Shown here: one piece after another, positions 1 to 64,000 of the stretch
How the letters are laid out: every line of letters starts with the position of its first letter
How positions within the stretch are numbered: position 1 is the first letter of the stretch
Source: Nanoarchaeota archaeon SCGC AAA011-D5
GTDB taxonomy: Archaea; Nanobdellota; Nanobdellia; Pacearchaeales; GW2011-AR1
Direction: 5' to 3'
Length of the DNA: 64,000 nt
Assembly (NCBI GenBank): GCA_000405225.1
Contig: ASMP01000002.1
Location: 1,494-65,493 of the forward strand
The notes under the pieces: model-generated
Seen by the model: only the letters and a program-made list of their open reading frames with translations
Database searches by the model: none
Told to the model about the DNA's origin: nothing
Translations under genes and position numbers: made by a program

Positions 1-8
1 TTGTTGAA

Positions 9-278
9 ATGATTGCTAATATGAAAAATTTAGCGGCTTCAAATTTTTTGACTTGTTTATATCATTTAGAGGCAGTGGGATGGAGGTATGCCGGCTTTCA
101 AAGCGATCTTGCAGGAGGAGTGGCTATAGCAAAAAATAGAGACGGATGCTATAACACGGATTCTGGAATAAAAGGAATATTAGCAGCTATTCACTCTAGA
201 GGAAGAGATGAAACAGAGGCTATTAGGCAACCTTTCCTAGAAGACATGGGATATAAAAGAAATCCAAGAGAAGATTGA
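9..278 (+). CDS. hypothetical protein (89 aa; frame is open to the window edge, so possibly 5'-truncated)
   Basis: ORF track only. No recognisable motif. No in-frame stop between nt 3 and the ATG at 9. Confidence 0.3.
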   Translation: MIANMKNLAASNFLTCLYHLEAVGWRYAGFQSDLAGGVAIAKNRDGCYNTDSGIKGILAAIHSRGRDETEAIRQPFLEDMGYKRNPRED

Positions 279-466
279 AAACAATTTCCCTGAAAACCTG
301 CAAAACCCTACTTTTGGTGCAAATCAATTTTTTACCAAAAGGTTTTTAAACCAAAATTTGATATCTTTTATTATTGAAGAGTTATCAAAACTCTGCCTTA
401 CACTCCGCGTTTAATTTCATTACAAAATTAAATTCCCCGTCGATAAACCCCAAAACCATTAAAAAG

Positions 467-679
467 ATGCATATTCTACAGCCCAAACATACTAAACTCA
501 AAGAAAAAGAGGCAGAAGATATTCTCGAAAAACTCAATATTTCTAAGGCACAGCTGCCAAAAATCCTTTCCAGCGACCCTGCGCTTCCTGAAGGATGTTC
601 GGTGGGAGACATTATCAAGATAGAAAGAAAAGACCCTGAAAGCGAGAAGATTAACCTGTATTACAGGGTTGTCGTATAA
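467..679 (+). CDS. rpoH: DNA-directed RNA polymerase subunit H (Rpo5/Rpb5 C-domain homolog), 70 aa
   Basis: Last 70 aa of track ORF 374..679 (which starts at TTG). Sequence MHILQPKHTKLKEKEAEDILEKLNISKAQLPKILSSDPALPEG..GDIIKIERKDP..YYRVVV matches the canonical RpoH pattern. First ATG is at 467. Lies directly upstream of rpoB, as in archaeal rpoH-B-A operons. Confidence 0.85.
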   Translation: MHILQPKHTKLKEKEAEDILEKLNISKAQLPKILSSDPALPEGCSVGDIIKIERKDPESEKINLYYRVVV

Positions 680-769
680 GGTAGTCGAATAAACAGGCTA
701 AAAACCCTACAACAAACAAATGAAAGCAAATCAAAAATTTCCATTCATTTGCCATAGGAGATATGTCAA

Positions 770-3700
770 ATGAAGGCTGAAAAACATCTCATCGTGAAAA
801 AGTACCTGGAAGAGCATTCCCTCGTGGAGAGCAATATAATTTCTTTCAACAACTTCATAGAAAAGAGGATGCAGGAAATCGTCAACGAGATAGCTGAAAC
901 AATCAACAACGAAGATTTCGAGATAACCCTTGGAAGAATAGAACTCGGAAAGCCAAAAGTCATAGAAGCTGACGGAAGCTCTTCACTGATAACTCCGCAC
1001 GAGGCGAAGTTAAGAAACCTAACATATTCTGCCCCAATAACCCTTGAGTTAACGGTGAAAAAAGACGACCAGGTGGATTCGGAAACAGTAGAGATAGGAA
1101 AAATTCCAATAATGGTGAGGAGCAAGCTGTGCAATACTTATGGAATGTCCCGTGAACAGTTGATTGAGACCTATCACGATCCCTTAGACCCTGGCGGATA
1201 TTTCATAATTAAGGGTAATGAGAGAGTCATGGTCATGGCAGAAGACCTGGCGGAAAACCAGCCTTTCATAGAAACGAACTCAAAAGACGAACTCACGCTG
1301 AAGCTTTTCTCTTCCAAAGGAACCTACAGAATTCCTGTTCTCATTTCGGAAAGCAAAGAAGGAATAATAGAAGTTTCTTTCAGCAAATTCAAGGATATTC
1401 CTGCGATTGTCATCCTAAAAACCCTTGGTCTTATAAAAGAGTCTGATATTGCAAAATATATAGGAAAAGAAACAGATTCTGTAATAGTAAACCTCTACGA
1501 ATTTGCAAACATAGCCACAAAGGAAGACGCTATGCTTTACATCTCTGAAAAAACAAACCTGCAAGGCACTAAAAAAGAAATCCTCGACCGTGTCAAGCAG
1601 AGGATAGACTCTTACCTTTTTCCGCATATAAGCCAGAAAAAAGAGGACAGGCTGAAAAAAGCCATTACCCTCTGCAAGCTGATAAAGCAGTTCCTGATTG
1701 CAAAAGAAAATCCAAAACTGCGAACAGATAAAGACCATTATGCAAACAAGAGGGTGAGGCTTTCAGGAGATTTATTGGCCACGCTGTTTAGAGTCAATCT
1801 CGGAATCCTGATAAGAGACATACAGTATTCGCTGCAAAAATCGGCAAAAAGAAAAAAATTTTTCTCCATAAAGATAATAGCAAAATCCACCCTTTTCTCC
1901 CATCGTGTTGAAAGCGCAATTGCCACAGGAAGCTGGACAGGGGAACGTTCCGGAATAACACAGAACATGGACAAGACAAATTATCTGGCAATTATTTCAC
2001 AGCTTCAGAGAGTTTCCAGCATGCTTCCCAGTGACCAGGAAAATTTCGCTGCGAGAACATTGCATCCTACGCATTATGGAAGATTTTGCCCTATTGAAAC
2101 CCCTGAAGGAACAGAAATAGGGTTGCGAAAAAATCTCGCAATTTTAAGCCGAGTCTCTACCAGAACCGACTTGGATGAAGAAAAATTCCTGAAAGACCTG
2201 ATTGTCCAGGGACTTCATGGAATGGAAACCGGGGAAAAGGGCACAGAGGTTTTTTTTAACGGCATATTCATAGGCTCTATAAAAAATCCCATGGAGTTTA
2301 CGAGAAGCATAAGGGAGAAGAGGAGACGCTCAGAACTCCCTATACAGATGAATATAAGATATGACGAGAATTTTCAGATAATAACAATTTCGACAGAACC
2401 CGGCCGTGTTTTGAGGCCTTTGATAATTATTGATAACGGGATTTCTAAACTGAAAAACGAGCACCTTCTCAGGATTGAACAGGGGGAAATCGGCTGGAAA
2501 GACATTGTAAAAGAAGGAATCATAGAATATCTGGATGCTGCGGAAGAGGAAGAAGCACTTGTAGCACTATATGAAAACGAGTTAACTCCAGAACATACTC
2601 ACCTGGAAATAGATCCTACAGATGTGTTTGGGGTTGTTACTTCACTTGTTCCTTATTCAAATCATGACCAAAGCTCGAGGCTTAACCGTGGCTCAAAAAC
2701 CCAAAAACAGGCCCTTGGATTGTATGCTGCAAATTACCTGGCAAGGATTGATACAGATGTCTCTGTCCTTCAATATCCGCAGAAACCAATAGTCAGAAGT
2801 TTTATTTACGATACTCTGCAGGCATATCCTGCAGGCCAGAACCTTGTTGTTGCGGTAATGACCTATGAGGGTTATAATATGGAAGATGCTCTTGTCTTCA
2901 ATAAGGGAAGCCTTGAAAGAGGCGTGGGTCGCAGCTTTTATTTCAGGCCTTACAGCGCAATAGAGATGAATTATGCAGGCGGTCTGAAGGATGAAATAAC
3001 TATTCCAGATAAAGACGCTTCTGGTTATAAGACAGAGGCAAGTTACAGGCATCTGGAATCTGACGGAATAGTTTATCCTGAAGCAGAAATAGGGGAAGGA
3101 GAGGTAATGATAGGAAAAGTTTCTCCTCCAAAGTTCCTTTCTGAAGCCAGAGAAATATCCATAAGAACAAAGAAAGAGTCCAGCGTTTCAATGAAGCAGG
3201 AAGAGAAAGGAGTCGTTGAGGGCGTTCTCGTGACAGAAGACGATGATGGCAACAAAATAGTCCAGGTAAAAACCAGAGATCAAAGAATTCCTGAACTTGG
3301 GGACAAGTTTGCAACCTCTCACGGACAGAAAGGAGTCATAGGGCTTATTGTTGATGAGGAAGATGTTCCCTTCACTTCCAAGGGAATCAGGCCAGACGTG
3401 ATTTTTAATCCTCACGGACTTCCGAGCAGAATGACCGTAGGCTATCTTCTTGAATTGCTTGCGGGAAAAGTCGGGTGCCTAAAAGGAGAGGTAATGGACG
3501 GAACGGCTTTTTCAGGTGCTGACAAAAAAGAACTGGAAGAGCAATTGCAAGAGCTCGGATTCAGATATGATGGAAAGGAAACCATGTACTCGGGTGTAAC
3601 AGGGCAAAAAATGCAGGCAAAAATATTCGTCGGAAATCTCTATTACCTAAAGCTCAAATACATGGTTGGCAACAAGCTTCACGGAAGAGCTTCTGGTAAA

Positions 3701-4030
3701 ATTGCGCTCTTGACCAGGCAGCCTGTTGAAGGAAGGGCGAGGGGCGGAGCGTTAAGACTCGGAGAAATGGAACAGCAGGCAATAGTTGCACACGGCGCTT
3801 CCCTGCTTTTGAAAGAGAGATATGATTCGGACAAAGTTCTTCTTCATGTGTGCACGAGGTGCGGCGCTTTGGCAACAGAAGACAACATAAGAAACAAGAC
3901 CGTTTGCCCTCTCTGCAATTCAGAAGAAGTGGAAAGTGTGGAAATTTCCTATGCCTTCAAGCTCCTGATAGAAGAACTCCAGGGACTGCATATTCATACA
4001 ACCTTCGGACTAAAAAACAAATACGAATAA
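770..4030 (+). CDS. rpoB: DNA-directed RNA polymerase subunit B, unsplit (1086 aa)
   Basis: Full-length Rpo2/RpoB motifs: GRFCPIETPEG, GDKFATSHGQKGV, NPHGLPSRMTVG, GEMEQQAIVAHGA. C-terminal zinc ribbon CTRCG..CPLC. Confidence 0.97.
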   Translation: MKAEKHLIVKKYLEEHSLVESNIISFNNFIEKRMQEIVNEIAETINNEDFEITLGRIELGKPKVIEADGSSSLITPHEAKLRNLTYSAPITLELTVKKDDQVDSETVEIGKIPIMVRSKLCNTYGMSREQLIETYHDPLDPGGYFIIKGNERVMVMAEDLAENQPFIETNSKDELTLKLFSSKGTYRIPVLISESKEGIIEVSFSKFKDIPAIVILKTLGLIKESDIAKYIGKETDSVIVNLYEFANIATKEDAMLYISEKTNLQGTKKEILDRVKQRIDSYLFPHISQKKEDRLKKAITLCKLIKQFLIAKENPKLRTDKDHYANKRVRLSGDLLATLFRVNLGILIRDIQYSLQKSAKRKKFFSIKIIAKSTLFSHRVESAIATGSWTGERSGITQNMDKTNYLAIISQLQRVSSMLPSDQENFAARTLHPTHYGRFCPIETPEGTEIGLRKNLAILSRVSTRTDLDEEKFLKDLIVQGLHGMETGEKGTEVFFNGIFIGSIKNPMEFTRSIREKRRRSELPIQMNIRYDENFQIITISTEPGRVLRPLIIIDNGISKLKNEHLLRIEQGEIGWKDIVKEGIIEYLDAAEEEEALVALYENELTPEHTHLEIDPTDVFGVVTSLVPYSNHDQSSRLNRGSKTQKQALGLYAANYLARIDTDVSVLQYPQKPIVRSFIYDTLQAYPAGQNLVVAVMTYEGYNMEDALVFNKGSLERGVGRSFYFRPYSAIEMNYAGGLKDEITIPDKDASGYKTEASYRHLESDGIVYPEAEIGEGEVMIGKVSPPKFLSEAREISIRTKKESSVSMKQEEKGVVEGVLVTEDDDGNKIVQVKTRDQRIPELGDKFATSHGQKGVIGLIVDEEDVPFTSKGIRPDVIFNPHGLPSRMTVGYLLELLAGKVGCLKGEVMDGTAFSGADKKELEEQLQELGFRYDGKETMYSGVTGQKMQAKIFVGNLYYLKLKYMVGNKLHGRASGKIALLTRQPVEGRARGGALRLGEMEQQAIVAHGASLLLKERYDSDKVLLHVCTRCGALATEDNIRNKTVCPLCNSEEVESVEISYAFKLLIEELQGLHIHTTFGLKNKYE

Positions 4031-4031
4031 A

Positions 4032-4277
4032 ATGGGACAAATAAATTTAATTAATATAATAAGCAACAGATTTGATGGACGTATTAAATCTTTTACAGAA
4101 TTATGTTCAAACTGTAAGTTTTATAAAAAGATTAATGGCGAGGATAGATGCTATTGGGGAGTTGCATATAAGGTATTGGACACTATAATAACATTGTCAT
4201 TTTGCCAATTGATAAAAAAGCCAAGCCCAAGATTAGAAATATTAAACTCAAGATCTAAAGTACTTGAAAATATATAA
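4032..4277 (+). CDS. hypothetical small Cys-containing protein (81 aa) in the rpoB-rpoA spacer
   Basis: ORF starts 1 nt after the rpoB stop. Very AT-rich. Contains CSNC plus two more Cys. No recognisable family. Confidence 0.3.
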   Translation: MGQINLINIISNRFDGRIKSFTELCSNCKFYKKINGEDRCYWGVAYKVLDTIITLSFCQLIKKPSPRLEILNSRSKVLENI

Positions 4278-4303
4278 AAAATCAAAACGAAAAAAACAAG
4301 AAA

Positions 4304-7300
4304 ATGCAAAAACCGATAAGAAAAAAAATTAAGGAGATAAGCTTCTCTTTGCTTAGTCCGGAGAAGATAAAAAAGCTCTCTTTTGCAAAGATTGTAACTC
4401 CAGAGCTCTATGACATTGATGGTTATCCTGTTGATGGCGGATTGATGGATTTAAGGCTCGGAGCCATAGACCCTGGGGTGAGATGCCGTACTTGCGGTGG
4501 GCGTTTAAAGGAATGCCTTGGACACTCTGGAAGCATAGACCTCGCGCGCTCCGTAATCCATCTCAAATATGTTCCCATGATTGAACTTGGACTGAGGTGC
4601 TTCTGCCAAAAATGCGGAAAATTACTGCTTTCTGAAAAAGACGAAGGAAAATACCCGCCAAGCATGAGAATCAAGAAATCAAAGGACGTGAAAAAATGCT
4701 TTTATTGCAATACTGCCCAGGAAAAAATAAAACTGGACAAGCCAACGACCTTCTACAGGGGGAAGGCCAGAATCTCTCCGACAGAAATAAGGGACTCTCT
4801 GGTAAATATTCCCGATGAGGAACTGAAAAAGATAGGGATAAATCCGCACTATTTCAGGCCAGAATGGGCTGTGCTCACTATTCTTCTCGTTCCTCCTGTC
4901 ACAGTGAGGCCTTCTATAATTCTGGAATCAGGAGAGAGGAGCGAAGATGATTTGACGCATAAGCTTTCAGACATAATAAGGGCTAACCAAAGGCTATGGG
5001 AAAATCTCAATGCCGGAGCTCCAGAGGTCATCATAGAAGACCTTTGGGATTTACTCCAGTTCCATATAACTACTTTCTTTGACAATACTGTTACTAGAAT
5101 TCCACCTGCAAGGCACAGAAGCGGGCAGCCATTGAAAACGATCACAGAGAGGATAAAGGGCAAGGAGGGAAGGATAAGAAAAAACCTTGCCGGAAAAAGA
5201 GTGAACTATTCAGGAAGAACTGTTATTTCTCCTGATCCGGCTATGCAGATCAATGAAGTAGGAGTTCCTTACGAAATCGCAAAAGTCGTGACTGTTTCAG
5301 AAAGCGTGAATGATCTGAACATGGAAAGACTGAAAAAAATTATAGAACGCGGAGAGGAATATCCTGGAGCAAATTATGTCGTAAGGCCTGATGGGAAAAG
5401 AAAAAAAATAACTCCTGAACTCAAGGAAGAGATAATCAACGAGCTTGTTCCGGGATACAGGGTGGAAAGACATATGGAAAACGGCGACATAGTCCTTTTC
5501 AACAGGCATCCTAGCCTCCACAGGGGAAGCCTGATGGCTCACTATGTAAAAATCCTTCCTGGAAGAACTTTCAGGCTGCATCCTGCGGCTAAAACACCCT
5601 ACAATGCCGACTTCGACGGTGATGAGATGAACATTCATAGTCCGCAGACAGAAGAGGCAAGGGCTGAGGCAAAGATTCTGCTGGAAGTGAAAAAAAACCT
5701 GATTTCCCCGAAGAACAACACGAATTGGATAGGATGCATCAGTGATGCCATAACAGGGGGATATCTCCTCGGACTGGACGAATTTTCAAGGGAAGAGGCG
5801 AACCAGCTTCTTTATAGCTCAGGAGTGGACAGGGAGATTTCAAAGAAAACCGTTTCGGGAACAGAGGTTTTTTCAAAGGCGCTTCCAAAGATAGACTTCT
5901 CAGGGGAATCTGTAAAGATAAAGGAAGGGGAAATAATAAAGGGAATTCCCGATAAAAGTCTTTTCGGCGATGAAGAAGGGTTGCTGATAAAAGAGATAGA
6001 CAGGAAATTTGGAAGAAACATCGCTTTTGATACCATAAGAAAAGTGTTCAACCTCGGAAAAAATTACCTGACAAAAAGAGGGATAACTATCTCTCTTGAC
6101 GATTTCGACGTGGAGCAGAAAATCATTGATATTTCTGAAGAAATAGTGAAAAGAGCAGAGGAAAAAACAAAAGAAATAATAGAAGAATACAACAGGGGAA
6201 CTCTTGAGGTCATTCGGGGAAAAACTCCTGAAGAGTCCAGGGAAATAAAAATCCTAAAGATTCTCAATGAAGTCAGGACAAAGATAGGTGAGACTGTAAA
6301 ATCCGAATTTCCAGAGGAAAATCCTGTCACGCACATGATAAGGTCAGGCGGGGGAGGAAATATGCTCAATATAACCCAAATGGCCTGCTGTGTTGGCCAG
6401 CAGGACCTCGAGGGAAAAAGGATAGACATAGGATTCAACGATAGAACTCTTTCCTTCTTCAAAAGAGGCGATTTGAGCCCGAAGGCAAAGGGTTTCATAA
6501 GAAGTGCATTTATGAAAGGGCTTAGGCCTGAGGAATTTTTCTTCCAGGCAATAACTGGAAGATCTTCTCTGATGGACACTGCCCTGAGAACTCCCAAGTC
6601 AGGATATCTGTATAGAAGGCTGGCAAATGCGCTCCAAGACCTGAGGAGAGAATATGACGGAACGATAAGGGACAGCAACAATAACATAATCCAGTTCATT
6701 TATGGGGACGACGGAATGGACGTATCCCAATTGCACTTAGGAGGAAAACTTGAGGCCGGGGAGGCCATAGGAATAATCACTGCACAGAGTTTCGGGGAAC
6801 CTTCAACGCAGATGGTGCTTAGAACTTTCCACTTCGCGGGTGTTTCTGAGATGCAGGTTACTCAGGGACTGCCAAGACTTATCGAAATTTTTGACGCAAG
6901 AAAAAAACCAAGCTCCCCTAAAATGGAAATTTATCTGAAAAAAGAGTATAATAATGAAAAAGACGCCAAGATCTTTGCGGAAAAAATCAAAGAAATAACA
7001 GTAAAAGATATAGCCTCTGAGATAAGCATAGATTTCTCTGATAAAAAAATAGAGATAAAGATAGACAAAGAGGGTTTGCGGCAAAGCCATTCTTCCCTTA
7101 AAAAAGTGACTGACAAGTTAAAGGAACTTGGTTTTTCCAGCAGGGAAAAAACAGATTTAATATCTGTAAATGCTTCAGAGATGAGTTTTAAGGATGTCTA
7201 TAAACTAAAAGAAAAGTTAAAGAAGACGGTAATTTCGGGGGTAAAGGGAGTAAAACAGATTCTCATAGTAAAGAGGGATAATGATTATGTGGTCATTACC

Positions 7301-7792
7301 CTTGGAACAAATCTCAGGAAAATTCTCGAGATGAAGGAAGTAAATCCGCAAAAGATTATTTCAAACGATCTCCACGAGGTTACAGATGTTTTTGGCATCG
7401 AGGCCGCAAGACAGCTTATAATAGAAGAGATTCAGCAGGTTCTGAATACACAGGGGCTTGATATAGACAAGAGGCACCTGAAGCTTGTTGCAGATGCAAT
7501 GACAAATACAGGAGAAGTGAAAGGAGTTACAAGGATAGGAATAATAGCCCAAAAATCATCAATCCTCGCAAGAGCAACTTTCGAAACTCCTGTAAAACAA
7601 TTCGTGAATGCTACTATAAAAGGAAACAAAGACCAGCTTACAAGTGTTATAGAAAATGTCATTCTCAACCAGCCGGTTCCTGTGGGAACAGGTCTCCCTG
7701 GCTTGCTCGTAAAGGTTGTTGGCCCCCTTATAAAAAAAGAGTCGCAGAAAAAGCCAGCTGAAGCAAAGATTGTTGAAGAAGTAAACAGGTAA
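4304..7792 (+). CDS. rpoA: DNA-directed RNA polymerase subunit A, with A' and A'' portions in one ORF (1162 aa)
   Basis: N-terminal Zn sites CRTCGG..C.GH and CQKCG..CFYC. Catalytic NADFDGDEMN. Trigger-loop region GEPSTQMVLRTFHFAGV and LPRLIEIFDARK (normally at the start of A'') follow IQFIYGDDGMD (normally near the end of A') with no stop in between. Confidence 0.95.
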   Translation: MQKPIRKKIKEISFSLLSPEKIKKLSFAKIVTPELYDIDGYPVDGGLMDLRLGAIDPGVRCRTCGGRLKECLGHSGSIDLARSVIHLKYVPMIELGLRCFCQKCGKLLLSEKDEGKYPPSMRIKKSKDVKKCFYCNTAQEKIKLDKPTTFYRGKARISPTEIRDSLVNIPDEELKKIGINPHYFRPEWAVLTILLVPPVTVRPSIILESGERSEDDLTHKLSDIIRANQRLWENLNAGAPEVIIEDLWDLLQFHITTFFDNTVTRIPPARHRSGQPLKTITERIKGKEGRIRKNLAGKRVNYSGRTVISPDPAMQINEVGVPYEIAKVVTVSESVNDLNMERLKKIIERGEEYPGANYVVRPDGKRKKITPELKEEIINELVPGYRVERHMENGDIVLFNRHPSLHRGSLMAHYVKILPGRTFRLHPAAKTPYNADFDGDEMNIHSPQTEEARAEAKILLEVKKNLISPKNNTNWIGCISDAITGGYLLGLDEFSREEANQLLYSSGVDREISKKTVSGTEVFSKALPKIDFSGESVKIKEGEIIKGIPDKSLFGDEEGLLIKEIDRKFGRNIAFDTIRKVFNLGKNYLTKRGITISLDDFDVEQKIIDISEEIVKRAEEKTKEIIEEYNRGTLEVIRGKTPEESREIKILKILNEVRTKIGETVKSEFPEENPVTHMIRSGGGGNMLNITQMACCVGQQDLEGKRIDIGFNDRTLSFFKRGDLSPKAKGFIRSAFMKGLRPEEFFFQAITGRSSLMDTALRTPKSGYLYRRLANALQDLRREYDGTIRDSNNNIIQFIYGDDGMDVSQLHLGGKLEAGEAIGIITAQSFGEPSTQMVLRTFHFAGVSEMQVTQGLPRLIEIFDARKKPSSPKMEIYLKKEYNNEKDAKIFAEKIKEITVKDIASEISIDFSDKKIEIKIDKEGLRQSHSSLKKVTDKLKELGFSSREKTDLISVNASEMSFKDVYKLKEKLKKTVISGVKGVKQILIVKRDNDYVVITLGTNLRKILEMKEVNPQKIISNDLHEVTDVFGIEAARQLIIEEIQQVLNTQGLDIDKRHLKLVADAMTNTGEVKGVTRIGIIAQKSSILARATFETPVKQFVNATIKGNKDQLTSVIENVILNQPVPVGTGLPGLLVKVVGPLIKKESQKKPAEAKIVEEVNR

Positions 7793-7871
7793 CTCCACAA
7801 AGATAAATAAAGAAATTACATAAATTTATAAAATAATTCTAATTCGCTTCATATAATACACAACAAAGAAA

Positions 7872-8285
7872 ATGGCCAACACCATAGACATGCAGGATTT
7901 GCGTTATCTGAATTTATTCGAGACAATAATGGGGGTAAGAACCCGCTTCTGTTTTAGATACAACGACGCAATAATTTTTTCTGTGCCAAGGGAATTTGTT
8001 GCAAAATCCATCGGTGAAAATGGGAGAAATGTGAGAAAGATGTCTGAAATCCTGGGAAAAAGAATAAGGGTGATTGCATCCCCCCGTGGATTGCATGATG
8101 CAGAAAATTTCATAAGAGCCCTTGTTGCCCCCCTAACAATAAAAAGCCTTGAAATCACAGACAACGAACTCATTGTCGGCGGAGGAGCAAACAAGGCAGC
8201 TCTCATAGGCAGGAATAAGCGCAGGTTTCTGGAAATGCAGAAAATTGTGAAGGATTTTTTCGGGAAGGAGTTTAGGATTGCTTAG
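7872..8285 (+). CDS. nusA: archaeal NusA-like transcription termination factor (two KH domains), 137 aa
   Basis: KH GxxG-type motif IGENGRNVRKMSEILGKRIRVI. Size and position between rpoA and rps12 are typical of archaeal nusA. Confidence 0.8.
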   Translation: MANTIDMQDLRYLNLFETIMGVRTRFCFRYNDAIIFSVPREFVAKSIGENGRNVRKMSEILGKRIRVIASPRGLHDAENFIRALVAPLTIKSLEITDNELIVGGGANKAALIGRNKRRFLEMQKIVKDFFGKEFRIA

Positions 8286-8653
8286 GCATGTAGCTTGTCC
8301 AAATAGGTTTCAACACGTATTTCTAATTTGGTATCAAAAACAGCTCCTCCACAGTACTCTCGATTTTGCAACCTTCTTATTCCCCTATTACTAATGTATA
8401 CTGGTATTGGCGGATTGTTAAAATGCGACACAACATCCCTGCCGTCAAGACAGTCATAAGTTTGATCAGGCTCATAAACAAGCTGGACTTTAGTGTCTTT
8501 AAGAGGATCTTTGGGATGATATGTTTCAAGTTTAGAGGTAAGGGCAACTTTTTTTTCAGGCAAGCTTTCTTTAAGCAATCTTTCCAATTGCGATAATTCT
8601 TCATTTGTTATGATTAAGTGAATATCATTGTTACCTAATCTCTTAGATTTCAT
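8282..8653 (-). CDS. hypothetical protein (123 aa), opposite strand inside the rpo/r-protein cluster
   Basis: Long ORF in an otherwise non-coding gap, with a 4-nt overlap with the nusA stop. No recognisable motif. Confidence 0.4.
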   Translation of the reverse strand: MKSKRLGNNDIHLIITNEELSQLERLLKESLPEKKVALTSKLETYHPKDPLKDTKVQLVYEPDQTYDCLDGRDVVSHFNNPPIPVYISNRGIRRLQNREYCGGAVFDTKLEIRVETYLDKLHA

Positions 8654-8750
8654 AAAAAAACCAATCTAATAAGACTATATAAAATTTATCAATATTCAGG
8701 AGGTATATTTCTCTGAAAACATTTTTAAACTAATTTCAGCACTTAGTTTT

Positions 8751-8957
8751 ATGGTAAAAATAGAATTAAATTTTCCGGCAAGATTCAGCGGAGACTTAGA
8801 AAGGTATCACATATGGAATGTTAATAGTGCTATAAGAGCTTGTGTAAGAAGGCCTAATGAGTATGAGATTACGTTAATGGTTTATATGATACACCGGAAA
8901 GCTTTAGAGAGATTTGGATACGATCCAAAAAACTTGCTAAAGGAGATGAAGAATTAG
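8751..8957 (+). CDS. hypothetical protein (68 aa)
   Basis: ORF track only. No motif. Confidence 0.3.
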   Translation: MVKIELNFPARFSGDLERYHIWNVNSAIRACVRRPNEYEITLMVYMIHRKALERFGYDPKNLLKEMKN

Positions 8958-8998
8958 TAAAAGGAATAGAAAGGAGAGTTAAAGCAATTTTGAATTAA

Positions 8999-9421
8999 AT
9001 GGGACTAAAAAACGCGTTAAAGTTCAAAAAGAACAGGAAGAAATTCAGATGGAGCGACAGGAAATATAAAGCGAAAGCTCTTAACCTTTATTCCAAGTCA
9101 GACCCGCTGGAAGGAGCAAGCCAGGCCAAGGGAATTGTTCTTCAAAAAATTCAGAAAGAGGCTAAGCAGCCGAACTCTGCAATGAGAAAATGCTGCAAAG
9201 TCCAGCTGAAAAAAAACAGCAAGATAGTAACCGCCTTTATCCCTGGAAATCTCGCACAAAGATTCATAGACGAGCACGACGAGGTTTTGATTGAAAGAAT
9301 AGGGGGAAAGCAGGGAAGAACAAAAGGGGACATTCCCGGCGTCAGATTTCAGGTTATTCAGGTAAATGACCAGCCGCTTCATCTCCTGTGGCTTGGAAAG
9401 ATAGAGAAGGGTAGGAGATAA
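8999..9421 (+). CDS. rps12: 30S ribosomal protein uS12 (S12P)
   Basis: [15 protein letters not shown] and [11 protein letters not shown] motifs. 140 aa. Confidence 0.92.
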
Positions 9422-9622
9422 TGAAAGAAAAAATTGTAAACAATTTTCCTTGCGTTGGTTTTTTAACAAAAACGCACCGGAAGGGTAGAAGATGATGAAA
9501 CAAGAATTTAAATGTAAATATAATGTTCAATGATTAAAATGTTAATGTCAGTAAAATCAAATTTATTAATTATTAGCAATAGGAATTATCAGATAACTAA
9601 ATTTTGGATAATATTTTAAAAA

Positions 9623-10225
9623 ATGGAACCATTAAAATTCAAGATTTTTGATTTGTACGAAACAGAAAACATTGATGTTGAAGATCAGGGTCTGAAAAAT
9701 GTGATAAACCTTAAGTCAAGGCTGATTTTGAAAAGCCACGGAAGAAATTTTCAGAAATTCGGGCAGACAAAAATAAATCTTGTTGAAAGGCTCATAAACA
9801 GGATTGGAGTTGCAGGACACAGGGGGAAAAAGCATAAAATAATCTTAGGGACCTCTACAGGAAAATATTCAAGAAACGCGGGGATTGTTTTGGAGGCACT
9901 CGGTCTTATAGAGAAAAAAACAGGAAAAAATCCCGTAATAGCTTTTGTGAAGGCTGTTGAAAAATCGGCTCCAAGAGACGAGGTAACTGCAATTGAATAT
10001 GGCGGAGCAAGATATCCCCAGTCGGTCGATGTCTCTCCTATGAGACGTGTGAACCTTGCCATAAGAAATCTGGTGCATGGAGCTTCTGACAAGGCATTCA
10101 ACAAAAAGAAAAGCATTTCACAGGCCCTCGCAGAAGAAATAATTCTTGCCTCTGAAGGAAACGGTGAGAGCTTTGCAATAAGAAAAAAGATAGAATCCGA
10201 AAAGCAAGCTGACAGCGCGAGATAA
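9623..10225 (+). CDS. rps7: 30S ribosomal protein uS7 (S7P)
   Basis: SAPRDEVTAIEYGGARYPQSVDVSPMRRVNLAIRNL is a typical uS7 core. Follows rps12. Confidence 0.9.
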   Translation: MEPLKFKIFDLYETENIDVEDQGLKNVINLKSRLILKSHGRNFQKFGQTKINLVERLINRIGVAGHRGKKHKIILGTSTGKYSRNAGIVLEALGLIEKKTGKNPVIAFVKAVEKSAPRDEVTAIEYGGARYPQSVDVSPMRRVNLAIRNLVHGASDKAFNKKKSISQALAEEIILASEGNGESFAIRKKIESEKQADSAR

Positions 10226-10279
10226 ACTTCGCCCAAGCGTGGTCAAAGTAGAGAAACAGGCTGATTCCGCAAGATAAAT

Positions 10280-10558
10280 CTATTCTTTGACAGTTAATTG
10301 CTCTAATGTTTCCTGGTATGCCATTAAAACAGGATTTTTATCGTGAGGCTCAACAAAAATTAATGTTCCTGTGGAATATAAGAATGCAACAAATCTTGGT
10401 GTTGTTCCATCTTCCATCATAGGATAACCATCTCTCATTTCGCTGGGAAGAACATGATAAAGTGCTTTGCTAATGACTGATTCATTTAAGGAAAATCCTA
10501 ACTCATTCAGTTTTCTGATGGCCTTATTTAAATTTCCAAACTTGTGCTCTATTATCAT
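10280..10558 (-). CDS. hypothetical protein (92 aa), opposite strand between rps7 and EF-2
   Basis: ORF track only. No motif. Confidence 0.4.
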   Translation of the reverse strand: MIIEHKFGNLNKAIRKLNELGFSLNESVISKALYHVLPSEMRDGYPMMEDGTTPRFVAFLYSTGTLIFVEPHDKNPVLMAYQETLEQLTVKE

Positions 10559-10702
10559 GTCAATTTCTCTTGTTTCAGCCTTTAAATTATTTTCTGTCTT
10601 TCATCTTTCCTGCATCTCTGTATTTCCGCATTTGCACAAGAAACTTTATAAACAATTTTTTTCTTCATTAACTATTATCTTGTCTTCAAAGAAATTTTCA
10701 AA

Positions 10703-12892
10703 ATGGCGGAAAAGGAAACACAGTTCGAAAAGATAAAAAGACTGAGCAAAAACCAGAAGCATGTAAGAAACATTGCAACTAGTGCACACATTCACCACGG
10801 AAAAACAGCCCTCACAGACAACCTTCTGGCTGCATCAGGTCACATGGCTGCAAAGTCTGCAGGAAGCCTTGAGAAAGGAATGGCAACATGGCAGCACGCC
10901 GATGAGCAGGAAAGGCTGATGACAGTCGATGCCGCAAATGTTTCCATGGTTCACAATTTCCATGGCCAGGAATATCTGATTAATTTAATTGATACTCCTG
11001 GACACGTCGATTTTTCGGGGAATGTTACGAGGGCCATGAGAGCCATTGATGGGACTGTTGTTCTCGTGGATGCTGTTGAGGGAATAATGCCGCAAACAGA
11101 AACAGTGATAAAACAGGCATTGAGGGAAAGAGTCAGGCCTGTCTTGTTCATAAATAAAGTTGACAGGCTGTTCAAAGAATTAAAACTAACGCCAGAGCAA
11201 ATGCAGGAGAGATTCATAAAGATTTTTCATGAGTTCAACGATTTAATAAAAAAAATTGCAGAGGAGGAATACAAGGAAAAATGGTTTGTAGACATAAAAG
11301 ACGGAAGCGTTGCGTTTGGCTCAGCAAGGGAGAATTGGGCGCTTTCTGTGCCTTTCATGGAGAAAAAAGGAATTAAATTCAAGGACATAGCCAAGCTCTA
11401 CGAGATGAGCGAGGAGGAAAAAAAGGCATGGGTATGGAAAAATGCCCCGCTTTATGAAATTCTTCTTGACATGGTTGTAAAGCATCTTCCAAATCCGATT
11501 GAGGCCCAAAAATACAGGATTCCGAAAATCTGGCACGGAGAGCTGGATTCTGACTTAGGAAAAAGCCTGTTGCATTGCGATCCTGATGGAAAAGTTGCTT
11601 TCGTGATTACAAGAATTGTCATTGATCCGAGAAGCGGGAAAGAGATTTCAGCAGGAAGATTATTCTCTGGAACATTGAAGACAGGGATGGAAGTTTACCT
11701 CAATCTCGCAAAGAAAAAACAGAAGATACAGCAGCTCTTCGTTTACAACGGAGTAAAACCTGAGCAGATAGAAGAAATCGGGGCAGGAAATGTCATTGCG
11801 ATATCTGGCGTGACAGGAGAGGCAGGAGAAACCATAACCCTTGCTCCTGAAACAGCATTCGAGGAATTAAAGCATATATTCGAGCCTGTCATAACAAAAG
11901 CGATTGAAGTAAAAAAGACCGCAGACTTGCCGAAACTTGTTGAGATACTGAAGAAAGTCGCCAAGGAAGACCCTTCGATAAAGATAGAGATTAACGAGCA
12001 GACAGGAGAGAGTTTAATGAGCGGTATGGGTGAGCTTCATCTCGAAATCATTGAAAACAGGATAAAAACGGAAAAGGGGCTCGATGTCAAGACCTCTGAA
12101 CCGATAATAGTTTACAGGGAGACTGTGGGAAAAGAATCCCCTTCTGTAGAGGGAAGAAGTCCTAATAAGCACAATAGCTTCTACATAAAAGTCGATTCCC
12201 TTGAAGACAACGTTTACGCGGCAATAAAATCAGGGGAACTGCGCGAAGGAAGAGTAAAGAAAAAGAGCGACGAACTTTTCAATGTTCTTTCAAAACTCGG
12301 CTGGTCTGGGGATTCGGTAAGGGATGTCAGGGATATTTACAAGGGAAATGTCTTCATGGACGAAACTCGTGGTGAAGTGCATATAGGGGAAGTTCTCGAG
12401 ATGGTCTTGGATGCTTTCGAAATGGTGATAGACCGGGGACCAATGGCAAGAGAGCCATGCATGAAAATGAAAGTTTCTCTCACAGACATAAGACTTCACG
12501 AAGATGCGATTCATCGTGGCCCTGCACAAGTTTATCCTGCTGTCAGGGAAGCTATAACAGAAGCCATGAAAAAGGCAAATTCCTATCTTCTGGAACCGCT
12601 GCAGACTTATCTTTTTGAAATGCCTGACAAATTCCTCAGCGCTGTTACAAAACTCGTCGGCAGCAAGCGTGGGCAGCTTCTTGAAGTAAAGCATATAGAA
12701 GGGCATGCAGATATGAAAACTAAGCTTCCTGTAGCAGAGATGATTGGATGGTCTTCGGATTTGCGAAGCGCGACAGAAGGAAGGGGTTCAAGCTCGCTTC
12801 TTGACCAGAGCTTCGAGAGGGTTCCAGCAAGCCTTCAGAAAGATGTCATAAGAGAAATAAGAAAAAGGAAGGGATTGGCGGAAAACCAATAA
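10703..12892 (+). CDS. fusA: translation elongation factor aEF-2
   Basis: G motifs AHIHHGKT, DTPGHVDF, NKVDR. Diphthamide-loop HEDAIHRGPAQ. 729 aa. Confidence 0.96.
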   Translation: MAEKETQFEKIKRLSKNQKHVRNIATSAHIHHGKTALTDNLLAASGHMAAKSAGSLEKGMATWQHADEQERLMTVDAANVSMVHNFHGQEYLINLIDTPGHVDFSGNVTRAMRAIDGTVVLVDAVEGIMPQTETVIKQALRERVRPVLFINKVDRLFKELKLTPEQMQERFIKIFHEFNDLIKKIAEEEYKEKWFVDIKDGSVAFGSARENWALSVPFMEKKGIKFKDIAKLYEMSEEEKKAWVWKNAPLYEILLDMVVKHLPNPIEAQKYRIPKIWHGELDSDLGKSLLHCDPDGKVAFVITRIVIDPRSGKEISAGRLFSGTLKTGMEVYLNLAKKKQKIQQLFVYNGVKPEQIEEIGAGNVIAISGVTGEAGETITLAPETAFEELKHIFEPVITKAIEVKKTADLPKLVEILKKVAKEDPSIKIEINEQTGESLMSGMGELHLEIIENRIKTEKGLDVKTSEPIIVYRETVGKESPSVEGRSPNKHNSFYIKVDSLEDNVYAAIKSGELREGRVKKKSDELFNVLSKLGWSGDSVRDVRDIYKGNVFMDETRGEVHIGEVLEMVLDAFEMVIDRGPMAREPCMKMKVSLTDIRLHEDAIHRGPAQVYPAVREAITEAMKKANSYLLEPLQTYLFEMPDKFLSAVTKLVGSKRGQLLEVKHIEGHADMKTKLPVAEMIGWSSDLRSATEGRGSSSLLDQSFERVPASLQKDVIREIRKRKGLAENQ

Positions 12893-12928
12893 TTTTTGAA
12901 CATAAATTTTTAAAAAGAATTAAACTGT

Positions 12929-13432
12929 ATGAAATATATGAGATTTAGCATTGATAACAGATTTTCAAATGTCTCGCTTGGACAGTTCAGAAAAACTGCA
13001 CATAATTTAGACTCTTCTTTGAAGATAATCAGGCCTAAAATAGAAAGCGGATTATTATTGACTACTAATTGGGAGGATTATAATGGTTTTGGAAGCCTTA
13101 CAGTCTTAACTCCAGAAGTTGAAGAAGCATTAGCAAGAAGAGAAAAATTTCAATTAGTTGATTTGAATGGGAGTTTATGGACAGGGTCATTTAAAATCGA
13201 GATGTTTATTAGAGATAATTCTTCAAGTGAACCCTATATGATTTGCTTAAGTAATGAAGTTAGGGAGCCAAAAAGATTATTTTTTTATGGTCAATGCCTT
13301 GATGAACAATCCGAAAAAGTCTTTGAAAGTTTCAGAAGAGGTAGTTTGCTTCAAAGAGTGGGGGATGGTTATCATCATGAAACTTCTGGGTTTGCTTTGA
13401 GCCACGCTTTAGCAAGTTTAAAATCTCTTTAG
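12929..13432 (+). CDS. hypothetical protein (167 aa) between EF-2 and EF-1alpha
   Basis: ORF track only. No motif. Confidence 0.45.
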   Translation: MKYMRFSIDNRFSNVSLGQFRKTAHNLDSSLKIIRPKIESGLLLTTNWEDYNGFGSLTVLTPEVEEALARREKFQLVDLNGSLWTGSFKIEMFIRDNSSSEPYMICLSNEVREPKRLFFYGQCLDEQSEKVFESFRRGSLLQRVGDGYHHETSGFALSHALASLKSL

Positions 13433-13510
13433 ATAAATAATTGTTATCTTATAAACATCAACAATCTATTTAGCCTACTTAAATTATAATTTCTCTGAAG
13501 CTTGTAATAG

Positions 13511-13648
13511 TTTTCTTGCGTGTATCTTGGAATGCATTATCTCAACGACGTTGTTGCCGGCTTTATCCTGGGTTATTTTATTGGTGATTCAGGCATTTTT
13601 CTCGCTGAAAAACTCAAAAGATGGCTAAAGTTGCCGAAAGATTTTTAA
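13511..13648 (+). pseudogene. C-terminal remnant of a PAP2-family (acid phosphatase / undecaprenyl-diphosphatase-like) gene
   Basis: Hand translation gives FSCVYLGMHYLNDVVAGFILGYFIGDSGIFLAEKLKRWLKLPKDF*. It matches the PAP2 C3 motif SRxxxxxHxxxD (consensus SRVYLGVHYPSDV..G) with R replaced by C. An in-frame TAG lies immediately upstream (13508-13510), and the C1/C2 motifs and the N-terminal ~150 aa are missing. Confidence 0.45.
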
Positions 13649-13704
13649 AGCTAAATTTTCATTAATCTCTATTAAAGATTCTTCATAGAATTTTTACAAC
13701 AAGA

Positions 13705-14988
13705 ATGGCTAAAGAAAAACCAAATATGAACGTCATCTTCGTCGGGCACGTCGATGCAGGAAAATCGACAATAGTCGGAAGAATGCTTTTCGATACAGGT
13801 GCTGTTACAGAGCAGGAAATGACAAAGCTGAGGCAGGAAGCTGAAAAACACGGAAAAATTGGTTTCGAGTTTGCTTATGTCATGGACAGGATAAAAGAAG
13901 AAAGGGAGCGTGGTGTGACAATAGATCTTGCTTACAGGAAGATAATGACTCAAAAATATCAGATAACAATCATTGATGCGCCAGGGCACAGGGACTTTGT
14001 CAAGAACATGATAACAGGGGCTTCGCAGGCAGACTGCGCTTTCCTCGTAATTGCAGCCCCTGCGGGAGTTCAGCCCCAGACCACAGAGCACTTATGGCTC
14101 TTAAGGACAATGGGTGTTAAAAGCATTGCAGTAGCCATAAACAAGATGGATGCTGTTGGTTACAAAGAAGAAAAATTCAACGAAGTCAAAGGAGAAGTCG
14201 GAAAGCTTTTACAGGGAGTTGGAATAAACCCTGAAACAACTCCATTCATCGCATGCTCTGGCTTGAAAGGCGATAATGTTGCAAAGAAATCCTCAAACAT
14301 GGCTTGGTACAAGGGACCTACTGTTCTTGAGCAGTTTGACCAGTTCCCTCCATCTAAACTTCCTACAGACCTACCTATGAGAATGCCTGTACAGGATGTT
14401 TATGAAATCACAGGTATAGGAACAGTTCCTGTGGGAAAAATAGAAACAGGAATAATGAAAGTCGGACAAAAAGTAGTAGTATTGCCTGGAAGAACTGGAA
14501 AAGGAGTTGAAGGAGAAGTTAAGACAATAGAGATGCATCATGAATCTATTCCTGAGGGTATCGCAGGAGACAATGTAGGAATCAGCATAAGGGGTGTTGG
14601 AAAAAAAGACCTTGCAAGGGGAGATGTAATTTGTGATGCTGCAAGGCCATCAAATGTTGTTGAAGAATTTATAGCAACAATCACAGTCATAAATCATCAG
14701 ACGGTTCTGGCAAAAGGTTATACTCCTGTTTTCCATGTTCACACAGCACAGGTTCCTTGCCAGTTTATCGAGTTGATTGAACAGATTGACCCAAGATCTG
14801 GGGAAATAATAAAAAAAAGTCCAGACTTCCTAAAAAATGGGGATAGTGCAAAGGTTAGGATAAAGCCCCAGGGAAATCTCTGCCTGGAAACCCAGAAAGA
14901 AAATCCATACATGAGCCGTTTCGCTGTGAGGGACGCAGGCTCAACTGTAGCAGCAGGAATCTGCACTGAGATTGTGAAGAAGAAATAA
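13705..14988 (+). CDS. tuf: translation elongation factor aEF-1alpha
   Basis: GHVDAGKST, DAPGHRDF and NKMD motifs. 427 aa. Confidence 0.96.
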   Translation: MAKEKPNMNVIFVGHVDAGKSTIVGRMLFDTGAVTEQEMTKLRQEAEKHGKIGFEFAYVMDRIKEERERGVTIDLAYRKIMTQKYQITIIDAPGHRDFVKNMITGASQADCAFLVIAAPAGVQPQTTEHLWLLRTMGVKSIAVAINKMDAVGYKEEKFNEVKGEVGKLLQGVGINPETTPFIACSGLKGDNVAKKSSNMAWYKGPTVLEQFDQFPPSKLPTDLPMRMPVQDVYEITGIGTVPVGKIETGIMKVGQKVVVLPGRTGKGVEGEVKTIEMHHESIPEGIAGDNVGISIRGVGKKDLARGDVICDAARPSNVVEEFIATITVINHQTVLAKGYTPVFHVHTAQVPCQFIELIEQIDPRSGEIIKKSPDFLKNGDSAKVRIKPQGNLCLETQKENPYMSRFAVRDAGSTVAAGICTEIVKKK

Positions 14989-14992
14989 TTCT

Positions 14993-15367
14993 CTACAAAG
15001 TTAACTCTTTGCAGAGTGATTCTAATCCTGAAGAATTCTCATGAAATAAGATTATTTGTTTTTGGATAATATCCTTGCCATCGCCTGATAGTGCTTGGTA
15101 ATTATCTACTAAGCAGGCGACGCCTCCTTTAATTAGATAGACTCTAACATCATAGCCAGATTTTACATATCCAATTTCACAGGGGGATTCCCGTACTGAA
15201 TTTTGACTAATCGGATATGGCAGTTCATCATTTTTATGGCGAGCTCTTAGCCTTTCAGCTATTTTATCAAATAGTTCATCATCTAATTTAGTAGAATCTT
15301 GGGGGATATTTTCTGGAACTCTATCACTGTTAAATAGGTTTCTCCTTACAAAAGTGCGTTGGAGCAT
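14993..15367 (-). CDS. hypothetical protein (124 aa), convergent with tuf at the position usually held by rps10
   Basis: ORF track only. No motif. Confidence 0.45.
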   Translation of the reverse strand: MLQRTFVRRNLFNSDRVPENIPQDSTKLDDELFDKIAERLRARHKNDELPYPISQNSVRESPCEIGYVKSGYDVRVYLIKGGVACLVDNYQALSGDGKDIIQKQIILFHENSSGLESLCKELTL

Positions 15368-15508
15368 TTTATTATGTTTGGAAATATCTATTTAAAGTTA
15401 ATTTTAGTCTAATATAATCATTATTCTGTTCAGATAAATTAGTAATGTAACATATTTATTCCAAAATCCCACAACAATTCTTAAATACTCAAATAGATTA
15501 TTCTTTGT

Positions 15509-16084
15509 ATGCTAAGAGATACATTAAAGCCAGGGATGACAAAATCAGAGATTGAGCAGTTTCTTCAGGGCAAAGGGGATTATGTTCAAATAGATCACCT
15601 TGGCAGATTTCTGAAAGAGCCCATGGCCCTTGAGACGAAGAAGTTCGTTTTTCTGAAACTCGCTGGTCTTTACGAAAAAGCCAAGATGTTCGATGAGGCT
15701 GCTAAAATGTATGACAATGCTGCAGGACTTTCAATAGCCTTTGTGGAAAAAATAAAACATTACATGAAAGAGACAGAGTTCTATGCAAAACTCGGTGCTT
15801 TCGACAGGGTGGAGCAGGCCATGAAAAAAGCAATGACCCAGGCAAATTTCAGGGAGCAGGAAGAAATAAGAATCTCGGTAAAAATGTTTTACAAAGAGCA
15901 GGCAAAGGTTTGCGAGGCAGAATTAAGGAGAAACCAGGCAACAAGATTCTATGAAAAAATTTTGGAGATGAGAATTTCTGAGCAGGAAAGAGCGGAAATT
16001 GGGGGGAAGCTGCTCGAGCTATACAAAAGTCTTGGAAAAATCCACGAATACAGAGCTTTGGAGAAAAGTATACAAAAACTTTAA
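15509..16084 (+). CDS. hypothetical all-helical (TPR-like) protein
   Basis: 191 aa. Repeated amphipathic helices (..LAGLYEKAKMFDEAAKMYDNAA..). Architecture guess only. Confidence 0.45.
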   Translation: MLRDTLKPGMTKSEIEQFLQGKGDYVQIDHLGRFLKEPMALETKKFVFLKLAGLYEKAKMFDEAAKMYDNAAGLSIAFVEKIKHYMKETEFYAKLGAFDRVEQAMKKAMTQANFREQEEIRISVKMFYKEQAKVCEAELRRNQATRFYEKILEMRISEQERAEIGGKLLELYKSLGKIHEYRALEKSIQKL

Positions 16085-16113
16085 AACAATCTACCAAAAA
16101 ATAAGATATTCTT

Positions 16114-16917
16114 CTATTTTTTTAGTTTAGTTCTATTTTCCATGATAAATTTCCTAAGATCATAAAAGTTTGCTTGTTTGATTCCAAAGATAGATAATAG
16201 TTCTAAAGGACGCCTAAACCTATCAGGAGATATATTGAATTCCTCATAAATTTCTTTTTCTTTTTCTAAACTATAGCCTGGAATCTTTCTTAAGATTGGA
16301 AGAATTTTTTCTATTGACATGTTATTATCCATCCACACTCCTGGACACCACGTCTTTTTCTGAATGGAACTGAGTATACTTTCGGCATTGCTCTTTCTTG
16401 TGTAAGGTTCCTGAAAACGTCTAAGAAGACTTTCATCACAGCCTTGCCAGTACAGATCACTTGTTATTTCATCATTTCTATAAGCTTTTTCAAATCCCGA
16501 TAATCCTACTAAAAACGCTTTTGCTAATCCTTCTTTAGATATTGGCTTTCCGTATCTTAATGAAAATCTCATTGATGAGGGGTTATATGCATAATATGGG
16601 TCTACTCCTGAGAGACTAGAGGGACCTTTTGGATAAACAATCCGTTCTTGATCTATTTCTTCCATGAATTCGTCTATATGAAGAGCATTGAATTTTTTTG
16701 GTACCTGTGTAGCAGTTTGCACATCAAATCCAAAGCTTTCTTCATCAATAGGGAATGGATACTTATAATCTTCATAAGAATGTATTCTATGTGTATGTGC
16801 TAATCTTCCCACAACTTCGAGAGGAGTTTCTAAACAGTATCCAATATTTTCACTTATTGAATGTCCAGATCTGTTATAATCTAAAACCATTCCTTCTATT
16901 TTTATCTCGCTTGGCAT
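16114..16917 (-). CDS. hypothetical protein (267 aa)
   Basis: Long ORF. No recognisable motif. Confidence 0.5.
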   Translation of the reverse strand: MPSEIKIEGMVLDYNRSGHSISENIGYCLETPLEVVGRLAHTHRIHSYEDYKYPFPIDEESFGFDVQTATQVPKKFNALHIDEFMEEIDQERIVYPKGPSSLSGVDPYYAYNPSSMRFSLRYGKPISKEGLAKAFLVGLSGFEKAYRNDEITSDLYWQGCDESLLRRFQEPYTRKSNAESILSSIQKKTWCPGVWMDNNMSIEKILPILRKIPGYSLEKEKEIYEEFNISPDRFRRPLELLSIFGIKQANFYDLRKFIMENRTKLKK

Positions 16918-17017
16918 TTTGTTATTCCTGTAGTGATTACTACTTCAAAATAAGAACATTTCGATTATATAAATAATTGTTGTTCTAAATGGTCGACAGA
17001 TTTATATAGCAAGATAT

Positions 17018-17770
17018 GTGGGTATTAGCATGACGGCACATCCTGTAGAAAGATTAAAAGAATACGGGCTTTCGCAAAACGAAGCGATAATTTATATAGC
17101 TTTACTTAAAACAGGGGAAGCATCAGCACAGAAAATCGCAAAAAATGCCAAATTACCCCGTACAACTTCTTACCATCTGCTTGACAGTCTTTCGCAAAGG
17201 GGATTGGTGAGCTATGTAATAAAAGGTAAGGTCAAGTATTTTCAGGCAGCTTCGCCTAAAAGATTAACTGAAATTCTTGAAGAAAAGAAGAGAATGATAC
17301 AGGAATTTATTCCTGAATTGATGGGCATTGCGGAAACTATAAAAGAAAAGCCACGAGTTGTGGTATTTGAAGGATTAAATGGTATTAAAACAATCTTACA
17401 AGACGTTTTGCAAGAAAAGCGCGAGATCCTGCATTATGGAGATATAATTTCACTACAAAATGCTCTCCCTTTTATTTTTCCACAATTCATAAAAAGGCGT
17501 GTTGAAAAGAAAATTCCCATAAGAATCATTTGTAAGAGAGAGGATGCCCATAAAGAACTCCTTAGAACTGCAAAGAAAGAGTACAGACAATTTATATTTA
17601 TACCAAAAAATTACATTTTTAAGTCGAGCATATTCATTTATTCTGATAAGGTTGCCATATTGAGTTTGCAAAGCGAACCCTATTATGGGATTATTATAGA
17701 AGACAAAGATTATTATGAAACACAGAGAAATATTTTTGGAATGTTAAAGGATGCTTATGCACGGTATTAA
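17018..17770 (+). CDS. TrmB-family transcriptional regulator
   Basis: N-terminal wHTH LKEYGLSQNEAIIYIALLKTGEASAQKIAKNAKLPRTTSYHLLDSLSQRGLV. Track start is GTG; the first ATG is at 17030. Confidence 0.75.
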   Translation: MGISMTAHPVERLKEYGLSQNEAIIYIALLKTGEASAQKIAKNAKLPRTTSYHLLDSLSQRGLVSYVIKGKVKYFQAASPKRLTEILEEKKRMIQEFIPELMGIAETIKEKPRVVVFEGLNGIKTILQDVLQEKREILHYGDIISLQNALPFIFPQFIKRRVEKKIPIRIICKREDAHKELLRTAKKEYRQFIFIPKNYIFKSSIFIYSDKVAILSLQSEPYYGIIIEDKDYYETQRNIFGMLKDAYARY

Positions 17771-17955
17771 GAGCCTATATGCCCAGAAAGCCTTAAAAAC
17801 TCAAGATATCTTAAAAAAAGGTAGAAAGATATTGGGAGATAATTGTCAAAGATTATCACAATCACATTCAATTTTATTCGTTAGCATTATTGCTTAAAGA
17901 AAGAAAGCAGAAGCACAAATGTCTTCTGGATATTTTTCTATATAATTAAATAAAT

Positions 17956-19134
17956 TTGGACACAATCCAAAAGGAAAACAAAATGGCAAAAATAAGCCCT
18001 GTATCAATCAAGTATATGATACATGCGACTTTCCGTGTTGAAGGCGCTTTGGAAAAGCCAGACGTAATCGGAGCCATCTTCGGGCAGACAGAAGGCCTGC
18101 TTGGAAGCGAACTCGAAATGAGGGAGCTGCAGAAAGAGGGAAAAATTGGAAGGATTGAAGTTGAACTCGAAAGAAAAGACAAGATAACCACGGGAATGAT
18201 AAATATTCCCACAGCCCTTGATCAGTCAGAGACAACGCTAATCGCTGCAGCTGTAGAGACCATAGAAAAAATAGGTCCCTGCGACGCCCAGATTGAAGTT
18301 GAAAGGATAGAGGATGTGCGCGGAAGCAAGAGAGATTACATAATCGGGCGTGCAAAGAAGCTTATGTCTGAGCTGAAGGGAACAACCGATTCCAGAGAAA
18401 TTTCAAAGGAGATAAAGGAGTCTGCAAGAACTGCCAATGTTAAAGAGTATGGAGAGGAAAAACTTACTCACGGAGATATTTCCGGCAGTGAGATTATCGT
18501 TGTAGAAGGAAGGGCAGATGTCCTGAATTTAATGAGGGCAGGAGTAAGCAATGTAATCGCTATGAACGGTACAAAGCTTCCTGAAAGCATAAAGACCCTT
18601 TCTGAAGAAAAGGAAGTCACTTTGTTCATAGATGGGGACAGGGGCGGAAAGCTTATAGCTAAAAACGTCACAGACAATGCCAGAATAAAGTATATTGCCG
18701 TTGCCCCTGACGGAAAAGAAGTAGAAGAGCTAACAGGCAAAGAAGTCCTTATTTGCCTGAGAAAAAAAGTTCCTGCAAGAGAATTCTTGTCCAGGGACAG
18801 ATTTTCAGAAAGAGCTTCTGAATCAAGAACCGGAAGCTCTTCCTTTTCTTTTTTAAATGAAAACACAAAAAAAAGAATAAGAGAAATAGCAAACGAAAAC
18901 CAAGGCGAAGGAAAAGCCATACTTCTTGACTCTGATTTAAAGGAAATAGAGATATTTCCTGTAAAAAGCCTTTCTGCTGGCTTAAGAAAAACAAAAGAAA
19001 AACCTTACGCAGTAATTTTTGACGGCACTGCAAACCAAAATACAATAGATGACATAAAAGACTCTGGTGCAAAGATTCTGGTGGCAAAAAACTTCACCGC
19101 TACCGATACAGAGATTGAGTTAATGGGTTTTTAA
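17956..19134 (+). CDS. dnaG: archaeal DnaG primase-like protein (TOPRIM)
   Basis: Conserved archaeal DnaG N-terminus KYMIHATFRVEGALEKPDVIGAIFGQTEGLLG. TOPRIM motifs VVEGRADVLNL and DGDRGG. Confidence 0.87.
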   Translation: MDTIQKENKMAKISPVSIKYMIHATFRVEGALEKPDVIGAIFGQTEGLLGSELEMRELQKEGKIGRIEVELERKDKITTGMINIPTALDQSETTLIAAAVETIEKIGPCDAQIEVERIEDVRGSKRDYIIGRAKKLMSELKGTTDSREISKEIKESARTANVKEYGEEKLTHGDISGSEIIVVEGRADVLNLMRAGVSNVIAMNGTKLPESIKTLSEEKEVTLFIDGDRGGKLIAKNVTDNARIKYIAVAPDGKEVEELTGKEVLICLRKKVPAREFLSRDRFSERASESRTGSSSFSFLNENTKKRIREIANENQGEGKAILLDSDLKEIEIFPVKSLSAGLRKTKEKPYAVIFDGTANQNTIDDIKDSGAKILVAKNFTATDTEIELMGF

Positions 19135-19296
19135 TCAGGCATTTCTAAAAGTAAGTCTTCCAAGATTAACTCCCTGTAACTCACAGCGAGTACTATAGTA
19201 ACTCTATAATTACGACAACACCATAAAGTTTATAAATGAAATCCAAGTCAACTATTTCACAGGAAACTTCGTTTCCGGAGACAAAAAATAAATAAA

Positions 19297-20529
19297 ATGA
19301 TACACAAAATGGAAAAGAAATTTTTGGTTTCTTTCCTATTAGCGGTGAGTGTTTTGTTCCTTGCTGCTACTGTAAGCGCTACCAATTTTGCAACCATCAC
19401 AAATGTTGAAGTTGATGGCGTTGATTGGAATAGCAATCCGGCAATAGTTGTCGGGGATTCGGTAACTATAAGAGTTGACTTTAATTCTTTCGTTAGCGCA
19501 TCTGACGTTACAGTAGAAGTGGAACTTGAAAGCGACAAAAAGGATGTTAGATTAGAGACTAGGCCTTTCGATGTCGAGACAGGACAAACATACACAAGAT
19601 CCTTGAGGCTCGAAGTTCCTTTTGACCTGAAAGACACGCTTAGCGAATTTGTTACTTTAACCGTTGAAATTAGCGGAGACGGTTTCAAAACAACAGAGTT
19701 CAGGGAACTGAGACTTCAGAGAACTGCTTTCGATGCAAGCATAAAGGCGATTAGTGTTCCTCAGAGAGTCGGTGCCGGAGAAACTTTCCCGGTCGATGTT
19801 GTTCTGAAGAACATAGGTTACAACGATCTTGATGACCTTCTCGTGACTGCAAGTATGCCTGCCCTTGGCTTAGAAAGAACAGCTTTCTTCGGAGACATCG
19901 TGGCATTGGAATGTGACGATAAAGCTTCATCTGTAGAGAATTACGGTGTCGAAGGTCTAACGAGAAAGTGCGATGAAGATGACCAAGACACAGTCGCTGG
20001 AAGAGTATTCCTTCAGTTGCCGTGGGATGTTGCAGCCGGTGTCTATGCGCTGGAAGTAACTGTCGAGAACGATGACACGAGTTCAAGCAAAATCGTTCAG
20101 GTCGCTGTAGAGAACGCCTTTTCTTCAGGAAACTTTATAGTTTCCGGAAACCAGTTGCTAATAGTGAATCCTACAAACCAGGTAGTTGTCTACAGGGTTG
20201 TTCCTGAATCCACAGGTGCTGTTTCGGTCAGCGTGAGCGACAGTCTTGTCGCAGTTCCAGCTGGATCAAGCAAGACAGTTCTTGTTGACGCAACGTCAAA
20301 TGTTGCAGGAACACAGACATTTGCAGTGAATATTTTCTCTGCAGACGGTTCCCTCCTAGAAAGGGTGGAATTTGCTACATCTGGAAACGGAAAGGATAGC
20401 GGCGCCGCAAGTTCAATCGTTGTATTAACAGTCATACTGGCAATAATATTCATAGTATTGCTAATTGTTCTGATAGTACTGATTGGAAAGAAACCTGAAA
20501 AGGAAGAATTCGGAGAAAGCTATTACTAA
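19297..20529 (+). CDS. cell-surface (S-layer-like) protein: Sec signal, beta-sandwich repeats, C-terminal TM anchor
   Basis: Signal peptide FLLAVSVLFLAATVSA. Repeated beta-rich modules. C-terminal SSIVVLTVILAIIFIVLLIVLIVLIGKKPEKEE. Followed by a long T-rich terminator. Confidence 0.65.
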   Translation: MIHKMEKKFLVSFLLAVSVLFLAATVSATNFATITNVEVDGVDWNSNPAIVVGDSVTIRVDFNSFVSASDVTVEVELESDKKDVRLETRPFDVETGQTYTRSLRLEVPFDLKDTLSEFVTLTVEISGDGFKTTEFRELRLQRTAFDASIKAISVPQRVGAGETFPVDVVLKNIGYNDLDDLLVTASMPALGLERTAFFGDIVALECDDKASSVENYGVEGLTRKCDEDDQDTVAGRVFLQLPWDVAAGVYALEVTVENDDTSSSKIVQVAVENAFSSGNFIVSGNQLLIVNPTNQVVVYRVVPESTGAVSVSVSDSLVAVPAGSSKTVLVDATSNVAGTQTFAVNIFSADGSLLERVEFATSGNGKDSGAASSIVVLTVILAIIFIVLLIVLIVLIGKKPEKEEFGESYY

Positions 20530-20585
20530 ATTTTTTATTTTTAGCTTTCTTATTTTTTTTATTTTTATTATTTTTTATTTAGTCT
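20530..20585 (+). terminator. oligo-T-rich archaeal terminator region after the surface-protein gene
   Basis: Runs of T5-T8 immediately after the stop (tttttta ttttt .. tttttttt atttttatt atttttt). Confidence 0.5.
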
Positions 20586-20639
20586 TTCTTCATTCTTTAT
20601 TTAGAGGGAAAACAGATTTTAATTCAAACGAAAAGAAGA

Positions 20640-21152
20640 ATGAAAAAAATAAAACTCGGACAATTAGAAGTTGATTTAGGAGAACTGACTGATTTCATAG
20701 TTGAAGCCAAGAAAAATGGCTATGCTGCGGGCGGAGAAAAAAGAAGATGGTCAGATGGGTCAAAAACATTCACCTTCCATAATGGGAATTTTCATTACAG
20801 AGACAATTATGCTGGCTCTTATCAGGCACCAGGTAGCGAAATAGTAAGATGGAAGAAACCAGATGGCCAGAGAATATGGCAGATGTCTTATTCTGGAGGA
20901 ATACGTCCAGAGTTTTGGGGAAACTCGGAATTAAAAGATCAAACTCTTGGATTTCTTAAGGGAGCTTTACTAAAAGTAAGTCATGCTCATCCTTTTAGAG
21001 GTCCTGAAAGATATAGAGACGGGGGTTTAATATACATCTTAACAATAGATGGGGACATCAGGAAATTCCGTGGCCATGAATGTATAATAAATGAAGATTC
21101 TGATGGTGTTATATTCTCACAACATATAATTGGCTGCTTGGTTGTGCCTTAA
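20640..21152 (+). CDS. conserved hypothetical protein (resembles DUF5680 family)
   Basis: Pattern LTDFIVEAKKNGYA.GG ... YRDNY.G ... W.MSY.GG ... PFRGP recalled from DUF5680-type proteins. From memory, not searched. Confidence 0.45.
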   Translation: MKKIKLGQLEVDLGELTDFIVEAKKNGYAAGGEKRRWSDGSKTFTFHNGNFHYRDNYAGSYQAPGSEIVRWKKPDGQRIWQMSYSGGIRPEFWGNSELKDQTLGFLKGALLKVSHAHPFRGPERYRDGGLIYILTIDGDIRKFRGHECIINEDSDGVIFSQHIIGCLVVP

Positions 21153-21158
21153 AAAACA

Positions 21159-21791
21159 TCATTCCCCAATAAAAGGCACGAAGACAAATCCCGGAAGCCT
21201 TTTTATCATCTCAAATTCAGAGCTTGATTTTCTTTGGATAGCAATGATTTCTTGTTCAAAACGGGAGCCTTTTGGAGCAACAAGAATCCCTCTGTTTTTC
21301 AGCTGGCTCATTATTTCTTCAGGAATATTTCTCATGGCGGCGCTGATAATTACTGAATCAAATGGTGCTTTTTCCGGAAGGCCTTTAGAGCCGTTTTTAT
21401 TGTATACATTGATATTGTCATATTCAACAAGATTTTCCTTTGATTTTTCAGCAAGTTCTTTTACAATTTCCAGTCCGTAAACCTTGCCTTGTTCACCGAC
21501 AATTTCTGAAAGCAAAGCAAGAACATAACCGCATCCAGAGCCGATTTCAAGAACTTTCTGTCCCTTCCTTAAATCCAGAAGAGAGAGCATCACAGCAATC
21601 GTGTATGGCTGGCTTATTGTTTGGCCATGACCTATTGGAAGAGCAGTGTCCTTGTAAGCCATTGCCTTTATGTTTTTAGGAATGAAATCCTCTCTTTTGA
21701 CTGAAGAGAATGCATCAAGAATTTTTTCGGAAAATCCTTTTTCCTTAAGGCTATTTAGGAGCTCTTTCTTGTTCATTTTTAGTTGAAACAC
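21159..21791 (-). CDS. pcm: protein-L-isoaspartate O-methyltransferase
   Basis: GHGQTISQPYTIAVMLSLL and the SAM motif VLEIGSGCGY. Confidence 0.9.
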   Translation of the reverse strand: MFQLKMNKKELLNSLKEKGFSEKILDAFSSVKREDFIPKNIKAMAYKDTALPIGHGQTISQPYTIAVMLSLLDLRKGQKVLEIGSGCGYVLALLSEIVGEQGKVYGLEIVKELAEKSKENLVEYDNINVYNKNGSKGLPEKAPFDSVIISAAMRNIPEEIMSQLKNRGILVAPKGSRFEQEIIAIQRKSSSEFEMIKRLPGFVFVPFIGE

Positions 21792-21857
21792 TTCGAATTT
21801 ATATATTTTTTAAAAGACAACAATTCTTATAAAGTACCATTTTTTAGGCTTTTAACA

Positions 21858-22142
21858 ATGAAAGTAGCTATTTATTGTGAATTGCCAGGAACATATTTAG
21901 AACATGTTAGGGGAATGCTTTCTGATCTTGAAATACTCGCAACAAAAGAAATTCCACATGACGAAAGAATAAAAGCTTTGCTTACAGACCCAACAGTAAA
22001 GGAGAGAATAATAAGGGTTAGGGTTGGTTCTCCAATTTTTTATAATGTTGCAGATTATGCTCAAGATGAAATAGGGAGAGAGATATTATTAAGTAGGAAA
22101 GAATATACTTCCAAAGAATTTAGACCTACACCTTCAAGCTAA
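21858..22142 (+). CDS. hypothetical protein (94 aa from the first ATG; track ORF starts at TTG 21783)
   Basis: ORF track. 3' end overlaps the smc-like gene's 3' end by 17 nt. No motif. Confidence 0.35.
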   Translation: MKVAIYCELPGTYLEHVRGMLSDLEILATKEIPHDERIKALLTDPTVKERIIRVRVGSPIFYNVADYAQDEIGREILLSRKEYTSKEFRPTPSS

Positions 22143-24993
22143 TTATCTTTGAAACTCCCTCATGCATGCTCACACCATATAGGTTTGTGGCTCTGGAAAT
22201 GACTTCATCGTTGTGTGTTATAACTAGGTACTGTCCTTTCTGCATGTACTTATTAAGAAGGCCTGCAAGCCTTTCTGAATTCCTTTTGTCGAGGGCAGCA
22301 TCTATTTCATCCAGAAGGTAGAAATAGTAAGGTCTATATTCCTGGATTGCAAAAATTAGAGACAGGGCAACAAGAGTCTGCTCTCCTCCTGAAAGTGACT
22401 TTACATCGAAGTATCTTCCATGCCCTGTCTTTACAGTTATTTGGACTCCTGTTCCTGGTTCAAAGGGCTCTTTTGGATTTTCAAGCTCAAGATAAACATG
22501 TCCTTTTGGGCTTAGCTCGGAGAAATTTCTGGAGAACAGTTCATTGAGTGTTTTCAGCGTTTGCAGGAACACTTTTTTCTTTTTTGTGTCTATCTCTTCT
22601 ATTATTTTCAGGACTCCCTGTTTTTCTTTTTCTATGATTTCTGCTTTTTCTTTTATCAAGTCATATTCTTTCTTTATTGAGTCATAGACCTCAAGAGAGC
22701 GGAGGTTTACAGAACCGATAGTTAAAAAAGCCTCTTGGGATTTTACAAGCCTTTCGGTTAATGCCTCCCTGTTGCCTCTTATTAAATCTGCTTCACCAAA
22801 ACCAGAGAGTTCTGTCTGGAGATTTTCTGCTTCTGCGTCTGTTCTTGCTTTTTCTATTTTCAGCTCATTGGTTTGCTGCTCTACATTATATATTTCCTGC
22901 TGTTTTTTTGAGATTTCAAGCTTTAGGTCATTGGTTTTTCTCTGTGCACTGTCTCGCTCAGAAATAAGCTCTTTGAATTTTTTTGAAAGCTGCTCTTCCT
23001 GAAGCCTTTTTTTCTGCAGTATCTTTTCTTTTTCTTCAATATTCTTTGTTAAGGATGAAAGCTCCTCACTTAGTTCTTCTTCATTCCTTAAAGCCTGCTT
23101 TATCTGCACTTTAAGACGTTCAATTTCGCTTTCCTTGAAAGAGACCTCTGAATCAACATTTTCCCTTGTTCTTATTGAGACTTCCTCTACTTCTATTCTT
23201 AGTACTTCATATTTCTCCTCTATTCTTTGATTGGCCCCGACTTCTTCCTCAACTTTCTTTCTTTTTTTCATGACAGACGAAATTTCCTCCTTGATAGCAT
23301 CTGCCTTTTTCTGAAGGTTTTTGATTTGTTCTTTCTTTTCTTCTATAGAGGAAAGCTTTCCCAGATCCGAGCCTGTTTTTGATATTTCGCCAGAAATCTG
23401 CTCTGTTTCCTTGGAGAGCAACTCTTTTTTTTCGCGGATTTCTTTAAGCTCTCTGTTTGAAGATTCAATATCTTTTTTCAGAAAGTCTATTCTTGGAAAA
23501 ATTTCTTTTTTTATTATTTCCATATGCTCCCTGGTGATTTTACTTTTGCAGACAGGGCATACGTCCATTTTTGAGATTTTTTCGAGCATTTTGTTGTGGT
23601 TTTCTATTTCAGACTCGTTTGCATAGCTTATTCTCTCAAGTTCATTTTCTCTTTTTGATAACGAATTCGAGGCCTCATTTTTCTCTGCAAGACCATGCCT
23701 TAATTTGCTCATTTTTTCTCTTGATGATCTTTTATCAAAGAGTGCTGCGGAAATATTTTCTATCTGCTTAAGAAGAAAATCGGATTCGCCGATGTAGCTC
23801 TGGAAGAGGTTGTTTTTGTCTTGAAGAATTTCCTTTAAGCTTTTCAATTCTGATTTTGCCATGTAGAACTTTTTTCTTAGAGCATCAAGCTTTTCCAGCT
23901 CTAGTTTTTTCCTTTCAACTTCCCTGAGTTTGGTCTCAGAACTAAACCCTGTTTTTTTCAGACTTTTAACAACTTCACCAATAACCTTTAGTGTTTCCTG
24001 GAATTCTTTTTTCTGCCCTGATAACTCTGAGATTTTTGATGCGTGGTTTTCTTTTCTTACATTCAATGCAGCAAGGTCTGCTCTTAGATTGGCTATTTCG
24101 GAGTTCAAAGCCTCTTGTTCAAGTCCGGTTGATTCCTGAATCTGCCTGTTTATTCCAGATATTTTCAATTCCAGATTTTTTATTTCTGTCTCAAAGCCAA
24201 GCACCGCTTTTCTTACCGAGCTTATTTCTTTGTTTTTTTCAGATATTTTTGAGTTTATCGTCTCTGCCCCTCTTTTCTTTTCCGACAAAGACAGGTTTAT
24301 TATGCTGGCCTTCAGTTTCCTGATTTCTGCCTCAAGTTTCTTGTATTTGAGTGCTTGCTGCCTTTCTTTCTCTAAGTTGTTCAAATATGCCGTCCTTTCC
24401 CTCAGCACAAAATGAACTTCCTTCAATTTTTCCTCTGTTTTTTCAAGTTCGTGCATTGACTTTTCCTTTCTTGTTTCGTATACTGAGATTCCAGAAACCT
24501 CTTCAATTACCGAGCGCCTCTCCTCTGTCTGCATTCTCACAAAATTTTGAATCTCTCCTTGGAGTATTATGTTGAATCCCTGGGGGTCTATGCCTGCCTG
24601 CGCGAGCAAAGAGAGAACCTCCTGCCTTGTTTTCGTTTCGCCGTTAATTTTGTAAATGCTTTGTCCGTTTTTTCTCACTATTCTTTTTATCATGATCTCC
24701 TGTTTTTCTATAGAGAAGATTTTCCCGGAATTATCAAAGACTATTTCTACAGATGCTTCTTTCGCAGGAGCCATATCCTTTCCTCCGAGAAAGATTAGAT
24801 TGCCTGCCCTGGCAGCCCTTAAAGATTTCATGCTCATCCTTCCTAGGACAAAGCAGATAGCGTCAGAGATGTTTGATTTTCCAGAGCCGTTTGGCCCAAG
24901 AACCACATTTATTCCCGGGGTAAATGGGATTTCAGTTTTTCTTGGAAAGCTTTTAAAGCCCTGCATTATCAGCTTTTTTATATACATTTTCAA
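22126..24993 (-). CDS. smc: SMC-family ATPase with SMC-type heads, no hinge domain, and a central CPVC zinc-hook-like motif (955 aa)
   Basis: Walker A GPNGSGKSN. SMC-specific QGEIQNFVRMQTEERRSVIEEVSGISVYETRKEK. Signature LSGGEQTLVALSLIFAIQ. Walker B/D-loop YLLDEIDAALD. Continuous coiled-coil sequence in between. MDVCPVCKSKITREH at residues ~476-490 of 955. Confidence 0.85.
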   Translation of the reverse strand: MKMYIKKLIMQGFKSFPRKTEIPFTPGINVVLGPNGSGKSNISDAICFVLGRMSMKSLRAARAGNLIFLGGKDMAPAKEASVEIVFDNSGKIFSIEKQEIMIKRIVRKNGQSIYKINGETKTRQEVLSLLAQAGIDPQGFNIILQGEIQNFVRMQTEERRSVIEEVSGISVYETRKEKSMHELEKTEEKLKEVHFVLRERTAYLNNLEKERQQALKYKKLEAEIRKLKASIINLSLSEKKRGAETINSKISEKNKEISSVRKAVLGFETEIKNLELKISGINRQIQESTGLEQEALNSEIANLRADLAALNVRKENHASKISELSGQKKEFQETLKVIGEVVKSLKKTGFSSETKLREVERKKLELEKLDALRKKFYMAKSELKSLKEILQDKNNLFQSYIGESDFLLKQIENISAALFDKRSSREKMSKLRHGLAEKNEASNSLSKRENELERISYANESEIENHNKMLEKISKMDVCPVCKSKITREHMEIIKKEIFPRIDFLKKDIESSNRELKEIREKKELLSKETEQISGEISKTGSDLGKLSSIEEKKEQIKNLQKKADAIKEEISSVMKKRKKVEEEVGANQRIEEKYEVLRIEVEEVSIRTRENVDSEVSFKESEIERLKVQIKQALRNEEELSEELSSLTKNIEEKEKILQKKRLQEEQLSKKFKELISERDSAQRKTNDLKLEISKKQQEIYNVEQQTNELKIEKARTDAEAENLQTELSGFGEADLIRGNREALTERLVKSQEAFLTIGSVNLRSLEVYDSIKKEYDLIKEKAEIIEKEKQGVLKIIEEIDTKKKKVFLQTLKTLNELFSRNFSELSPKGHVYLELENPKEPFEPGTGVQITVKTGHGRYFDVKSLSGGEQTLVALSLIFAIQEYRPYYFYLLDEIDAALDKRNSERLAGLLNKYMQKGQYLVITHNDEVISRATNLYGVSMHEGVSKIISLKV

Positions 24994-25021
24994 TTCAACA
25001 TATATGGTCTTTTAATTATTT

Positions 25022-26008
25022 TTATATTTGAGGATATGCTCCAGGATAATAATCTAATTTATCTTCATTAATTACCACAACGAAGTCGTAATGCTTAATT
25101 GTATCTGAAAACTTATCTCTCAGATCCAACATTATTTTATGAAATTTATTAAAATTTTCAATTTCAAAATCAAGTTCAATATCCCAGGAACCTATTACAT
25201 TGATTATATAAGTAAGATTTTTTAAATTATTGCAATAACTAAAAAATTCTTCATATTTTTCTTTTGTTTGACTTTTGAATTTTATTAAAGCCTTGCAATA
25301 AATCCAATCAAGTTTATTAAGGTTAAGAAAGATTCTACTTATTAAAATTATCTTTTCTTTTTTTAAGTTTTTTATTCTATAATTTACAATTCTTGGGGTG
25401 GTTTTTAGCCTATAAGCAATTTCAGTTATTGGCATTCTTGCATTATTAACCAATAATTTAATAATTTCTTCATCTATTTTATCAATCTTTAAGTTTCCTA
25501 TTTGTTCTCCTTGATAAACCACAGGATAACGTCTTTTTTCTTCCAAGAGGTAGTCTTTTCTCCAGTGGGGAACACCTAAACTGATAGACGTTTCCCTAGA
25601 AGAAATATATTGACTGAATTTTTCATCTAATTCTTTTATTGCTTCGTCAAATTCATACACATCTTTCACGAGATATCCCACTATAAGATCCCATTTTCCA
25701 GAGCAGGTTGCTATCCATTCTGTTTTTTTGTGTGCTTTAAGAAACTCTGTGATTTCATTTATTTTTTGTTTATCTGCATTCTCAAAAGAAAGATAAATTT
25801 TGTATTTTGATAAACCTAATTTATATGTATCAATAACAGTGGCAAATCTTGAAATATACTTTTCTTTGATTAGTCTTTTTATCCTATAAGCAACTGTTTG
25901 TTTTGATAAGGCCACTTTTTTACCTATCTCCGAATCTGTCTGTCTGGAATCTATATCTAACTGATAAAGTATTTTTCTATCTTTTAAATCTAAAATATCT
26001 TTAATCAT
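25022..26008 (-). CDS. tandem-duplicated Lrp/AsnC-like transcriptional regulator (2 x wHTH + effector-like domain)
   Basis: Two copies of the pattern LD..D.KIL..L..(D/N)(S/A)R....EI(G/A)....(S/T)...V.YRIK.L: residues ~5-50 and ~175-215. Confidence 0.65.
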   Translation of the reverse strand: MIKDILDLKDRKILYQLDIDSRQTDSEIGKKVALSKQTVAYRIKRLIKEKYISRFATVIDTYKLGLSKYKIYLSFENADKQKINEITEFLKAHKKTEWIATCSGKWDLIVGYLVKDVYEFDEAIKELDEKFSQYISSRETSISLGVPHWRKDYLLEEKRRYPVVYQGEQIGNLKIDKIDEEIIKLLVNNARMPITEIAYRLKTTPRIVNYRIKNLKKEKIILISRIFLNLNKLDWIYCKALIKFKSQTKEKYEEFFSYCNNLKNLTYIINVIGSWDIELDFEIENFNKFHKIMLDLRDKFSDTIKHYDFVVVINEDKLDYYPGAYPQI

Positions 26009-26128
26009 ATTTTACTTATATTCAAATTATTTATAAACTTTGTTATTTTGACAAAAAAATATATAGAATATTATATATACTTATTGTTATTTAATAATAG
26101 TAACTAAATAAGGAATAATAAGGTAAAA

Positions 26129-26950
26129 ATGAAAAGCAATCATTCAACAGGAACAGAAATTCCCATGTGGAAAAAATGGGAAAGATTTGATGGAAGAAGT
26201 TATCTACGAGACGGTGTCTTGCGGGCCATTAGAGAAAAAAAGTTTGAAACTGCCTTGGGTTTAGTTTGTATGTATGAAAATCATATGCATCTTCATTCAG
26301 GCATTCCGTATGGAAAAAATCCCCATATTAATGAAACAATTTCTGCTCTGGAAAACAGAATTAAAACTTCACTAATATGCTCTAGAATTTTAGGAGAAAC
26401 ATATAACCCTTTTTGTCACAATGTTTTTAACGATGTTTATGACAGGGCTGTAGATAATCTCTTAAGATTGTGTAAAACTATAGAAGGTAGACTTGAATAT
26501 AATTTAGAAAGAGGAAGAAAAGACCTAAAGGAAGCAAGAGGATATATTTTTAATTTTAGCCAAGAGACTGATGAAGCTATTGAACTTGCTAAAAAAGGAT
26601 CAAAGTGGTCAAATGCTTTAAATCGTATTAGAAAACCTAGTCGTAAAAACGCAGAAGAGATGAAGAAAAGGGGGGTTTATTCGTATGCTCACTCTGCGAT
26701 TCCTGATAGAATTTTTAGTGATGAGTTAAAGAGGGAAAAAGAAATTGAATCTTACAGAGATTTTTTCTCCCAAAAACTTGAAGAAGCTCAAAGATTGAAA
26801 GAAGAACGTCATCAGAAACATCTGGAATTGAAAAAAGAAAATGAGAGACTAAACCAAGAAAGAAAATCTAAAGACACACAAATTAAAACAAATGAAGTTT
26901 TTGTAAAACCCAATTTTATTTCAAGGCTTAAGAGAATATTTTTTAATTAA
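26129..26950 (+). CDS. hypothetical protein with C-terminal coiled coil (273 aa)
   Basis: ORF track. Charged heptad-like C-terminus. No motif. Confidence 0.45.
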   Translation: MKSNHSTGTEIPMWKKWERFDGRSYLRDGVLRAIREKKFETALGLVCMYENHMHLHSGIPYGKNPHINETISALENRIKTSLICSRILGETYNPFCHNVFNDVYDRAVDNLLRLCKTIEGRLEYNLERGRKDLKEARGYIFNFSQETDEAIELAKKGSKWSNALNRIRKPSRKNAEEMKKRGVYSYAHSAIPDRIFSDELKREKEIESYRDFFSQKLEEAQRLKEERHQKHLELKKENERLNQERKSKDTQIKTNEVFVKPNFISRLKRIFFN

Positions 26951-27034
26951 CAAGTTTTTAAAGAATTCGGGGGTTTTAATTAACCATATTGTTTTACCTC
27001 ACTTTAATAGTCAAAGCAATACAAAGATAAGATT

Positions 27035-27334
27035 TTATGGCAAGTTAACATAGATACTAAGTCCGCCTTCTTCTTCACCATGATAAATACCACTAGTACT
27101 CACATCAGTCAATCCTTGTGATTCTAGATATCTAATTAATTCGCCATATGCAGGGTGTTGCATTAATTCCTCTTTTGTCATAGGTCTTCTAACATGGTTT
27201 AAGAATAAAAGTTCATACCAAGGCAGACCTTTTCTTGCTGCTTCTTCAAGTTTCTGAGGTAGAGTAGAAATAAGTGCCCTCACTTTAACCCTTTCAGATT
27301 CTATAAAATTGTTTTGTCTGGTTCTATCTTCCAA
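27035..27334 (-). CDS. hypothetical protein (99 aa)
   Basis: ORF track only. Confidence 0.4.
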   Translation of the reverse strand: MEDRTRQNNFIESERVKVRALISTLPQKLEEAARKGLPWYELLFLNHVRRPMTKEELMQHPAYGELIRYLESQGLTDVSTSGIYHGEEEGGLSIYVNLP

Positions 27335-27486
27335 TTCACTTTGTCTATTTGCCTCTTCACGCAGTTGTTTAAGTTTAAGAAGATCAATATCCTTCTAAGG
27401 GGTTGTCGATTCTAATACCATAACTTTTTATGGAAATCAACGTTTTTAAATCTTTCTATTTTGTTGTTCTTTTATAGAAGTAACAT

Positions 27487-28173
27487 TCAGAATAACTTTT
27501 TCTGTCCTGCGTCATGACTGGCTTTTTTCCAGGTTTTCCAGCTCTTCCTGAAAATTCCTTTATGTTCCAGCTTTTTTATGTTTTTCTGCAGGAACTTTGC
27601 CGTTCTTTGGTCTGAAGAATATCCTGAACCGATGTGGTCTCCATATTTCTTTCTTAAAATATCCATTTCCCTTTCCCTTTCTTCTTTTGCCAGGACAGAT
27701 GCAGCGGAAACAGCTACATGATTTACATCTGCTTTATGTTCGCAGAGTATCACAAGGTTAGAAAGGTTTTCTATTTTTGTCTGCACGGTGTCTCTCCATT
27801 TAGCCCTGTTTGTAGACGGGCAGTCTATCACGACTTTTATTTTCATGCCGGCGACACTAGGAGCCTTGTTTATTTCATTGATAATTTTGGCAGCCATTTG
27901 TGCTTCTAAATCATTCAAATTTACTCCGAAATGGTCCTTCCCATCTATTTCTGGGGGGTGCTTCACCTGAATCGCGAATGCTTCTGCCTTTTCCTTTATG
28001 TGTGATTCTAAAAAAGCCCTTCTTTTTTTAGTCAGTTGCTTACTGTCTTTCACGCCGAGCCTTTTCAGCTCTTTTTCTGTGTCTTCTGTGATAAGGCAAC
28101 CGGCAAGAACCATCGGACCTATCACGGGGCCACGCCCAGCATCATCAATCCCAAGAATAAGTTTTCTCTCCAT
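27487..28173 (-). CDS. rnhB: ribonuclease HII
   Basis: LGIDDAGRGPVIGPMVLAG active-site motif. DSKQLT. 228 aa. Confidence 0.9.
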   Translation of the reverse strand: MERKLILGIDDAGRGPVIGPMVLAGCLITEDTEKELKRLGVKDSKQLTKKRRAFLESHIKEKAEAFAIQVKHPPEIDGKDHFGVNLNDLEAQMAAKIINEINKAPSVAGMKIKVVIDCPSTNRAKWRDTVQTKIENLSNLVILCEHKADVNHVAVSAASVLAKEEREREMDILRKKYGDHIGSGYSSDQRTAKFLQKNIKKLEHKGIFRKSWKTWKKASHDAGQKKLF

Positions 28174-28211
28174 GCAGGAAAAAAATGCTTGTTTGTTTTT
28201 AAAACTTTATA

Positions 28212-29123
28212 TTATTCTATCTGGGATTTTAATCTGAATAGATTTGGGTAAAGCTCATGTCCTCTTTCTCTAAAGTTCTTAACCCATTTTCCATGATCTT
28301 TATCTCTAACAAGAAGAACAGGGAAAGGACTGATTTCTTTTTTATTCATCGTTATGCCTCTTGGAAACCTTAGTTTCAATATATTATAATTATCAGGATC
28401 CAAACCAAACCCAGAAAGCGTTTTTTCAGGATATGCCAGCATTGCATTTAGACCAGACGAAAAGAATTTTGAATGATGCTCCCATTTTTCTCCTTCATAT
28501 CTGGAAGCGTGCTCAAATGAATGGTCTTTGGCTTTTTCGTGTACAGCAACAATAAAACTAAAAGGAAGAGATAACATAAATCTCGTGCTTGAGGATAAGG
28601 CATTTACAATTTCCTCCAAGGACTTATCTTTGTAATTTTTTACCAATCTCCTTACGCCATGTCTAAAAACCTCAAAGATTATCTTTGGGGGATTTTCAAA
28701 ATAATTTCCTAGTTGCAGGCAAGCATACTTTGCCAATTGTTCGTCCCTAATTTCTAAACTTTCTCCGGGAGAAACCGCCTTTGATTCGCGCAAACAGGAT
28801 TTTTCATAAAAAACCACATCCAGCTCGCTTGCTAAAATATTATTGTTAAAAGGTTTATCAGATTCATGATGGTTATTTGATAATTGACGACTCCCTTTCA
28901 GCACTCCTCCATAAATTCCTTGGGTCAGAAGTTCAAAGTAATAACCGAGCCTAACTCTTAGTCCATATTTGAGAAGACTTCCTTCAAGACCATCTAAGCT
29001 TAACTGAAGAGGGTATTGAATCTGCCTGTTACTGGTTCTTAATTCATCTGCCTCCAAATAATCATAAAGCCCTTTAAACGGGTTTTCAGCCCTGACAAAC
29101 CTAAACCTCTTTTCCATAAACAA
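28212..29123 (-). CDS. hypothetical protein (303 aa), possible PD-(D/E)xK nuclease fold
   Basis: Long ORF 38 nt upstream of rnhB on the same strand. The segment ELDVVFYEKSCLRESK could be a D...ExK motif. Weak. Confidence 0.5.
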   Translation of the reverse strand: MFMEKRFRFVRAENPFKGLYDYLEADELRTSNRQIQYPLQLSLDGLEGSLLKYGLRVRLGYYFELLTQGIYGGVLKGSRQLSNNHHESDKPFNNNILASELDVVFYEKSCLRESKAVSPGESLEIRDEQLAKYACLQLGNYFENPPKIIFEVFRHGVRRLVKNYKDKSLEEIVNALSSSTRFMLSLPFSFIVAVHEKAKDHSFEHASRYEGEKWEHHSKFFSSGLNAMLAYPEKTLSGFGLDPDNYNILKLRFPRGITMNKKEISPFPVLLVRDKDHGKWVKNFRERGHELYPNLFRLKSQIE

Positions 29124-29224
29124 AAAAAAGAGGTGTTCTTTAAAAAAATTTAGAGGATTAACAATATATCTGACTTTGTGTAAAAGAATATATCCTAAAG
29201 GATATACTTTGTGACAGTTTAATT

Positions 29225-29539
29225 TTAAGCTGCAGTTTTTTGTTCATAAAATCTGATGTTAATTCTATAAACATAAAGAGGCTGTGCCTTTATTCCAAAT
29301 GCTTTAATAAATCGCGTAACTGCTTCTAATCCCTCTTCCATCAAAGCTTGTAGTTCTGGATGAGCACAATCATTTATTGCTTCTCTAAATCTTTTATCAC
29401 TATCTTGGTTAAATTTAGAAGGATCGTAACTAAAATTATCCGCAAGATGTAGAATATCTTTAAGAGGTCCTTCTGGAGATCTATCTGAGAAACAATAACT
29501 TATATCTTTATTTGTTCTAGAGCGAATTGATACTTCCAT
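29225..29539 (-). CDS. hypothetical protein (104 aa)
   Basis: ORF track only. Confidence 0.4.
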   Translation of the reverse strand: MEVSIRSRTNKDISYCFSDRSPEGPLKDILHLADNFSYDPSKFNQDSDKRFREAINDCAHPELQALMEEGLEAVTRFIKAFGIKAQPLYVYRINIRFYEQKTAA

Positions 29540-29716
29540 AAAAATTCTATTAAAATACCTTATTTAAATCTTTTTATTGTTTGACGAGAACAAATTTTAG
29601 CGAGTATATCCTTTTAGCTAAGTTTTGTGTAAACAAGTAAACCATTATTCAGGCTTTATACACAAAAGTCTTTGTAAAAGCAAGCTTTAAAAGCAAATAG
29701 ACTTATCAGTTCTTAG

Positions 29717-29791
29717 AGCAGCGTAGAGGAGTCTGGAGTCCTCGCAGGGCCCATAACCCTGAGATCAATGGTTCAAATCCATTCGCTGCTA
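29717..29791 (+). tRNA. initiator tRNA-Met (anticodon CAT)
   Basis: Hand-folded cloverleaf. Acceptor AGCAGCG/CGCTGCT with A1:U72. Anticodon stem CAGGG/CCCTG (three G:C pairs) with loop CCCATAA. T arm AATGG-TTCAAAT-CCATT. No encoded CCA. CTTTAAAAGC box ~30 nt upstream, and T6 directly downstream. Confidence 0.85.
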
Positions 29792-29924
29792 TTTTTTGAT
29801 AAGAAATTTAAAGTTATAGGAAAAGAAGAATATGAGAAATTGATGAATAAAAAGAAGAATTGAATTTACAATATTTAATATAATAATAACTTTTTTAAGC
29901 AGTTAATTCTCAATAGTTAGTATA

Positions 29925-30062
29925 GCCCATGTCGCATAGTGGTATTGCAGCGGATTGCTAACAGGAAGAACCAAGGTTCTTCTATGATGACATCTCCTTT
30001 TTGGAGAAAAGACAAACATCCGCGCCCTTCGGGGTTCGCAGGTTCGATTCCTGCCGTGGGCG
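29925..30062 (+). tRNA. tRNA-Ser (anticodon GCT) with a ~57-nt intron 3' of anticodon-loop position 37
   Basis: Acceptor GCCCATG/CGTGGGC. Anticodon stem GCGGA...TCCGC with loop TTGCTAA interrupted at ~29961-30017. Long variable arm GCCCTTCGGGGTTC. T arm GCAGG-TTCGATT-CCTGC. Discriminator G. TTTTTTAAGC box ~34 nt upstream, and T5 downstream. Confidence 0.8.
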
Positions 30063-30151
30063 TTTTTATAATGAAAAAATATTATATCTCTAAATCTCGT
30101 TTTGGTAAATGAGTATTTGCTTCTAGAAATGTAAAAAGAGGGGAATTGATT

Positions 30152-30301
30152 ATGAAGTTTAAAGGAAAGATTATTTCTGGTGATCAATTAGACAAAATAA
30201 CAAAGGCAGGAAGAAATACTTTGCTTGGAATTTTTGGTGGAGGGCTTGGAACCCTTGCTTACGGGATTGTTATAGGAATTGTTGCCTGGAAGAAAAAATA
30301 A
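30152..30301 (+). CDS. possible small membrane protein (49 aa)
   Basis: Hand translation MKFKGKIISGDQLDKITKAGRNTLLGIFGGGLGTLAYGIVIGIVAWKKK. Preceded by an AAAGAGGGG SD-like sequence. Below the track size cutoff. Confidence 0.3.
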   Translation: MKFKGKIISGDQLDKITKAGRNTLLGIFGGGLGTLAYGIVIGIVAWKKK

Positions 30302-31099
30302 TCACTTGCTTATATCGCTCGTTTTTCTGTAATTTAGGTAAAGCTTGTCCAGTATAGAAATCACTCTTTGTCTCTGCTCTGAATTTCCAAGGCCTTTCCA
30401 ATCCAAAAGAACAAAATCAATTTCTTCCTCTGTTTTTTTCACTGCTTCTGCAATCATTTCCTCTGACAGAGGAAATGCATATTGGGGGATTATATGAGAA
30501 ATTGCTACATTTGACTTCATCTGGATTTTATTGAAACTGGGGCAATAATGGGGACCGCCAATTGCAACCGCGATTTCGGTGTAAGGATTTTCTTTGAACT
30601 CGCTGATGGCTTCGCTTATTGTCTTTGCGACGACAAATCCTGCCCTGCTATTAGTCCATTCTGTTTCTGTCGAGCCTATCTCAATAAAGAGACATGGTTT
30701 GTCAATCAAAGGGCCATGATGGGTGGCTTCCATTGTGACTTTGAATTCCTTCAAGTAGTTTTTTTCTACATTTTCACCAAGCTTTTCAAAAACATGTTTC
30801 ATGAAAAGCGCAGATGTCTTGCAGACCTTGTTTTTTTCTCCTCCGAGCTCTGCCAATCGCCAGTTCCCGGGAGCATGCACAGAAAGCGTCTTTTCCTTAC
30901 TTTCTGATTTGTGCTTAGAAGCAAAAATAACAAAATCGTAGGAATTCACTTTTTCAAGGTCAAGGTTTTCTGTATAAATTATTTCCTTGTCAACAAGATA
31001 GAACTTAAATTCTCCAAACTGGCTTAACTGCGTTGTGATGTTTATTCCGGCCTTGTCAAGCTTCGAGGCAACTATGAGGAATTTTTGATATTTTGGCAT
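30302..31099 (-). CDS. dtdA: D-aminoacyl-tRNA deacylase, archaeal type (DTD2)
   Basis: Archaeal DtdA pattern: N-terminal FLIVASKLDKAGINI, HAPGNW, MEATHHGP. 265 aa. Confidence 0.82.
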   Translation of the reverse strand: MPKYQKFLIVASKLDKAGINITTQLSQFGEFKFYLVDKEIIYTENLDLEKVNSYDFVIFASKHKSESKEKTLSVHAPGNWRLAELGGEKNKVCKTSALFMKHVFEKLGENVEKNYLKEFKVTMEATHHGPLIDKPCLFIEIGSTETEWTNSRAGFVVAKTISEAISEFKENPYTEIAVAIGGPHYCPSFNKIQMKSNVAISHIIPQYAFPLSEEMIAEAVKKTEEEIDFVLLDWKGLGNSEQRQRVISILDKLYLNYRKTSDISK

Positions 31100-31172
31100 G
31101 ATGTTAAATGGAACGAATTTTTAAATATTTTAACCCGAATAATTTATTAATCAGCCCATTATTAATATTTCT

Positions 31173-31415
31173 ATGATAGAACTTATTAAGCTTATTATCG
31201 GGGTTTTTGTCCTTATCTTAGGAATTCCCATAGGAAACTGGCTTTCAAGGGCCACGAAAGAAGAACTTGGACAAGGCCAAAAATGGTTTAAGCGCGTTGT
31301 TCTTATAAGCTTAATCGGGGTTTTAGTTGGCTTGATATTGAGAAATGATGTTTTGCTTTTCAGTTTTGCTTTTATTGCTATTGTTACCAGCAGAAGTCTG
31401 AAAAGGAGAGGGTAA
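31173..31415 (+). CDS. small integral membrane protein (80 aa, 3 predicted TM)
   Basis: Hydrophobic segments. Its stop lies 1 nt before the dphB start, suggesting translational coupling. Confidence 0.45.
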   Translation: MIELIKLIIGVFVLILGIPIGNWLSRATKEELGQGQKWFKRVVLISLIGVLVGLILRNDVLLFSFAFIAIVTSRSLKRRG

Positions 31416-31416
31416 A

Positions 31417-32118
31417 ATGTTATATCTTATAGGATTGGGATTGAACAGCAAAGGATACAGCAGAGAAGCATATGATGCAATTAAAAATGCAGACAAGGTA
31501 TATGTTGACACATATACTATTGAATTTCCCTATGATTTTTCAGAGATTACTAGCCAGTTCAGAAACAAGAAGTTCATTCCTGCAGGCCGGGAATTTGTAG
31601 AGGGACTGGGTTTTTTAGAAGAGGCAAAAAACAAAGACATTGTTCTTCTGGTTTATGGAAGTCCTTTAGTTGCCACAACACACAGCGTGATAATCAAGGA
31701 AGCAATGGGGAAGAAACTAAAGATAAAGATAATTCATGCCGGTTCAATACTCGATGCTGTTGCGGAAACAGGCTTGCAGCCATACAAATTCGGGAAAACA
31801 ACAAGCCTGCCTAACTTTCCTGCAGACAGCTATATTGATATTGTAAGGGAAAATCTAAAATTGGGGAGCCATACATTAGTTCTCGTTGATATAGGACTTA
31901 AGTTTGAAGACGCTTTAAACAAGCTGGTTAAAGACAGCAAGAACAAAAAAGTAAAAATGAATAAGGTGGTTGTCTGCGAAAGGCTTGGCTTGAAAGATTC
32001 ACACATTTACCATAGCAGTATTAAAAATCTTAAATCCATGAAAGTCACAGCTCCTTTCTGCATCATAATTCCTGGTAAGCTGCATTTCGTTGAGAAAGAG
32101 TTTTTAAATTCCATTTAG
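31417..32118 (+). CDS. dphB: diphthine synthase
   Basis: MLYLIGLGL N-terminus and tetrapyrrole-methylase-like pattern. Consistent with the diphthamide loop in aEF-2. Confidence 0.88.
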   Translation: MLYLIGLGLNSKGYSREAYDAIKNADKVYVDTYTIEFPYDFSEITSQFRNKKFIPAGREFVEGLGFLEEAKNKDIVLLVYGSPLVATTHSVIIKEAMGKKLKIKIIHAGSILDAVAETGLQPYKFGKTTSLPNFPADSYIDIVRENLKLGSHTLVLVDIGLKFEDALNKLVKDSKNKKVKMNKVVVCERLGLKDSHIYHSSIKNLKSMKVTAPFCIIIPGKLHFVEKEFLNSI

Positions 32119-32129
32119 CTCTTTATAAA

Positions 32130-34970
32130 ATGCACGATTTCAAGAAAGTTGAGGAAGAAGTTCTAAAGTTTTGGAAAGAAAAAAAGATATTCAAAAAACT
32201 GGTCAAGAAAAACAAAGGAAATAAAAGATGGAGTTTTATTGATGGACCAATTACAGCTAATAATCCAATGGGTGTTCATCACGCCTGGGGAAGAACTTAC
32301 AAGGACCTTTTTCACAGATTTAAATCGATGCAGGGTTTTGAAACAAGGTTCCAAAATGGCTTTGATTGTCAAGGGCTTTGGGTTGAGAGAGAAGAAGAAA
32401 AAGACCTTGGACTGAAAGACAAAAAAGACATTGAAAAATTTGGGGTTTTGAAATTTGTGGAAGCATGCAGAAGACGTGTTGAAAAATTCTCCAAAATTCA
32501 GACAGAGCAGTCAATAAGGCTTGGGCAATGGATGGACTGGGATAATTCTTATTATACCATGTCGGATAAGAATCAGTTACATAACTGGCATTTAATAAAG
32601 GTTTATCATAACAAAGGCTGGCTATATAAAGGAAAAGATTCTGTACCATGGTGCTGGCGTTGTGGCACGGCAAGTTCAAAGCACGATATCATAACAGAAG
32701 GCTACAAGGAAGTGACTCATCCTGCATTATTTATGAAATTCCCTGTTAAAGGAAAAAAGAATGAATACTTCCTGATATTCACGACAACACCCTGGACAGT
32801 TCCGGCAAATGTCGCAATTGCAGTAAACAAAGATGTAATGTATGTAAAGGCGGAACTGGAGGGAAAACATTACTGGATTGCTGAAAAAAGGTTAAGTGAG
32901 TTGAAAGGAAATTATAAAATCATTGAAAAGAAAAAGGGTGGAGACCTTGAGGGAATTGGTTATGAAATGCCGTATAAGAATTTTGACGGCCAGGCAGAGT
33001 CTCAGCATAAAGTTGTTTTGTGGGAACTAGCTTCTGAAGAAGAGGGAACAGGGATAGTGCATATTGCTCCTGGATGTGGCGCAGAAGATTATGGACTAGG
33101 GAAAAAATTTCATTTGAATGTTATTTCCCCTCTTGATGAAGCAGGGGTTTACCTCGAAGGATTTGGAAGATTTTCAGGGAAAAAATATTCTGAAGTCAAT
33201 AAAGAGGTTCTGGAGGATATGGAAAAAAGGGGCTTTGCTTACAAAGTTATTCCTTACAAACATAGGTACCCTCATTGCTGGAGATGCGGAAACGAACTTG
33301 TGTTTAGGCTTGTTTCAGAATGGTATATAAAATGCGATGAAATAAAGAAAAAACTGATTGAAGAAAACAGAAAAGTAAAATGGTATCCAGAATACGGAAA
33401 AATAAGGCAAGAAGAATGGTTCAAGAACATGGGAGATTGGCTTATCTCGCGAGAGAGATATTGGGGACTGGCCTTACCAATCTGGGAATGTAATTGTGGA
33501 GAGATATTTGTTGCGGGAAGTTTAGAGGAGTTAAGAAGAGTTGCAGTAGACAAGAATAAAGTTGATAATCTCAAAGAAATGCATAGACCATGGATAGATG
33601 AAATAAGAATAAAATGCAAAAAATGTGGAAATGAGGCAGAAAGAATTAAAGATGTTGGAGATGCTTGGCTTGATGCAGGAATTGTTCCTTTTTCAACGCT
33701 GAATTACCTGGAAGATAAAAAATATTGGAAGAAATGGTTTCCTGCTGACTTTATCTCAGAGAATATGCCTGGGCAGGCCCGTGGCTGGTTCAATGCATTG
33801 ATGTGGGCAAGCGTTGCAATAACTGGAAAAATTCCATTCAGATCTCTCTTAGGATATGAAACTCTTAAAGATGAAAAAGGAGAAGAAATGCACAAAAGCA
33901 AAGGAAACATGATAGTCTTTGATGCTGCCGCTGATAAAATCGGCGCAGATTCTATGAGGCTTCTTTACTGTTTGCAAGACCCAGGTCAAGATTTAAGATT
34001 TGGTTTTCACATTGCAAAGGAGCCAAGAAATAACCTAAATATTTTTTATAATCTAAAAAACCTTGTGGAAAATTCAAAAGAGAGCAAGATAGAGAAGATA
34101 GAAGACAAGTGGATAATATCGAGATTAAATTCCCTGATATTAAAAGTAACAGAAGAGATTGAAAATCTTCATCCACATCTGGCAACAAGAGCCTTGCAGA
34201 ACTTCTGGCTTAATGATTTCAGCAGGGGGTATATACAATTTGTGAGAGACAGGATTTCAGCAGAAGATGGGGATGCAATTTTTGTTGTCAAAGAGGTTTA
34301 TTTAAACCTACTTAAGCTCCTTGCACCCATTTGCCCTTTTTCAACAGAAACAATCTGGCAAGACCTAAAAAAGAAGGGCATTGTCAAAGAAGAAAGCGTT
34401 CACCTGTCTAAATGGCCAAAGGTTGACAAGAAAAAGATAAACAAGAAACTTGAAGAAAGATTTGATGTTGTTTTAAGGATAATAGAAAAAGGCCTTGCGG
34501 AAAGAGACAAGGCAAGAATTGGATTGAGGTGGCCTCTTCGGGAAATAAGAATTTTTAGCAAAGAAAACCTCAAAGATTTTAATGAAATAATCAAAAGTCA
34601 GCTTAACATAAAGGTTGTAAAATTTGAATCTCCTGTTTCAAAAGAAAAAGAACTGGGAATAGAGCTGGAAACAAAAACAACTCCAGAACTGGAAGCAGAG
34701 GGCTATGCCCGCGAGATTTCCAGGCAAATCCAGGATTTCAGGAAAAAACTCGGATTGCAGAAAAAGGACTTGATAGAGCTTTTCATAATCACCGACGGCG
34801 AGTTCCAGAAAATTCTGGAATCCCAGAAAGAGTTCATAAAGGAGAGGACAAATTCAAGAAAAATTGAGATTTTTACCCACGATAAAGTAGGTATTAAAGA
34901 AAGATTTAAAAACAAAACTAACTTTTCAATAAAAGATAAAAGAGGCGAGATAGCAGTGATAATTGCCTGA
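32130..34970 (+). CDS. ileS: isoleucyl-tRNA synthetase (class Ia)
   Basis: DGPITANNPMGVHHAWGRT (HIGH variant). Editing-domain TTTPWTVPANVAIAV. WLISRERYWG. MHKSKGN (KMSKS variant). The Ile vs Val/Leu assignment is by motif memory. Confidence 0.8.
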   Translation: MHDFKKVEEEVLKFWKEKKIFKKLVKKNKGNKRWSFIDGPITANNPMGVHHAWGRTYKDLFHRFKSMQGFETRFQNGFDCQGLWVEREEEKDLGLKDKKDIEKFGVLKFVEACRRRVEKFSKIQTEQSIRLGQWMDWDNSYYTMSDKNQLHNWHLIKVYHNKGWLYKGKDSVPWCWRCGTASSKHDIITEGYKEVTHPALFMKFPVKGKKNEYFLIFTTTPWTVPANVAIAVNKDVMYVKAELEGKHYWIAEKRLSELKGNYKIIEKKKGGDLEGIGYEMPYKNFDGQAESQHKVVLWELASEEEGTGIVHIAPGCGAEDYGLGKKFHLNVISPLDEAGVYLEGFGRFSGKKYSEVNKEVLEDMEKRGFAYKVIPYKHRYPHCWRCGNELVFRLVSEWYIKCDEIKKKLIEENRKVKWYPEYGKIRQEEWFKNMGDWLISRERYWGLALPIWECNCGEIFVAGSLEELRRVAVDKNKVDNLKEMHRPWIDEIRIKCKKCGNEAERIKDVGDAWLDAGIVPFSTLNYLEDKKYWKKWFPADFISENMPGQARGWFNALMWASVAITGKIPFRSLLGYETLKDEKGEEMHKSKGNMIVFDAAADKIGADSMRLLYCLQDPGQDLRFGFHIAKEPRNNLNIFYNLKNLVENSKESKIEKIEDKWIISRLNSLILKVTEEIENLHPHLATRALQNFWLNDFSRGYIQFVRDRISAEDGDAIFVVKEVYLNLLKLLAPICPFSTETIWQDLKKKGIVKEESVHLSKWPKVDKKKINKKLEERFDVVLRIIEKGLAERDKARIGLRWPLREIRIFSKENLKDFNEIIKSQLNIKVVKFESPVSKEKELGIELETKTTPELEAEGYAREISRQIQDFRKKLGLQKKDLIELFIITDGEFQKILESQKEFIKERTNSRKIEIFTHDKVGIKERFKNKTNFSIKDKRGEIAVIIA

Positions 34971-35074
34971 GAGGTGATTTCCTGCAGTAATCGTTACTAA
35001 GCGGTGATTTCATAAGGGTTACTCTTTTATCATAACAATATTTAAAAATCAGTATAGTATCAAAAGGTGATAAA

Positions 35075-35881
35075 ATGATAGTAAAAGATGAATTTCTGGG
35101 CAGGCTAAGAAAGATTTTTGACCTGAATTTATACGAGGTAAAGGTTTGGGCCGCTCTTCTTTCCAGGGGAACTTCGACTGCCGGAGAACTGAGCAGCATT
35201 TCTGATGTGCCGAGATCAAGGACTTATGATATTCTCGAGAGCCTCGAAAAAAAAGGATTTATAATAATGAAGCTAGGAAAGCCGATAAAGTTTATAGCTT
35301 TAAAGCCTGCAGAAGTTGTTGAGCGCGTTAAGAAAAATATGATGACGGATGCAAAAGAAAAATCAAAGAGGCTTGAATCTCTTAGAGGTGATGAGGTGCT
35401 CGATGAACTGAATGCTCTTTTCACGAAAGGAGTTAAATTTGTTGAGCCTTCTGATTTGTCAGGAAGCATCAAAGGCAGACAGAATATTTACAATCATCTG
35501 GACATGATGGTAAGGGAGGCGGAAAAGACAGTTACCATAGCGACAACTGAGGAAGGTTTGAACAGGAAATTCGAGGCTTTGATGCCTAGCTTTGAAAAAT
35601 GCAGAAAAAGAGGTGTTAGGGTAAGGATTGCTGCACCGATAACAAAAAATAACATAAAGATTGCAAAGGAAATCAGGAAAGTTGCAGAGGTCAGGAACCT
35701 TGAAAAGTTTAAGGCAAGGATGACAATTGTGGACGGAAATCAGATGATGTTCATGCTCTTAGATGATGAAAAATTCCACCCGAATTATGATGTTGGTGTT
35801 TGGATAAACACAGAGTTCTTTGCCCATGCCCTCGAGCAATTTTTCGAACTCGCATGGAAAGACATGAAGCCCGTCAGGTGA
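35075..35881 (+). CDS. TrmB-family transcriptional regulator
   Basis: wHTH YEVKVWAALLSRGTSTAGELSSISDVPRSRTYDILESLEKKGFI plus a C-terminal TrmB-like domain. Confidence 0.75.
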   Translation: MIVKDEFLGRLRKIFDLNLYEVKVWAALLSRGTSTAGELSSISDVPRSRTYDILESLEKKGFIIMKLGKPIKFIALKPAEVVERVKKNMMTDAKEKSKRLESLRGDEVLDELNALFTKGVKFVEPSDLSGSIKGRQNIYNHLDMMVREAEKTVTIATTEEGLNRKFEALMPSFEKCRKRGVRVRIAAPITKNNIKIAKEIRKVAEVRNLEKFKARMTIVDGNQMMFMLLDDEKFHPNYDVGVWINTEFFAHALEQFFELAWKDMKPVR

Positions 35882-36029
35882 CGGGTGATTTTACCCGGGA
35901 TTTTATAAGAGAATTTAACAAGAAAGGTTTTTATATAAAATAGAAAATGGTAACTATGGGGCTGGAAATTTCACAATAAACCAAGGTATCTTCTCTAAAA
36001 TTTGATAAATAAAAAAATAAAATAAATAG

Positions 36030-36365
36030 TTAATTTTTTGCCAGTGCGAATACGTTCTTAACAGCCACAATTACTGTAGCTGGAACGAAAATCACAAGTA
36101 ATGCGTCAAGGATAGAGCCTATGTAAGGCAATCCACCAATTAAGCTTCCGCCGAGAGCACTTGCAATTATTAAAACCACACCAGACATTAAGAAAGCCGA
36201 GACTTCTTTAGCACCAACATTGAGCAATCCAACAATAAGTCCTATAACCACCAGAACCATAGCCCATGTGCCTGATGCGGCTCCAAGAAATCCTAGGACT
36301 ACAGCAAGGATTACGCCAATAAGGAACGCCCATCTTCCCAGCATATCTGTTCCTGATTTTGCCAT
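36030..36365 (-). CDS. small Gly/Ala/Val-rich integral membrane protein (111 aa)
   Basis: Three or four hydrophobic helices. Locally higher GC. Confidence 0.55.
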   Translation of the reverse strand: MAKSGTDMLGRWAFLIGVILAVVLGFLGAASGTWAMVLVVIGLIVGLLNVGAKEVSAFLMSGVVLIIASALGGSLIGGLPYIGSILDALLVIFVPATVIVAVKNVFALAKN

Positions 36366-36453
36366 TTCAACCTCCTTTTATTTGTATTTTATTAAGTGCA
36401 AAATGGTTTAAATACCTTACTCTGTATTGAGCTGTAAAGTAACCACATCAAAA

Positions 36454-38148
36454 TCACATTTCTTCTAAAGTTTCAATTCCCAGCAAAGCCAATGAATTTT
36501 TCAGAGCATGCATGAATGAATCAACAAGAGCCAGTCTAAAGGACTCTTCATGAGAACCTAAGACTTGACATGAGTGATAAAACTCATTGAAAATTTGGGC
36601 TAGTTGATAAGAATAATTTGCAATTAAAGAAGGGTTTAAAGTTATAAAGGTGTCGTAGGCAACTCTTGGAAACTGGGAGATTTTTTTTATTAACTCAATT
36701 TCCTTGTCAGAAAGGTCCGGAATTTCAATTTTAGAGATTTGAAGTTTAGAGTTTAGCTTTGCTTTTTTCGATTTTTTTAATATTGAATTTGCACGGGCAT
36801 AGCTGTAAAGTATGTACGGGCCCGTATCGCCATCAAAACTAAGTGCTTCGTTGGCATCAAAGTTAATGATTTTATTCGGTGAATTTTTCAGAATTTTGTA
36901 TTTTAATGCTGCGATTGCCACGGTTTCCGGGTTTCCTTTAGTTTTTCTCGCCTTTATTTCCTTCTTTGCTTTTGCTACCAAGTCGTCAAAAAAATCCTCG
37001 AGAAGAACAACGTCGCCTTTTCTCGTTGACATTTTCTTTGCGCCTTTTTTTGTGTTGAGCAAGATAAAAGAGTAATGGATGACTTCCGGAGAATCAAAGC
37101 CAAGCAATTTTAAAGTTTCTTTCAACTGCAAAAAGTAAAGTTTTTGGTCTTCGCCAAGAACAATTATGTTTTTCTTTGACAAACTTATCTTGTAAATTGT
37201 ATAGGCCAAATCTCTCAACGGATAAAGTCCTGTGCCGTCTGAGCGCGTTAACACGAGAACAGGGGATTTCATCATGCCTTTTAATTGCGTATCTGATTGA
37301 TCCAGGTAAAGCCTTCCATTTTTATCTTTCTTTAGCTTTCCTTTGGATTGAAGCTTTTTAAGAACATCCCTGGCTTCGTCTATGTAAGAAGACTCAAAAT
37401 CAAAGACATCATAACTTATTCCTATTTTTTTGAGAATTTCTGTCTGTCCTTTCAGGCAGGTTTTTGTAATTTTTTCGAATTTTTTAAGTGCTTCTTTATC
37501 TCCATTTTCAAATTTTTGCAATTCCAAAAAAACTTTCTTTTCAAGGGTTTTGGATTTTTCAACTTTTTTCGCAATCTCGATATATTTGTTAAGCATCTCA
37601 TCAAAACTTAAACGTTCGGCGCCTGCCACAACAAGCATTGCTATCTGTTTTGAAACATCATTAACGTAATAGTGTATTTCCGGCTTAAATCCAAAAAACT
37701 TCATAAGATTAACAATGCTGTCCCCAATTACTGCATTTCTCGCTCTTCCAACATGCGGAGAAGCATTTGGGTTTATTGACGTATGCTCAATAACTACCTT
37801 TTTCCCTTTTCCAAGGTTAACGCTTCCGAAACCATCTTTTTCCTTTGCAATGTCGGCTATAATTTGCCTTGCCAGATTGTTTCTGTTTATAAAAAAATTG
37901 ATGTATGGGCCTTTTGTTTGTATGTCTTCGAACATTTCAGGAGGAGATCCAATTTCCTCTCTTAATTCAATGGCAATTTGGGCCGCCTCATCGTGTAATC
38001 TTTCAGCAAGAAAAAAACATGGAAAAGCATAATCACCGAGTTCTGCCGAGGGCGGAATCTCTACAAAACTTGCAATTTCCTCCTCTGGCAAATCAACTTT
38101 CTTCTGCTTCAGGGCTTTTTTTAGCAGTTTTGCAATAGCATCTTTCAT
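36454..38148 (-). CDS. argS: arginyl-tRNA synthetase
   Basis: HTSINPNASPHVGRARNAVIGD. C-terminal anticodon-binding domain ending in the conserved terminal Met (..LGIETLEEM). Confidence 0.92.
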   Translation of the reverse strand: MKDAIAKLLKKALKQKKVDLPEEEIASFVEIPPSAELGDYAFPCFFLAERLHDEAAQIAIELREEIGSPPEMFEDIQTKGPYINFFINRNNLARQIIADIAKEKDGFGSVNLGKGKKVVIEHTSINPNASPHVGRARNAVIGDSIVNLMKFFGFKPEIHYYVNDVSKQIAMLVVAGAERLSFDEMLNKYIEIAKKVEKSKTLEKKVFLELQKFENGDKEALKKFEKITKTCLKGQTEILKKIGISYDVFDFESSYIDEARDVLKKLQSKGKLKKDKNGRLYLDQSDTQLKGMMKSPVLVLTRSDGTGLYPLRDLAYTIYKISLSKKNIIVLGEDQKLYFLQLKETLKLLGFDSPEVIHYSFILLNTKKGAKKMSTRKGDVVLLEDFFDDLVAKAKKEIKARKTKGNPETVAIAALKYKILKNSPNKIINFDANEALSFDGDTGPYILYSYARANSILKKSKKAKLNSKLQISKIEIPDLSDKEIELIKKISQFPRVAYDTFITLNPSLIANYSYQLAQIFNEFYHSCQVLGSHEESFRLALVDSFMHALKNSLALLGIETLEEM

Positions 38149-38261
38149 TCTTCAAAGAAGGAAAATAACTTAATAAAGATTTCTTGGAGGTGCGGAATCT
38201 TTGGTTCTGCTTTGGAAATAAGAAGTTTTTTAAGCCATGTGCCTTTTATTTTTTGCATGAG

Positions 38262-38345
38262 GGGGAGTGCTAGAGTGGCCAAATAGGCAGGACTTAAGAT
38301 CCTGTGGCTTAGTGCCTGCGCAGGTTCGAATCCTGTCTCCCCCAT
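38262..38345 (+). tRNA. tRNA-Leu (anticodon TAA)
   Basis: Acceptor GGGGGAG/CTCCCCC. Anticodon stem CAGGA/TCCTG with loop CTTAAGA. Long variable arm. T arm GCAGG-TTCGAAT-CCTGT. Discriminator A. GTTTTTTAAGCC box ~35 nt upstream, and T5 downstream. Coordinates +/-1. Confidence 0.85.
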
Positions 38346-38349
38346 TTTT

Positions 38350-39066
38350 ATGGGAAAAAACAGAGATGTCAGTGTATTGGCCATACTCCTTGTCTTATTA
38401 TTTATCATAAATTATCCGTTTTTGAACCGGCAGTTGGAGAATTTTCTTAATACAGACGAGGAAGTTCTCGTGGAAAGGATTATCGACGGAGACACCATAA
38501 AGGCAGAAAACAGAAACGAAAGCATAAGGCTCCTGGGAATCAACACGCCGGAGCGCGGGGAGATTTATTATGAAGAGGCCAGGCAATTTCTTGCTGGCGT
38601 TGTTTTAAACAAAACCGTGACATTGAAATTTGGAAAAGAAAGATACGATAAATACGGCAGAGCCCTTGCATATGTCTTCCTCAACGGAAAAAACATAAAT
38701 CTTGGGCTCGTGGAAAACGGATTTGCAAACTATTATTTTCCCTCCGGCAGGGATGCCTATTATAAAGAGTTTGCCGAAGCCTGGAGAGCATGTCTTGATA
38801 AGAATGTAAATCTGTGCGAGAAATCAGAGGACGTATGTTCCCGGTGCATAGAACTAAAAAATTTTAGCGCATTAAAAAATATCTGCTCTTTCTCTTGCGA
38901 TATAAATGGCTGGAAAATAAAGGCAGAGGGAAGAAACTACACCGAGTTTTTCACAACGCTTAGAAGTCAGGAAGAAACTCCATTCATCTTGGAACTAACC
39001 CCCGAAGGCGATACTGTTTTTCTCAGGGATGATAACGGGAAACTTGTTTTTTGGGAGGGATATTAA
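38350..39066 (+). CDS. membrane-anchored thermonuclease (staphylococcal nuclease fold) with a C-terminal Cys-containing beta-domain
   Basis: N-terminal TM VLAILLVLLFIINYPF. SNase motifs DGDTIK..IRLLGINTPE..YGRALAYV. The C-terminal ~90 aa is lamin-tail-like (guess). Confidence 0.8.
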   Translation: MGKNRDVSVLAILLVLLFIINYPFLNRQLENFLNTDEEVLVERIIDGDTIKAENRNESIRLLGINTPERGEIYYEEARQFLAGVVLNKTVTLKFGKERYDKYGRALAYVFLNGKNINLGLVENGFANYYFPSGRDAYYKEFAEAWRACLDKNVNLCEKSEDVCSRCIELKNFSALKNICSFSCDINGWKIKAEGRNYTEFFTTLRSQEETPFILELTPEGDTVFLRDDNGKLVFWEGY

Positions 39067-39228
39067 AGAAATCCTGTTGCGTAGCTTTAAATACAGTGAA
39101 AACCATCTTTTTTTATTGATAATTGTTGGAAATAGAGCTTGGAAACCAAGCCAGGCACACTATTTCTTCAACTCGGCTACGCTTAGACGAGTTCATCGGA
39201 CGAGTTAAATATAAGTTGACAAAACCAA

Positions 39229-40653
39229 ATGGAAAGTTTTAGAAAGTTAGGCTTGAGCGAACAGTTTTTAAAATTACTGGAAGAAGCCGGCTTCAGGAAA
39301 CCAAGTGAAATACAGGAGAAAGTAATCCCTTTGGTCTTAAATGGAAAAGACGTAATAGGGGGGAGTGCCACAGGCTCAGGAAAGACGCTTGCATTCGGAG
39401 CAGGCATCATAGAAAGAATCCGGAAAGATAAGGGATTGCAAGTCCTTATTCTGACTCCTACAAGAGAACTGGCAGAACAGGTTGGAGGCGTGTTTGCCAG
39501 ATTTTCCAGGTACAAGCAGCTGAATGTGGCAATTGTTTATGGAGGGGTAAACATAAAGCACCAGATAATAGATTTAAGAAATTCGGAAATTGTCGTAGGA
39601 ACTCCAGGAAGAATAATTGACCATATGGAAAGAGGAACTATAAATCTCTCGGATTTGAAGATCCTTGTCCTGGATGAAGCAGACAGAATGCTAGACATGG
39701 GTTTTGTGCACGATGTTGAAAAAATAATAAGGAATTGTCCAAAGGAAAGGCAAACCCTGTTGTTTTCTGCGACAATCTCCGGTGAAATAGGGCATATAGC
39801 AGGAAGGCACATGAAAAATCCAGAGACCATTTCCGTGGATTCCTATGTTGATCCCTCAAAGCTAAGGCAGGTTTATTATGATGTGCCAAAAAACCTGAAA
39901 TTTTCTCTCCTTGTGCACCTGCTCAAAAGAGAAAAACATGGCCTTGTTATGGTTTTCTGCAACACGAGGCATAATACAGATTTCATAGGAAGGAATCTTG
40001 AAAATCTTGGGATAGATGTTTTGGCAATACATGGCGGCCTGACACAACAGAAAAGAAACAGGATTATGGAGAAGTTCAACAAAAATAAAGTTTATGTCCT
40101 CGTATGCACAGACATTGCGGCCCGCGGCCTTGACATCAGTGGAATTTCCCATATTTACAACTATGACATTCCAAAAACAAGCAAGGATTACATTCACCGC
40201 ATTGGCCGCACGGCAAGAGCGGGAAAAGACGGCATTGCCATAAATATTCTTTCAGAAATGGATTATGACAACTTCGGCAATGTCCTTAAAGATCCTTCGC
40301 TGAACATAGAAAAAGCAGAAACCCCTGAGACTGAAACAGTAAGGATGATGCTTCCCAATCAACGTTTTCAGAAAAGGCAGAGATGGGATTCAGATGACTG
40401 GAAAAGCAGAAAATTCCACAGAGAACACCATGCCAGAAACCGTGAATGGACTGATGAAGGGCAGAGAGGGGAAAAGCAGAAAAGGGATGATCAAGGGAAT
40501 TTCATGGGCGGCAAAAGAAATTTCGGAAACAGGAGTGGCAGGGGAAATTTCGGTGGCAGGAGAGGAATACCCCAGCGAAGCGGAAATTTCAGAAGCCAGG
40601 GAAGGCGTCAGGGAAACCGTGCCAAGAGTTTTTCCAGACGGGGAAGGTTTTAG
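39229..40653 (+). CDS. DEAD-box RNA helicase with an Arg/Gly-rich C-terminal tail
   Basis: Q-motif region, GSATGSGKT, PTRELA, VLDEADRMLDMGF, SAT, HRIGRTARAG. Tail GNRSGRGNFGGRRG.. Confidence 0.92.
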   Translation: MESFRKLGLSEQFLKLLEEAGFRKPSEIQEKVIPLVLNGKDVIGGSATGSGKTLAFGAGIIERIRKDKGLQVLILTPTRELAEQVGGVFARFSRYKQLNVAIVYGGVNIKHQIIDLRNSEIVVGTPGRIIDHMERGTINLSDLKILVLDEADRMLDMGFVHDVEKIIRNCPKERQTLLFSATISGEIGHIAGRHMKNPETISVDSYVDPSKLRQVYYDVPKNLKFSLLVHLLKREKHGLVMVFCNTRHNTDFIGRNLENLGIDVLAIHGGLTQQKRNRIMEKFNKNKVYVLVCTDIAARGLDISGISHIYNYDIPKTSKDYIHRIGRTARAGKDGIAINILSEMDYDNFGNVLKDPSLNIEKAETPETETVRMMLPNQRFQKRQRWDSDDWKSRKFHREHHARNREWTDEGQRGEKQKRDDQGNFMGGKRNFGNRSGRGNFGGRRGIPQRSGNFRSQGRRQGNRAKSFSRRGRF

Positions 40654-40701
40654 AAAAAATCCTTAAAAGATTTTTAAATATGGAATTCTAAGTCTTAATT
40701 T

Positions 40702-42750
40702 ATGGGGAAACTAGAGTTTGACAGTAATGGGAAATTAATTAGGATTGATAAGGTTAGAAACTTAAAAATTGGAGACTATACTCTCAACAAAAAACAATAT
40801 CATGCCATTAAGAAAGAATTGAAAGATTCTTCATCTCTAGAGTTCCTAAAAGAAGATACCGGGCCAGGTGATATTCTTTCCAAAGATTATTGGAGCCTAT
40901 ATTTAGGAGAGCAAAGACTTGAGCCATTAAAATTTACGAATAAGAAAACTCAAGAAGATGTTGTAAGAGAGGTTGTAGAACTTTCAAAAGAGCATAAGGT
41001 TATTTTTATCCATGGAACTTGCGGTTCTGGAAAAAGCGCTATTGCATTGAACATCGGAAGAGTTTTAGGTAAATCTTCCATAGTTGTTCCTGTAAAGGCC
41101 TTGCAAAAACAGTATGAAGAAGACTACATAACAAAAAAATATCTTCGCAAAGCAGACGGAAAAAGAATGAAAATCGCCATGATAACCGGTAGAGATAACC
41201 ATGATTCAATAATTAATCCAGGCAAATCCTGTGCAGACCCCTTTCTTCCTGAAAACATAAAGATAACTGAAAAAAACTCTGAAAAAATTTTAGAATATGT
41301 TAAAGAAAATCCTTTTATTAACAACCCTGAGAATTTAACTTTAGAAAACGTAAGAAGGGTGACGATTGCAGTAGCTAATCCCTATTGGAGCCCTATTCTT
41401 CCTGCAAATTTTGAATTAAAATCTCTGACAGATGCCAAAAGAAGAAGATATAAGGGAGTAAATGGTCAAGAACATGTTTTTTATCATAGAAGAATGGGTT
41501 GCTCTTACTATGATCAGTATTTAGCTTATATGGATGCTGACGTCATAATGTTTAATTCTGCTAAATATAGGGCGGAGATGTCCTTAGGAAGAAAGCCCTT
41601 GACAGATGTAGATATCATTGATGAGGCAGATGAATTTTTAGATGAGTTTTTTCAGCAAGATGAATTAAATCTTACAAGATTGCTGGCTTCCTCAAGAGGT
41701 TTTTATCCTGAATCAGTTCACTCAAAAAAATCCCTGGAAAAGATAAAAAAATTGATTGAATTAGAAGAACAGAATAAGAAAGCTTTAGGAATTAAAGAGG
41801 ATCATGTTTTTCATATATCTGAAACAAAAATAAAAGACGTTTTGGAGGAGTTTAATTCAAGTTTGGATTTAGAATCTGAGATTACTTTAGATGAATTGAA
41901 TTATTTGAATAAAGCTGTTGAAACTGCCAGAACCTTTCAGCATTCATTAGACAAACTATACCTTACTTATAGGAAAGACGAAGAAGGCAATCTCCTGATA
42001 AAATTAGTTAGCACAGATATTTCAGGGAAATTTAAAGATCTTCTGGATAAAACCAATGTTTTGGTTTTTATGTCTGGAACATTGCATTCTGACAATATAA
42101 TAAAAAATATATTCGGGATACAGGATTTTAAGGTTGTTCAGGCAGAAGAATTAAATTTTGGCTCTACAGAAATTATTGCAACCGGAAGAGAATTTGACTG
42201 CAAATATTCAAATTTTTCTTCAAATAAACATTCCAGGAAAGATTATTTGATTGCCCTTTCAAAGTGCATGGAAACGGCAGAAAACCCTGTTTTAGTTCAC
42301 GTTAATGCGTTCAAAGACCTGCCATCAGAAGAAGAAATAAATTCTTTTGGGATAACTAACTTGGCAAGCTCTGAAAAACTGAAGAATGATCAGAGAGAGG
42401 ACAAAGAAGGTTTAGCTATCTCTAATTTTAAAAAAGGTTTCTCAAAATCATTATTTACCACGAAGTGCAGCAGGGGCATTGACTTTCCAGGAGAAATGTG
42501 CAATTCAATTGTCTTCACTAAATATCCCAATCCAAATGTTAGTGATACCTTCTGGAAAGTCCTCCAAAAAACCCATCCTGATTATTACTGGGAGTTTTAC
42601 AGGGACAAAGCCTGGCGGGGATTTCTCCAGAGGATTTACCGTGCTTTGCGTTCCCCCAACGACCATGTAAAAATCCTCTCTCCCGACATAAGAGTCTTGG
42701 ATTGCGCAAGAAAACTGCAGGGAGCAGAGATTGGCCTTATAGGATTTTAG
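40702..42750 (+). CDS. SF2 helicase of the XPD/Rad3/DinG type, lacking the 4-Cys Fe-S domain
   Basis: Walker A HGTCGSGKSA, DEAD-like IIDEADEFLD, FMSGTL, TKCSRGIDFPGE..IVFTKYPNP, RIYRALRSPND. Only one Cys lies between motifs Ia and II. Confidence 0.65.
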   Translation: MGKLEFDSNGKLIRIDKVRNLKIGDYTLNKKQYHAIKKELKDSSSLEFLKEDTGPGDILSKDYWSLYLGEQRLEPLKFTNKKTQEDVVREVVELSKEHKVIFIHGTCGSGKSAIALNIGRVLGKSSIVVPVKALQKQYEEDYITKKYLRKADGKRMKIAMITGRDNHDSIINPGKSCADPFLPENIKITEKNSEKILEYVKENPFINNPENLTLENVRRVTIAVANPYWSPILPANFELKSLTDAKRRRYKGVNGQEHVFYHRRMGCSYYDQYLAYMDADVIMFNSAKYRAEMSLGRKPLTDVDIIDEADEFLDEFFQQDELNLTRLLASSRGFYPESVHSKKSLEKIKKLIELEEQNKKALGIKEDHVFHISETKIKDVLEEFNSSLDLESEITLDELNYLNKAVETARTFQHSLDKLYLTYRKDEEGNLLIKLVSTDISGKFKDLLDKTNVLVFMSGTLHSDNIIKNIFGIQDFKVVQAEELNFGSTEIIATGREFDCKYSNFSSNKHSRKDYLIALSKCMETAENPVLVHVNAFKDLPSEEEINSFGITNLASSEKLKNDQREDKEGLAISNFKKGFSKSLFTTKCSRGIDFPGEMCNSIVFTKYPNPNVSDTFWKVLQKTHPDYYWEFYRDKAWRGFLQRIYRALRSPNDHVKILSPDIRVLDCARKLQGAEIGLIGF

Positions 42751-42773
42751 GAGGGGATTAACTATGGCTGTTT

Positions 42774-43172
42774 CTATACGAGTTCTTTTTTTATAGCTTC
42801 TGCCAATGGATAAAAACATGCATTTACAATAGATATGGCATCTTCTGCTTCTGCTTTTGAGGGTATATACCCATAATAATTGATATTATGGCGAATTTTT
42901 CTTAGCGTATCTATAAGTTTAATTGGTCTTTCTGTTTTTACCGGAATTGTTTCAAGTTCTCTTATCTGCTCAATGTGGTCTTTTGAGATAACTCCTTTTG
43001 CAACTAACTGGGCATCCCCAAGCATACGAAAACATTCATAGATATTCCTTATGATAGTAAAAGCGGATTCTTCATTAACTTCTAATCCCAAAGTATAACT
43101 AAGTTCGCGTTCTGCTGCGGTAATAATGCTTAGAGCATTCTTTTTATCCGGGCGTTTTGTATATTCGGTCAT
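42774..43172 (-). CDS. HEPN-domain protein (putative toxin of a HEPN/MNT pair)
   Basis: 132 aa helical protein with LRKIRHNINYYG (HEPN R..N..Y-type motif). 4-nt overlap with the upstream MNT gene. Confidence 0.7.
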   Translation of the reverse strand: MTEYTKRPDKKNALSIITAAERELSYTLGLEVNEESAFTIIRNIYECFRMLGDAQLVAKGVISKDHIEQIRELETIPVKTERPIKLIDTLRKIRHNINYYGYIPSKAEAEDAISIVNACFYPLAEAIKKELV

Positions 43173-43759
43173 GGCCTTACCTCTAAGAATCCATCAAGAA
43201 CAATGCCATTGGCGATATTTGCAAATAAATTCAGATCAATTTTATTCCTGGAAAATATATGCAAATTCACAGGGACATTTTTTCTATATCCCAATTGTTC
43301 AACAATCCCTAATTTTAATATTTTGATTTCGTGATTGTCTAAAGTTTCTACCGCAATGTCAATATCACTTTCATCAGTATCATCACCCCAACGATAACTT
43401 CCAAAAAGGATAGTTGCGCGTGCTTGTGGCACTGCCTTATGGACTGCATCTAAAATCCCTGATTCATAGATCATCTCAAGGTTGTAAGAAATTTTTTTTC
43501 GTATAAATAAAATATTTTTTAAATTGACTGATAGAATCCAAGCTCTCCCAATAATCTCTCTAAAAAGGATGTCTTGCGGTAACAAAGCCTCTACTGCCTG
43601 TTTTGTTGCTGTTTTAGATGAATTAATTGAATAGGCCAATTCTGTAAGTCCTATCTTAGTTCTCGGGAAAGCAGAGAACCATAATAAGCACTTTTGATAT
43701 GCCCGCTCAAGTTCTTCTCTCTTTGCTCCTCTTAATTTTTCTTTCATGTTATTGAACAT
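43169..43759 (-). CDS. minimal nucleotidyltransferase (MNT) with an N-terminal wHTH-like extension
   Basis: ILFGSYRWGDDTDESDIDIAVE (GSx10-ish DxD NTase motif). ~90-aa N-terminal extension. Confidence 0.75.
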   Translation of the reverse strand: MFNNMKEKLRGAKREELERAYQKCLLWFSAFPRTKIGLTELAYSINSSKTATKQAVEALLPQDILFREIIGRAWILSVNLKNILFIRKKISYNLEMIYESGILDAVHKAVPQARATILFGSYRWGDDTDESDIDIAVETLDNHEIKILKLGIVEQLGYRKNVPVNLHIFSRNKIDLNLFANIANGIVLDGFLEVRP

Positions 43760-43833
43760 TTTTAGAACTATTTAAACTTTTCTATTACCATAAAGATTTA
43801 TAAAAGTTCGTTTGAACTATTTTAGAACCATAT
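43752..43833. promoter_or_regulatory. two ~22-nt direct-repeat units (TTGAACWWTTTTAGAACYAT) flanking the TATA-like region of the MNT-HEPN operon
   Basis: ttgaacatttttagaactattt at 43752-43773 (overlaps the MNT start codon) and ttgaactattttagaaccatat at 43812-43833. AT-rich TTTATAAAAG lies between them. Confidence 0.4.
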
Positions 43834-44193
43834 AAGGGAAACCGTGCAAGGAGCTTTTCCAGAAGGAGATTGTTTTAGGAAAGGATTGCTGGTTCTATGT
43901 GAGAAGATATGGTTTTTTATAAAAAACCTTTTAAACCCCTCTTGTTAATTTCACCTATGGAAAAAAAGATGTGATAGAGAGGGCTTTCGTTGCAGGGGTA
44001 TCAACTGCCTTAAGCTACAAAGAAAGGCATCCGAATTCCAATGAATCGGAAGTCATGTCGCATGCCACGAAACAAATGAAAAAAATTATCAGGGAAATTC
44101 AGGAAGACAGCTAAGCAGCTGAGATTGTTTATCCTTGCTTTTTTTTCTTTTTTTCTCGACGACAAGGTATTTTATTTCTCTATTTTTGTGTAA

Positions 44194-44308
44194 GTTCATT
44201 GATTTTAAGTAATGACAAAGAGGGGTTTTTACCGACGATAATCTTTTTCTTCACTTAAAATAAGTAATGACAAAAACTATTTTCTCGACGACAACAATTC
44301 TTTTAAAA
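44194..44308 (+). promoter_or_regulatory. envelope-island promoter/operator cassette, copy 1 (distal + proximal units + TATA-like box)
   Basis: AATGACAAA(44211)-N13-CGACGATAAT, then AATGACAAA(44266)-N11-CGACGACAAC-N4-CTTTTAAA(44300). ATG of the LmbE gene is at 44344. An extra partial CTCGACGACAAGG lies at ~44154. Confidence 0.6.
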
Positions 44309-44343
44309 TCTCAATTCTTCAGTGATAATAAATTTAAGGTGAA

Positions 44344-44973
44344 ATGAAACAAAATATATTAGCTGTGGGAGCGCATCCTGATGATATTGAGCTTGGATGC
44401 GGGGGAACTGTTGCAAAGCATCTAGAGCTAGGAGACAGCATTTATGTGATAATTATGACCAATGGGGAAAACGGAAATCACCCTTCAGATAAATCAGAAT
44501 GCTTGAAGTCGCTTAAAAAGATGGGGATAAAAAAAGAGAATATTATTTTTGGAAATTTTCCTGACGGAGATTTAAGCGATGATAACGGAACTGTAAGCTT
44601 TATCGAAAACCAAATAAAAAAATTTAATATAACAAAGGTTTACACACATAATCCAAATGATAGGCACCAGGATCATAGAAACTGCAGCAATGCCGTGTCC
44701 TCTGCAGCAAGAGATATACCTGAAATTTTATTTTTTGAAGGGCCTTCAACAAAGGTTTCTTTTGAGCCACACTATTTTGTTGAAATATCTGAAAAAAATC
44801 TAAAGAAAAAAATAGATTCGTTGAAGGCTTATAAAACTCAGCTTGCAAAAAATAGCATATTGAATTTAGAATGGGTAAAAAATCTTGCAAAAGTTAATGG
44901 AATGAGATGCAATTCTAAATATTCCGAGGCTTTTGAAATAAATCATATTCTCAAAGAAGGGAAAAATGTCTGA
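44344..44973 (+). CDS. PIG-L/LmbE-family N-acetylglucosaminyl deacetylase
   Basis: AVGAHPDDIELGCGGT and HQDHRN metal-site motifs. Confidence 0.85.
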   Translation: MKQNILAVGAHPDDIELGCGGTVAKHLELGDSIYVIIMTNGENGNHPSDKSECLKSLKKMGIKKENIIFGNFPDGDLSDDNGTVSFIENQIKKFNITKVYTHNPNDRHQDHRNCSNAVSSAARDIPEILFFEGPSTKVSFEPHYFVEISEKNLKKKIDSLKAYKTQLAKNSILNLEWVKNLAKVNGMRCNSKYSEAFEINHILKEGKNV

Positions 44974-45721
44974 AGTAGTAATATCTGCCCATCAACCTAA
45001 TTTTATTCCGTATCTTGGATTTTTTGACAAAATGAAAAAATCAGACATATTTGTTATAAGGGACGATGTGCTATTTTCTTCCGGCAGCGATAGTTTTCAG
45101 CATAGGAACAAAATAAGAATTAACGGGAACAACAACCTTGAAAGTCCGCAATGGAAATGGCTGACATTGCCTATAGAAAAAAAAGGCGATTTAATAAAAA
45201 ATATCAGAATTAAAAGAAATACCCTAAAAAAAAAGGATGACTACAGAAATTCTAAATTTTTCAATGAATATTTCCCTGTATTTGAGCGTATTTTTGACAA
45301 TAGCGATGAGACTCTTTTATCATTGAATATGAAGATTATCAATTTTTTAAAAAAGATTTTTGGGATTGACACAAAAATTGTTTTCGCAAGCTCTTTAGAA
45401 TTGAAATATGGTAAAGATGAAGAAAAAAATGCGTCTGAAGATTTAGCCAAAATATGTGAAGCGTTGGGGGGAAATGTATATCTTTCTGGCTCTGGTGCCA
45501 AGAATTACTTGGATATTGAACCTTTTAGAATGAGAGGAATCAAAGTAATTTTTCAAGATTACAAGCATCCGGTTTATAAACAAAATTATCCCAGATTTTT
45601 ACCAAATTTATCCTCCATTGATGGGCTATTTTGTGCCGGAAGAAAGATTTTGGCGGATATAAATAGATACAAAGAAGAAATCACGAATAAATACAAAGAA
45701 GAAATACTTGTAGGAGCTTAA
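44966..45721 (+). CDS. WbqC-family protein (polysaccharide-locus protein of unknown function)
   Basis: ISAHQPNFIPYLGFFDKMKKSDIFVIRDDV N-terminal signature. 8-nt overlap with the upstream gene. Confidence 0.72.
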   Translation: MSEVVISAHQPNFIPYLGFFDKMKKSDIFVIRDDVLFSSGSDSFQHRNKIRINGNNNLESPQWKWLTLPIEKKGDLIKNIRIKRNTLKKKDDYRNSKFFNEYFPVFERIFDNSDETLLSLNMKIINFLKKIFGIDTKIVFASSLELKYGKDEEKNASEDLAKICEALGGNVYLSGSGAKNYLDIEPFRMRGIKVIFQDYKHPVYKQNYPRFLPNLSSIDGLFCAGRKILADINRYKEEITNKYKEEILVGA

Positions 45722-45727
45722 TTTAAA

Positions 45728-48697
45728 ATGATGAAAATAAAAAAAGGGGCTATATTTTTATTTGTTATTATACTTGGGATTTTATTCTCTTCAACTGTGT
45801 ACTCACAAACAACTGGAAATTATTTTACTGATTTTGAATCTGATCAGGGATGGACTGCGGCCGGATTTGGGCAGGGTAAATTTGAGATAGGGATTCCCGA
45901 AAATTTTTCAAGAAGCAAAGAATGTCAAACAACTTGTTTAGGTACTGGAACATCTCAAGACCATACTCCTGGCGGAACAAAAGCAACGTGTACCAATTTA
46001 AATGGGCATCAGGCAAAATTCGAAAATGTTAATACCAATAATTTGACTTCACCTGTTTATGATTTTAGCGAAAAAACAAATATTTCCTTAGAATTGTGGA
46101 GATTTATGGAAATCGAGGGAGACAATTATGATTTTTGTTATTATCAGTATAAAAATAGTCAAAATGGCAGTTGGCTGAACTTGCAGAAATATGGTAAATC
46201 AAGAATAGATGACGACGCCTGGAAAAGATACACAAAAAATTTAACATCTATGGCTGCTGGAAAAAATTATTTCCAGTTAAGGTTTTATTGCACGACAGAT
46301 TATGGAATTGAGGGTTCTGGTTTGTGCATAGATGATGTTAATATTTCTTGGAATTCTATTATACAAACGCCTAAAATCTGCGGAGATGGAATTGTAAATC
46401 TTCCGGGTGAACAATGTGATGACGGAAACAACGTTAATGGTGACGGATGCAGCAGTATTTGTAAGAATGAAACAACAGAAATATATTTTGTACCTTATAT
46501 GGGAGATATTGACGGGAATATTGACCCGACTTGGTTCTTTTTTTACGAGAAACTAAGAAAATGGCATGATGACCAGAACATCCCTGTTGGTTTAAGTTTT
46601 TATCCTAATACTATGAATAACAATCAATTCAATCAAATTATTGCTGATATGTATAACAGCAAGAATATAGAGCTTTTACTTAAAGGGGAGAGCACAGGAA
46701 CGCCTTTGGACCAGATGAATTACTTTGAAGTAAAGGCGACAATTGAATCGCAACAAAACAAATTTATAAATGAGTTAGAAAAATTAGGTTACAGCAATGT
46801 TCAACCCATTATTTCTTACAATCAGCTTTATGGCAAATTTACTGAGACAATCAGAGATGCTGTGCATGATTTGGGATTTAAAATATATCTCGAGCAGTAT
46901 GTAAGTGAGCATGGTTACATTGATGGTTTACCTGATTTTGATATAACCCAGTATAGTGTGGCTCTTACAAAAAGCGGATTGCCAGGACCTACAGAAACTT
47001 TCAAACAACCGGAAGAGGTTCTCCAAGAATTAATTGAATTTAATCACCCACAATTAATTTATATTAATAATGTTAAAGTTGTTCCGTTATTAGTTCATCA
47101 ACAAGATTTTATGATAGATGAATCTGGTTCAGAGTTGAATCAAACAAAATGGGAGATTTATACAAACTTGTTACTTATGACAAAAGATGATTCCAGAATT
47201 AAAATGATTTTACCTGAAGAAGTTTATGATTTAAGACACCCAACACAGCCAATATTAACTAACTACTCTGTTGAAATTTGCGACTGGCAGGATTGTTATG
47301 TTGGGGCGACTTCTGTTTCAATTGACGATAGTTATAATTCTTGCAGAGAAGAATTAAATAAAAACGGGTTTAAAGGAACTTATTACCTATCTGGAACAAA
47401 TAAATTCACTAATTCTGACTGGAACATGTGGAATAGTATTTATCAAGAAGGACATGAACTTGGACCGCATACTCAAACTCACAAGTGCAATGGTTACAGC
47501 GACTCATTATTAAACAGCGAATTGGGCTCAAATTATAATGACATTTTGACCAATATTAGTGGTATATCCAGCAATGAAATTGTTTCCTTTGCATGGCCCT
47601 GTGGCATTACCAGCCCTTCTATGGAAAGCGTGGCAAGCAATTACGCTCTTTCTTCCAGAGGATACTTTATCAATCAGTTAGAGGATAAAAATCCTGCAAA
47701 TTTTATGAATCTAAAAAGTTTTAACACCCCTCATTATAATGAACCTCGAGACCTTCCTCCAAATTACAAAACTGTTGTAGACTCTGCCGAGTCACAAGGA
47801 AAATGGGCTAATTTAGTCTTTCATAACGAATGCCAAGATGACGGTTCTATTGATTATCTTAAAACAAAAAATGTATGGGTTGCTCCAATAGGGACAGTTG
47901 TTAAGTATATAAAAGAAAGGCAAAACACCCAAATTGTTAATCTTACAGTAAATGGTTCTGTAATAAAATTTAATATTGTTAATAATTTGAACCATAATCT
48001 GTTCAATAAAGAATTATCTTTGAGAATTAATATATCAAAAAAAGTTGAGTTTATAAAAATAAATGGGACTAATAAAAATTTTAATAATGAAAATGGCTCT
48101 GTTATCTTTAATCTGGTTCCTAGTGGAAATGATTTAATTGAAATAAAAACTAATGAAAACGACACAGCACCAATAATTATTTGCGGGAACGGCATTGTTG
48201 AACAGGGGGAACAGTGCGATGATGGAAATGCTGTAAATGGGGATGGGTGCAGTTCCCAATGCAAAATAGAAAATAGCTTATGTCAGTATGCTTCATCAGC
48301 TTCAGGCACATCTCAAAATACCCTTGGCTCTTTGGCCCAATATGCTACAGGAGCTCCGAATGCTCCTTTTGTTGGACAATGTTCTACTTGGAGTGGTTAT
48401 GGTTACGCTTGGAGCCCGAGCAACTGGAATATTAAAGCTAATTTAACTTTGAATTATGCAACTCCTGTTTATGCAAAAAATCTCACAATATTTGGAGATT
48501 TTGATATGTGCTGGAATAGAATAACATTGGCAAACTCGCAAACAGGTCAAAAATTTCAAGTCCTTAATGGGATTCAAAACAGCTGCATTTACACGCAAAC
48601 ATTAGGTGGAAGTTTCCTGGCAGATCAAGTTATTTTAGAGACGTGTGGGTGGGGCTGGAGCTCGACAGATGCTGTTCAGCTGTGCGGAGAAACTTAG
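45728..48697 (+). CDS. secreted multidomain protein: MAM-like domain, two Cys-rich CGDG..E.CDDGN..NGDGCS repeats, NodB/CE4 polysaccharide-deacetylase-like domain, C-terminal Cys-rich beta domain
   Basis: Signal peptide. ..GSGLCIDDVNISW. CGDGIVNLPGEQCDDGNNVNGDGCSSICK and CGNGIVEQGEQCDDGNAVNGDGCSSQCK. NodB motifs SIDDS and GHELGPHTQTH. Confidence 0.7.
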   Translation: MMKIKKGAIFLFVIILGILFSSTVYSQTTGNYFTDFESDQGWTAAGFGQGKFEIGIPENFSRSKECQTTCLGTGTSQDHTPGGTKATCTNLNGHQAKFENVNTNNLTSPVYDFSEKTNISLELWRFMEIEGDNYDFCYYQYKNSQNGSWLNLQKYGKSRIDDDAWKRYTKNLTSMAAGKNYFQLRFYCTTDYGIEGSGLCIDDVNISWNSIIQTPKICGDGIVNLPGEQCDDGNNVNGDGCSSICKNETTEIYFVPYMGDIDGNIDPTWFFFYEKLRKWHDDQNIPVGLSFYPNTMNNNQFNQIIADMYNSKNIELLLKGESTGTPLDQMNYFEVKATIESQQNKFINELEKLGYSNVQPIISYNQLYGKFTETIRDAVHDLGFKIYLEQYVSEHGYIDGLPDFDITQYSVALTKSGLPGPTETFKQPEEVLQELIEFNHPQLIYINNVKVVPLLVHQQDFMIDESGSELNQTKWEIYTNLLLMTKDDSRIKMILPEEVYDLRHPTQPILTNYSVEICDWQDCYVGATSVSIDDSYNSCREELNKNGFKGTYYLSGTNKFTNSDWNMWNSIYQEGHELGPHTQTHKCNGYSDSLLNSELGSNYNDILTNISGISSNEIVSFAWPCGITSPSMESVASNYALSSRGYFINQLEDKNPANFMNLKSFNTPHYNEPRDLPPNYKTVVDSAESQGKWANLVFHNECQDDGSIDYLKTKNVWVAPIGTVVKYIKERQNTQIVNLTVNGSVIKFNIVNNLNHNLFNKELSLRINISKKVEFIKINGTNKNFNNENGSVIFNLVPSGNDLIEIKTNENDTAPIIICGNGIVEQGEQCDDGNAVNGDGCSSQCKIENSLCQYASSASGTSQNTLGSLAQYATGAPNAPFVGQCSTWSGYGYAWSPSNWNIKANLTLNYATPVYAKNLTIFGDFDMCWNRITLANSQTGQKFQVLNGIQNSCIYTQTLGGSFLADQVILETCGWGWSSTDAVQLCGET

Positions 48698-48721
48698 AGC
48701 GTATTTAAGATAACCATAAAG

Positions 48722-48742
48722 AATGAAAATCTTTTTGTCATT
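48722..48742. promoter_or_regulatory. imperfect palindrome built from the cassette half-site (AATGAAAAT-N3-TTTGTCATT) upstream of the GT2 gene
   Basis: gAATGAAAATctTTTTGTCATTttataataaaaacatttaaata. TTTGTCATT is the reverse complement of AATGACAAA. Confidence 0.4.
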
Positions 48743-48774
48743 TTATAATAAAAACATTTAAATATCAAAACCTT

Positions 48775-49986
48775 TTGGGAAATTGCATGAAAGGTCCATT
48801 TTCAATTTGGCCATTTTTTGGTTTAACGCTTTGGATTGATGTGTTTACTCACTTATTGAATACAAATAAAGAAAAAAGAATAAATCCATACAATCCTGTT
48901 AGGGAGATTTCTGTTTTGATTCCATTCCACAAAGAACCTGGGGAATCTGTAAAGAGAACTATTAAGTCTATTTATAAAGAAAAATATCCTGTAAAAAACA
49001 TAATTATCTGTGGAGATTCAGAATCAAGCATAAATGAAGACTCTCTGAAAAAAACTTTTAATCATAAAAATCTGTATTACTTAAAAGTTCCTCATTATTC
49101 GAAGGCAAAAAAAATAAATTATGTTGTCGAAAAATTCTCAAAGAATCTTGGAGAGTTCATTTATACTATAGATTGTGGCGCCAAAATAGAGGAAGGATGC
49201 ATAGAAAAAATGATTTCCTATTTTAGCAATGGTAAGGTTGCTGCCGTCACATCATATGGTAGAGTTAGCGTGCCAAAGAATTTTTTATCCCGCTCTTACT
49301 TCTATGGAAAAGCTTGGATAAATGAGATAGGAAGATTTCGTAAAGGTGCCCAGGAAAAGAGGGGGGCATTATTTGTTATTTGTGGTGCATCTACAATATA
49401 CCGAAAAGAAGTATTAAAAAAAATTCCAATCCCGTATAAAAGTAAAACAGAAGATACTTACTACACTTGGCTGTTGCAACGTAATGGTTTTACAATAAGA
49501 GTTGCTGATGATGCTACTGTCTCTGCTCCTGAAGTTGATGGAAGTGGATTAAAAGGAATCGAAGGTCAGATAAAACAATCATATCGTTGGAGTTCAGGAA
49601 CATTGCAATGTCTTAGTTTAGAAGGCAAAATGATATTCAAAAATAAAAAACTGGCTTATAGTACGCTTTTGCCTGGTTTTATTGAGGCAATTATGTATTC
49701 TGTTCCTTTATTTTTTCTTCCCTTACTTTTTTTTGTTTTTCCTGCATTTGCTCTTGGTTTTTTGATTGGTGATACTGTTTTTTCATTAATTGGAACACTT
49801 ATCTTCATACCAGAGAAGTTCGGAAAAACTTTGCTTCATTATCCCCAGGTTATGTTCTTCAAATATCTAAATGCCGCAATATTTTTCTTTGCAATGATGG
49901 TTGTTGGTTTTCAGGCCATTTTTGGAATGAAAGATAAATGGAATAATGAATGGGTTTCGCCTGATATAATGAGAATCGAAATGTAA
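48775..49986 (+). CDS. processive family-2 beta-glycosyltransferase (NodC/PgaC/chitin-cellulose-synthase-like), multi-TM
   Basis: GT2 motifs VLIPFHKE, IDCGAKI, TEDTYYT, QIKQSYRWSSG (QxxRW). One N-terminal and ~4 C-terminal TM segments. The likely true start is ATG 48787 (track start is TTG). Confidence 0.8.
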   Translation: MGNCMKGPFSIWPFFGLTLWIDVFTHLLNTNKEKRINPYNPVREISVLIPFHKEPGESVKRTIKSIYKEKYPVKNIIICGDSESSINEDSLKKTFNHKNLYYLKVPHYSKAKKINYVVEKFSKNLGEFIYTIDCGAKIEEGCIEKMISYFSNGKVAAVTSYGRVSVPKNFLSRSYFYGKAWINEIGRFRKGAQEKRGALFVICGASTIYRKEVLKKIPIPYKSKTEDTYYTWLLQRNGFTIRVADDATVSAPEVDGSGLKGIEGQIKQSYRWSSGTLQCLSLEGKMIFKNKKLAYSTLLPGFIEAIMYSVPLFFLPLLFFVFPAFALGFLIGDTVFSLIGTLIFIPEKFGKTLLHYPQVMFFKYLNAAIFFFAMMVVGFQAIFGMKDKWNNEWVSPDIMRIEM

Positions 49987-51066
49987 TTATAAATAACTTA
50001 CAGAACTTATTAAGGATTTTTTTATGTAATCAACTTCCTCATTTGTAAGCGAAGGATAAATTGGAATCGAAAGATTTGTATTTTGGGCATGTTCTGTATT
50101 TTTAAAAGTCTTGGGATTTAATCCCAAACATCTGTGCAAGGGCTTGAATACTGGTTGAGATACTATTATTCCTTTTTTTTGTAATTTTTCTTTAAGCGCC
50201 TTAAGCTGGGTGGAATTTTTTGTTCTTATAACATACCTGAATTTTATTTCCCCGTTTATTTTTTTAGGCAGGCCTAAACCGATTCTTGAAAAAGCTTTGT
50301 CATATTCCTTTGCAATTTCCTGCCTCCTTTTTAAGAAATACTCAAGTCTTAATAATTGGCTTAATCCCAATGCTGATTGAATGTCTGTCAGGTCATAATT
50401 ATATGCAATGTTATATTTTTCTTTGTTGTCGTATTGCGTTAAATTATCCAAATTTTTTTTTAATGGCTTTGAATTTGTCAGAACCATGCCCCCGTGTCCT
50501 GTTGAGATGACTTTTGTTGCATAAAATGAGAAGATGCTGAGATTTCCAAAACTTCCAAGCATTTTTCCTTTGTAACTTGCTCCAAGAGACTGCGCGCAAT
50601 CTTCTATGATTGGGATTTTTTTTGAGATTTTTTTTATTTCATGTATGTTTGCAGGAACTCCAAAAAGATGTATGACAATTATTGCCTTCGTTTTTTTTGT
50701 TATAAGAGGTTTTATTGTTTTAGCTGAAATGTTAAAGCCATTGTTTTCAAAATCAGAATCAATATTTGCTAATACTGGCTTTGCGCCGGTGTAATTCACC
50801 GCGCTTAAAACTGATTCACAAACATAACTTGGAAGTATGACTTCATCTCCTTTGCCAACCCCTAAAGAGAGTAAAGCCAAATGCAAGGCAGCTGTGCCCG
50901 AGTTTGTTGCTTTCGCATATTTAACTCCAATAAATTTGCACATTTTATTTTCAAATTTTTTTGTCTTTGGACCTGTGGCATGCATGCCTGATGCTACTTG
51001 TTCTTTAACTGCTAAAATGTCTTCTGCAGAAACAGTTGGTTTTGAATGTGAAATAATTTTAGGCAT
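49987..51066 (-). CDS. DegT/DnrJ/EryC1/StrS-family PLP-dependent sugar aminotransferase
   Basis: NSGTAALHLAL, EDCAQSLGASYKGK, FSFYATKVISTGHGG (PLP Lys). Confidence 0.88.
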   Translation of the reverse strand: MPKIISHSKPTVSAEDILAVKEQVASGMHATGPKTKKFENKMCKFIGVKYAKATNSGTAALHLALLSLGVGKGDEVILPSYVCESVLSAVNYTGAKPVLANIDSDFENNGFNISAKTIKPLITKKTKAIIVIHLFGVPANIHEIKKISKKIPIIEDCAQSLGASYKGKMLGSFGNLSIFSFYATKVISTGHGGMVLTNSKPLKKNLDNLTQYDNKEKYNIAYNYDLTDIQSALGLSQLLRLEYFLKRRQEIAKEYDKAFSRIGLGLPKKINGEIKFRYVIRTKNSTQLKALKEKLQKKGIIVSQPVFKPLHRCLGLNPKTFKNTEHAQNTNLSIPIYPSLTNEEVDYIKKSLISSVSYL

Positions 51067-51095
51067 TTTAGATATTTTGAACGTTTTATATGTTT

Positions 51096-51599
51096 TTACA
51101 CGTTTTGAATTACATCCATAATTCTTGTATTATAAAAATAACTTGCAACGCCATCTTTGCGCGAGTAATCCAATTCTCCTTTCGGAACAAATCCAAGTTT
51201 TGCATAGAACCATACAGCGGGGTTGTCAGCGCGAACCCTGAACATAACGCGTTCAATTCCTTTTTTCAGACTCTTATTAAGAAATGCTCTTAAAAGGCCC
51301 CTCCCAGCAGATTTTACTCTTTTTTCTCTGTCAACAATAATTTTGTTAAGGAAAGCGTGCCCTTCTTTGATTGAACCTATTTGATAACCAATAACACCTC
51401 TGTGATTTAATGCTATATGACTTAATTCCCATTTTCCAGGCAATTCATACATAAGGTTTCCAAGATTCCAGGGCTCATCGCCTATCTCTGTCCAGTTATG
51501 TTCTAATTTCAGTATAGACACTGCTTGATGTAAAGCCATCTGTTTTGTTAAAGGAACTATTTGTAAATCTTCTGGGGTTTGTAAAATTGTATCTACCAT
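51096..51599 (-). CDS. GNAT-family N-acetyltransferase
   Basis: Motif A-like IIVDREKRVKSAGRGLLRAFL and ..FYAKLGF. Confidence 0.72.
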   Translation of the reverse strand: MVDTILQTPEDLQIVPLTKQMALHQAVSILKLEHNWTEIGDEPWNLGNLMYELPGKWELSHIALNHRGVIGYQIGSIKEGHAFLNKIIVDREKRVKSAGRGLLRAFLNKSLKKGIERVMFRVRADNPAVWFYAKLGFVPKGELDYSRKDGVASYFYNTRIMDVIQNV

Positions 51600-51681
51600 G
51601 TAATTTTGGCATAATCCCAGTTTATAATATTTATGATATTGAAGATATTAGATAAAAAACAGAAATCTTTATAACGAAGTT

Positions 51682-52662
51682 TTGATGAAGAACAGGATGA
51701 ATAATAAATCATTGAGTTTAAGAATAATAACAGGCACCTTTATAATTTTGCTTTTGGCTTTTGTGCTGATATTTTTATCAAAATCGTTTTCAAAAGATTC
51801 CACTGAAGATTTCAAAGAAAACTACAAAGAAACAATTACAAGGCCTCTTTTAAACCTGGAAAAAAGCAACGGCATTGTCACAAATATCTGGCTTGAAAAT
51901 GAAGAGCAACTTGAGAAATTTACCCAAGAGGACATAAAATACCTCTTTGTTGACGTAGGAGGCCTGGATTCTCAAGGAAAAATAACAACGCCGGAAAACG
52001 AAATAACGAATTTTCTTTCATTGATAAAAAATTTTGAGGGAAAAAAAGGCCACGACTTCGTTGTTTTGCCTTATACCGAGATTATTATCAATAAGGATTA
52101 CAGCCTTGATTCAGGTATTTTTACAGATAATCTTGTCAAAGAGCATTCAAGACTTGTTGACTTGGGTTTTGACGGAGTTCATATTGATGTCGAGGCAGTT
52201 CCTTTTTCGCAAAGAGATGAATATCTTGAATTTCTAGAAAAGCTGGACAAGTCAATCGGCAATGAAAAATTAATAACTGTTTACGCGGGCTCATATAACG
52301 AAAATCCGAATATATGGGAGTGGGAGCCGGAATTTTACAGAAATGTTGCAAATCGTGTCGACCTTATAACTATTCCCGGTTATGATTTTGGGTTGGAAGA
52401 CGAAGAACAATACAAAAATTATGTCAAAAACCAGATTGAGTTTATTGAAAATAAGGAATGGAACTCAAAATTTATGTTTGCAATTCCGACACATAAAAAA
52501 GAGCCAGAAACAATAGATAATGCATTAGATGCTTTTTCTGATATCAAACTTTCAGAAACTGAAAGCAGGTTTATTGGAATTGCTATTTTTGCGGAATGGA
52601 CTACAGATGAAAAAGAATGGGAAATTTTTGAAAATTATCTTAAAGATGCTCGGAAGATTTAA
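51682..52662 (+). CDS. membrane-anchored protein with a GH18-like (chitinase-like TIM barrel) motif
   Basis: N-terminal TM. FDGVHIDVE resembles the GH18 DxxDxDxE motif, with His at the second Asp position. Confidence 0.45.
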   Translation: MMKNRMNNKSLSLRIITGTFIILLLAFVLIFLSKSFSKDSTEDFKENYKETITRPLLNLEKSNGIVTNIWLENEEQLEKFTQEDIKYLFVDVGGLDSQGKITTPENEITNFLSLIKNFEGKKGHDFVVLPYTEIIINKDYSLDSGIFTDNLVKEHSRLVDLGFDGVHIDVEAVPFSQRDEYLEFLEKLDKSIGNEKLITVYAGSYNENPNIWEWEPEFYRNVANRVDLITIPGYDFGLEDEEQYKNYVKNQIEFIENKEWNSKFMFAIPTHKKEPETIDNALDAFSDIKLSETESRFIGIAIFAEWTTDEKEWEIFENYLKDARKI

Positions 52663-52715
52663 TTTTTTTAAAAAACTATAAGAAAATACCAAAAATTTAA
52701 CCTTTTTTAAGAAAA

Positions 52716-52830
52716 GTTCATTGATTTTAAGTAATGACAAAAAGCCATTTTTATCGACGGTAATTATTCCTTTTCACCAAACGAAAGGAATGACAAAAAC
52801 TATTTTCTCTACGACAATAATACTTTTAAA
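52716..52830 (+). promoter_or_regulatory. envelope-island promoter/operator cassette, copy 2
   Basis: The 26-mer gttcattgattttaagtaatgacaaa is identical to copy 1. AATGACAAA(52733)-N13-CGACGGTAAT, then AATGACAAA(52789)-N11-CTACGACAAT-N4-CTTTTAAA(52823). Confidence 0.6.
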
Positions 52831-53034
52831 GAAAATACTTTTAATCATTTCATGATTATTCATAAGAGAGTAGTGACTGATAAAAGAGCAGCAAACATCT
52901 CTCTGTCAAATTCAAAAGAAACCTCACCAATTCATAGTTATGCATTAAATGTGTATAACACCCGGCAGAGTGAAATTCTCACTCAGCTCAACTTTGTTGG
53001 GTGCCTTGAAGTACTGAAAGGAGGTTATATATAA

Positions 53035-54132
53035 ATGAAAAGCTTATTTACACTATCGGTAATGGCTTTATTAGTGTTAGCTGTCATGCCCGCAGTTCTT
53101 GCTGTAAGTGTCGGAAGCGGTATAACTCCAGACATTACAACAGAAGACTTCGCTCCATTGGTTTGGATGTGTGATTCTAGAGTTGTCTACGATGATGCAA
53201 CTGAACCTGGAAGAATCTCTGGTGATGGTGAGGTACTTAAAGAAAGAATAAACAACTATGCTTTCGAAGGAGAGCAGATAACGTGGAGAGTTCTTGTAAT
53301 GGACAAAAACGGAGTTGAGAAAATTGAAGATGTTTTTGCCACAATAGGAGACTCCCAAGGTGAAGGAAACGACATAGAAGTAAACTGTCAGGAAGTATGG
53401 GTTGGAAATGACATAGACGAGACATGTAATGCAAGAATCCTTGAAGAAGACTTAGATGACTTCGATGGAGATGTAATGAAGTACTATGACTGTACTCTTA
53501 CAGTTGAAACACCTGAGAGCATGAGTGGCGAGAAATGGGTAACTGTTGAAGCTGTTGACCTAGATGGCTTGTCCGGAACAATGGATGAGAATGAATTTTG
53601 GTTCCTTAACCCTGATATAGCGTTAAGTATTGACGGAATACTAACGTTTGATGATGTGAGGCCTGGAACACAGAGTTACTCAAATACATTGTTAGTTGGA
53701 AACGACGCTGAACTTGGTTCAGGAGTTCTACTTGATATGTTTATATCAGGTACTGACTTTTATGATACATCAAGCAGCGGAGCAATGTGTCCAACAACAA
53801 ACCAGTTAACTTTGGACAATTTCAGATACTATGTCACAAACGGCGCTTACAACTCTGCACTAGATGCAGGGGCTGACTCTGTTGATTCCGACAGAGCTAC
53901 TGACGTAGAGGGATATACAAATATAGAATATGGTATAGGATTCAATAATCCAGCCCCATTCTATGACAATGCAGAAATATTACAAGCAGGACCTTCTATT
54001 GGCCCATACTACACTGCTAACATCTTGGCACCAGGTTCTGAAATGGCATTAACCTTCAAGTTAAGTTTGCCAGAGCCATGTAACGGTGACTTCGACTCGG
54101 GAAGCATATTCTTCTGGGGAGAAGCTATCTAA
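53035..54132 (+). CDS. secreted beta-rich protein (365 aa), distant paralog of the 58766/59224 subunit domain
   Basis: Sec signal ..VLAVMPAVLAV. LTFDDVRPGT motif shared with VDFGTRVPGT and LNFGSLSPGT. The 28-nt ribosome-binding/start region is identical to that of 58766. Confidence 0.6.
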   Translation: MKSLFTLSVMALLVLAVMPAVLAVSVGSGITPDITTEDFAPLVWMCDSRVVYDDATEPGRISGDGEVLKERINNYAFEGEQITWRVLVMDKNGVEKIEDVFATIGDSQGEGNDIEVNCQEVWVGNDIDETCNARILEEDLDDFDGDVMKYYDCTLTVETPESMSGEKWVTVEAVDLDGLSGTMDENEFWFLNPDIALSIDGILTFDDVRPGTQSYSNTLLVGNDAELGSGVLLDMFISGTDFYDTSSSGAMCPTTNQLTLDNFRYYVTNGAYNSALDAGADSVDSDRATDVEGYTNIEYGIGFNNPAPFYDNAEILQAGPSIGPYYTANILAPGSEMALTFKLSLPEPCNGDFDSGSIFFWGEAI

Positions 54133-54138
54133 CTGAAC

Positions 54139-54170
54139 TATTTTTTATTTTTTATTTTTTATTTTTTATA
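54139..54170 (+). terminator. tandem oligo-T terminator, (ATTTTTT)x4
   Basis: ctattttttattttttattttttattttttat directly after the stop of 53035..54132. Confidence 0.6.
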
Positions 54171-54272
54171 AGACGTGGAGGCCCGACCTCAACGGGCTTC
54201 TTCATATTCGTTAATGTAAAACAAAGAAATCACAAATAAAGCATACTCGCGCGAAATATTCAAGAAACAAAA

Positions 54273-55532
54273 ATGTTAATAAAAAAAAACATGGCAACAC
54301 TTGGAATCTTAATTGTAGCATTTGCCGTAGTCTTGGCATCAGCAGTTTATGCTACGCATATTCCTGTGCAGTGCAATGATGGCGCTGATAATGACTTAGA
54401 CGAAAAAATAGACTTTCCTACAGATAATGGGTGCTCAAGTGCATTAGATAACACTGAAAGTATAACATTAGGATATGCACATGGGTGTCTTACTAATGGA
54501 GATGAATTAAAAGATGTTTTTGGAAATACAAATTACCAATGTAATGCTAATTCTTGCATAGCATGTGTTTTGATGACTGAAGCAGGGAATTGGACAACAC
54601 TTCTAAGTAAATGTAATAATTTGCCTCCTTGTGGATTCAATGATGGCAATGGGGGAGTCGGCGGAAACACGACAATAGATTCACAACCACCTAACCTAAC
54701 AATAAACAATCCAATAGAAGGGAGGATTTACAACTCCAGGACGGTTTTGCTTGATCTGAAAGTAGATGAAAAATCAGATATTTATTACACCGATTTAGTC
54801 AACGGGCGCGGAAGATGGACAAGGGTCTGCTCTGATTGTCTTGGATATAAAAGGACAAGGTCTTTCGGAGAGGGGCTTAACAGCATACAATTCAAAGCGT
54901 CAGATGTTATCGGAAATACTGCCTATAAAAACATCTCGTTTTTTATAGATAGCATGAAACCAAGAATACTAAGAGAAGAGCCAAAAGACGGATTCACAAG
55001 CGGGGATTTCTCAATACAATTTAGTGAAGATAATCCTGAAAGATTATTCATGACGTATGGGGACGTTAATCCAGGATTTAATGTTCATGAAATAGACATA
55101 GATAATGAGTGCCAGTTAGAGAGAGGGAGATATTACTGCGACACCCATATTAACCTATCTGGGTATGATGGGCATGAAATATTGTACTGGGTGACTCTCA
55201 CAGACATTGCAGGCACACAGACTGATTCCAAAAAACATAACGGATTGGATGTTGATACAACTTCCCCTGTTATAAATAGTTTAACCAATACAATTAACAA
55301 AAGGTATGTTAATTTTGTAGTCAACGTCACGGAAGAAAACTTTGACGAAGCAAATTATTCTTACATAGACACCAATGGAAGAACAAGAGAAGGGAGACTG
55401 TGCTCCAGATTAAAAGACGGAATTTGCGAGAAAAAATTAAGTTTCAGACCAGGGCATTTTGATGTTTCAATTCAGGTTTTAGACAAGGCTGGAAACAGCG
55501 TTGGGCAAGTAACCAGCTTTGATGTTGTCTAA
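54273..55532 (+). CDS. secreted protein with a C.DG.DND-type Cys/Asp-rich N-terminal motif and Cys-pair Ig-like modules
   Basis: Signal peptide. CNDGADNDLDEKIDFPTDNGC. Modules containing RWTRVCSDC, FFIDSMKPRI, DVDTTSPVI, LDKAGNS. Confidence 0.6.
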   Translation: MLIKKNMATLGILIVAFAVVLASAVYATHIPVQCNDGADNDLDEKIDFPTDNGCSSALDNTESITLGYAHGCLTNGDELKDVFGNTNYQCNANSCIACVLMTEAGNWTTLLSKCNNLPPCGFNDGNGGVGGNTTIDSQPPNLTINNPIEGRIYNSRTVLLDLKVDEKSDIYYTDLVNGRGRWTRVCSDCLGYKRTRSFGEGLNSIQFKASDVIGNTAYKNISFFIDSMKPRILREEPKDGFTSGDFSIQFSEDNPERLFMTYGDVNPGFNVHEIDIDNECQLERGRYYCDTHINLSGYDGHEILYWVTLTDIAGTQTDSKKHNGLDVDTTSPVINSLTNTINKRYVNFVVNVTEENFDEANYSYIDTNGRTREGRLCSRLKDGICEKKLSFRPGHFDVSIQVLDKAGNSVGQVTSFDVV

Positions 55533-55595
55533 ATTTACCAAATCAGAGTAACAATATAAAATATTTAAATGAGAAGGCACTTAAAATAATGGAAT

Positions 55596-58592
55596 ATGAA
55601 AAAAGAAATCTTGATAATAGCATTAACGATTACACTAACTGTTTTTTTGGCTAGTTTTCTTTCTGCGGCAACGTTTTTTGTTGACAATACCGTTTCTTGT
55701 GATGATAATACTTTAAATTCATCGGCAACGCCTTATTGTGAGATTCAAGAAGCTGTTGATGACGCTTCAAATGGGGATACTATTAATGTTGTTGCTGGGA
55801 CGTATGACGAACAGGTTGTGATTGACAGCAAGAGCTTAACACTTCAAGGTGCTGGAGATACAACAATCATAAAACCATCTTCGGCTAGTTTATTGACAAC
55901 TTTTTATACATACCCAATCGGAGTTTTGCCGGCGTGGGTTGGACTTAAACTTGCTGGTTCGATTTTAGTTAAAAATAACTCTAATGTAACAGTAAAAAAT
56001 TTGAAAGTTGACGGAATAGATGTTTCAAGTTTGCCTGTTGGAGCAGATAGACTCGCCGGAATAATATATGGGGAAGCTGGAGGACTAATCTCAAATGTAA
56101 CTGTTAACAATATCAAGACTCCTGGTTACTCAATAAGAGGATATGCAATTGATACTAGTTCAGTTACAGCTCCCTTAAACATAGAAATTAAAGACAGCAG
56201 AGTTAATGATTTTGCCCGCACAGCAATTCAAGCACAGAGTGCAAATCTTACAGCCAATATTCATGATAATGTAATTGTCGGACCTGGTTCAATTGGCCCT
56301 GCGAATGTGCCAAACGGTATAGTTTTAATTGCCGGAGCAAAAGGAAATGCAACTAATAACAAAATTAGTGCTAATCATTATACTGGCGTCACTTTTTTAG
56401 GTTCGGGGGTATTGTTATTCCAGGCAGGAGATGGAATCTTAATATCAAACAACGAGATTTTTGATGTTGATGATGCAATAATTCTTGCTGGAACAGATTT
56501 GTCCAATGTTCAAAATAATAATCTTCATAATAATGTTAAAGGAGTTAGAATTGAAGACGTTAGCGGGGATGGTTCTGCAAGTAACAGCCTAACAGATAAT
56601 ATAATTAAAGATAACACATTATTTGGAATAGACATCGGAAGTTCTTCTGGGGGAAGCAATTCTGCAAATAAAAACAGCATTACTGGAAATTCTGTAGGAG
56701 TAAATAACGGGGGTGCATTCAGTTTCAATGCAACATATAACTGGTGGGGGGATTGCTCTGGGCCAGATGTTGATGGACTGGGAAACCCTGGAACAGGAGA
56801 CAGAATTGTAAATGCATCTGGACCTGTTCTTTTTAATCCATGGGTTGGAGTTTGCATAACAGATAAAATTAATGTTCAATGTGCAGAGCAATCAAAAGAT
56901 GTAATGCTTAGTGCAAATGTTAGCTCTTTCATAGGAACTCCGGCTTTAGACGATGTTTGGTTTTCATATACAATAAATGGAACAAATTACAACAAAACCG
57001 GACTAAATACTTTCGGCGACGTTTATAATGCCACAATAAATTCCTCAGAATTGGTTGGTGGGCAAAGTGTAAGTTGGAATGTTTATGCAAATGATACTTC
57101 AGGCGTTGTTGTTGGAAATGGGCTTCAGACATTTTATGTGCGCAATGCGACGAGGCTTGGAATTGTGCCCTTTCCTGCAGACGGGTTAAATGGCTGGTGG
57201 GTTACAGAGCCGGTATTTTCATTAACGCCAGATGCAGCAAGTGCTGGAAATGATTCATGGTATCAATGGGATGCCGATGATATCTTCAAATATACGGGAC
57301 CTTTTGACTTGGATGATATTCCAAATGCCCCCCCTATAGAATCTGCAGGAACTCTTGGATTAAACTGGTGGACAACTTTTGGAATTTGCGGAAATGAAAC
57401 TGTTCAAAGTCAGACTTTATTTATTGATTTAAAAAATCCGCTGATCACAGATCTTCAGCCAGCTGATGGCTCAACAGTTTTCAATAATTTAAGTCCGACG
57501 ATAAGTGCACTTCTAGATGAGGTTTACCAAAGTAATTCAGGAATTAATCAAAGCAGTGTTTCAATGAGGCTTGATGGTGTGTCTGTTAGCGCAAATGTAA
57601 CTCCTTCTGGAGATTTGGATGCTATTGTGAATTTTACTCCTAGCTTTAATTTATCTCTTGGAAACCATCAAGTTTATGTAAATGTAACAGACAACGCAGG
57701 AAGATTTTCACAGAAAACATGGAACTTCACAATAAATACAACTGGTGTGTTTAATATGACTGTTCATTCACCGAAAAACATAACATATAGCACAAGAAAA
57801 ATTCCATTTAACATAAGCTTAACTGGAGAGGTTGAAAAACTAGAATACATTAATTACAATGAAAGAATTCCTCGTTGGAGAATATTATGCAGAGACTGCA
57901 ATCAATCTGGATTTGACAAACAAAAAAACAAAACACTGCTTGAAGGAGAAAATTTAATAGGAATAAAGGCAACCGATTTCCTTGGACAGATGAATCAGCA
58001 AAATATAAGCTTGTTCATTGATACCAAATCTCCTAAAATACTTAAAACAGAACCTGCCAAAAACAAGGTAACAAACGGAAGCTTTTCAATAAAATACACT
58101 GAAGATAATGTAAAGGAAGTCTTGTTAAGCTGGAATCCAACTGTAAATTTAACGAGCCAGTGCAATACGCCTGGAAAAAACGTTGTCTGCGACGTGCAAA
58201 TTAACAATAATCTCTCTAACTTTTCAGCTTATGACGGACAGAATATAATGTATTGGATTAACATGACAGATGTTGCTAACCATACGGCCAGCACAAAACC
58301 AACGAAGGTTTTTGTAGACACGACAGCACCAGTAATAAATTTCTTTAATCATTCTATATCAGGAAAAACCGTTGAATTTGTTATTCTTATTACTGAAGCT
58401 AATTTTGATGAGATAAATTACTTTGATTTAAGCCAAAGTAATCCAAAAAAAGTGCAATTATGTTCAAAAATTAGTGGTGGGCTTTGCAACAAGAAAAAAA
58501 CCTTTAAAACCGGCGCACATAACTTAACAATTAATGTTCTTGACGACGCTGGAAATGCTGCAATGCAAAATTTGAACTTCATAATCTCATAG
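55596..58592 (+). CDS. large secreted adhesin-like protein: right-handed beta-helix region + Ig-like modules (998 aa)
   Basis: PYCEIQEAVDDASNGDTINVVAGTYDE followed by repeated N..I/V.GN-type beta-helix turns. >30 N-x-S/T sequons. C-terminal modules paralogous to 54273 and 61062. Confidence 0.7.
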   Translation: MKKEILIIALTITLTVFLASFLSAATFFVDNTVSCDDNTLNSSATPYCEIQEAVDDASNGDTINVVAGTYDEQVVIDSKSLTLQGAGDTTIIKPSSASLLTTFYTYPIGVLPAWVGLKLAGSILVKNNSNVTVKNLKVDGIDVSSLPVGADRLAGIIYGEAGGLISNVTVNNIKTPGYSIRGYAIDTSSVTAPLNIEIKDSRVNDFARTAIQAQSANLTANIHDNVIVGPGSIGPANVPNGIVLIAGAKGNATNNKISANHYTGVTFLGSGVLLFQAGDGILISNNEIFDVDDAIILAGTDLSNVQNNNLHNNVKGVRIEDVSGDGSASNSLTDNIIKDNTLFGIDIGSSSGGSNSANKNSITGNSVGVNNGGAFSFNATYNWWGDCSGPDVDGLGNPGTGDRIVNASGPVLFNPWVGVCITDKINVQCAEQSKDVMLSANVSSFIGTPALDDVWFSYTINGTNYNKTGLNTFGDVYNATINSSELVGGQSVSWNVYANDTSGVVVGNGLQTFYVRNATRLGIVPFPADGLNGWWVTEPVFSLTPDAASAGNDSWYQWDADDIFKYTGPFDLDDIPNAPPIESAGTLGLNWWTTFGICGNETVQSQTLFIDLKNPLITDLQPADGSTVFNNLSPTISALLDEVYQSNSGINQSSVSMRLDGVSVSANVTPSGDLDAIVNFTPSFNLSLGNHQVYVNVTDNAGRFSQKTWNFTINTTGVFNMTVHSPKNITYSTRKIPFNISLTGEVEKLEYINYNERIPRWRILCRDCNQSGFDKQKNKTLLEGENLIGIKATDFLGQMNQQNISLFIDTKSPKILKTEPAKNKVTNGSFSIKYTEDNVKEVLLSWNPTVNLTSQCNTPGKNVVCDVQINNNLSNFSAYDGQNIMYWINMTDVANHTASTKPTKVFVDTTAPVINFFNHSISGKTVEFVILITEANFDEINYFDLSQSNPKKVQLCSKISGGLCNKKKTFKTGAHNLTINVLDDAGNAAMQNLNFIIS

Positions 58593-58707
58593 TTCATTAG
58601 ACAGGAGTAATGATAAAAAGCCATTTTTGTTGACGGTAATTGTTCCTTTTCATTGAACAAAAGGAATGACAAAAACTATTTTGTCGATGACAATAATGCT
58701 TTTAAAG
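58592..58707 (+). promoter_or_regulatory. envelope-island promoter/operator cassette, copy 3
   Basis: AATGATAAA(58609)-N13-TGACGGTAAT, then AATGACAAA(58665)-N11-CGATGACAAT-N4-CTTTTAAA(58699). ATG is at 58766. Confidence 0.6.
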
Positions 58708-58765
58708 AAACGGGTTTTGAAGAGTCTAGGTGATAATAAGAGAGCTGAAAGGAGGTTATATATAA

Positions 58766-59218
58766 ATGAAAAAACTTTTACTTTTTTGGGTGATGTTTGG
58801 TGTTCTTATTAGTATGTCAAGTTCTGTTCTTGCTGTTAATCAGGGGCTGAATGTAACAATTGGTGAAGACATTCATCTTTTGATTAATCCTGATACAGTT
58901 GATTTCGGAACAAGAGTACCTGGAACTGGTTATTCTGCATTAAACGGACCCATAACATTTGATGCTACCGGAAGTAATGTTGATGTAACTGTAACAGTTT
59001 CAGCTGTAACAGGATTCCCTTTTGATAGCGCTACATTGCTTTTAGATGGAGATAGTACTCCAGTAGGAAAATCTTGGCTTTTAGTATGTGAAACTCCCCT
59101 TACAGTATGCACATATGATGTTGCAAGCACTGTGCCAACATTAGATATTCCAACAGGAGCTTCACAAGGAAACCATGTAGGAACAATAACATACACAGTA
59201 ACAGGCCCATCGCCATAA
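58766..59218 (+). CDS. small secreted beta-rich protein (150 aa), candidate filament/major subunit
   Basis: Sec signal ..MSSSVLAV. The mature ~125 aa is ~50% identical by eye to the C-terminal domain of the next gene. Conserved Cys pair. Ends TITYTVTGPSP. Confidence 0.6.
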   Translation: MKKLLLFWVMFGVLISMSSSVLAVNQGLNVTIGEDIHLLINPDTVDFGTRVPGTGYSALNGPITFDATGSNVDVTVTVSAVTGFPFDSATLLLDGDSTPVGKSWLLVCETPLTVCTYDVASTVPTLDIPTGASQGNHVGTITYTVTGPSP

Positions 59219-59223
59219 TTAAA

Positions 59224-60321
59224 ATGGAATATAAAAAGTTCCTTATCTTTTTTGCGGTATTTGTAATATCGGTTGGACTTGTGTCTGCTGCCGTTACCGT
59301 AACATCGAAAAGCAGATCGTCCACTGGAGCAGCGTTCACAGAAATTTCTACGGAAAATGATGTTTCCATTCCAAATTCCTTAAGATTATTTGCAAGTGAA
59401 ATAACAAGTTTTCCTCCAACAAATGAGGCAAGATTTAGGGTAAATTTTGCTTCAGGAACAAAATTATCCGACTTGGAAAGTGTTTCTTGGATGCAGTTTG
59501 TTGATCATGGATACATTTCCCATGTTGATGTTTTGCTTGATATCAACGGAAATGGAGTTTATGATGGAACTGCTGGAGGCGACGATGCATTAGTTTTCGA
59601 ATATGCCAAGGTTAAGCCTAGTTTAGGGTGTGACGATGTAGATGATTACCCTCTTGGAAGTGTTGATACATTTGGAGACAAAGGAATCGTAGATAATGAT
59701 GCTTGGGCTTGGTTAACTTCAGGACCTGCAGGAGGATGTGCATCACCAGCAACAGAATTTTTCTGGCATGTTTTAAGTGCTTGGAAAGCAGGCGTACCTC
59801 CTTCAGAGGCTAATGGAAAAACCATTAATGGAAACACAAAAGTCGTTGCATTAGAAATAGAAGTAGACGGATGGATAGCAGAATCAGAGGCATTTATAGA
59901 CGATGTTAAAATAAATAATGCGTTGGTTGAAAATTTTGACGGCGCGCAGGTAGTGGAAGTTGAAATTGTCGCCCTTACACTTGTAAGCATCGCTCCTACG
60001 AGCTTGAACTTTGGCTCACTCTCACCAGGAACAACAGACAATGCCGCATTAAATGGGCCCATCTTGTTTGATGCTACTGGCAGCAATACAAATGTTAACA
60101 TAGAAGTTGCATCTGTTACTGGTTTTCCTTTTGCAGATGGTCTAGAATTTGATGGATTTAATCCAGTAGGACAAGATTGGGACTTTATTTGTGTAGTAGT
60201 TAATAATGTTTGCACATATCCGGTTCAATCAACAGAGCCCACCTTAAGCATACCAGCAGGAGCAGTTATTGGAGAGCATATAGGAACTGTAACATATACT
60301 GTGACAGGATCTCCACCATGA
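59224..60321 (+). CDS. secreted two-domain protein: N-terminal jelly-roll/lectin-like domain + C-terminal subunit-like domain
   Basis: Signal peptide. N-domain ends ..EIEVDGWIAESEAFIDDVKINN. C-domain LNFGSLSPGT..NGPILFDATGSN..VTGFPF..VCTYPV..GTVTYTVTGSPP parallels the 58766 product. Confidence 0.6.
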   Translation: MEYKKFLIFFAVFVISVGLVSAAVTVTSKSRSSTGAAFTEISTENDVSIPNSLRLFASEITSFPPTNEARFRVNFASGTKLSDLESVSWMQFVDHGYISHVDVLLDINGNGVYDGTAGGDDALVFEYAKVKPSLGCDDVDDYPLGSVDTFGDKGIVDNDAWAWLTSGPAGGCASPATEFFWHVLSAWKAGVPPSEANGKTINGNTKVVALEIEVDGWIAESEAFIDDVKINNALVENFDGAQVVEVEIVALTLVSIAPTSLNFGSLSPGTTDNAALNGPILFDATGSNTNVNIEVASVTGFPFADGLEFDGFNPVGQDWDFICVVVNNVCTYPVQSTEPTLSIPAGAVIGEHIGTVTYTVTGSPP

Positions 60322-60325
60322 GAAA

Positions 60326-61060
60326 ATGAAAATTAAGTTTTTTTTATTATTTATAACTTTAACTTTATTCGTGTTGAACGCGATTCAGGCTGTCGGCTTT
60401 TCGCCGAGCAGCTTGACCTTTGATCTAGGAAAAAATCAGGAAGAATGTAAAATGATAACAATAGAATCAGATTCAGAAAAAATAACAGTTTCAGATAGCT
60501 GGGCAGAGAATGAAAGTGTTGAATGGAAAGTCAGTTCATTTAACACAAGTTCAAGTGAGCATGAAATTACAATAACCTATGACAATGAACTTTCTATTGA
60601 TGAAAGAGAGGTTGAAGTTTGCCTTTCTGGAAGCAAACTTGGAGAATATCATGGAGTTTGGTTATTTCAAGAAGAACAGCAAGGAAATTCTGTTGTTCAA
60701 TTTGGAGTTTGGCTCAAAGTTTTAATAAATGAGCAACCAGTAGCTGCCAGTAGCTCAGGTGGAGGTGGAGGCTCTGGAGGTGGAGGCGGAATCATTGCTC
60801 CGAAAAATACTACGAATACGACAAATAATTCTATAAAATTTGAAAATACAGCTAATGCACAATCTGAAACAGAAGCGGGAACTGAGTCAGCAGGAACAGA
60901 AGGAGAAACAGAAGATTCTTTTTCCAGAATAACAGGCAGAGCTATTTGGGGAAATATAAATGCCAGAAACTTAATTGCGCCTGCCGCGGTAATCGTCCTT
61001 GCGATTGTTGCATTAATAATTTATAAAAGAAAAAATAACTTGCGGCAAAGGGGATATTAA
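60326..61060 (+). CDS. signal peptide + single beta-sandwich + Gly-rich/acidic linker + C-terminal TM anchor protein
   Basis: ..AVGFSPSSLTFDLGKNQEECKMITIES.., GEYHGVWLF, SSSGGGGGSGGGGG, LIAPAAVIVLAIVALIIYKRKNN. Confidence 0.55.
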   Translation: MKIKFFLLFITLTLFVLNAIQAVGFSPSSLTFDLGKNQEECKMITIESDSEKITVSDSWAENESVEWKVSSFNTSSSEHEITITYDNELSIDEREVEVCLSGSKLGEYHGVWLFQEEQQGNSVVQFGVWLKVLINEQPVAASSSGGGGGSGGGGGIIAPKNTTNTTNNSIKFENTANAQSETEAGTESAGTEGETEDSFSRITGRAIWGNINARNLIAPAAVIVLAIVALIIYKRKNNLRQRGY

Positions 61061-61061
61061 C

Positions 61062-61985
61062 ATGAAAAAAAGAGGTTTTTTATTTTTAGGGATTTTATTA
61101 GTTGGAACAGTGTTTGCTTTTACCATGGAGCAGGGTTTAAAGGTGACTATTTTAACAGGAGATATAAATATTATTTCCCCTATGCAGGATAATATTTATG
61201 ATGACAGAAGAATTCCTGTCATAATTTTGCTTAGCGAAGAAGCCGAGTATTTAAAAGTTAGCGATAACGGCGGAAGATTTAGAAATCTTTGCAGAAACTG
61301 CGATAGTTTAGGCTTTTGGTCAACTAGGATAATGGGCTTTGATGAAGGATTCCATGAACTGGAATTCGTGGCCGTATTTAGTGATAGAACTGTGTCACAA
61401 AACGTGTCTTTCTTTATAGATAGTAAAGATCCAACAATAACTAAAACAACGCCAGCAAGAAATCAGGTAACAAACGGATCTGACTTTTCTGTTAAATACA
61501 CAGAGAGTAATGTAAAAGAAATCTTATTGATCTGGAATCCAACTATTAATCTTACTGGACAATGTGCTTCTGGAGAAGACGTAATCTGCAATGTGCCCCA
61601 AGTTGACTTAACAGCTTTTGATGGGCAGGAAATTGAATACTGGTTTAATGTAACAGACATTGCCGACAACACAGATAGTTCTATTCCAACAAAAGTCCTG
61701 GTTGATACAACTTCCCCCTTGCTGACTGTGAATGCTCCTGTAAATACCGCTTATGGAAGAAGAGTTCCTTTTAATCTAAGTGTTAGCGAAGATGTTACCT
61801 TGGATTTAATAGACAACTCTGATTTAAGTCCAACATGGAAAAGAATATGCTCAAATTGTAATTCTTATGGATTAACCAGCTTAAGAACAAAGTCATTCAA
61901 AACAGGAATGCACGACATTGTAATCAGGGCAACAGACAAGGCAGGCAACAGCGACAGCGAAGCTGTAAGTCTTGATGTTGCCTAA
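61062..61985 (+). CDS. secreted protein made of three Cys-pair Ig-like modules (paralog of the 54273 and 55596 C-termini)
   Basis: RFRNLCRNC, FFIDSKDPTI, VTNGSDFSVKYTESNVKEILLIWNPTINLTGQC, VDTTSPLL, WKRICSNC, TDKAGNS. Confidence 0.6.
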   Translation: MKKRGFLFLGILLVGTVFAFTMEQGLKVTILTGDINIISPMQDNIYDDRRIPVIILLSEEAEYLKVSDNGGRFRNLCRNCDSLGFWSTRIMGFDEGFHELEFVAVFSDRTVSQNVSFFIDSKDPTITKTTPARNQVTNGSDFSVKYTESNVKEILLIWNPTINLTGQCASGEDVICNVPQVDLTAFDGQEIEYWFNVTDIADNTDSSIPTKVLVDTTSPLLTVNAPVNTAYGRRVPFNLSVSEDVTLDLIDNSDLSPTWKRICSNCNSYGLTSLRTKSFKTGMHDIVIRATDKAGNSDSEAVSLDVA

Positions 61986-62056
61986 ATGCCAGATTAATTT
62001 CAAATTTTTAATTTCGGCCTTTTTTTCCTTTGTTTTCTTTATTTTCACCAAAAAGA

Positions 62057-62101
62057 AGTAATGACAAAAACTATTTTCTCGACGACAGCAATACTTAAAA
62101 A
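62057..62101 (+). promoter_or_regulatory. envelope-island promoter/operator cassette, copy 4 (proximal unit only)
   Basis: AATGACAAA(62060)-N11-CGACGACAGC-N4-CTTAAAAA(62094). ATG is at 62125. Confidence 0.55.
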
Positions 62102-62124
62102 GGGTAACTACTCTGGAATTACTA

Positions 62125-62766
62125 ATGATTAAAAGATTAGGCGTTATGGTGGTAATTTTATTCATTGTGCTGGTTAGCGTGGGGGCTGTCAGCGCCATTA
62201 CAGGAGCCATGGGAAACGCAAGGATGATACTTTATCCAGAGGTAAACGGACTGACATATACTGAAATTGAAAAAAGTCTCCTGATAAAGAACGTGAATAA
62301 TGAGTCCATCAACATCACTCTTCAAATTGATGAAGAAACAGGAAAATTCATTGAACTGATTGATGAAAGCTTTATTTTGGAACCAAAAACTGAAAAAAAA
62401 GCGCAATTTATTGTTAAGGTAAAAGAAGAAGGAACTTACAAAGGAAAAATAGCTGTTTTTTTCTCTGGTTTGGGAAAGCAAAAAGCAGGGGTTGCTTTGT
62501 CCTCTGAAGTTATTGTAATAGCAAGAAAGGACCAAGGAAGCAGAGGCGGAGGCGGTGATTCCGGAGGGGTTGGGCAGGAAGACACAGGAGGAGTAATTAG
62601 CGACGAAAGTGGAGAAAAGAAGAGCTCTTTAACAACTTCAGGATTGCTGATTGTCCCTGTTCTTGTCTTGTCAATTATTCTTGTAGCTTTGATGATTATC
62701 ATGATGAAAAAAAGAAAAAAAGGCGATAAAAGGAGGAAGAAAGTAAATGCAAGGAGAAAAAAATGA
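62125..62766 (+). CDS. signal peptide + single beta-sandwich + Gly-rich linker + C-terminal TM anchor with a highly basic tail
   Basis: ..LIKNVNNESINITLQID.., GTYKGKIAVFF, GSRGGGGDSGG, LLIVPVLVLSIILVALMIIMMKKRKKGDKRRKK. Same architecture as 60326..61060. Confidence 0.55.
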   Translation: MIKRLGVMVVILFIVLVSVGAVSAITGAMGNARMILYPEVNGLTYTEIEKSLLIKNVNNESINITLQIDEETGKFIELIDESFILEPKTEKKAQFIVKVKEEGTYKGKIAVFFSGLGKQKAGVALSSEVIVIARKDQGSRGGGGDSGGVGQEDTGGVISDESGEKKSSLTTSGLLIVPVLVLSIILVALMIIMMKKRKKGDKRRKKVNARRKK

Positions 62767-64000
62767 AGAAATTTGTGCTGGTGGCTTTAACCGCCTTTTT
62801 GACGATTTTTCTGATTAATTCTGCATTAGCAGCAGATGTAGCATATATTGTGAAAAGCAGTGCTAATCCTTTTTTAACAAGTGAATTAAGGAATAATGGC
62901 TTAACATATGATATCATTCGTGAATCAAATTTAACATCAACGAATTTTTCAAAATACAGGATGCTTTTAGTTGGAAATGATAATTTTGATGATTTTACAA
63001 AAATTCCTGCTGAAAAATATAATTCTTTGATTATCAATGAGTATAATTCCCAGTGGGGATGGAGTTTTAGAAGGGGCTCAATTTCAAGTCCGACAAGCAT
63101 AAGATTTAGTACTCTCAACACAACGCTGTCAGATGGAATTCCAGAAGTTTTCAAAGGATACTTTCTTCACGACATAAATGTTAACACATATTACCTGTCT
63201 GGAAAAAAAGCAACGGGAATTAAGTTTATAGCAAATATTGATGGAAGGCCATCTTATGACTCTGTTCTTGCGGTTGCATATCCTGGAGCAGAATATTTAA
63301 ACGGTAAAATCGGGGAGAAAAGAAGTTTATTTTTTGGTATTGTTGAGACAAAATACTGGAGCATTGACTCCAGACAACTTTTCAGAAATTCCCTTGACTG
63401 GGTTTTGATTGGAGAAGACAATGACAATGATGGATTTTACAGCGACGATGACTGTGATGATGCAAATGCCGGGATAAACCCTGATGGAGAGGAAGTGGCT
63501 TATGATGAAATTGACCAAGACTGCAATGGCTATGACCTGGCAGACGTTGACTTTGATAGTTACTGCAAGGAAGGATATTCGATAAAAAATGCTTCATTCC
63601 AATGCCCAAAAGAATCAGGCGCATCAGGAACCGATTGCGACGATGAAGATTCGGATTTTAATCCGGGAAGCCAGAAGCTTCCATTAAACTGCAGGAACGA
63701 TGCACCAACAATTTCAAGTATTCCTAATTTCATTGTCAGAGAATCTCAACTTGTCAAGTTAATTATATCTGCAAGCGATCCTGAAAATGATTCATTGACA
63801 TATAACATAAATGACACCAAATTCACGCAGACAGGCACAAATACTTTCCAATGGCAAACAAGTTATTATGATGCAGGCAATCATAGTTTCATGGTTAGTG
63901 TAAGCGATGGACAATTAAATGCTACAAAAAACTTTAAAGTAGAGGTCAAGGAAGAAAATCAGGCTCCTGAATTAAATGCAACAATTCCCGATCAATCATG
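62763..64000 (+). CDS. secreted multidomain surface protein, 3'-truncated by the window edge
   Basis: Not in the ORF track because there is no stop in the window. Hand translation MKKFVLVALTAFLTIFLINSALAADVAYIVK... The ATG overlaps the upstream TGA (ATGA). Contains DNDNDGFYSDDDCDDANAGINPDGEEVAYDEIDQDCNG (Cys/Asp metal-binding-type motif) and a PENDSLTY Ig-like repeat. Confidence 0.6.
   Translation, partial: MKKFVLVALTAFLTIFLINSALAADVAYIVKSSANPFLTSELRNNGLTYDIIRESNLTSTNFSKYRMLLVGNDNFDDFTKIPAEKYNSLIINEYNSQWGWSFRRGSISSPTSIRFSTLNTTLSDGIPEVFKGYFLHDINVNTYYLSGKKATGIKFIANIDGRPSYDSVLAVAYPGAEYLNGKIGEKRSLFFGIVETKYWSIDSRQLFRNSLDWVLIGEDNDNDGFYSDDDCDDANAGINPDGEEVAYDEIDQDCNGYDLADVDFDSYCKEGYSIKNASFQCPKESGASGTDCDDEDSDFNPGSQKLPLNCRNDAPTISSIPNFIVRESQLVKLIISASDPENDSLTYNINDTKFTQTGTNTFQWQTSYYDAGNHSFMVSVSDGQLNATKNFKVEVKEENQAPELNATIPDQS

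Follow-up and report, generated by a model that had tools for sequence, protein, structure and literature searches.

A conserved DPANN gene module for pilin-like secreted proteins, a candidate surface assembly joined by strand complementation

The evidence supports the genes g1 to g4, found in a stretch of 64,000 nucleotides (the window), as a conserved and apparently co-transcribed module that is confined to DPANN archaea. The preferred reading, which is given a probability of roughly 0.45, is that this module encodes a DPANN-specific, Sec-dependent surface assembly with parts joined by beta-strand complementation in trans (the donor-strand principle), whether as a long fibre or as a short stalk. 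Known here from sequence and models, the module is a good candidate for the means by which tiny symbiotic DPANN cells stick to their hosts. In the literature searched, no experimental observation of fibres of this kind in DPANN was found.

Five plus-strand open reading frames (ORFs) lie at exactly the positions given in the first-pass annotation (Table 1), which had also correctly reported gaps of 5 nt (g1-g2), 4 nt (g2-g3) and 1 nt (g3-g4) and a repeated upstream cassette. The cassette core, AATGACAAAAACTATTTTnTCGAyGACA, is present in four copies in the window (expected: 0) and precedes 44344, 53035, g1 and g5. The inverted repeat inside the g1 copy was taken by direct reading of the sequence, and 28 nt around the start codons of 53035 and g1 are identical. 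The third copy marks g5-g6 as a separate transcription unit, in which the start of g6 (62763) overlaps the stop of g5. The cluster extends from 52730 to past 64000 and is wider than the 58766-62766 noted earlier; the cassette also heads a glycan-modification operon (PIG-L at 44344). As had been claimed, the search of the window turned up neither class III signal peptides nor PilB/PilC-type genes.

Table 1. Features of the gene cluster and their positions in the window.
Feature	Position	Strand	Basis and details
Cassette copy before 53035	52730..52834, core 52789-52816	+	Repeat family D1; core with 1 mismatch; 105-nt region with 89% identity to the g1 copy
Secreted 365-aa protein (53035), promoter and 5' leader in common with g1	53035..54132	+	Syntenic with the module
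Secreted Ig-module protein, g4-family paralogue	54273..55532	+	Weak Glucodextran_B/Big_13 matches; homologues recur in related loci
Secreted 998-aa beta-helix and Ig-module protein	55596..58592	+	Beta_helix, NosD and Big_13 matches; relatives syntenic
Cassette of the g1-g4 unit	58606..58710, core 58665-58692	+	Inverted repeat GACAAAA-N4-TTTTGTC inside the core, then TTTAAA box
g1: Sec-signal protein, Q-strand and one pilin-like Ig domain; candidate shaft subunit	58766..59218	+	ORF, 150 aa; AF2 model; fold matches
Q-strand of g1 (Q26-I32, QGLNVTI); candidate donor strand	58841..58861	+	Conservation; no DSSP strand in the monomer model
g2: CBM-like jelly-roll head (aa 25-237), Q-strand linker (aa 242-248, nt 59947-59967), g1-type domain (aa 249-365); candidate distal adhesin	59224..60321	+	365 aa; paralogy, model, fold matches
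g3: signal peptide, ~120-aa beta-rich ectodomain, linker, ITGRAIWG, TM helix, basic tail; candidate membrane anchor or tethered chaperone	60326..61060	+	244 aa; homologue conservation, tails, synteny
g4: secreted Ig-module protein, Q-strand Q24-I30 (nt 61131-61151) at mature N-terminus, no g1 domain; candidate cap, terminator or adaptor	61062..61985	+	307 aa; paralogy, motif, profile match
g4-g5 intergenic region	61986..62105	+	T-rich tracts past g4, then third cassette copy 62001-62105, core 62060-62087
g5: orphan membrane-anchored secreted protein, g3-like architecture	62125..62766	+	213 aa; no detectable g3 homology
g6 (partial, runs off the window): secreted; ~220-aa conserved N-domain, MopE-like metal-binding motif, Big_9 Ig domain	62763..64000	+	Sixth secreted-protein ORF

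No match to any Pfam, NCBIfam or PDB sequence was obtained for g1, g2 or g3. With the AF2 model of g1 (pLDDT 91), the best PDB matches in Foldseek are almost all donor-strand pilins (probability 0.9-1.0, TM 0.40-0.51), namely CfaB, FimG, CS17, CsuA/B, CS20, SafA, FimA/I and the pilin domain of PapG, with modest scores (best E=5e-4), and archaeal CanA is matched weakly (7uii, 9h8b and 9hdi; probability 0.35-0.93, E 0.04-0.12). The model is nearer to donor-strand-complemented pilins than to S-layer/CARDB modules. Complete Ig domains of the MSP/VAP type match about equally (TMt 0.48-0.49), so the g1 domain could also be a self-sufficient sandwich, with the Q-strand (the conserved segment ahead of the domain) as its own strand A. 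This fit is one basis of a strong rival, possible if somewhat doubtful, in which the module encodes a modular adhesin that is anchored in the membrane and forms no filament. The g1 domain would then be a constant dock on the g3 ectodomain at about 1:1, with no polymer, specificity would come from variable heads (none, CBM-like, LTD, cohesin-like), g4 would be a further client of the anchor, and the Q-strand would be strand A or an element that beta-augments g3. Against it stands the fact that the nearest structural neighbours of g1 are specifically polymerising pilins.

The g1 domain recurs in g2, where residues 256-365 are 54% identical to g1 over 112 aa (E=2e-33), in agreement with the "about half" estimated by eye. 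It is always C-terminal, with a median of 1 residue beyond it, and the heads in front of it vary (CBM-like, LTD (lamin-tail) or cohesin-like). A constant C-terminal domain behind variable heads also suits a docking module, whereas the 114 of 140 family representatives that are single-domain, like g1, are hard to explain as headless adhesins docked 1:1. The jelly-roll N-domain attributed to g2 is confidently modelled (pLDDT 88.7), with CBM11, CBM30, CBM22 and GH11-type matches and a further match to SGBP-B; the linker is the sole low-confidence stretch (pLDDT 55). The proposed two-domain-adhesin layout, a head followed by a pilin domain, holds for g2, and lamin-tail or cohesin-like heads take this place at other loci.

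Behind the signal peptide of g1-domain proteins, a conserved amphipathic segment, Q-x-φ-x-φ-x-φ (φ = hydrophobic), has been identified that the first-pass annotation had not noted; it is here called the Q-strand. It is universal across 115 diverse single-domain representatives, in which the Q is 78% conserved and hydrophobic residues make up 79-97% at positions 28/30/32 versus 8-14% at 27/29/31, an alternation as strong as that of the core strands. In neither the g1 (by DSSP) nor the g2 monomer model is the Q-strand folded as a strand in cis, and this unpaired state speaks against the modular adhesin. The same segment stands at the head of g4, which is otherwise unrelated, in 21 of the 22 non-redundant copies next to g3 versus 1 of 16 non-adjacent g4 paralogues, and the profile match between g1 and g4 stops exactly at it. 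Its presence in g1, g2 and g4 provides independent support for strand exchange. A point against the strand-complementation reading is that no co-variation of the g1 and g4 Q-strands within genomes was found (p=0.12-0.19).

In the strand-complementation reading, the secreted subunits would each carry a pilin-like Ig domain at the extreme C-terminus and the amphipathic Q-strand ahead of it. The bare subunit g1 would likely form the shaft, and g2, with its CBM-like head before the same strand and domain, would likely be the distal, glycan-binding adhesin. Because g4 has the Q-strand and lacks the g1 domain, it would be able to give a strand but not to receive one, a property in keeping with a cap, terminator or adaptor. 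With its putative beta-sandwich tied to the membrane through a long, flexible linker, g3 may serve as anchor and/or membrane-tethered chaperone, in place of a periplasmic chaperone and usher and always translationally coupled to a g1-domain gene.

Synteny was studied in 41 related loci, of which every named one comes from DPANN MAGs. One or more g1-domain genes are followed by g3 and then by g4 with hardly an exception (median gap 1 nt); this order is found in 17 of 18 g3-anchored loci and in all 16 assessable loci anchored on the g1 domain, with g3 directly 3' of the g1-domain gene in every case. The block reported earlier is therefore strongly conserved in this part, but not in g5, which has no homologue among the 41 loci and forms a 90%-identity cluster of one sequence. 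The strict one-to-one adjacency and translational coupling of g1-domain gene and g3, also seen in tandem modules that each have their own g3 (L010, L018), favours the modular adhesin, as do several loci in which the only subunit is of the two-domain kind and a bare g1-type gene is missing from the neighbourhood (L001, L003, L007, L019-L022); a 1:1 complex explains these no less well than a shaft does. The presence of two g1-domain genes for a single g3, as in the window, L025, L030 and L034, counts against the modular adhesin.

It is unlikely that the genes encode co-regulated, independent surface or S-layer-associated proteins without mutual assembly (e.g., Bacteroides-SGBP-like glycan capture), with the common N-terminal segment as an export, processing or glycosylation signal. 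Such a reading would account for the cassette shared with 53035 and the glycan-modification operon, the SGBP-B and CBM matches of g2, the N-x-T sequons in several Q-strands and the separate putative S-layer protein encoded at 19297-20529. However, three unrelated families keep a near-invariant order and 1-nt spacing although the g2 proteins of related loci are only ~37-39% identical to that of the window, which argues for physical interaction. In addition, the Q-strand is found in 0 of 80 other signal-peptide ORFs and in 2.5% of background windows, and is missing from the g4 paralogues outside the module, indicating that it is not a general export signal.

Some flanking genes also recur. Homologues of 53035 lie 5' of the module in L006, L013, L014, L016, L017, L023, L033 and L035; the protein has no Pfam, NCBIfam or PDB match, and its suggested motif tie to the g1 domain is unsupported, the two being unrelated in sequence tests. 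Genes like g6 are present in L003, L009, L010, L014, L015, L018 and L044. The Ig modules ascribed to g4 were confirmed, and g4 is a paralogue of the C-terminal ~280 aa of the 998-aa protein (43% identity, E=2e-56); no Q-strand motif is present in the 54273-55532 protein.

At least 104 homologues of g3 were found, none with a Pfam domain. Conserved in the ectodomain are C41/C99 and GEYHG, followed by a Gly-rich and acidic linker, the ITGRAIWG motif (aa 202-209, nt 60929-60952) and the TM helix (aa 216-233). The first-pass annotation had seen no sorting signals, which is wrong for g3, given its conserved ITGxxIG, spacer, TM helix and K/R tail. It had also assigned g3 and g5 one architecture: the layout is indeed the same, but detectable homology was not found. 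The label 'chaperone/anchor' for both is unproven, with architecture as its sole basis, and comparison of the g3 sequence with PapD-like chaperones, TapA and AbpB showed no similarity. The tripartite tail of g3 (short motif, TM helix, basic tail) resembles that of exosortase/archaeosortase substrates (PACE-CTERM; pacearchaeosortase NF033505, NF033506). A bona fide pacearchaeosortase (109 bits versus a cutoff of 80) is encoded ~3 kb away from the module at L016, and a second family member is close to g3 in L009; just 2 of 18 loci have such an enzyme within 10 kb, and the window has none. In contrast to archaeosortase substrates, the ITG motif stands 12-20 residues ahead of the TM helix and does not abut it, LTD-type loci have g3 without ITG, and g3 does not match NF033506.

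Among known systems, the closest structural neighbours of the g1 model are bacterial chaperone-usher pili (CFA/I CfaB/CfaE, type 1 FimA/G/H/I, archaic Csu). They share a subunit with an N-terminal amphipathic extension and an Ig domain closing the C-terminus, a two-domain protein of head and pilin domain (g2; FimH, PapG or CfaE), a compact operon and, with FimI or PapH, a donating, non-accepting terminator as proposed for g4. On the other hand, the module belongs to an archaeal monoderm without an outer membrane, has no usher or PapD-like chaperone gene and no sequence similarity, and its accessory position is held by the membrane-anchored g3; g2 also retains a strand between head and pilin domain, whereas chaperone-usher tip adhesins have no donor strand.

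Among archaeal filaments, membership of g1 in a divergent branch of the TasA/camelysin superfamily (AbpA, AbpX, CanA, thread-like) is very improbable. The weak CanA matches and an N-terminal strand logic like that of CanA and threads are in its favour, yet the motif link suggested in the first-pass annotation fails every sequence test: PF12389 is unmatched by g1, g2 and 45 family members even at E<=0.1, and the PDB-sequence profile search returned no TasA, AbpA or thread subunit. The best 50 fold matches likewise hold no TasA, AbpA or thread structures, being Ig-type pilins and not TasA jelly-rolls. In CanA, a stretch of 19 N-terminal residues has no order in the monomer and becomes strand A in the filament (10.1101/2024.12.30.630787), a parallel to the unfolded Q-strand of the g1 and g2 models. 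CanA/CanX, AbpA/AbpB and AbpX have in common this chaperone-free donation, and the TapA-like accessory AbpB is a proposed filament initiator or anchor; however, these are jelly-roll TasA-type folds with PF12389-level relationships, of which the g1 family has none, and they occur in Thermoproteota and euryarchaeal lineages rather than DPANN.

The Saci_0406 thread of Sulfolobus acidocaldarius is likewise Sec/SPI-dependent, free of type IV machinery and has its donor strand right behind the signal-peptide cleavage site. The co-transcribed Saci_0405, which has a donor strand without an acceptor site, has been proposed as thread cap (PMC9715654), the same logic as for g4. Threads differ in that they are assigned to the TasA superfamily, are restricted to Thermoproteota and come from a locus without a head-bearing adhesin or g3-like anchor; 7PNB is unmatched in sequence and in the best 50 fold matches, and no evidence of isopeptide links was found here. 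The haloarchaeal Tat-fimbriae (Tafi) are encoded by a strand-donation locus with TafA/TafE pilins, a TafC tip and a TafF membrane anchor (PMC12337348), and this set of major and minor pilins, tip protein and anchor is similar to the g1-g4 locus. Tafi structures are absent from the top fold matches of g1, and Tafi are Tat-dependent with a dedicated signal peptidase, TafD, whereas the signal peptides of this locus are Sec-type and a scan of window ORFs of at least 140 aa gave no signal-peptidase domain. The presence of the same set of components (major pilin, minor or cap protein, tip protein and membrane anchor) at known archaeal strand-donation loci (PMC9715654, PMC12337348) counts for the strand-complementation reading of the module.

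All five ORFs named in the first-pass annotation (g1 to g5) are in place, and the first four are spaced by 5, 4 and 1 nt. A sixth secreted-protein ORF, g6, overlaps the g5 stop with its start by 4 nt and continues past the window edge. It combines a conserved N-domain of ~220 aa with a Big_9 Ig domain and a metal-binding Cys/Asp motif like that of MopE, and g6-like genes were found again in at least seven related loci. The signal peptides of g1 to g6 are of the Sec/SPI type, with a V-x-A cleavage site. The repeated upstream cassette was also borne out, as its 28-nt core occurs in four copies in the window against 0 expected. The cassette copies, the T-rich tracts directly 3' of g4 and the g6 overlap together indicate two units, g1-g4 and g5-g6, which sit in a larger surface-protein cluster starting at ~52730. 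The 28-nt element suggests that genes for surface proteins and for glycan modification belong to one regulon. The window also encodes two regulators of the TrmB family, at 17018-17770 and 35075-35881.

Features of the surface-protein locus and copies of the upstream cassette core (window positions)
Feature	Position	Strand	Remark
28-nt core, AATGACAAAAACTATTTTnTCGAyGACA	44266-44293	+	5' of PIG-L/WbqC glycan operon (44344)
28-nt core copy	52789-52816	+	5' of the 53035 gene
28-nt core copy	58665-58692	+	5' of g1-g4; holds inverted repeat GACAAAA-N4-TTTTGTC
g1	58766-59218	+	
g2	59224-60321	+	
g3	60326-61060	+	
g3 ITGxxIG motif (aa 202-209)	60929-60952	+	12-20 residues before C-terminal TM helix in motif carriers
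g4	61062-61985	+	
28-nt core copy	62060-62087	+	5' of g5-g6
g5	62125-62766	+	
g6	62763-64000	+	

The 105-nt regions upstream of g1 and of the secreted-protein gene starting at 53035 are 89% identical, and the 28 nt across the Shine-Dalgarno sequence and start codon (CTGAAAGGAGGTTATATATAAATGAAAA) are identical in the two genes (53014-53041 and 58745-58772), so that the promoter and the ribosome-binding region are essentially the same for two unrelated proteins. A fold or motif common to the 53035 protein and g1 was rejected at the profile level, the alignment being limited to the signal peptides.

The pilin-like Ig domain of g1 and the g2 C-terminus (the g1 domain), the N-terminal jelly-roll domain of g2 (the g2 head) and g3 are three undescribed protein families. 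No Pfam or NCBIfam match was obtained for g1, g2, g3 or 44-45 members of each family, and no PDB sequence was matched by g1-g3, either with single sequences or with family profiles. The kinship of g1 and g2 that had been noticed by eye is confirmed, with 54% identity between the 150-aa g1 and g2 residues 256-365 (E=2e-33). When 1.84 billion representatives were searched exhaustively with the profile, the g1 domain was recovered in 148 clusters only, and the named sources of g1-g4 homologues are Pacearchaeota, Woesearchaeota or 'Nanoarchaeota' MAGs. Among 140 analysed g1-domain representatives, 114 are single-domain proteins like g1, and another 14 have one more domain at the N-terminus. The g1 domain always stands at the extreme C-terminus, with a median of 1 residue beyond it and no TM helix or tail. 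The g2 head (residues ~80-236) is mobile, being present in other architectures too, and in other loci a lamin-tail or a cohesin-like domain takes the position before the g1 domain. In three larger proteins, P0297 (976 aa), P0328 (2121 aa) and P0352 (1615 aa), part of the g1-domain profile was matched weakly 10-14 times in tandem; as tandem repeats, the g1-domain fold may be present in large surface proteins as well.

Conservation of gene order, which the annotation had proposed to check, is strong: the order g1 domain followed by g3 is kept in the locus sets anchored on either family. In the g3-anchored set (18 GTDB species genomes), the gene directly 5' of g3 encodes a protein with the g1 domain at its C-terminus in every locus with upstream sequence, a g4-family gene usually comes next after g3, and relatives of g6 and of the upstream secreted-protein genes 53035, 54273 and 55596 recur near the module. 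With the g1 domain as anchor, an independent set of 23 metagenomic loci included 16 with enough sequence to assess g3, which follows the last g1-domain gene in all 16 and is followed by g4 in 11 of 12. The gap between g1-domain gene and g3 has a median of 1 nt (10 nt or less in 33/36). The order g2, g3, g4 is kept in three Pacearchaeota loci with only 37-39% identity to g2, and the window order g1, g2, g3 is seen again in three related loci (L025, L030 and L034). The strict 1:1 pairing of a g1-domain gene with g3, as well as the loci without a bare subunit gene, would suit the main rival explanation, an anchored complex that forms no polymer and has g3 as docking partner of the g1 domain, but the predominance of head-less single-domain g1-type proteins and the loci in which one g3 is accompanied by two subunit genes argue against it. 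In one Pacearchaeota locus (L001/L002), a rhomboid-family protease gene (6998-7630, minus strand) was observed directly 5' of the g2 homologue; its rhombosortase-like score is weak (45 bits, below cutoff).

AlphaFold2 models of g1 and g2 reached a mean pLDDT of 91.0 and 88.7, respectively. The best PDB neighbours of the g1 model in Foldseek are almost all donor-strand pilins (CfaB, FimG, CS17, CsuA/B, CS20, SafA, FimA/I and the PapG pilin domain), and archaeal CanA is a further neighbour. These pilin matches are modest (E 5e-4 to 0.1, TM 0.40-0.51, prob 0.9-1.0), and the complete Ig domains of MSP/VAP match the g1 model about as well. S-layer or CARDB modules, which as best structural matches would have counted against a fibre, are not at the head of the list. 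The g2 head model is nearest to CBM11 (6r31), CBM30 (1wzx), CBM22 (4xup), CBM4 and GH11-type sandwiches (TMt 0.25-0.54, prob up to 1.0 against the CBMs), so the head is predicted to have the beta-jelly-roll CBM fold; no CBM family in Pfam or NCBIfam matches it. Aromatic and acidic residues that do not vary in the head (W163, W217, H100, E213, D215) are at most suggestive of putative sugar binding.

The segment that links these subunits is the Q-strand, an amphipathic stretch of the form Q-x-φ-x-φ-x-φ (φ, hydrophobic). The mature N-terminus of g1, QGLNVTIGEDI, aligns with the inter-domain linker of g2, QVVEVEIVAL. Among 115 diverse g1-domain representatives, the Q-strand is occupied in 97%, its Gln is 78% conserved and lies three residues past the V-x-A cleavage site, and its hydrophobicity alternates between 0.78-0.97 at even and 0.08-0.14 at odd positions. 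DSSP assigns no strand to this segment in the monomer model of g1 or g2, and in g2 the linker is the sole low-confidence stretch of the model. That the strand stays unpaired in the monomer models is the one indirect hint that it may insert into an acceptor groove of a neighbouring subunit. Mature g4 starts with the same motif (EQGLKVTILTGDI), whereas the remainder of g4 is unrelated to g1; the profile alignment of g1 and g4 ends where the Q-strand ends. Among non-redundant g4-family proteins encoded directly 3' of g3, 21 of 22 carry the motif, as does 1 of 16 g4-family paralogues located elsewhere; none of 80 further ORFs with a signal peptide and none of 22 g3 proteins has it, against a background of 2.5% per sequence segment. 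Within-genome co-variation of the g1 and g4 Q-strands was not significant (p=0.19 and 0.12, permutation). Every putative polymerising subunit carries the conserved N-terminal amphipathic strand expected of the donor-strand class, and a movable strand of this kind, common to different subunits of one operon, is seen in known donor-strand systems.

Strand complementation is the best-supported mechanism for assembly of the g1-g4 module. The analysis establishes the g1/g2 paralogy, the resemblance in fold, the Q-strand with its distribution and the gene order, and from there we infer strand insertion in trans, polymer length and the roles of the individual subunits. In such a fibre, g1 would form the shaft and g2 the distal adhesin, g4 would be a strand-only cap or adaptor, and g3 would serve as membrane anchor and/or tethered chaperone. 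More broadly, and tentatively (probability roughly 0.3), the DPANN lineages Pace-, Woese- and Nanoarchaeota may possess their own unrecognised class of Sec-dependent donor-strand fibre, made of CU-like (chaperone-usher-like) Ig pilins, g3, a g4 cap and swappable heads. The membrane-tethered beta-sandwich protein g3 would then stand in for periplasmic chaperone and usher, the strand-only g4 would end the fibre, and exchangeable distal heads (CBM-like, lamin-tail or cohesin-like) would set which host glycan or protein is gripped.

The g3 family has at least 104 members. Its ectodomain of ~120 aa is strongly conserved (C41/C99, GEYHG and three Trp) and is followed by a Gly-rich/acidic low-complexity linker. 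Next come a near-invariant ITG, as a rule in the form ITGxxIG, then a spacer, the TM helix and finally a basic tail; in LTD-type loci, g3 is without ITG. The strict ITGxxIG motif occurs ten times in 111,000 residues of locus ORFs, each time shortly before a C-terminal TM helix, and two of the ten lie on unrelated anchored secreted proteins (L001, 1281-2027; L003, 5431-6267). The combination of ITGxxIG, TM helix and basic tail is possibly an uncharacterised DPANN sorting or processing signal, and the earlier statement that the window holds no sortase-type sorting signals has to be revised in this respect. A gene for a pacearchaeosortase (NF033505, 109 bits, above cutoff) was found in locus L016 (3862-4374, minus strand) and one for another exosortase/archaeosortase-family protein in L009 (5121-5606, plus strand), each within ~4 kb of a g1-domain/g3 pair. 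No pacearchaeosortase or family gene was found in the window, and g3 does not match the PACE-CTERM protein model NF033506. Archaeosortase genes as general companions of the module were rejected, being near it in only 2 of 18 loci. No published mention of pacearchaeosortase was found in the literature searched.

A relation of g3 to the g1 domain was rejected, and homology of g3 and g5 was not supported (no BLAST support; hhalign probability 22% over 25 columns). g5 is an orphan, forming a one-sequence cluster with no homologue in 41 related loci; its architecture is nonetheless like that of g3. Its tail, LTTSG-TM-KKRKK, resembles that of a putative S-layer protein (19297-20529) and not the g3 ITG, and the N-terminal 'ITGAMG' of g5 fails the strict pattern and is taken as coincidence. 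The putative S-layer gene encodes a 410-aa secreted protein with the tail FATSGNG...TM...KK; over its last ~90 residues, this protein aligns with the final part of the NCBIfam model for PACE-CTERM putative S-layer proteins (E=7e-7, below cutoff). It is likely an S-layer or anchored surface protein, separate from the g1-g6 locus. The neighbouring gene (20640-21152) was ruled out as a pacearchaeosortase, as it gave no match.

The window itself is archaeal chromosome, encoding RNA polymerase B and A subunits, EF-2, EF-1alpha and aminoacyl-tRNA synthetases. The A' and A'' parts of RNA polymerase are commonly split genes in archaea; here, A' and A'' are fused in one 1162-aa ORF (4304-7792) with Rpb1 domains 1-5. 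A 138-nt Rfam tRNA match (29925-30062, 43 bits), uncalled by ARAGORN, is presumably an intron-containing archaeal tRNA and is long enough to hold an intron.

Host recognition and attachment are a central open question for DPANN episymbionts, with almost no molecular knowledge for Pacearchaeota and Woesearchaeota. The g1-g6 locus provides a testable host-attachment candidate, with a conserved three-to-six-gene module, a pilin-like subunit, a portable strand and swappable heads. If strand exchange is confirmed, donor-strand fibres would be known from a further archaeal superphylum, there with a subunit of the Ig type, their assembly without a periplasm would be shown, and three new protein families, now 'hypothetical', would be defined (g1 domain, g2 head and g3). 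The ITG-TM-basic tail further points to a sorting signal that is still uncharacterised, and the common promoter cassette to a regulon of surface and glycan genes.

Archaeal strand-donation filaments known so far are TasA-type; AbpA, CanX and the thread subunit are limited to Thermoproteota, and AbpX/TasA homologues are widespread across archaeal phyla (10.1101/2024.12.30.630787). No donor-strand fibre system in DPANN was described in the literature searched. The suggested link to TasA/camelysin was not supported, as neither g1 and g2 nor 45 family members matched PF12389 at E<=0.1. TasA, AbpA, CanA and thread chains did not turn up in profile searches of PDB sequences, and a TasA-type jelly-roll was not indicated for g1, whose model has Ig-type pilins as neighbours. 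The best 50 Foldseek matches include no TasA, AbpA or thread structure, and CanA is found there only at ranks 20, 29 and 50. Neither g1-g5 (at E<=1) nor the family members searched, 44 for g3 and 45 for g1/g2 (at E<=0.1), matched WxL, DUF916/DUF3324, SCPU or DUF4402. With regard to CU pili, no locus protein has a PapD_N/PapD_C or Usher Pfam match, and the organism is an archaeon. With regard to sortase-type pili, the g1-domain subunits have no C-terminal sorting signal and the window no sortase; Gram_pos_anchor was weakly matched by 3 of 44 g3 proteins only. The reported absence of type IV pilus components was upheld, as a class III regular expression found only an ordinary signal peptide in the window and T2SSE/T2SSF domains (PilB/PilC) are absent from its ORFs of at least 140 aa. 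A related Pacearchaeota locus (L009, 11043-11316) has an ORF with a class III signal peptide (MLKQIKFKKG/LSEIVGYVLLI...), indicating that some of these organisms have type IV pilins too.

The 19 N-terminal residues of CanA, disordered while the protein is monomeric, form strand A in the filament (10.1101/2024.12.30.630787). In the thread locus, a co-transcribed protein that has a donor strand and lacks an acceptor site is proposed as a cap (PMC9715654), and g4 would resemble it in having a donor-type strand and no g1 domain. If the reading given here is true, Archaea would have their first strand-exchange pilus of the CU type instead of the TasA type, and the structure would be a candidate organelle for attachment to the host. 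Having no chaperone or usher, PF12389 relationship, class III signal peptides or subunit sorting signal, the g1-g4 module would work like CU pili, threads or Tafi, yet is a member of none of them.
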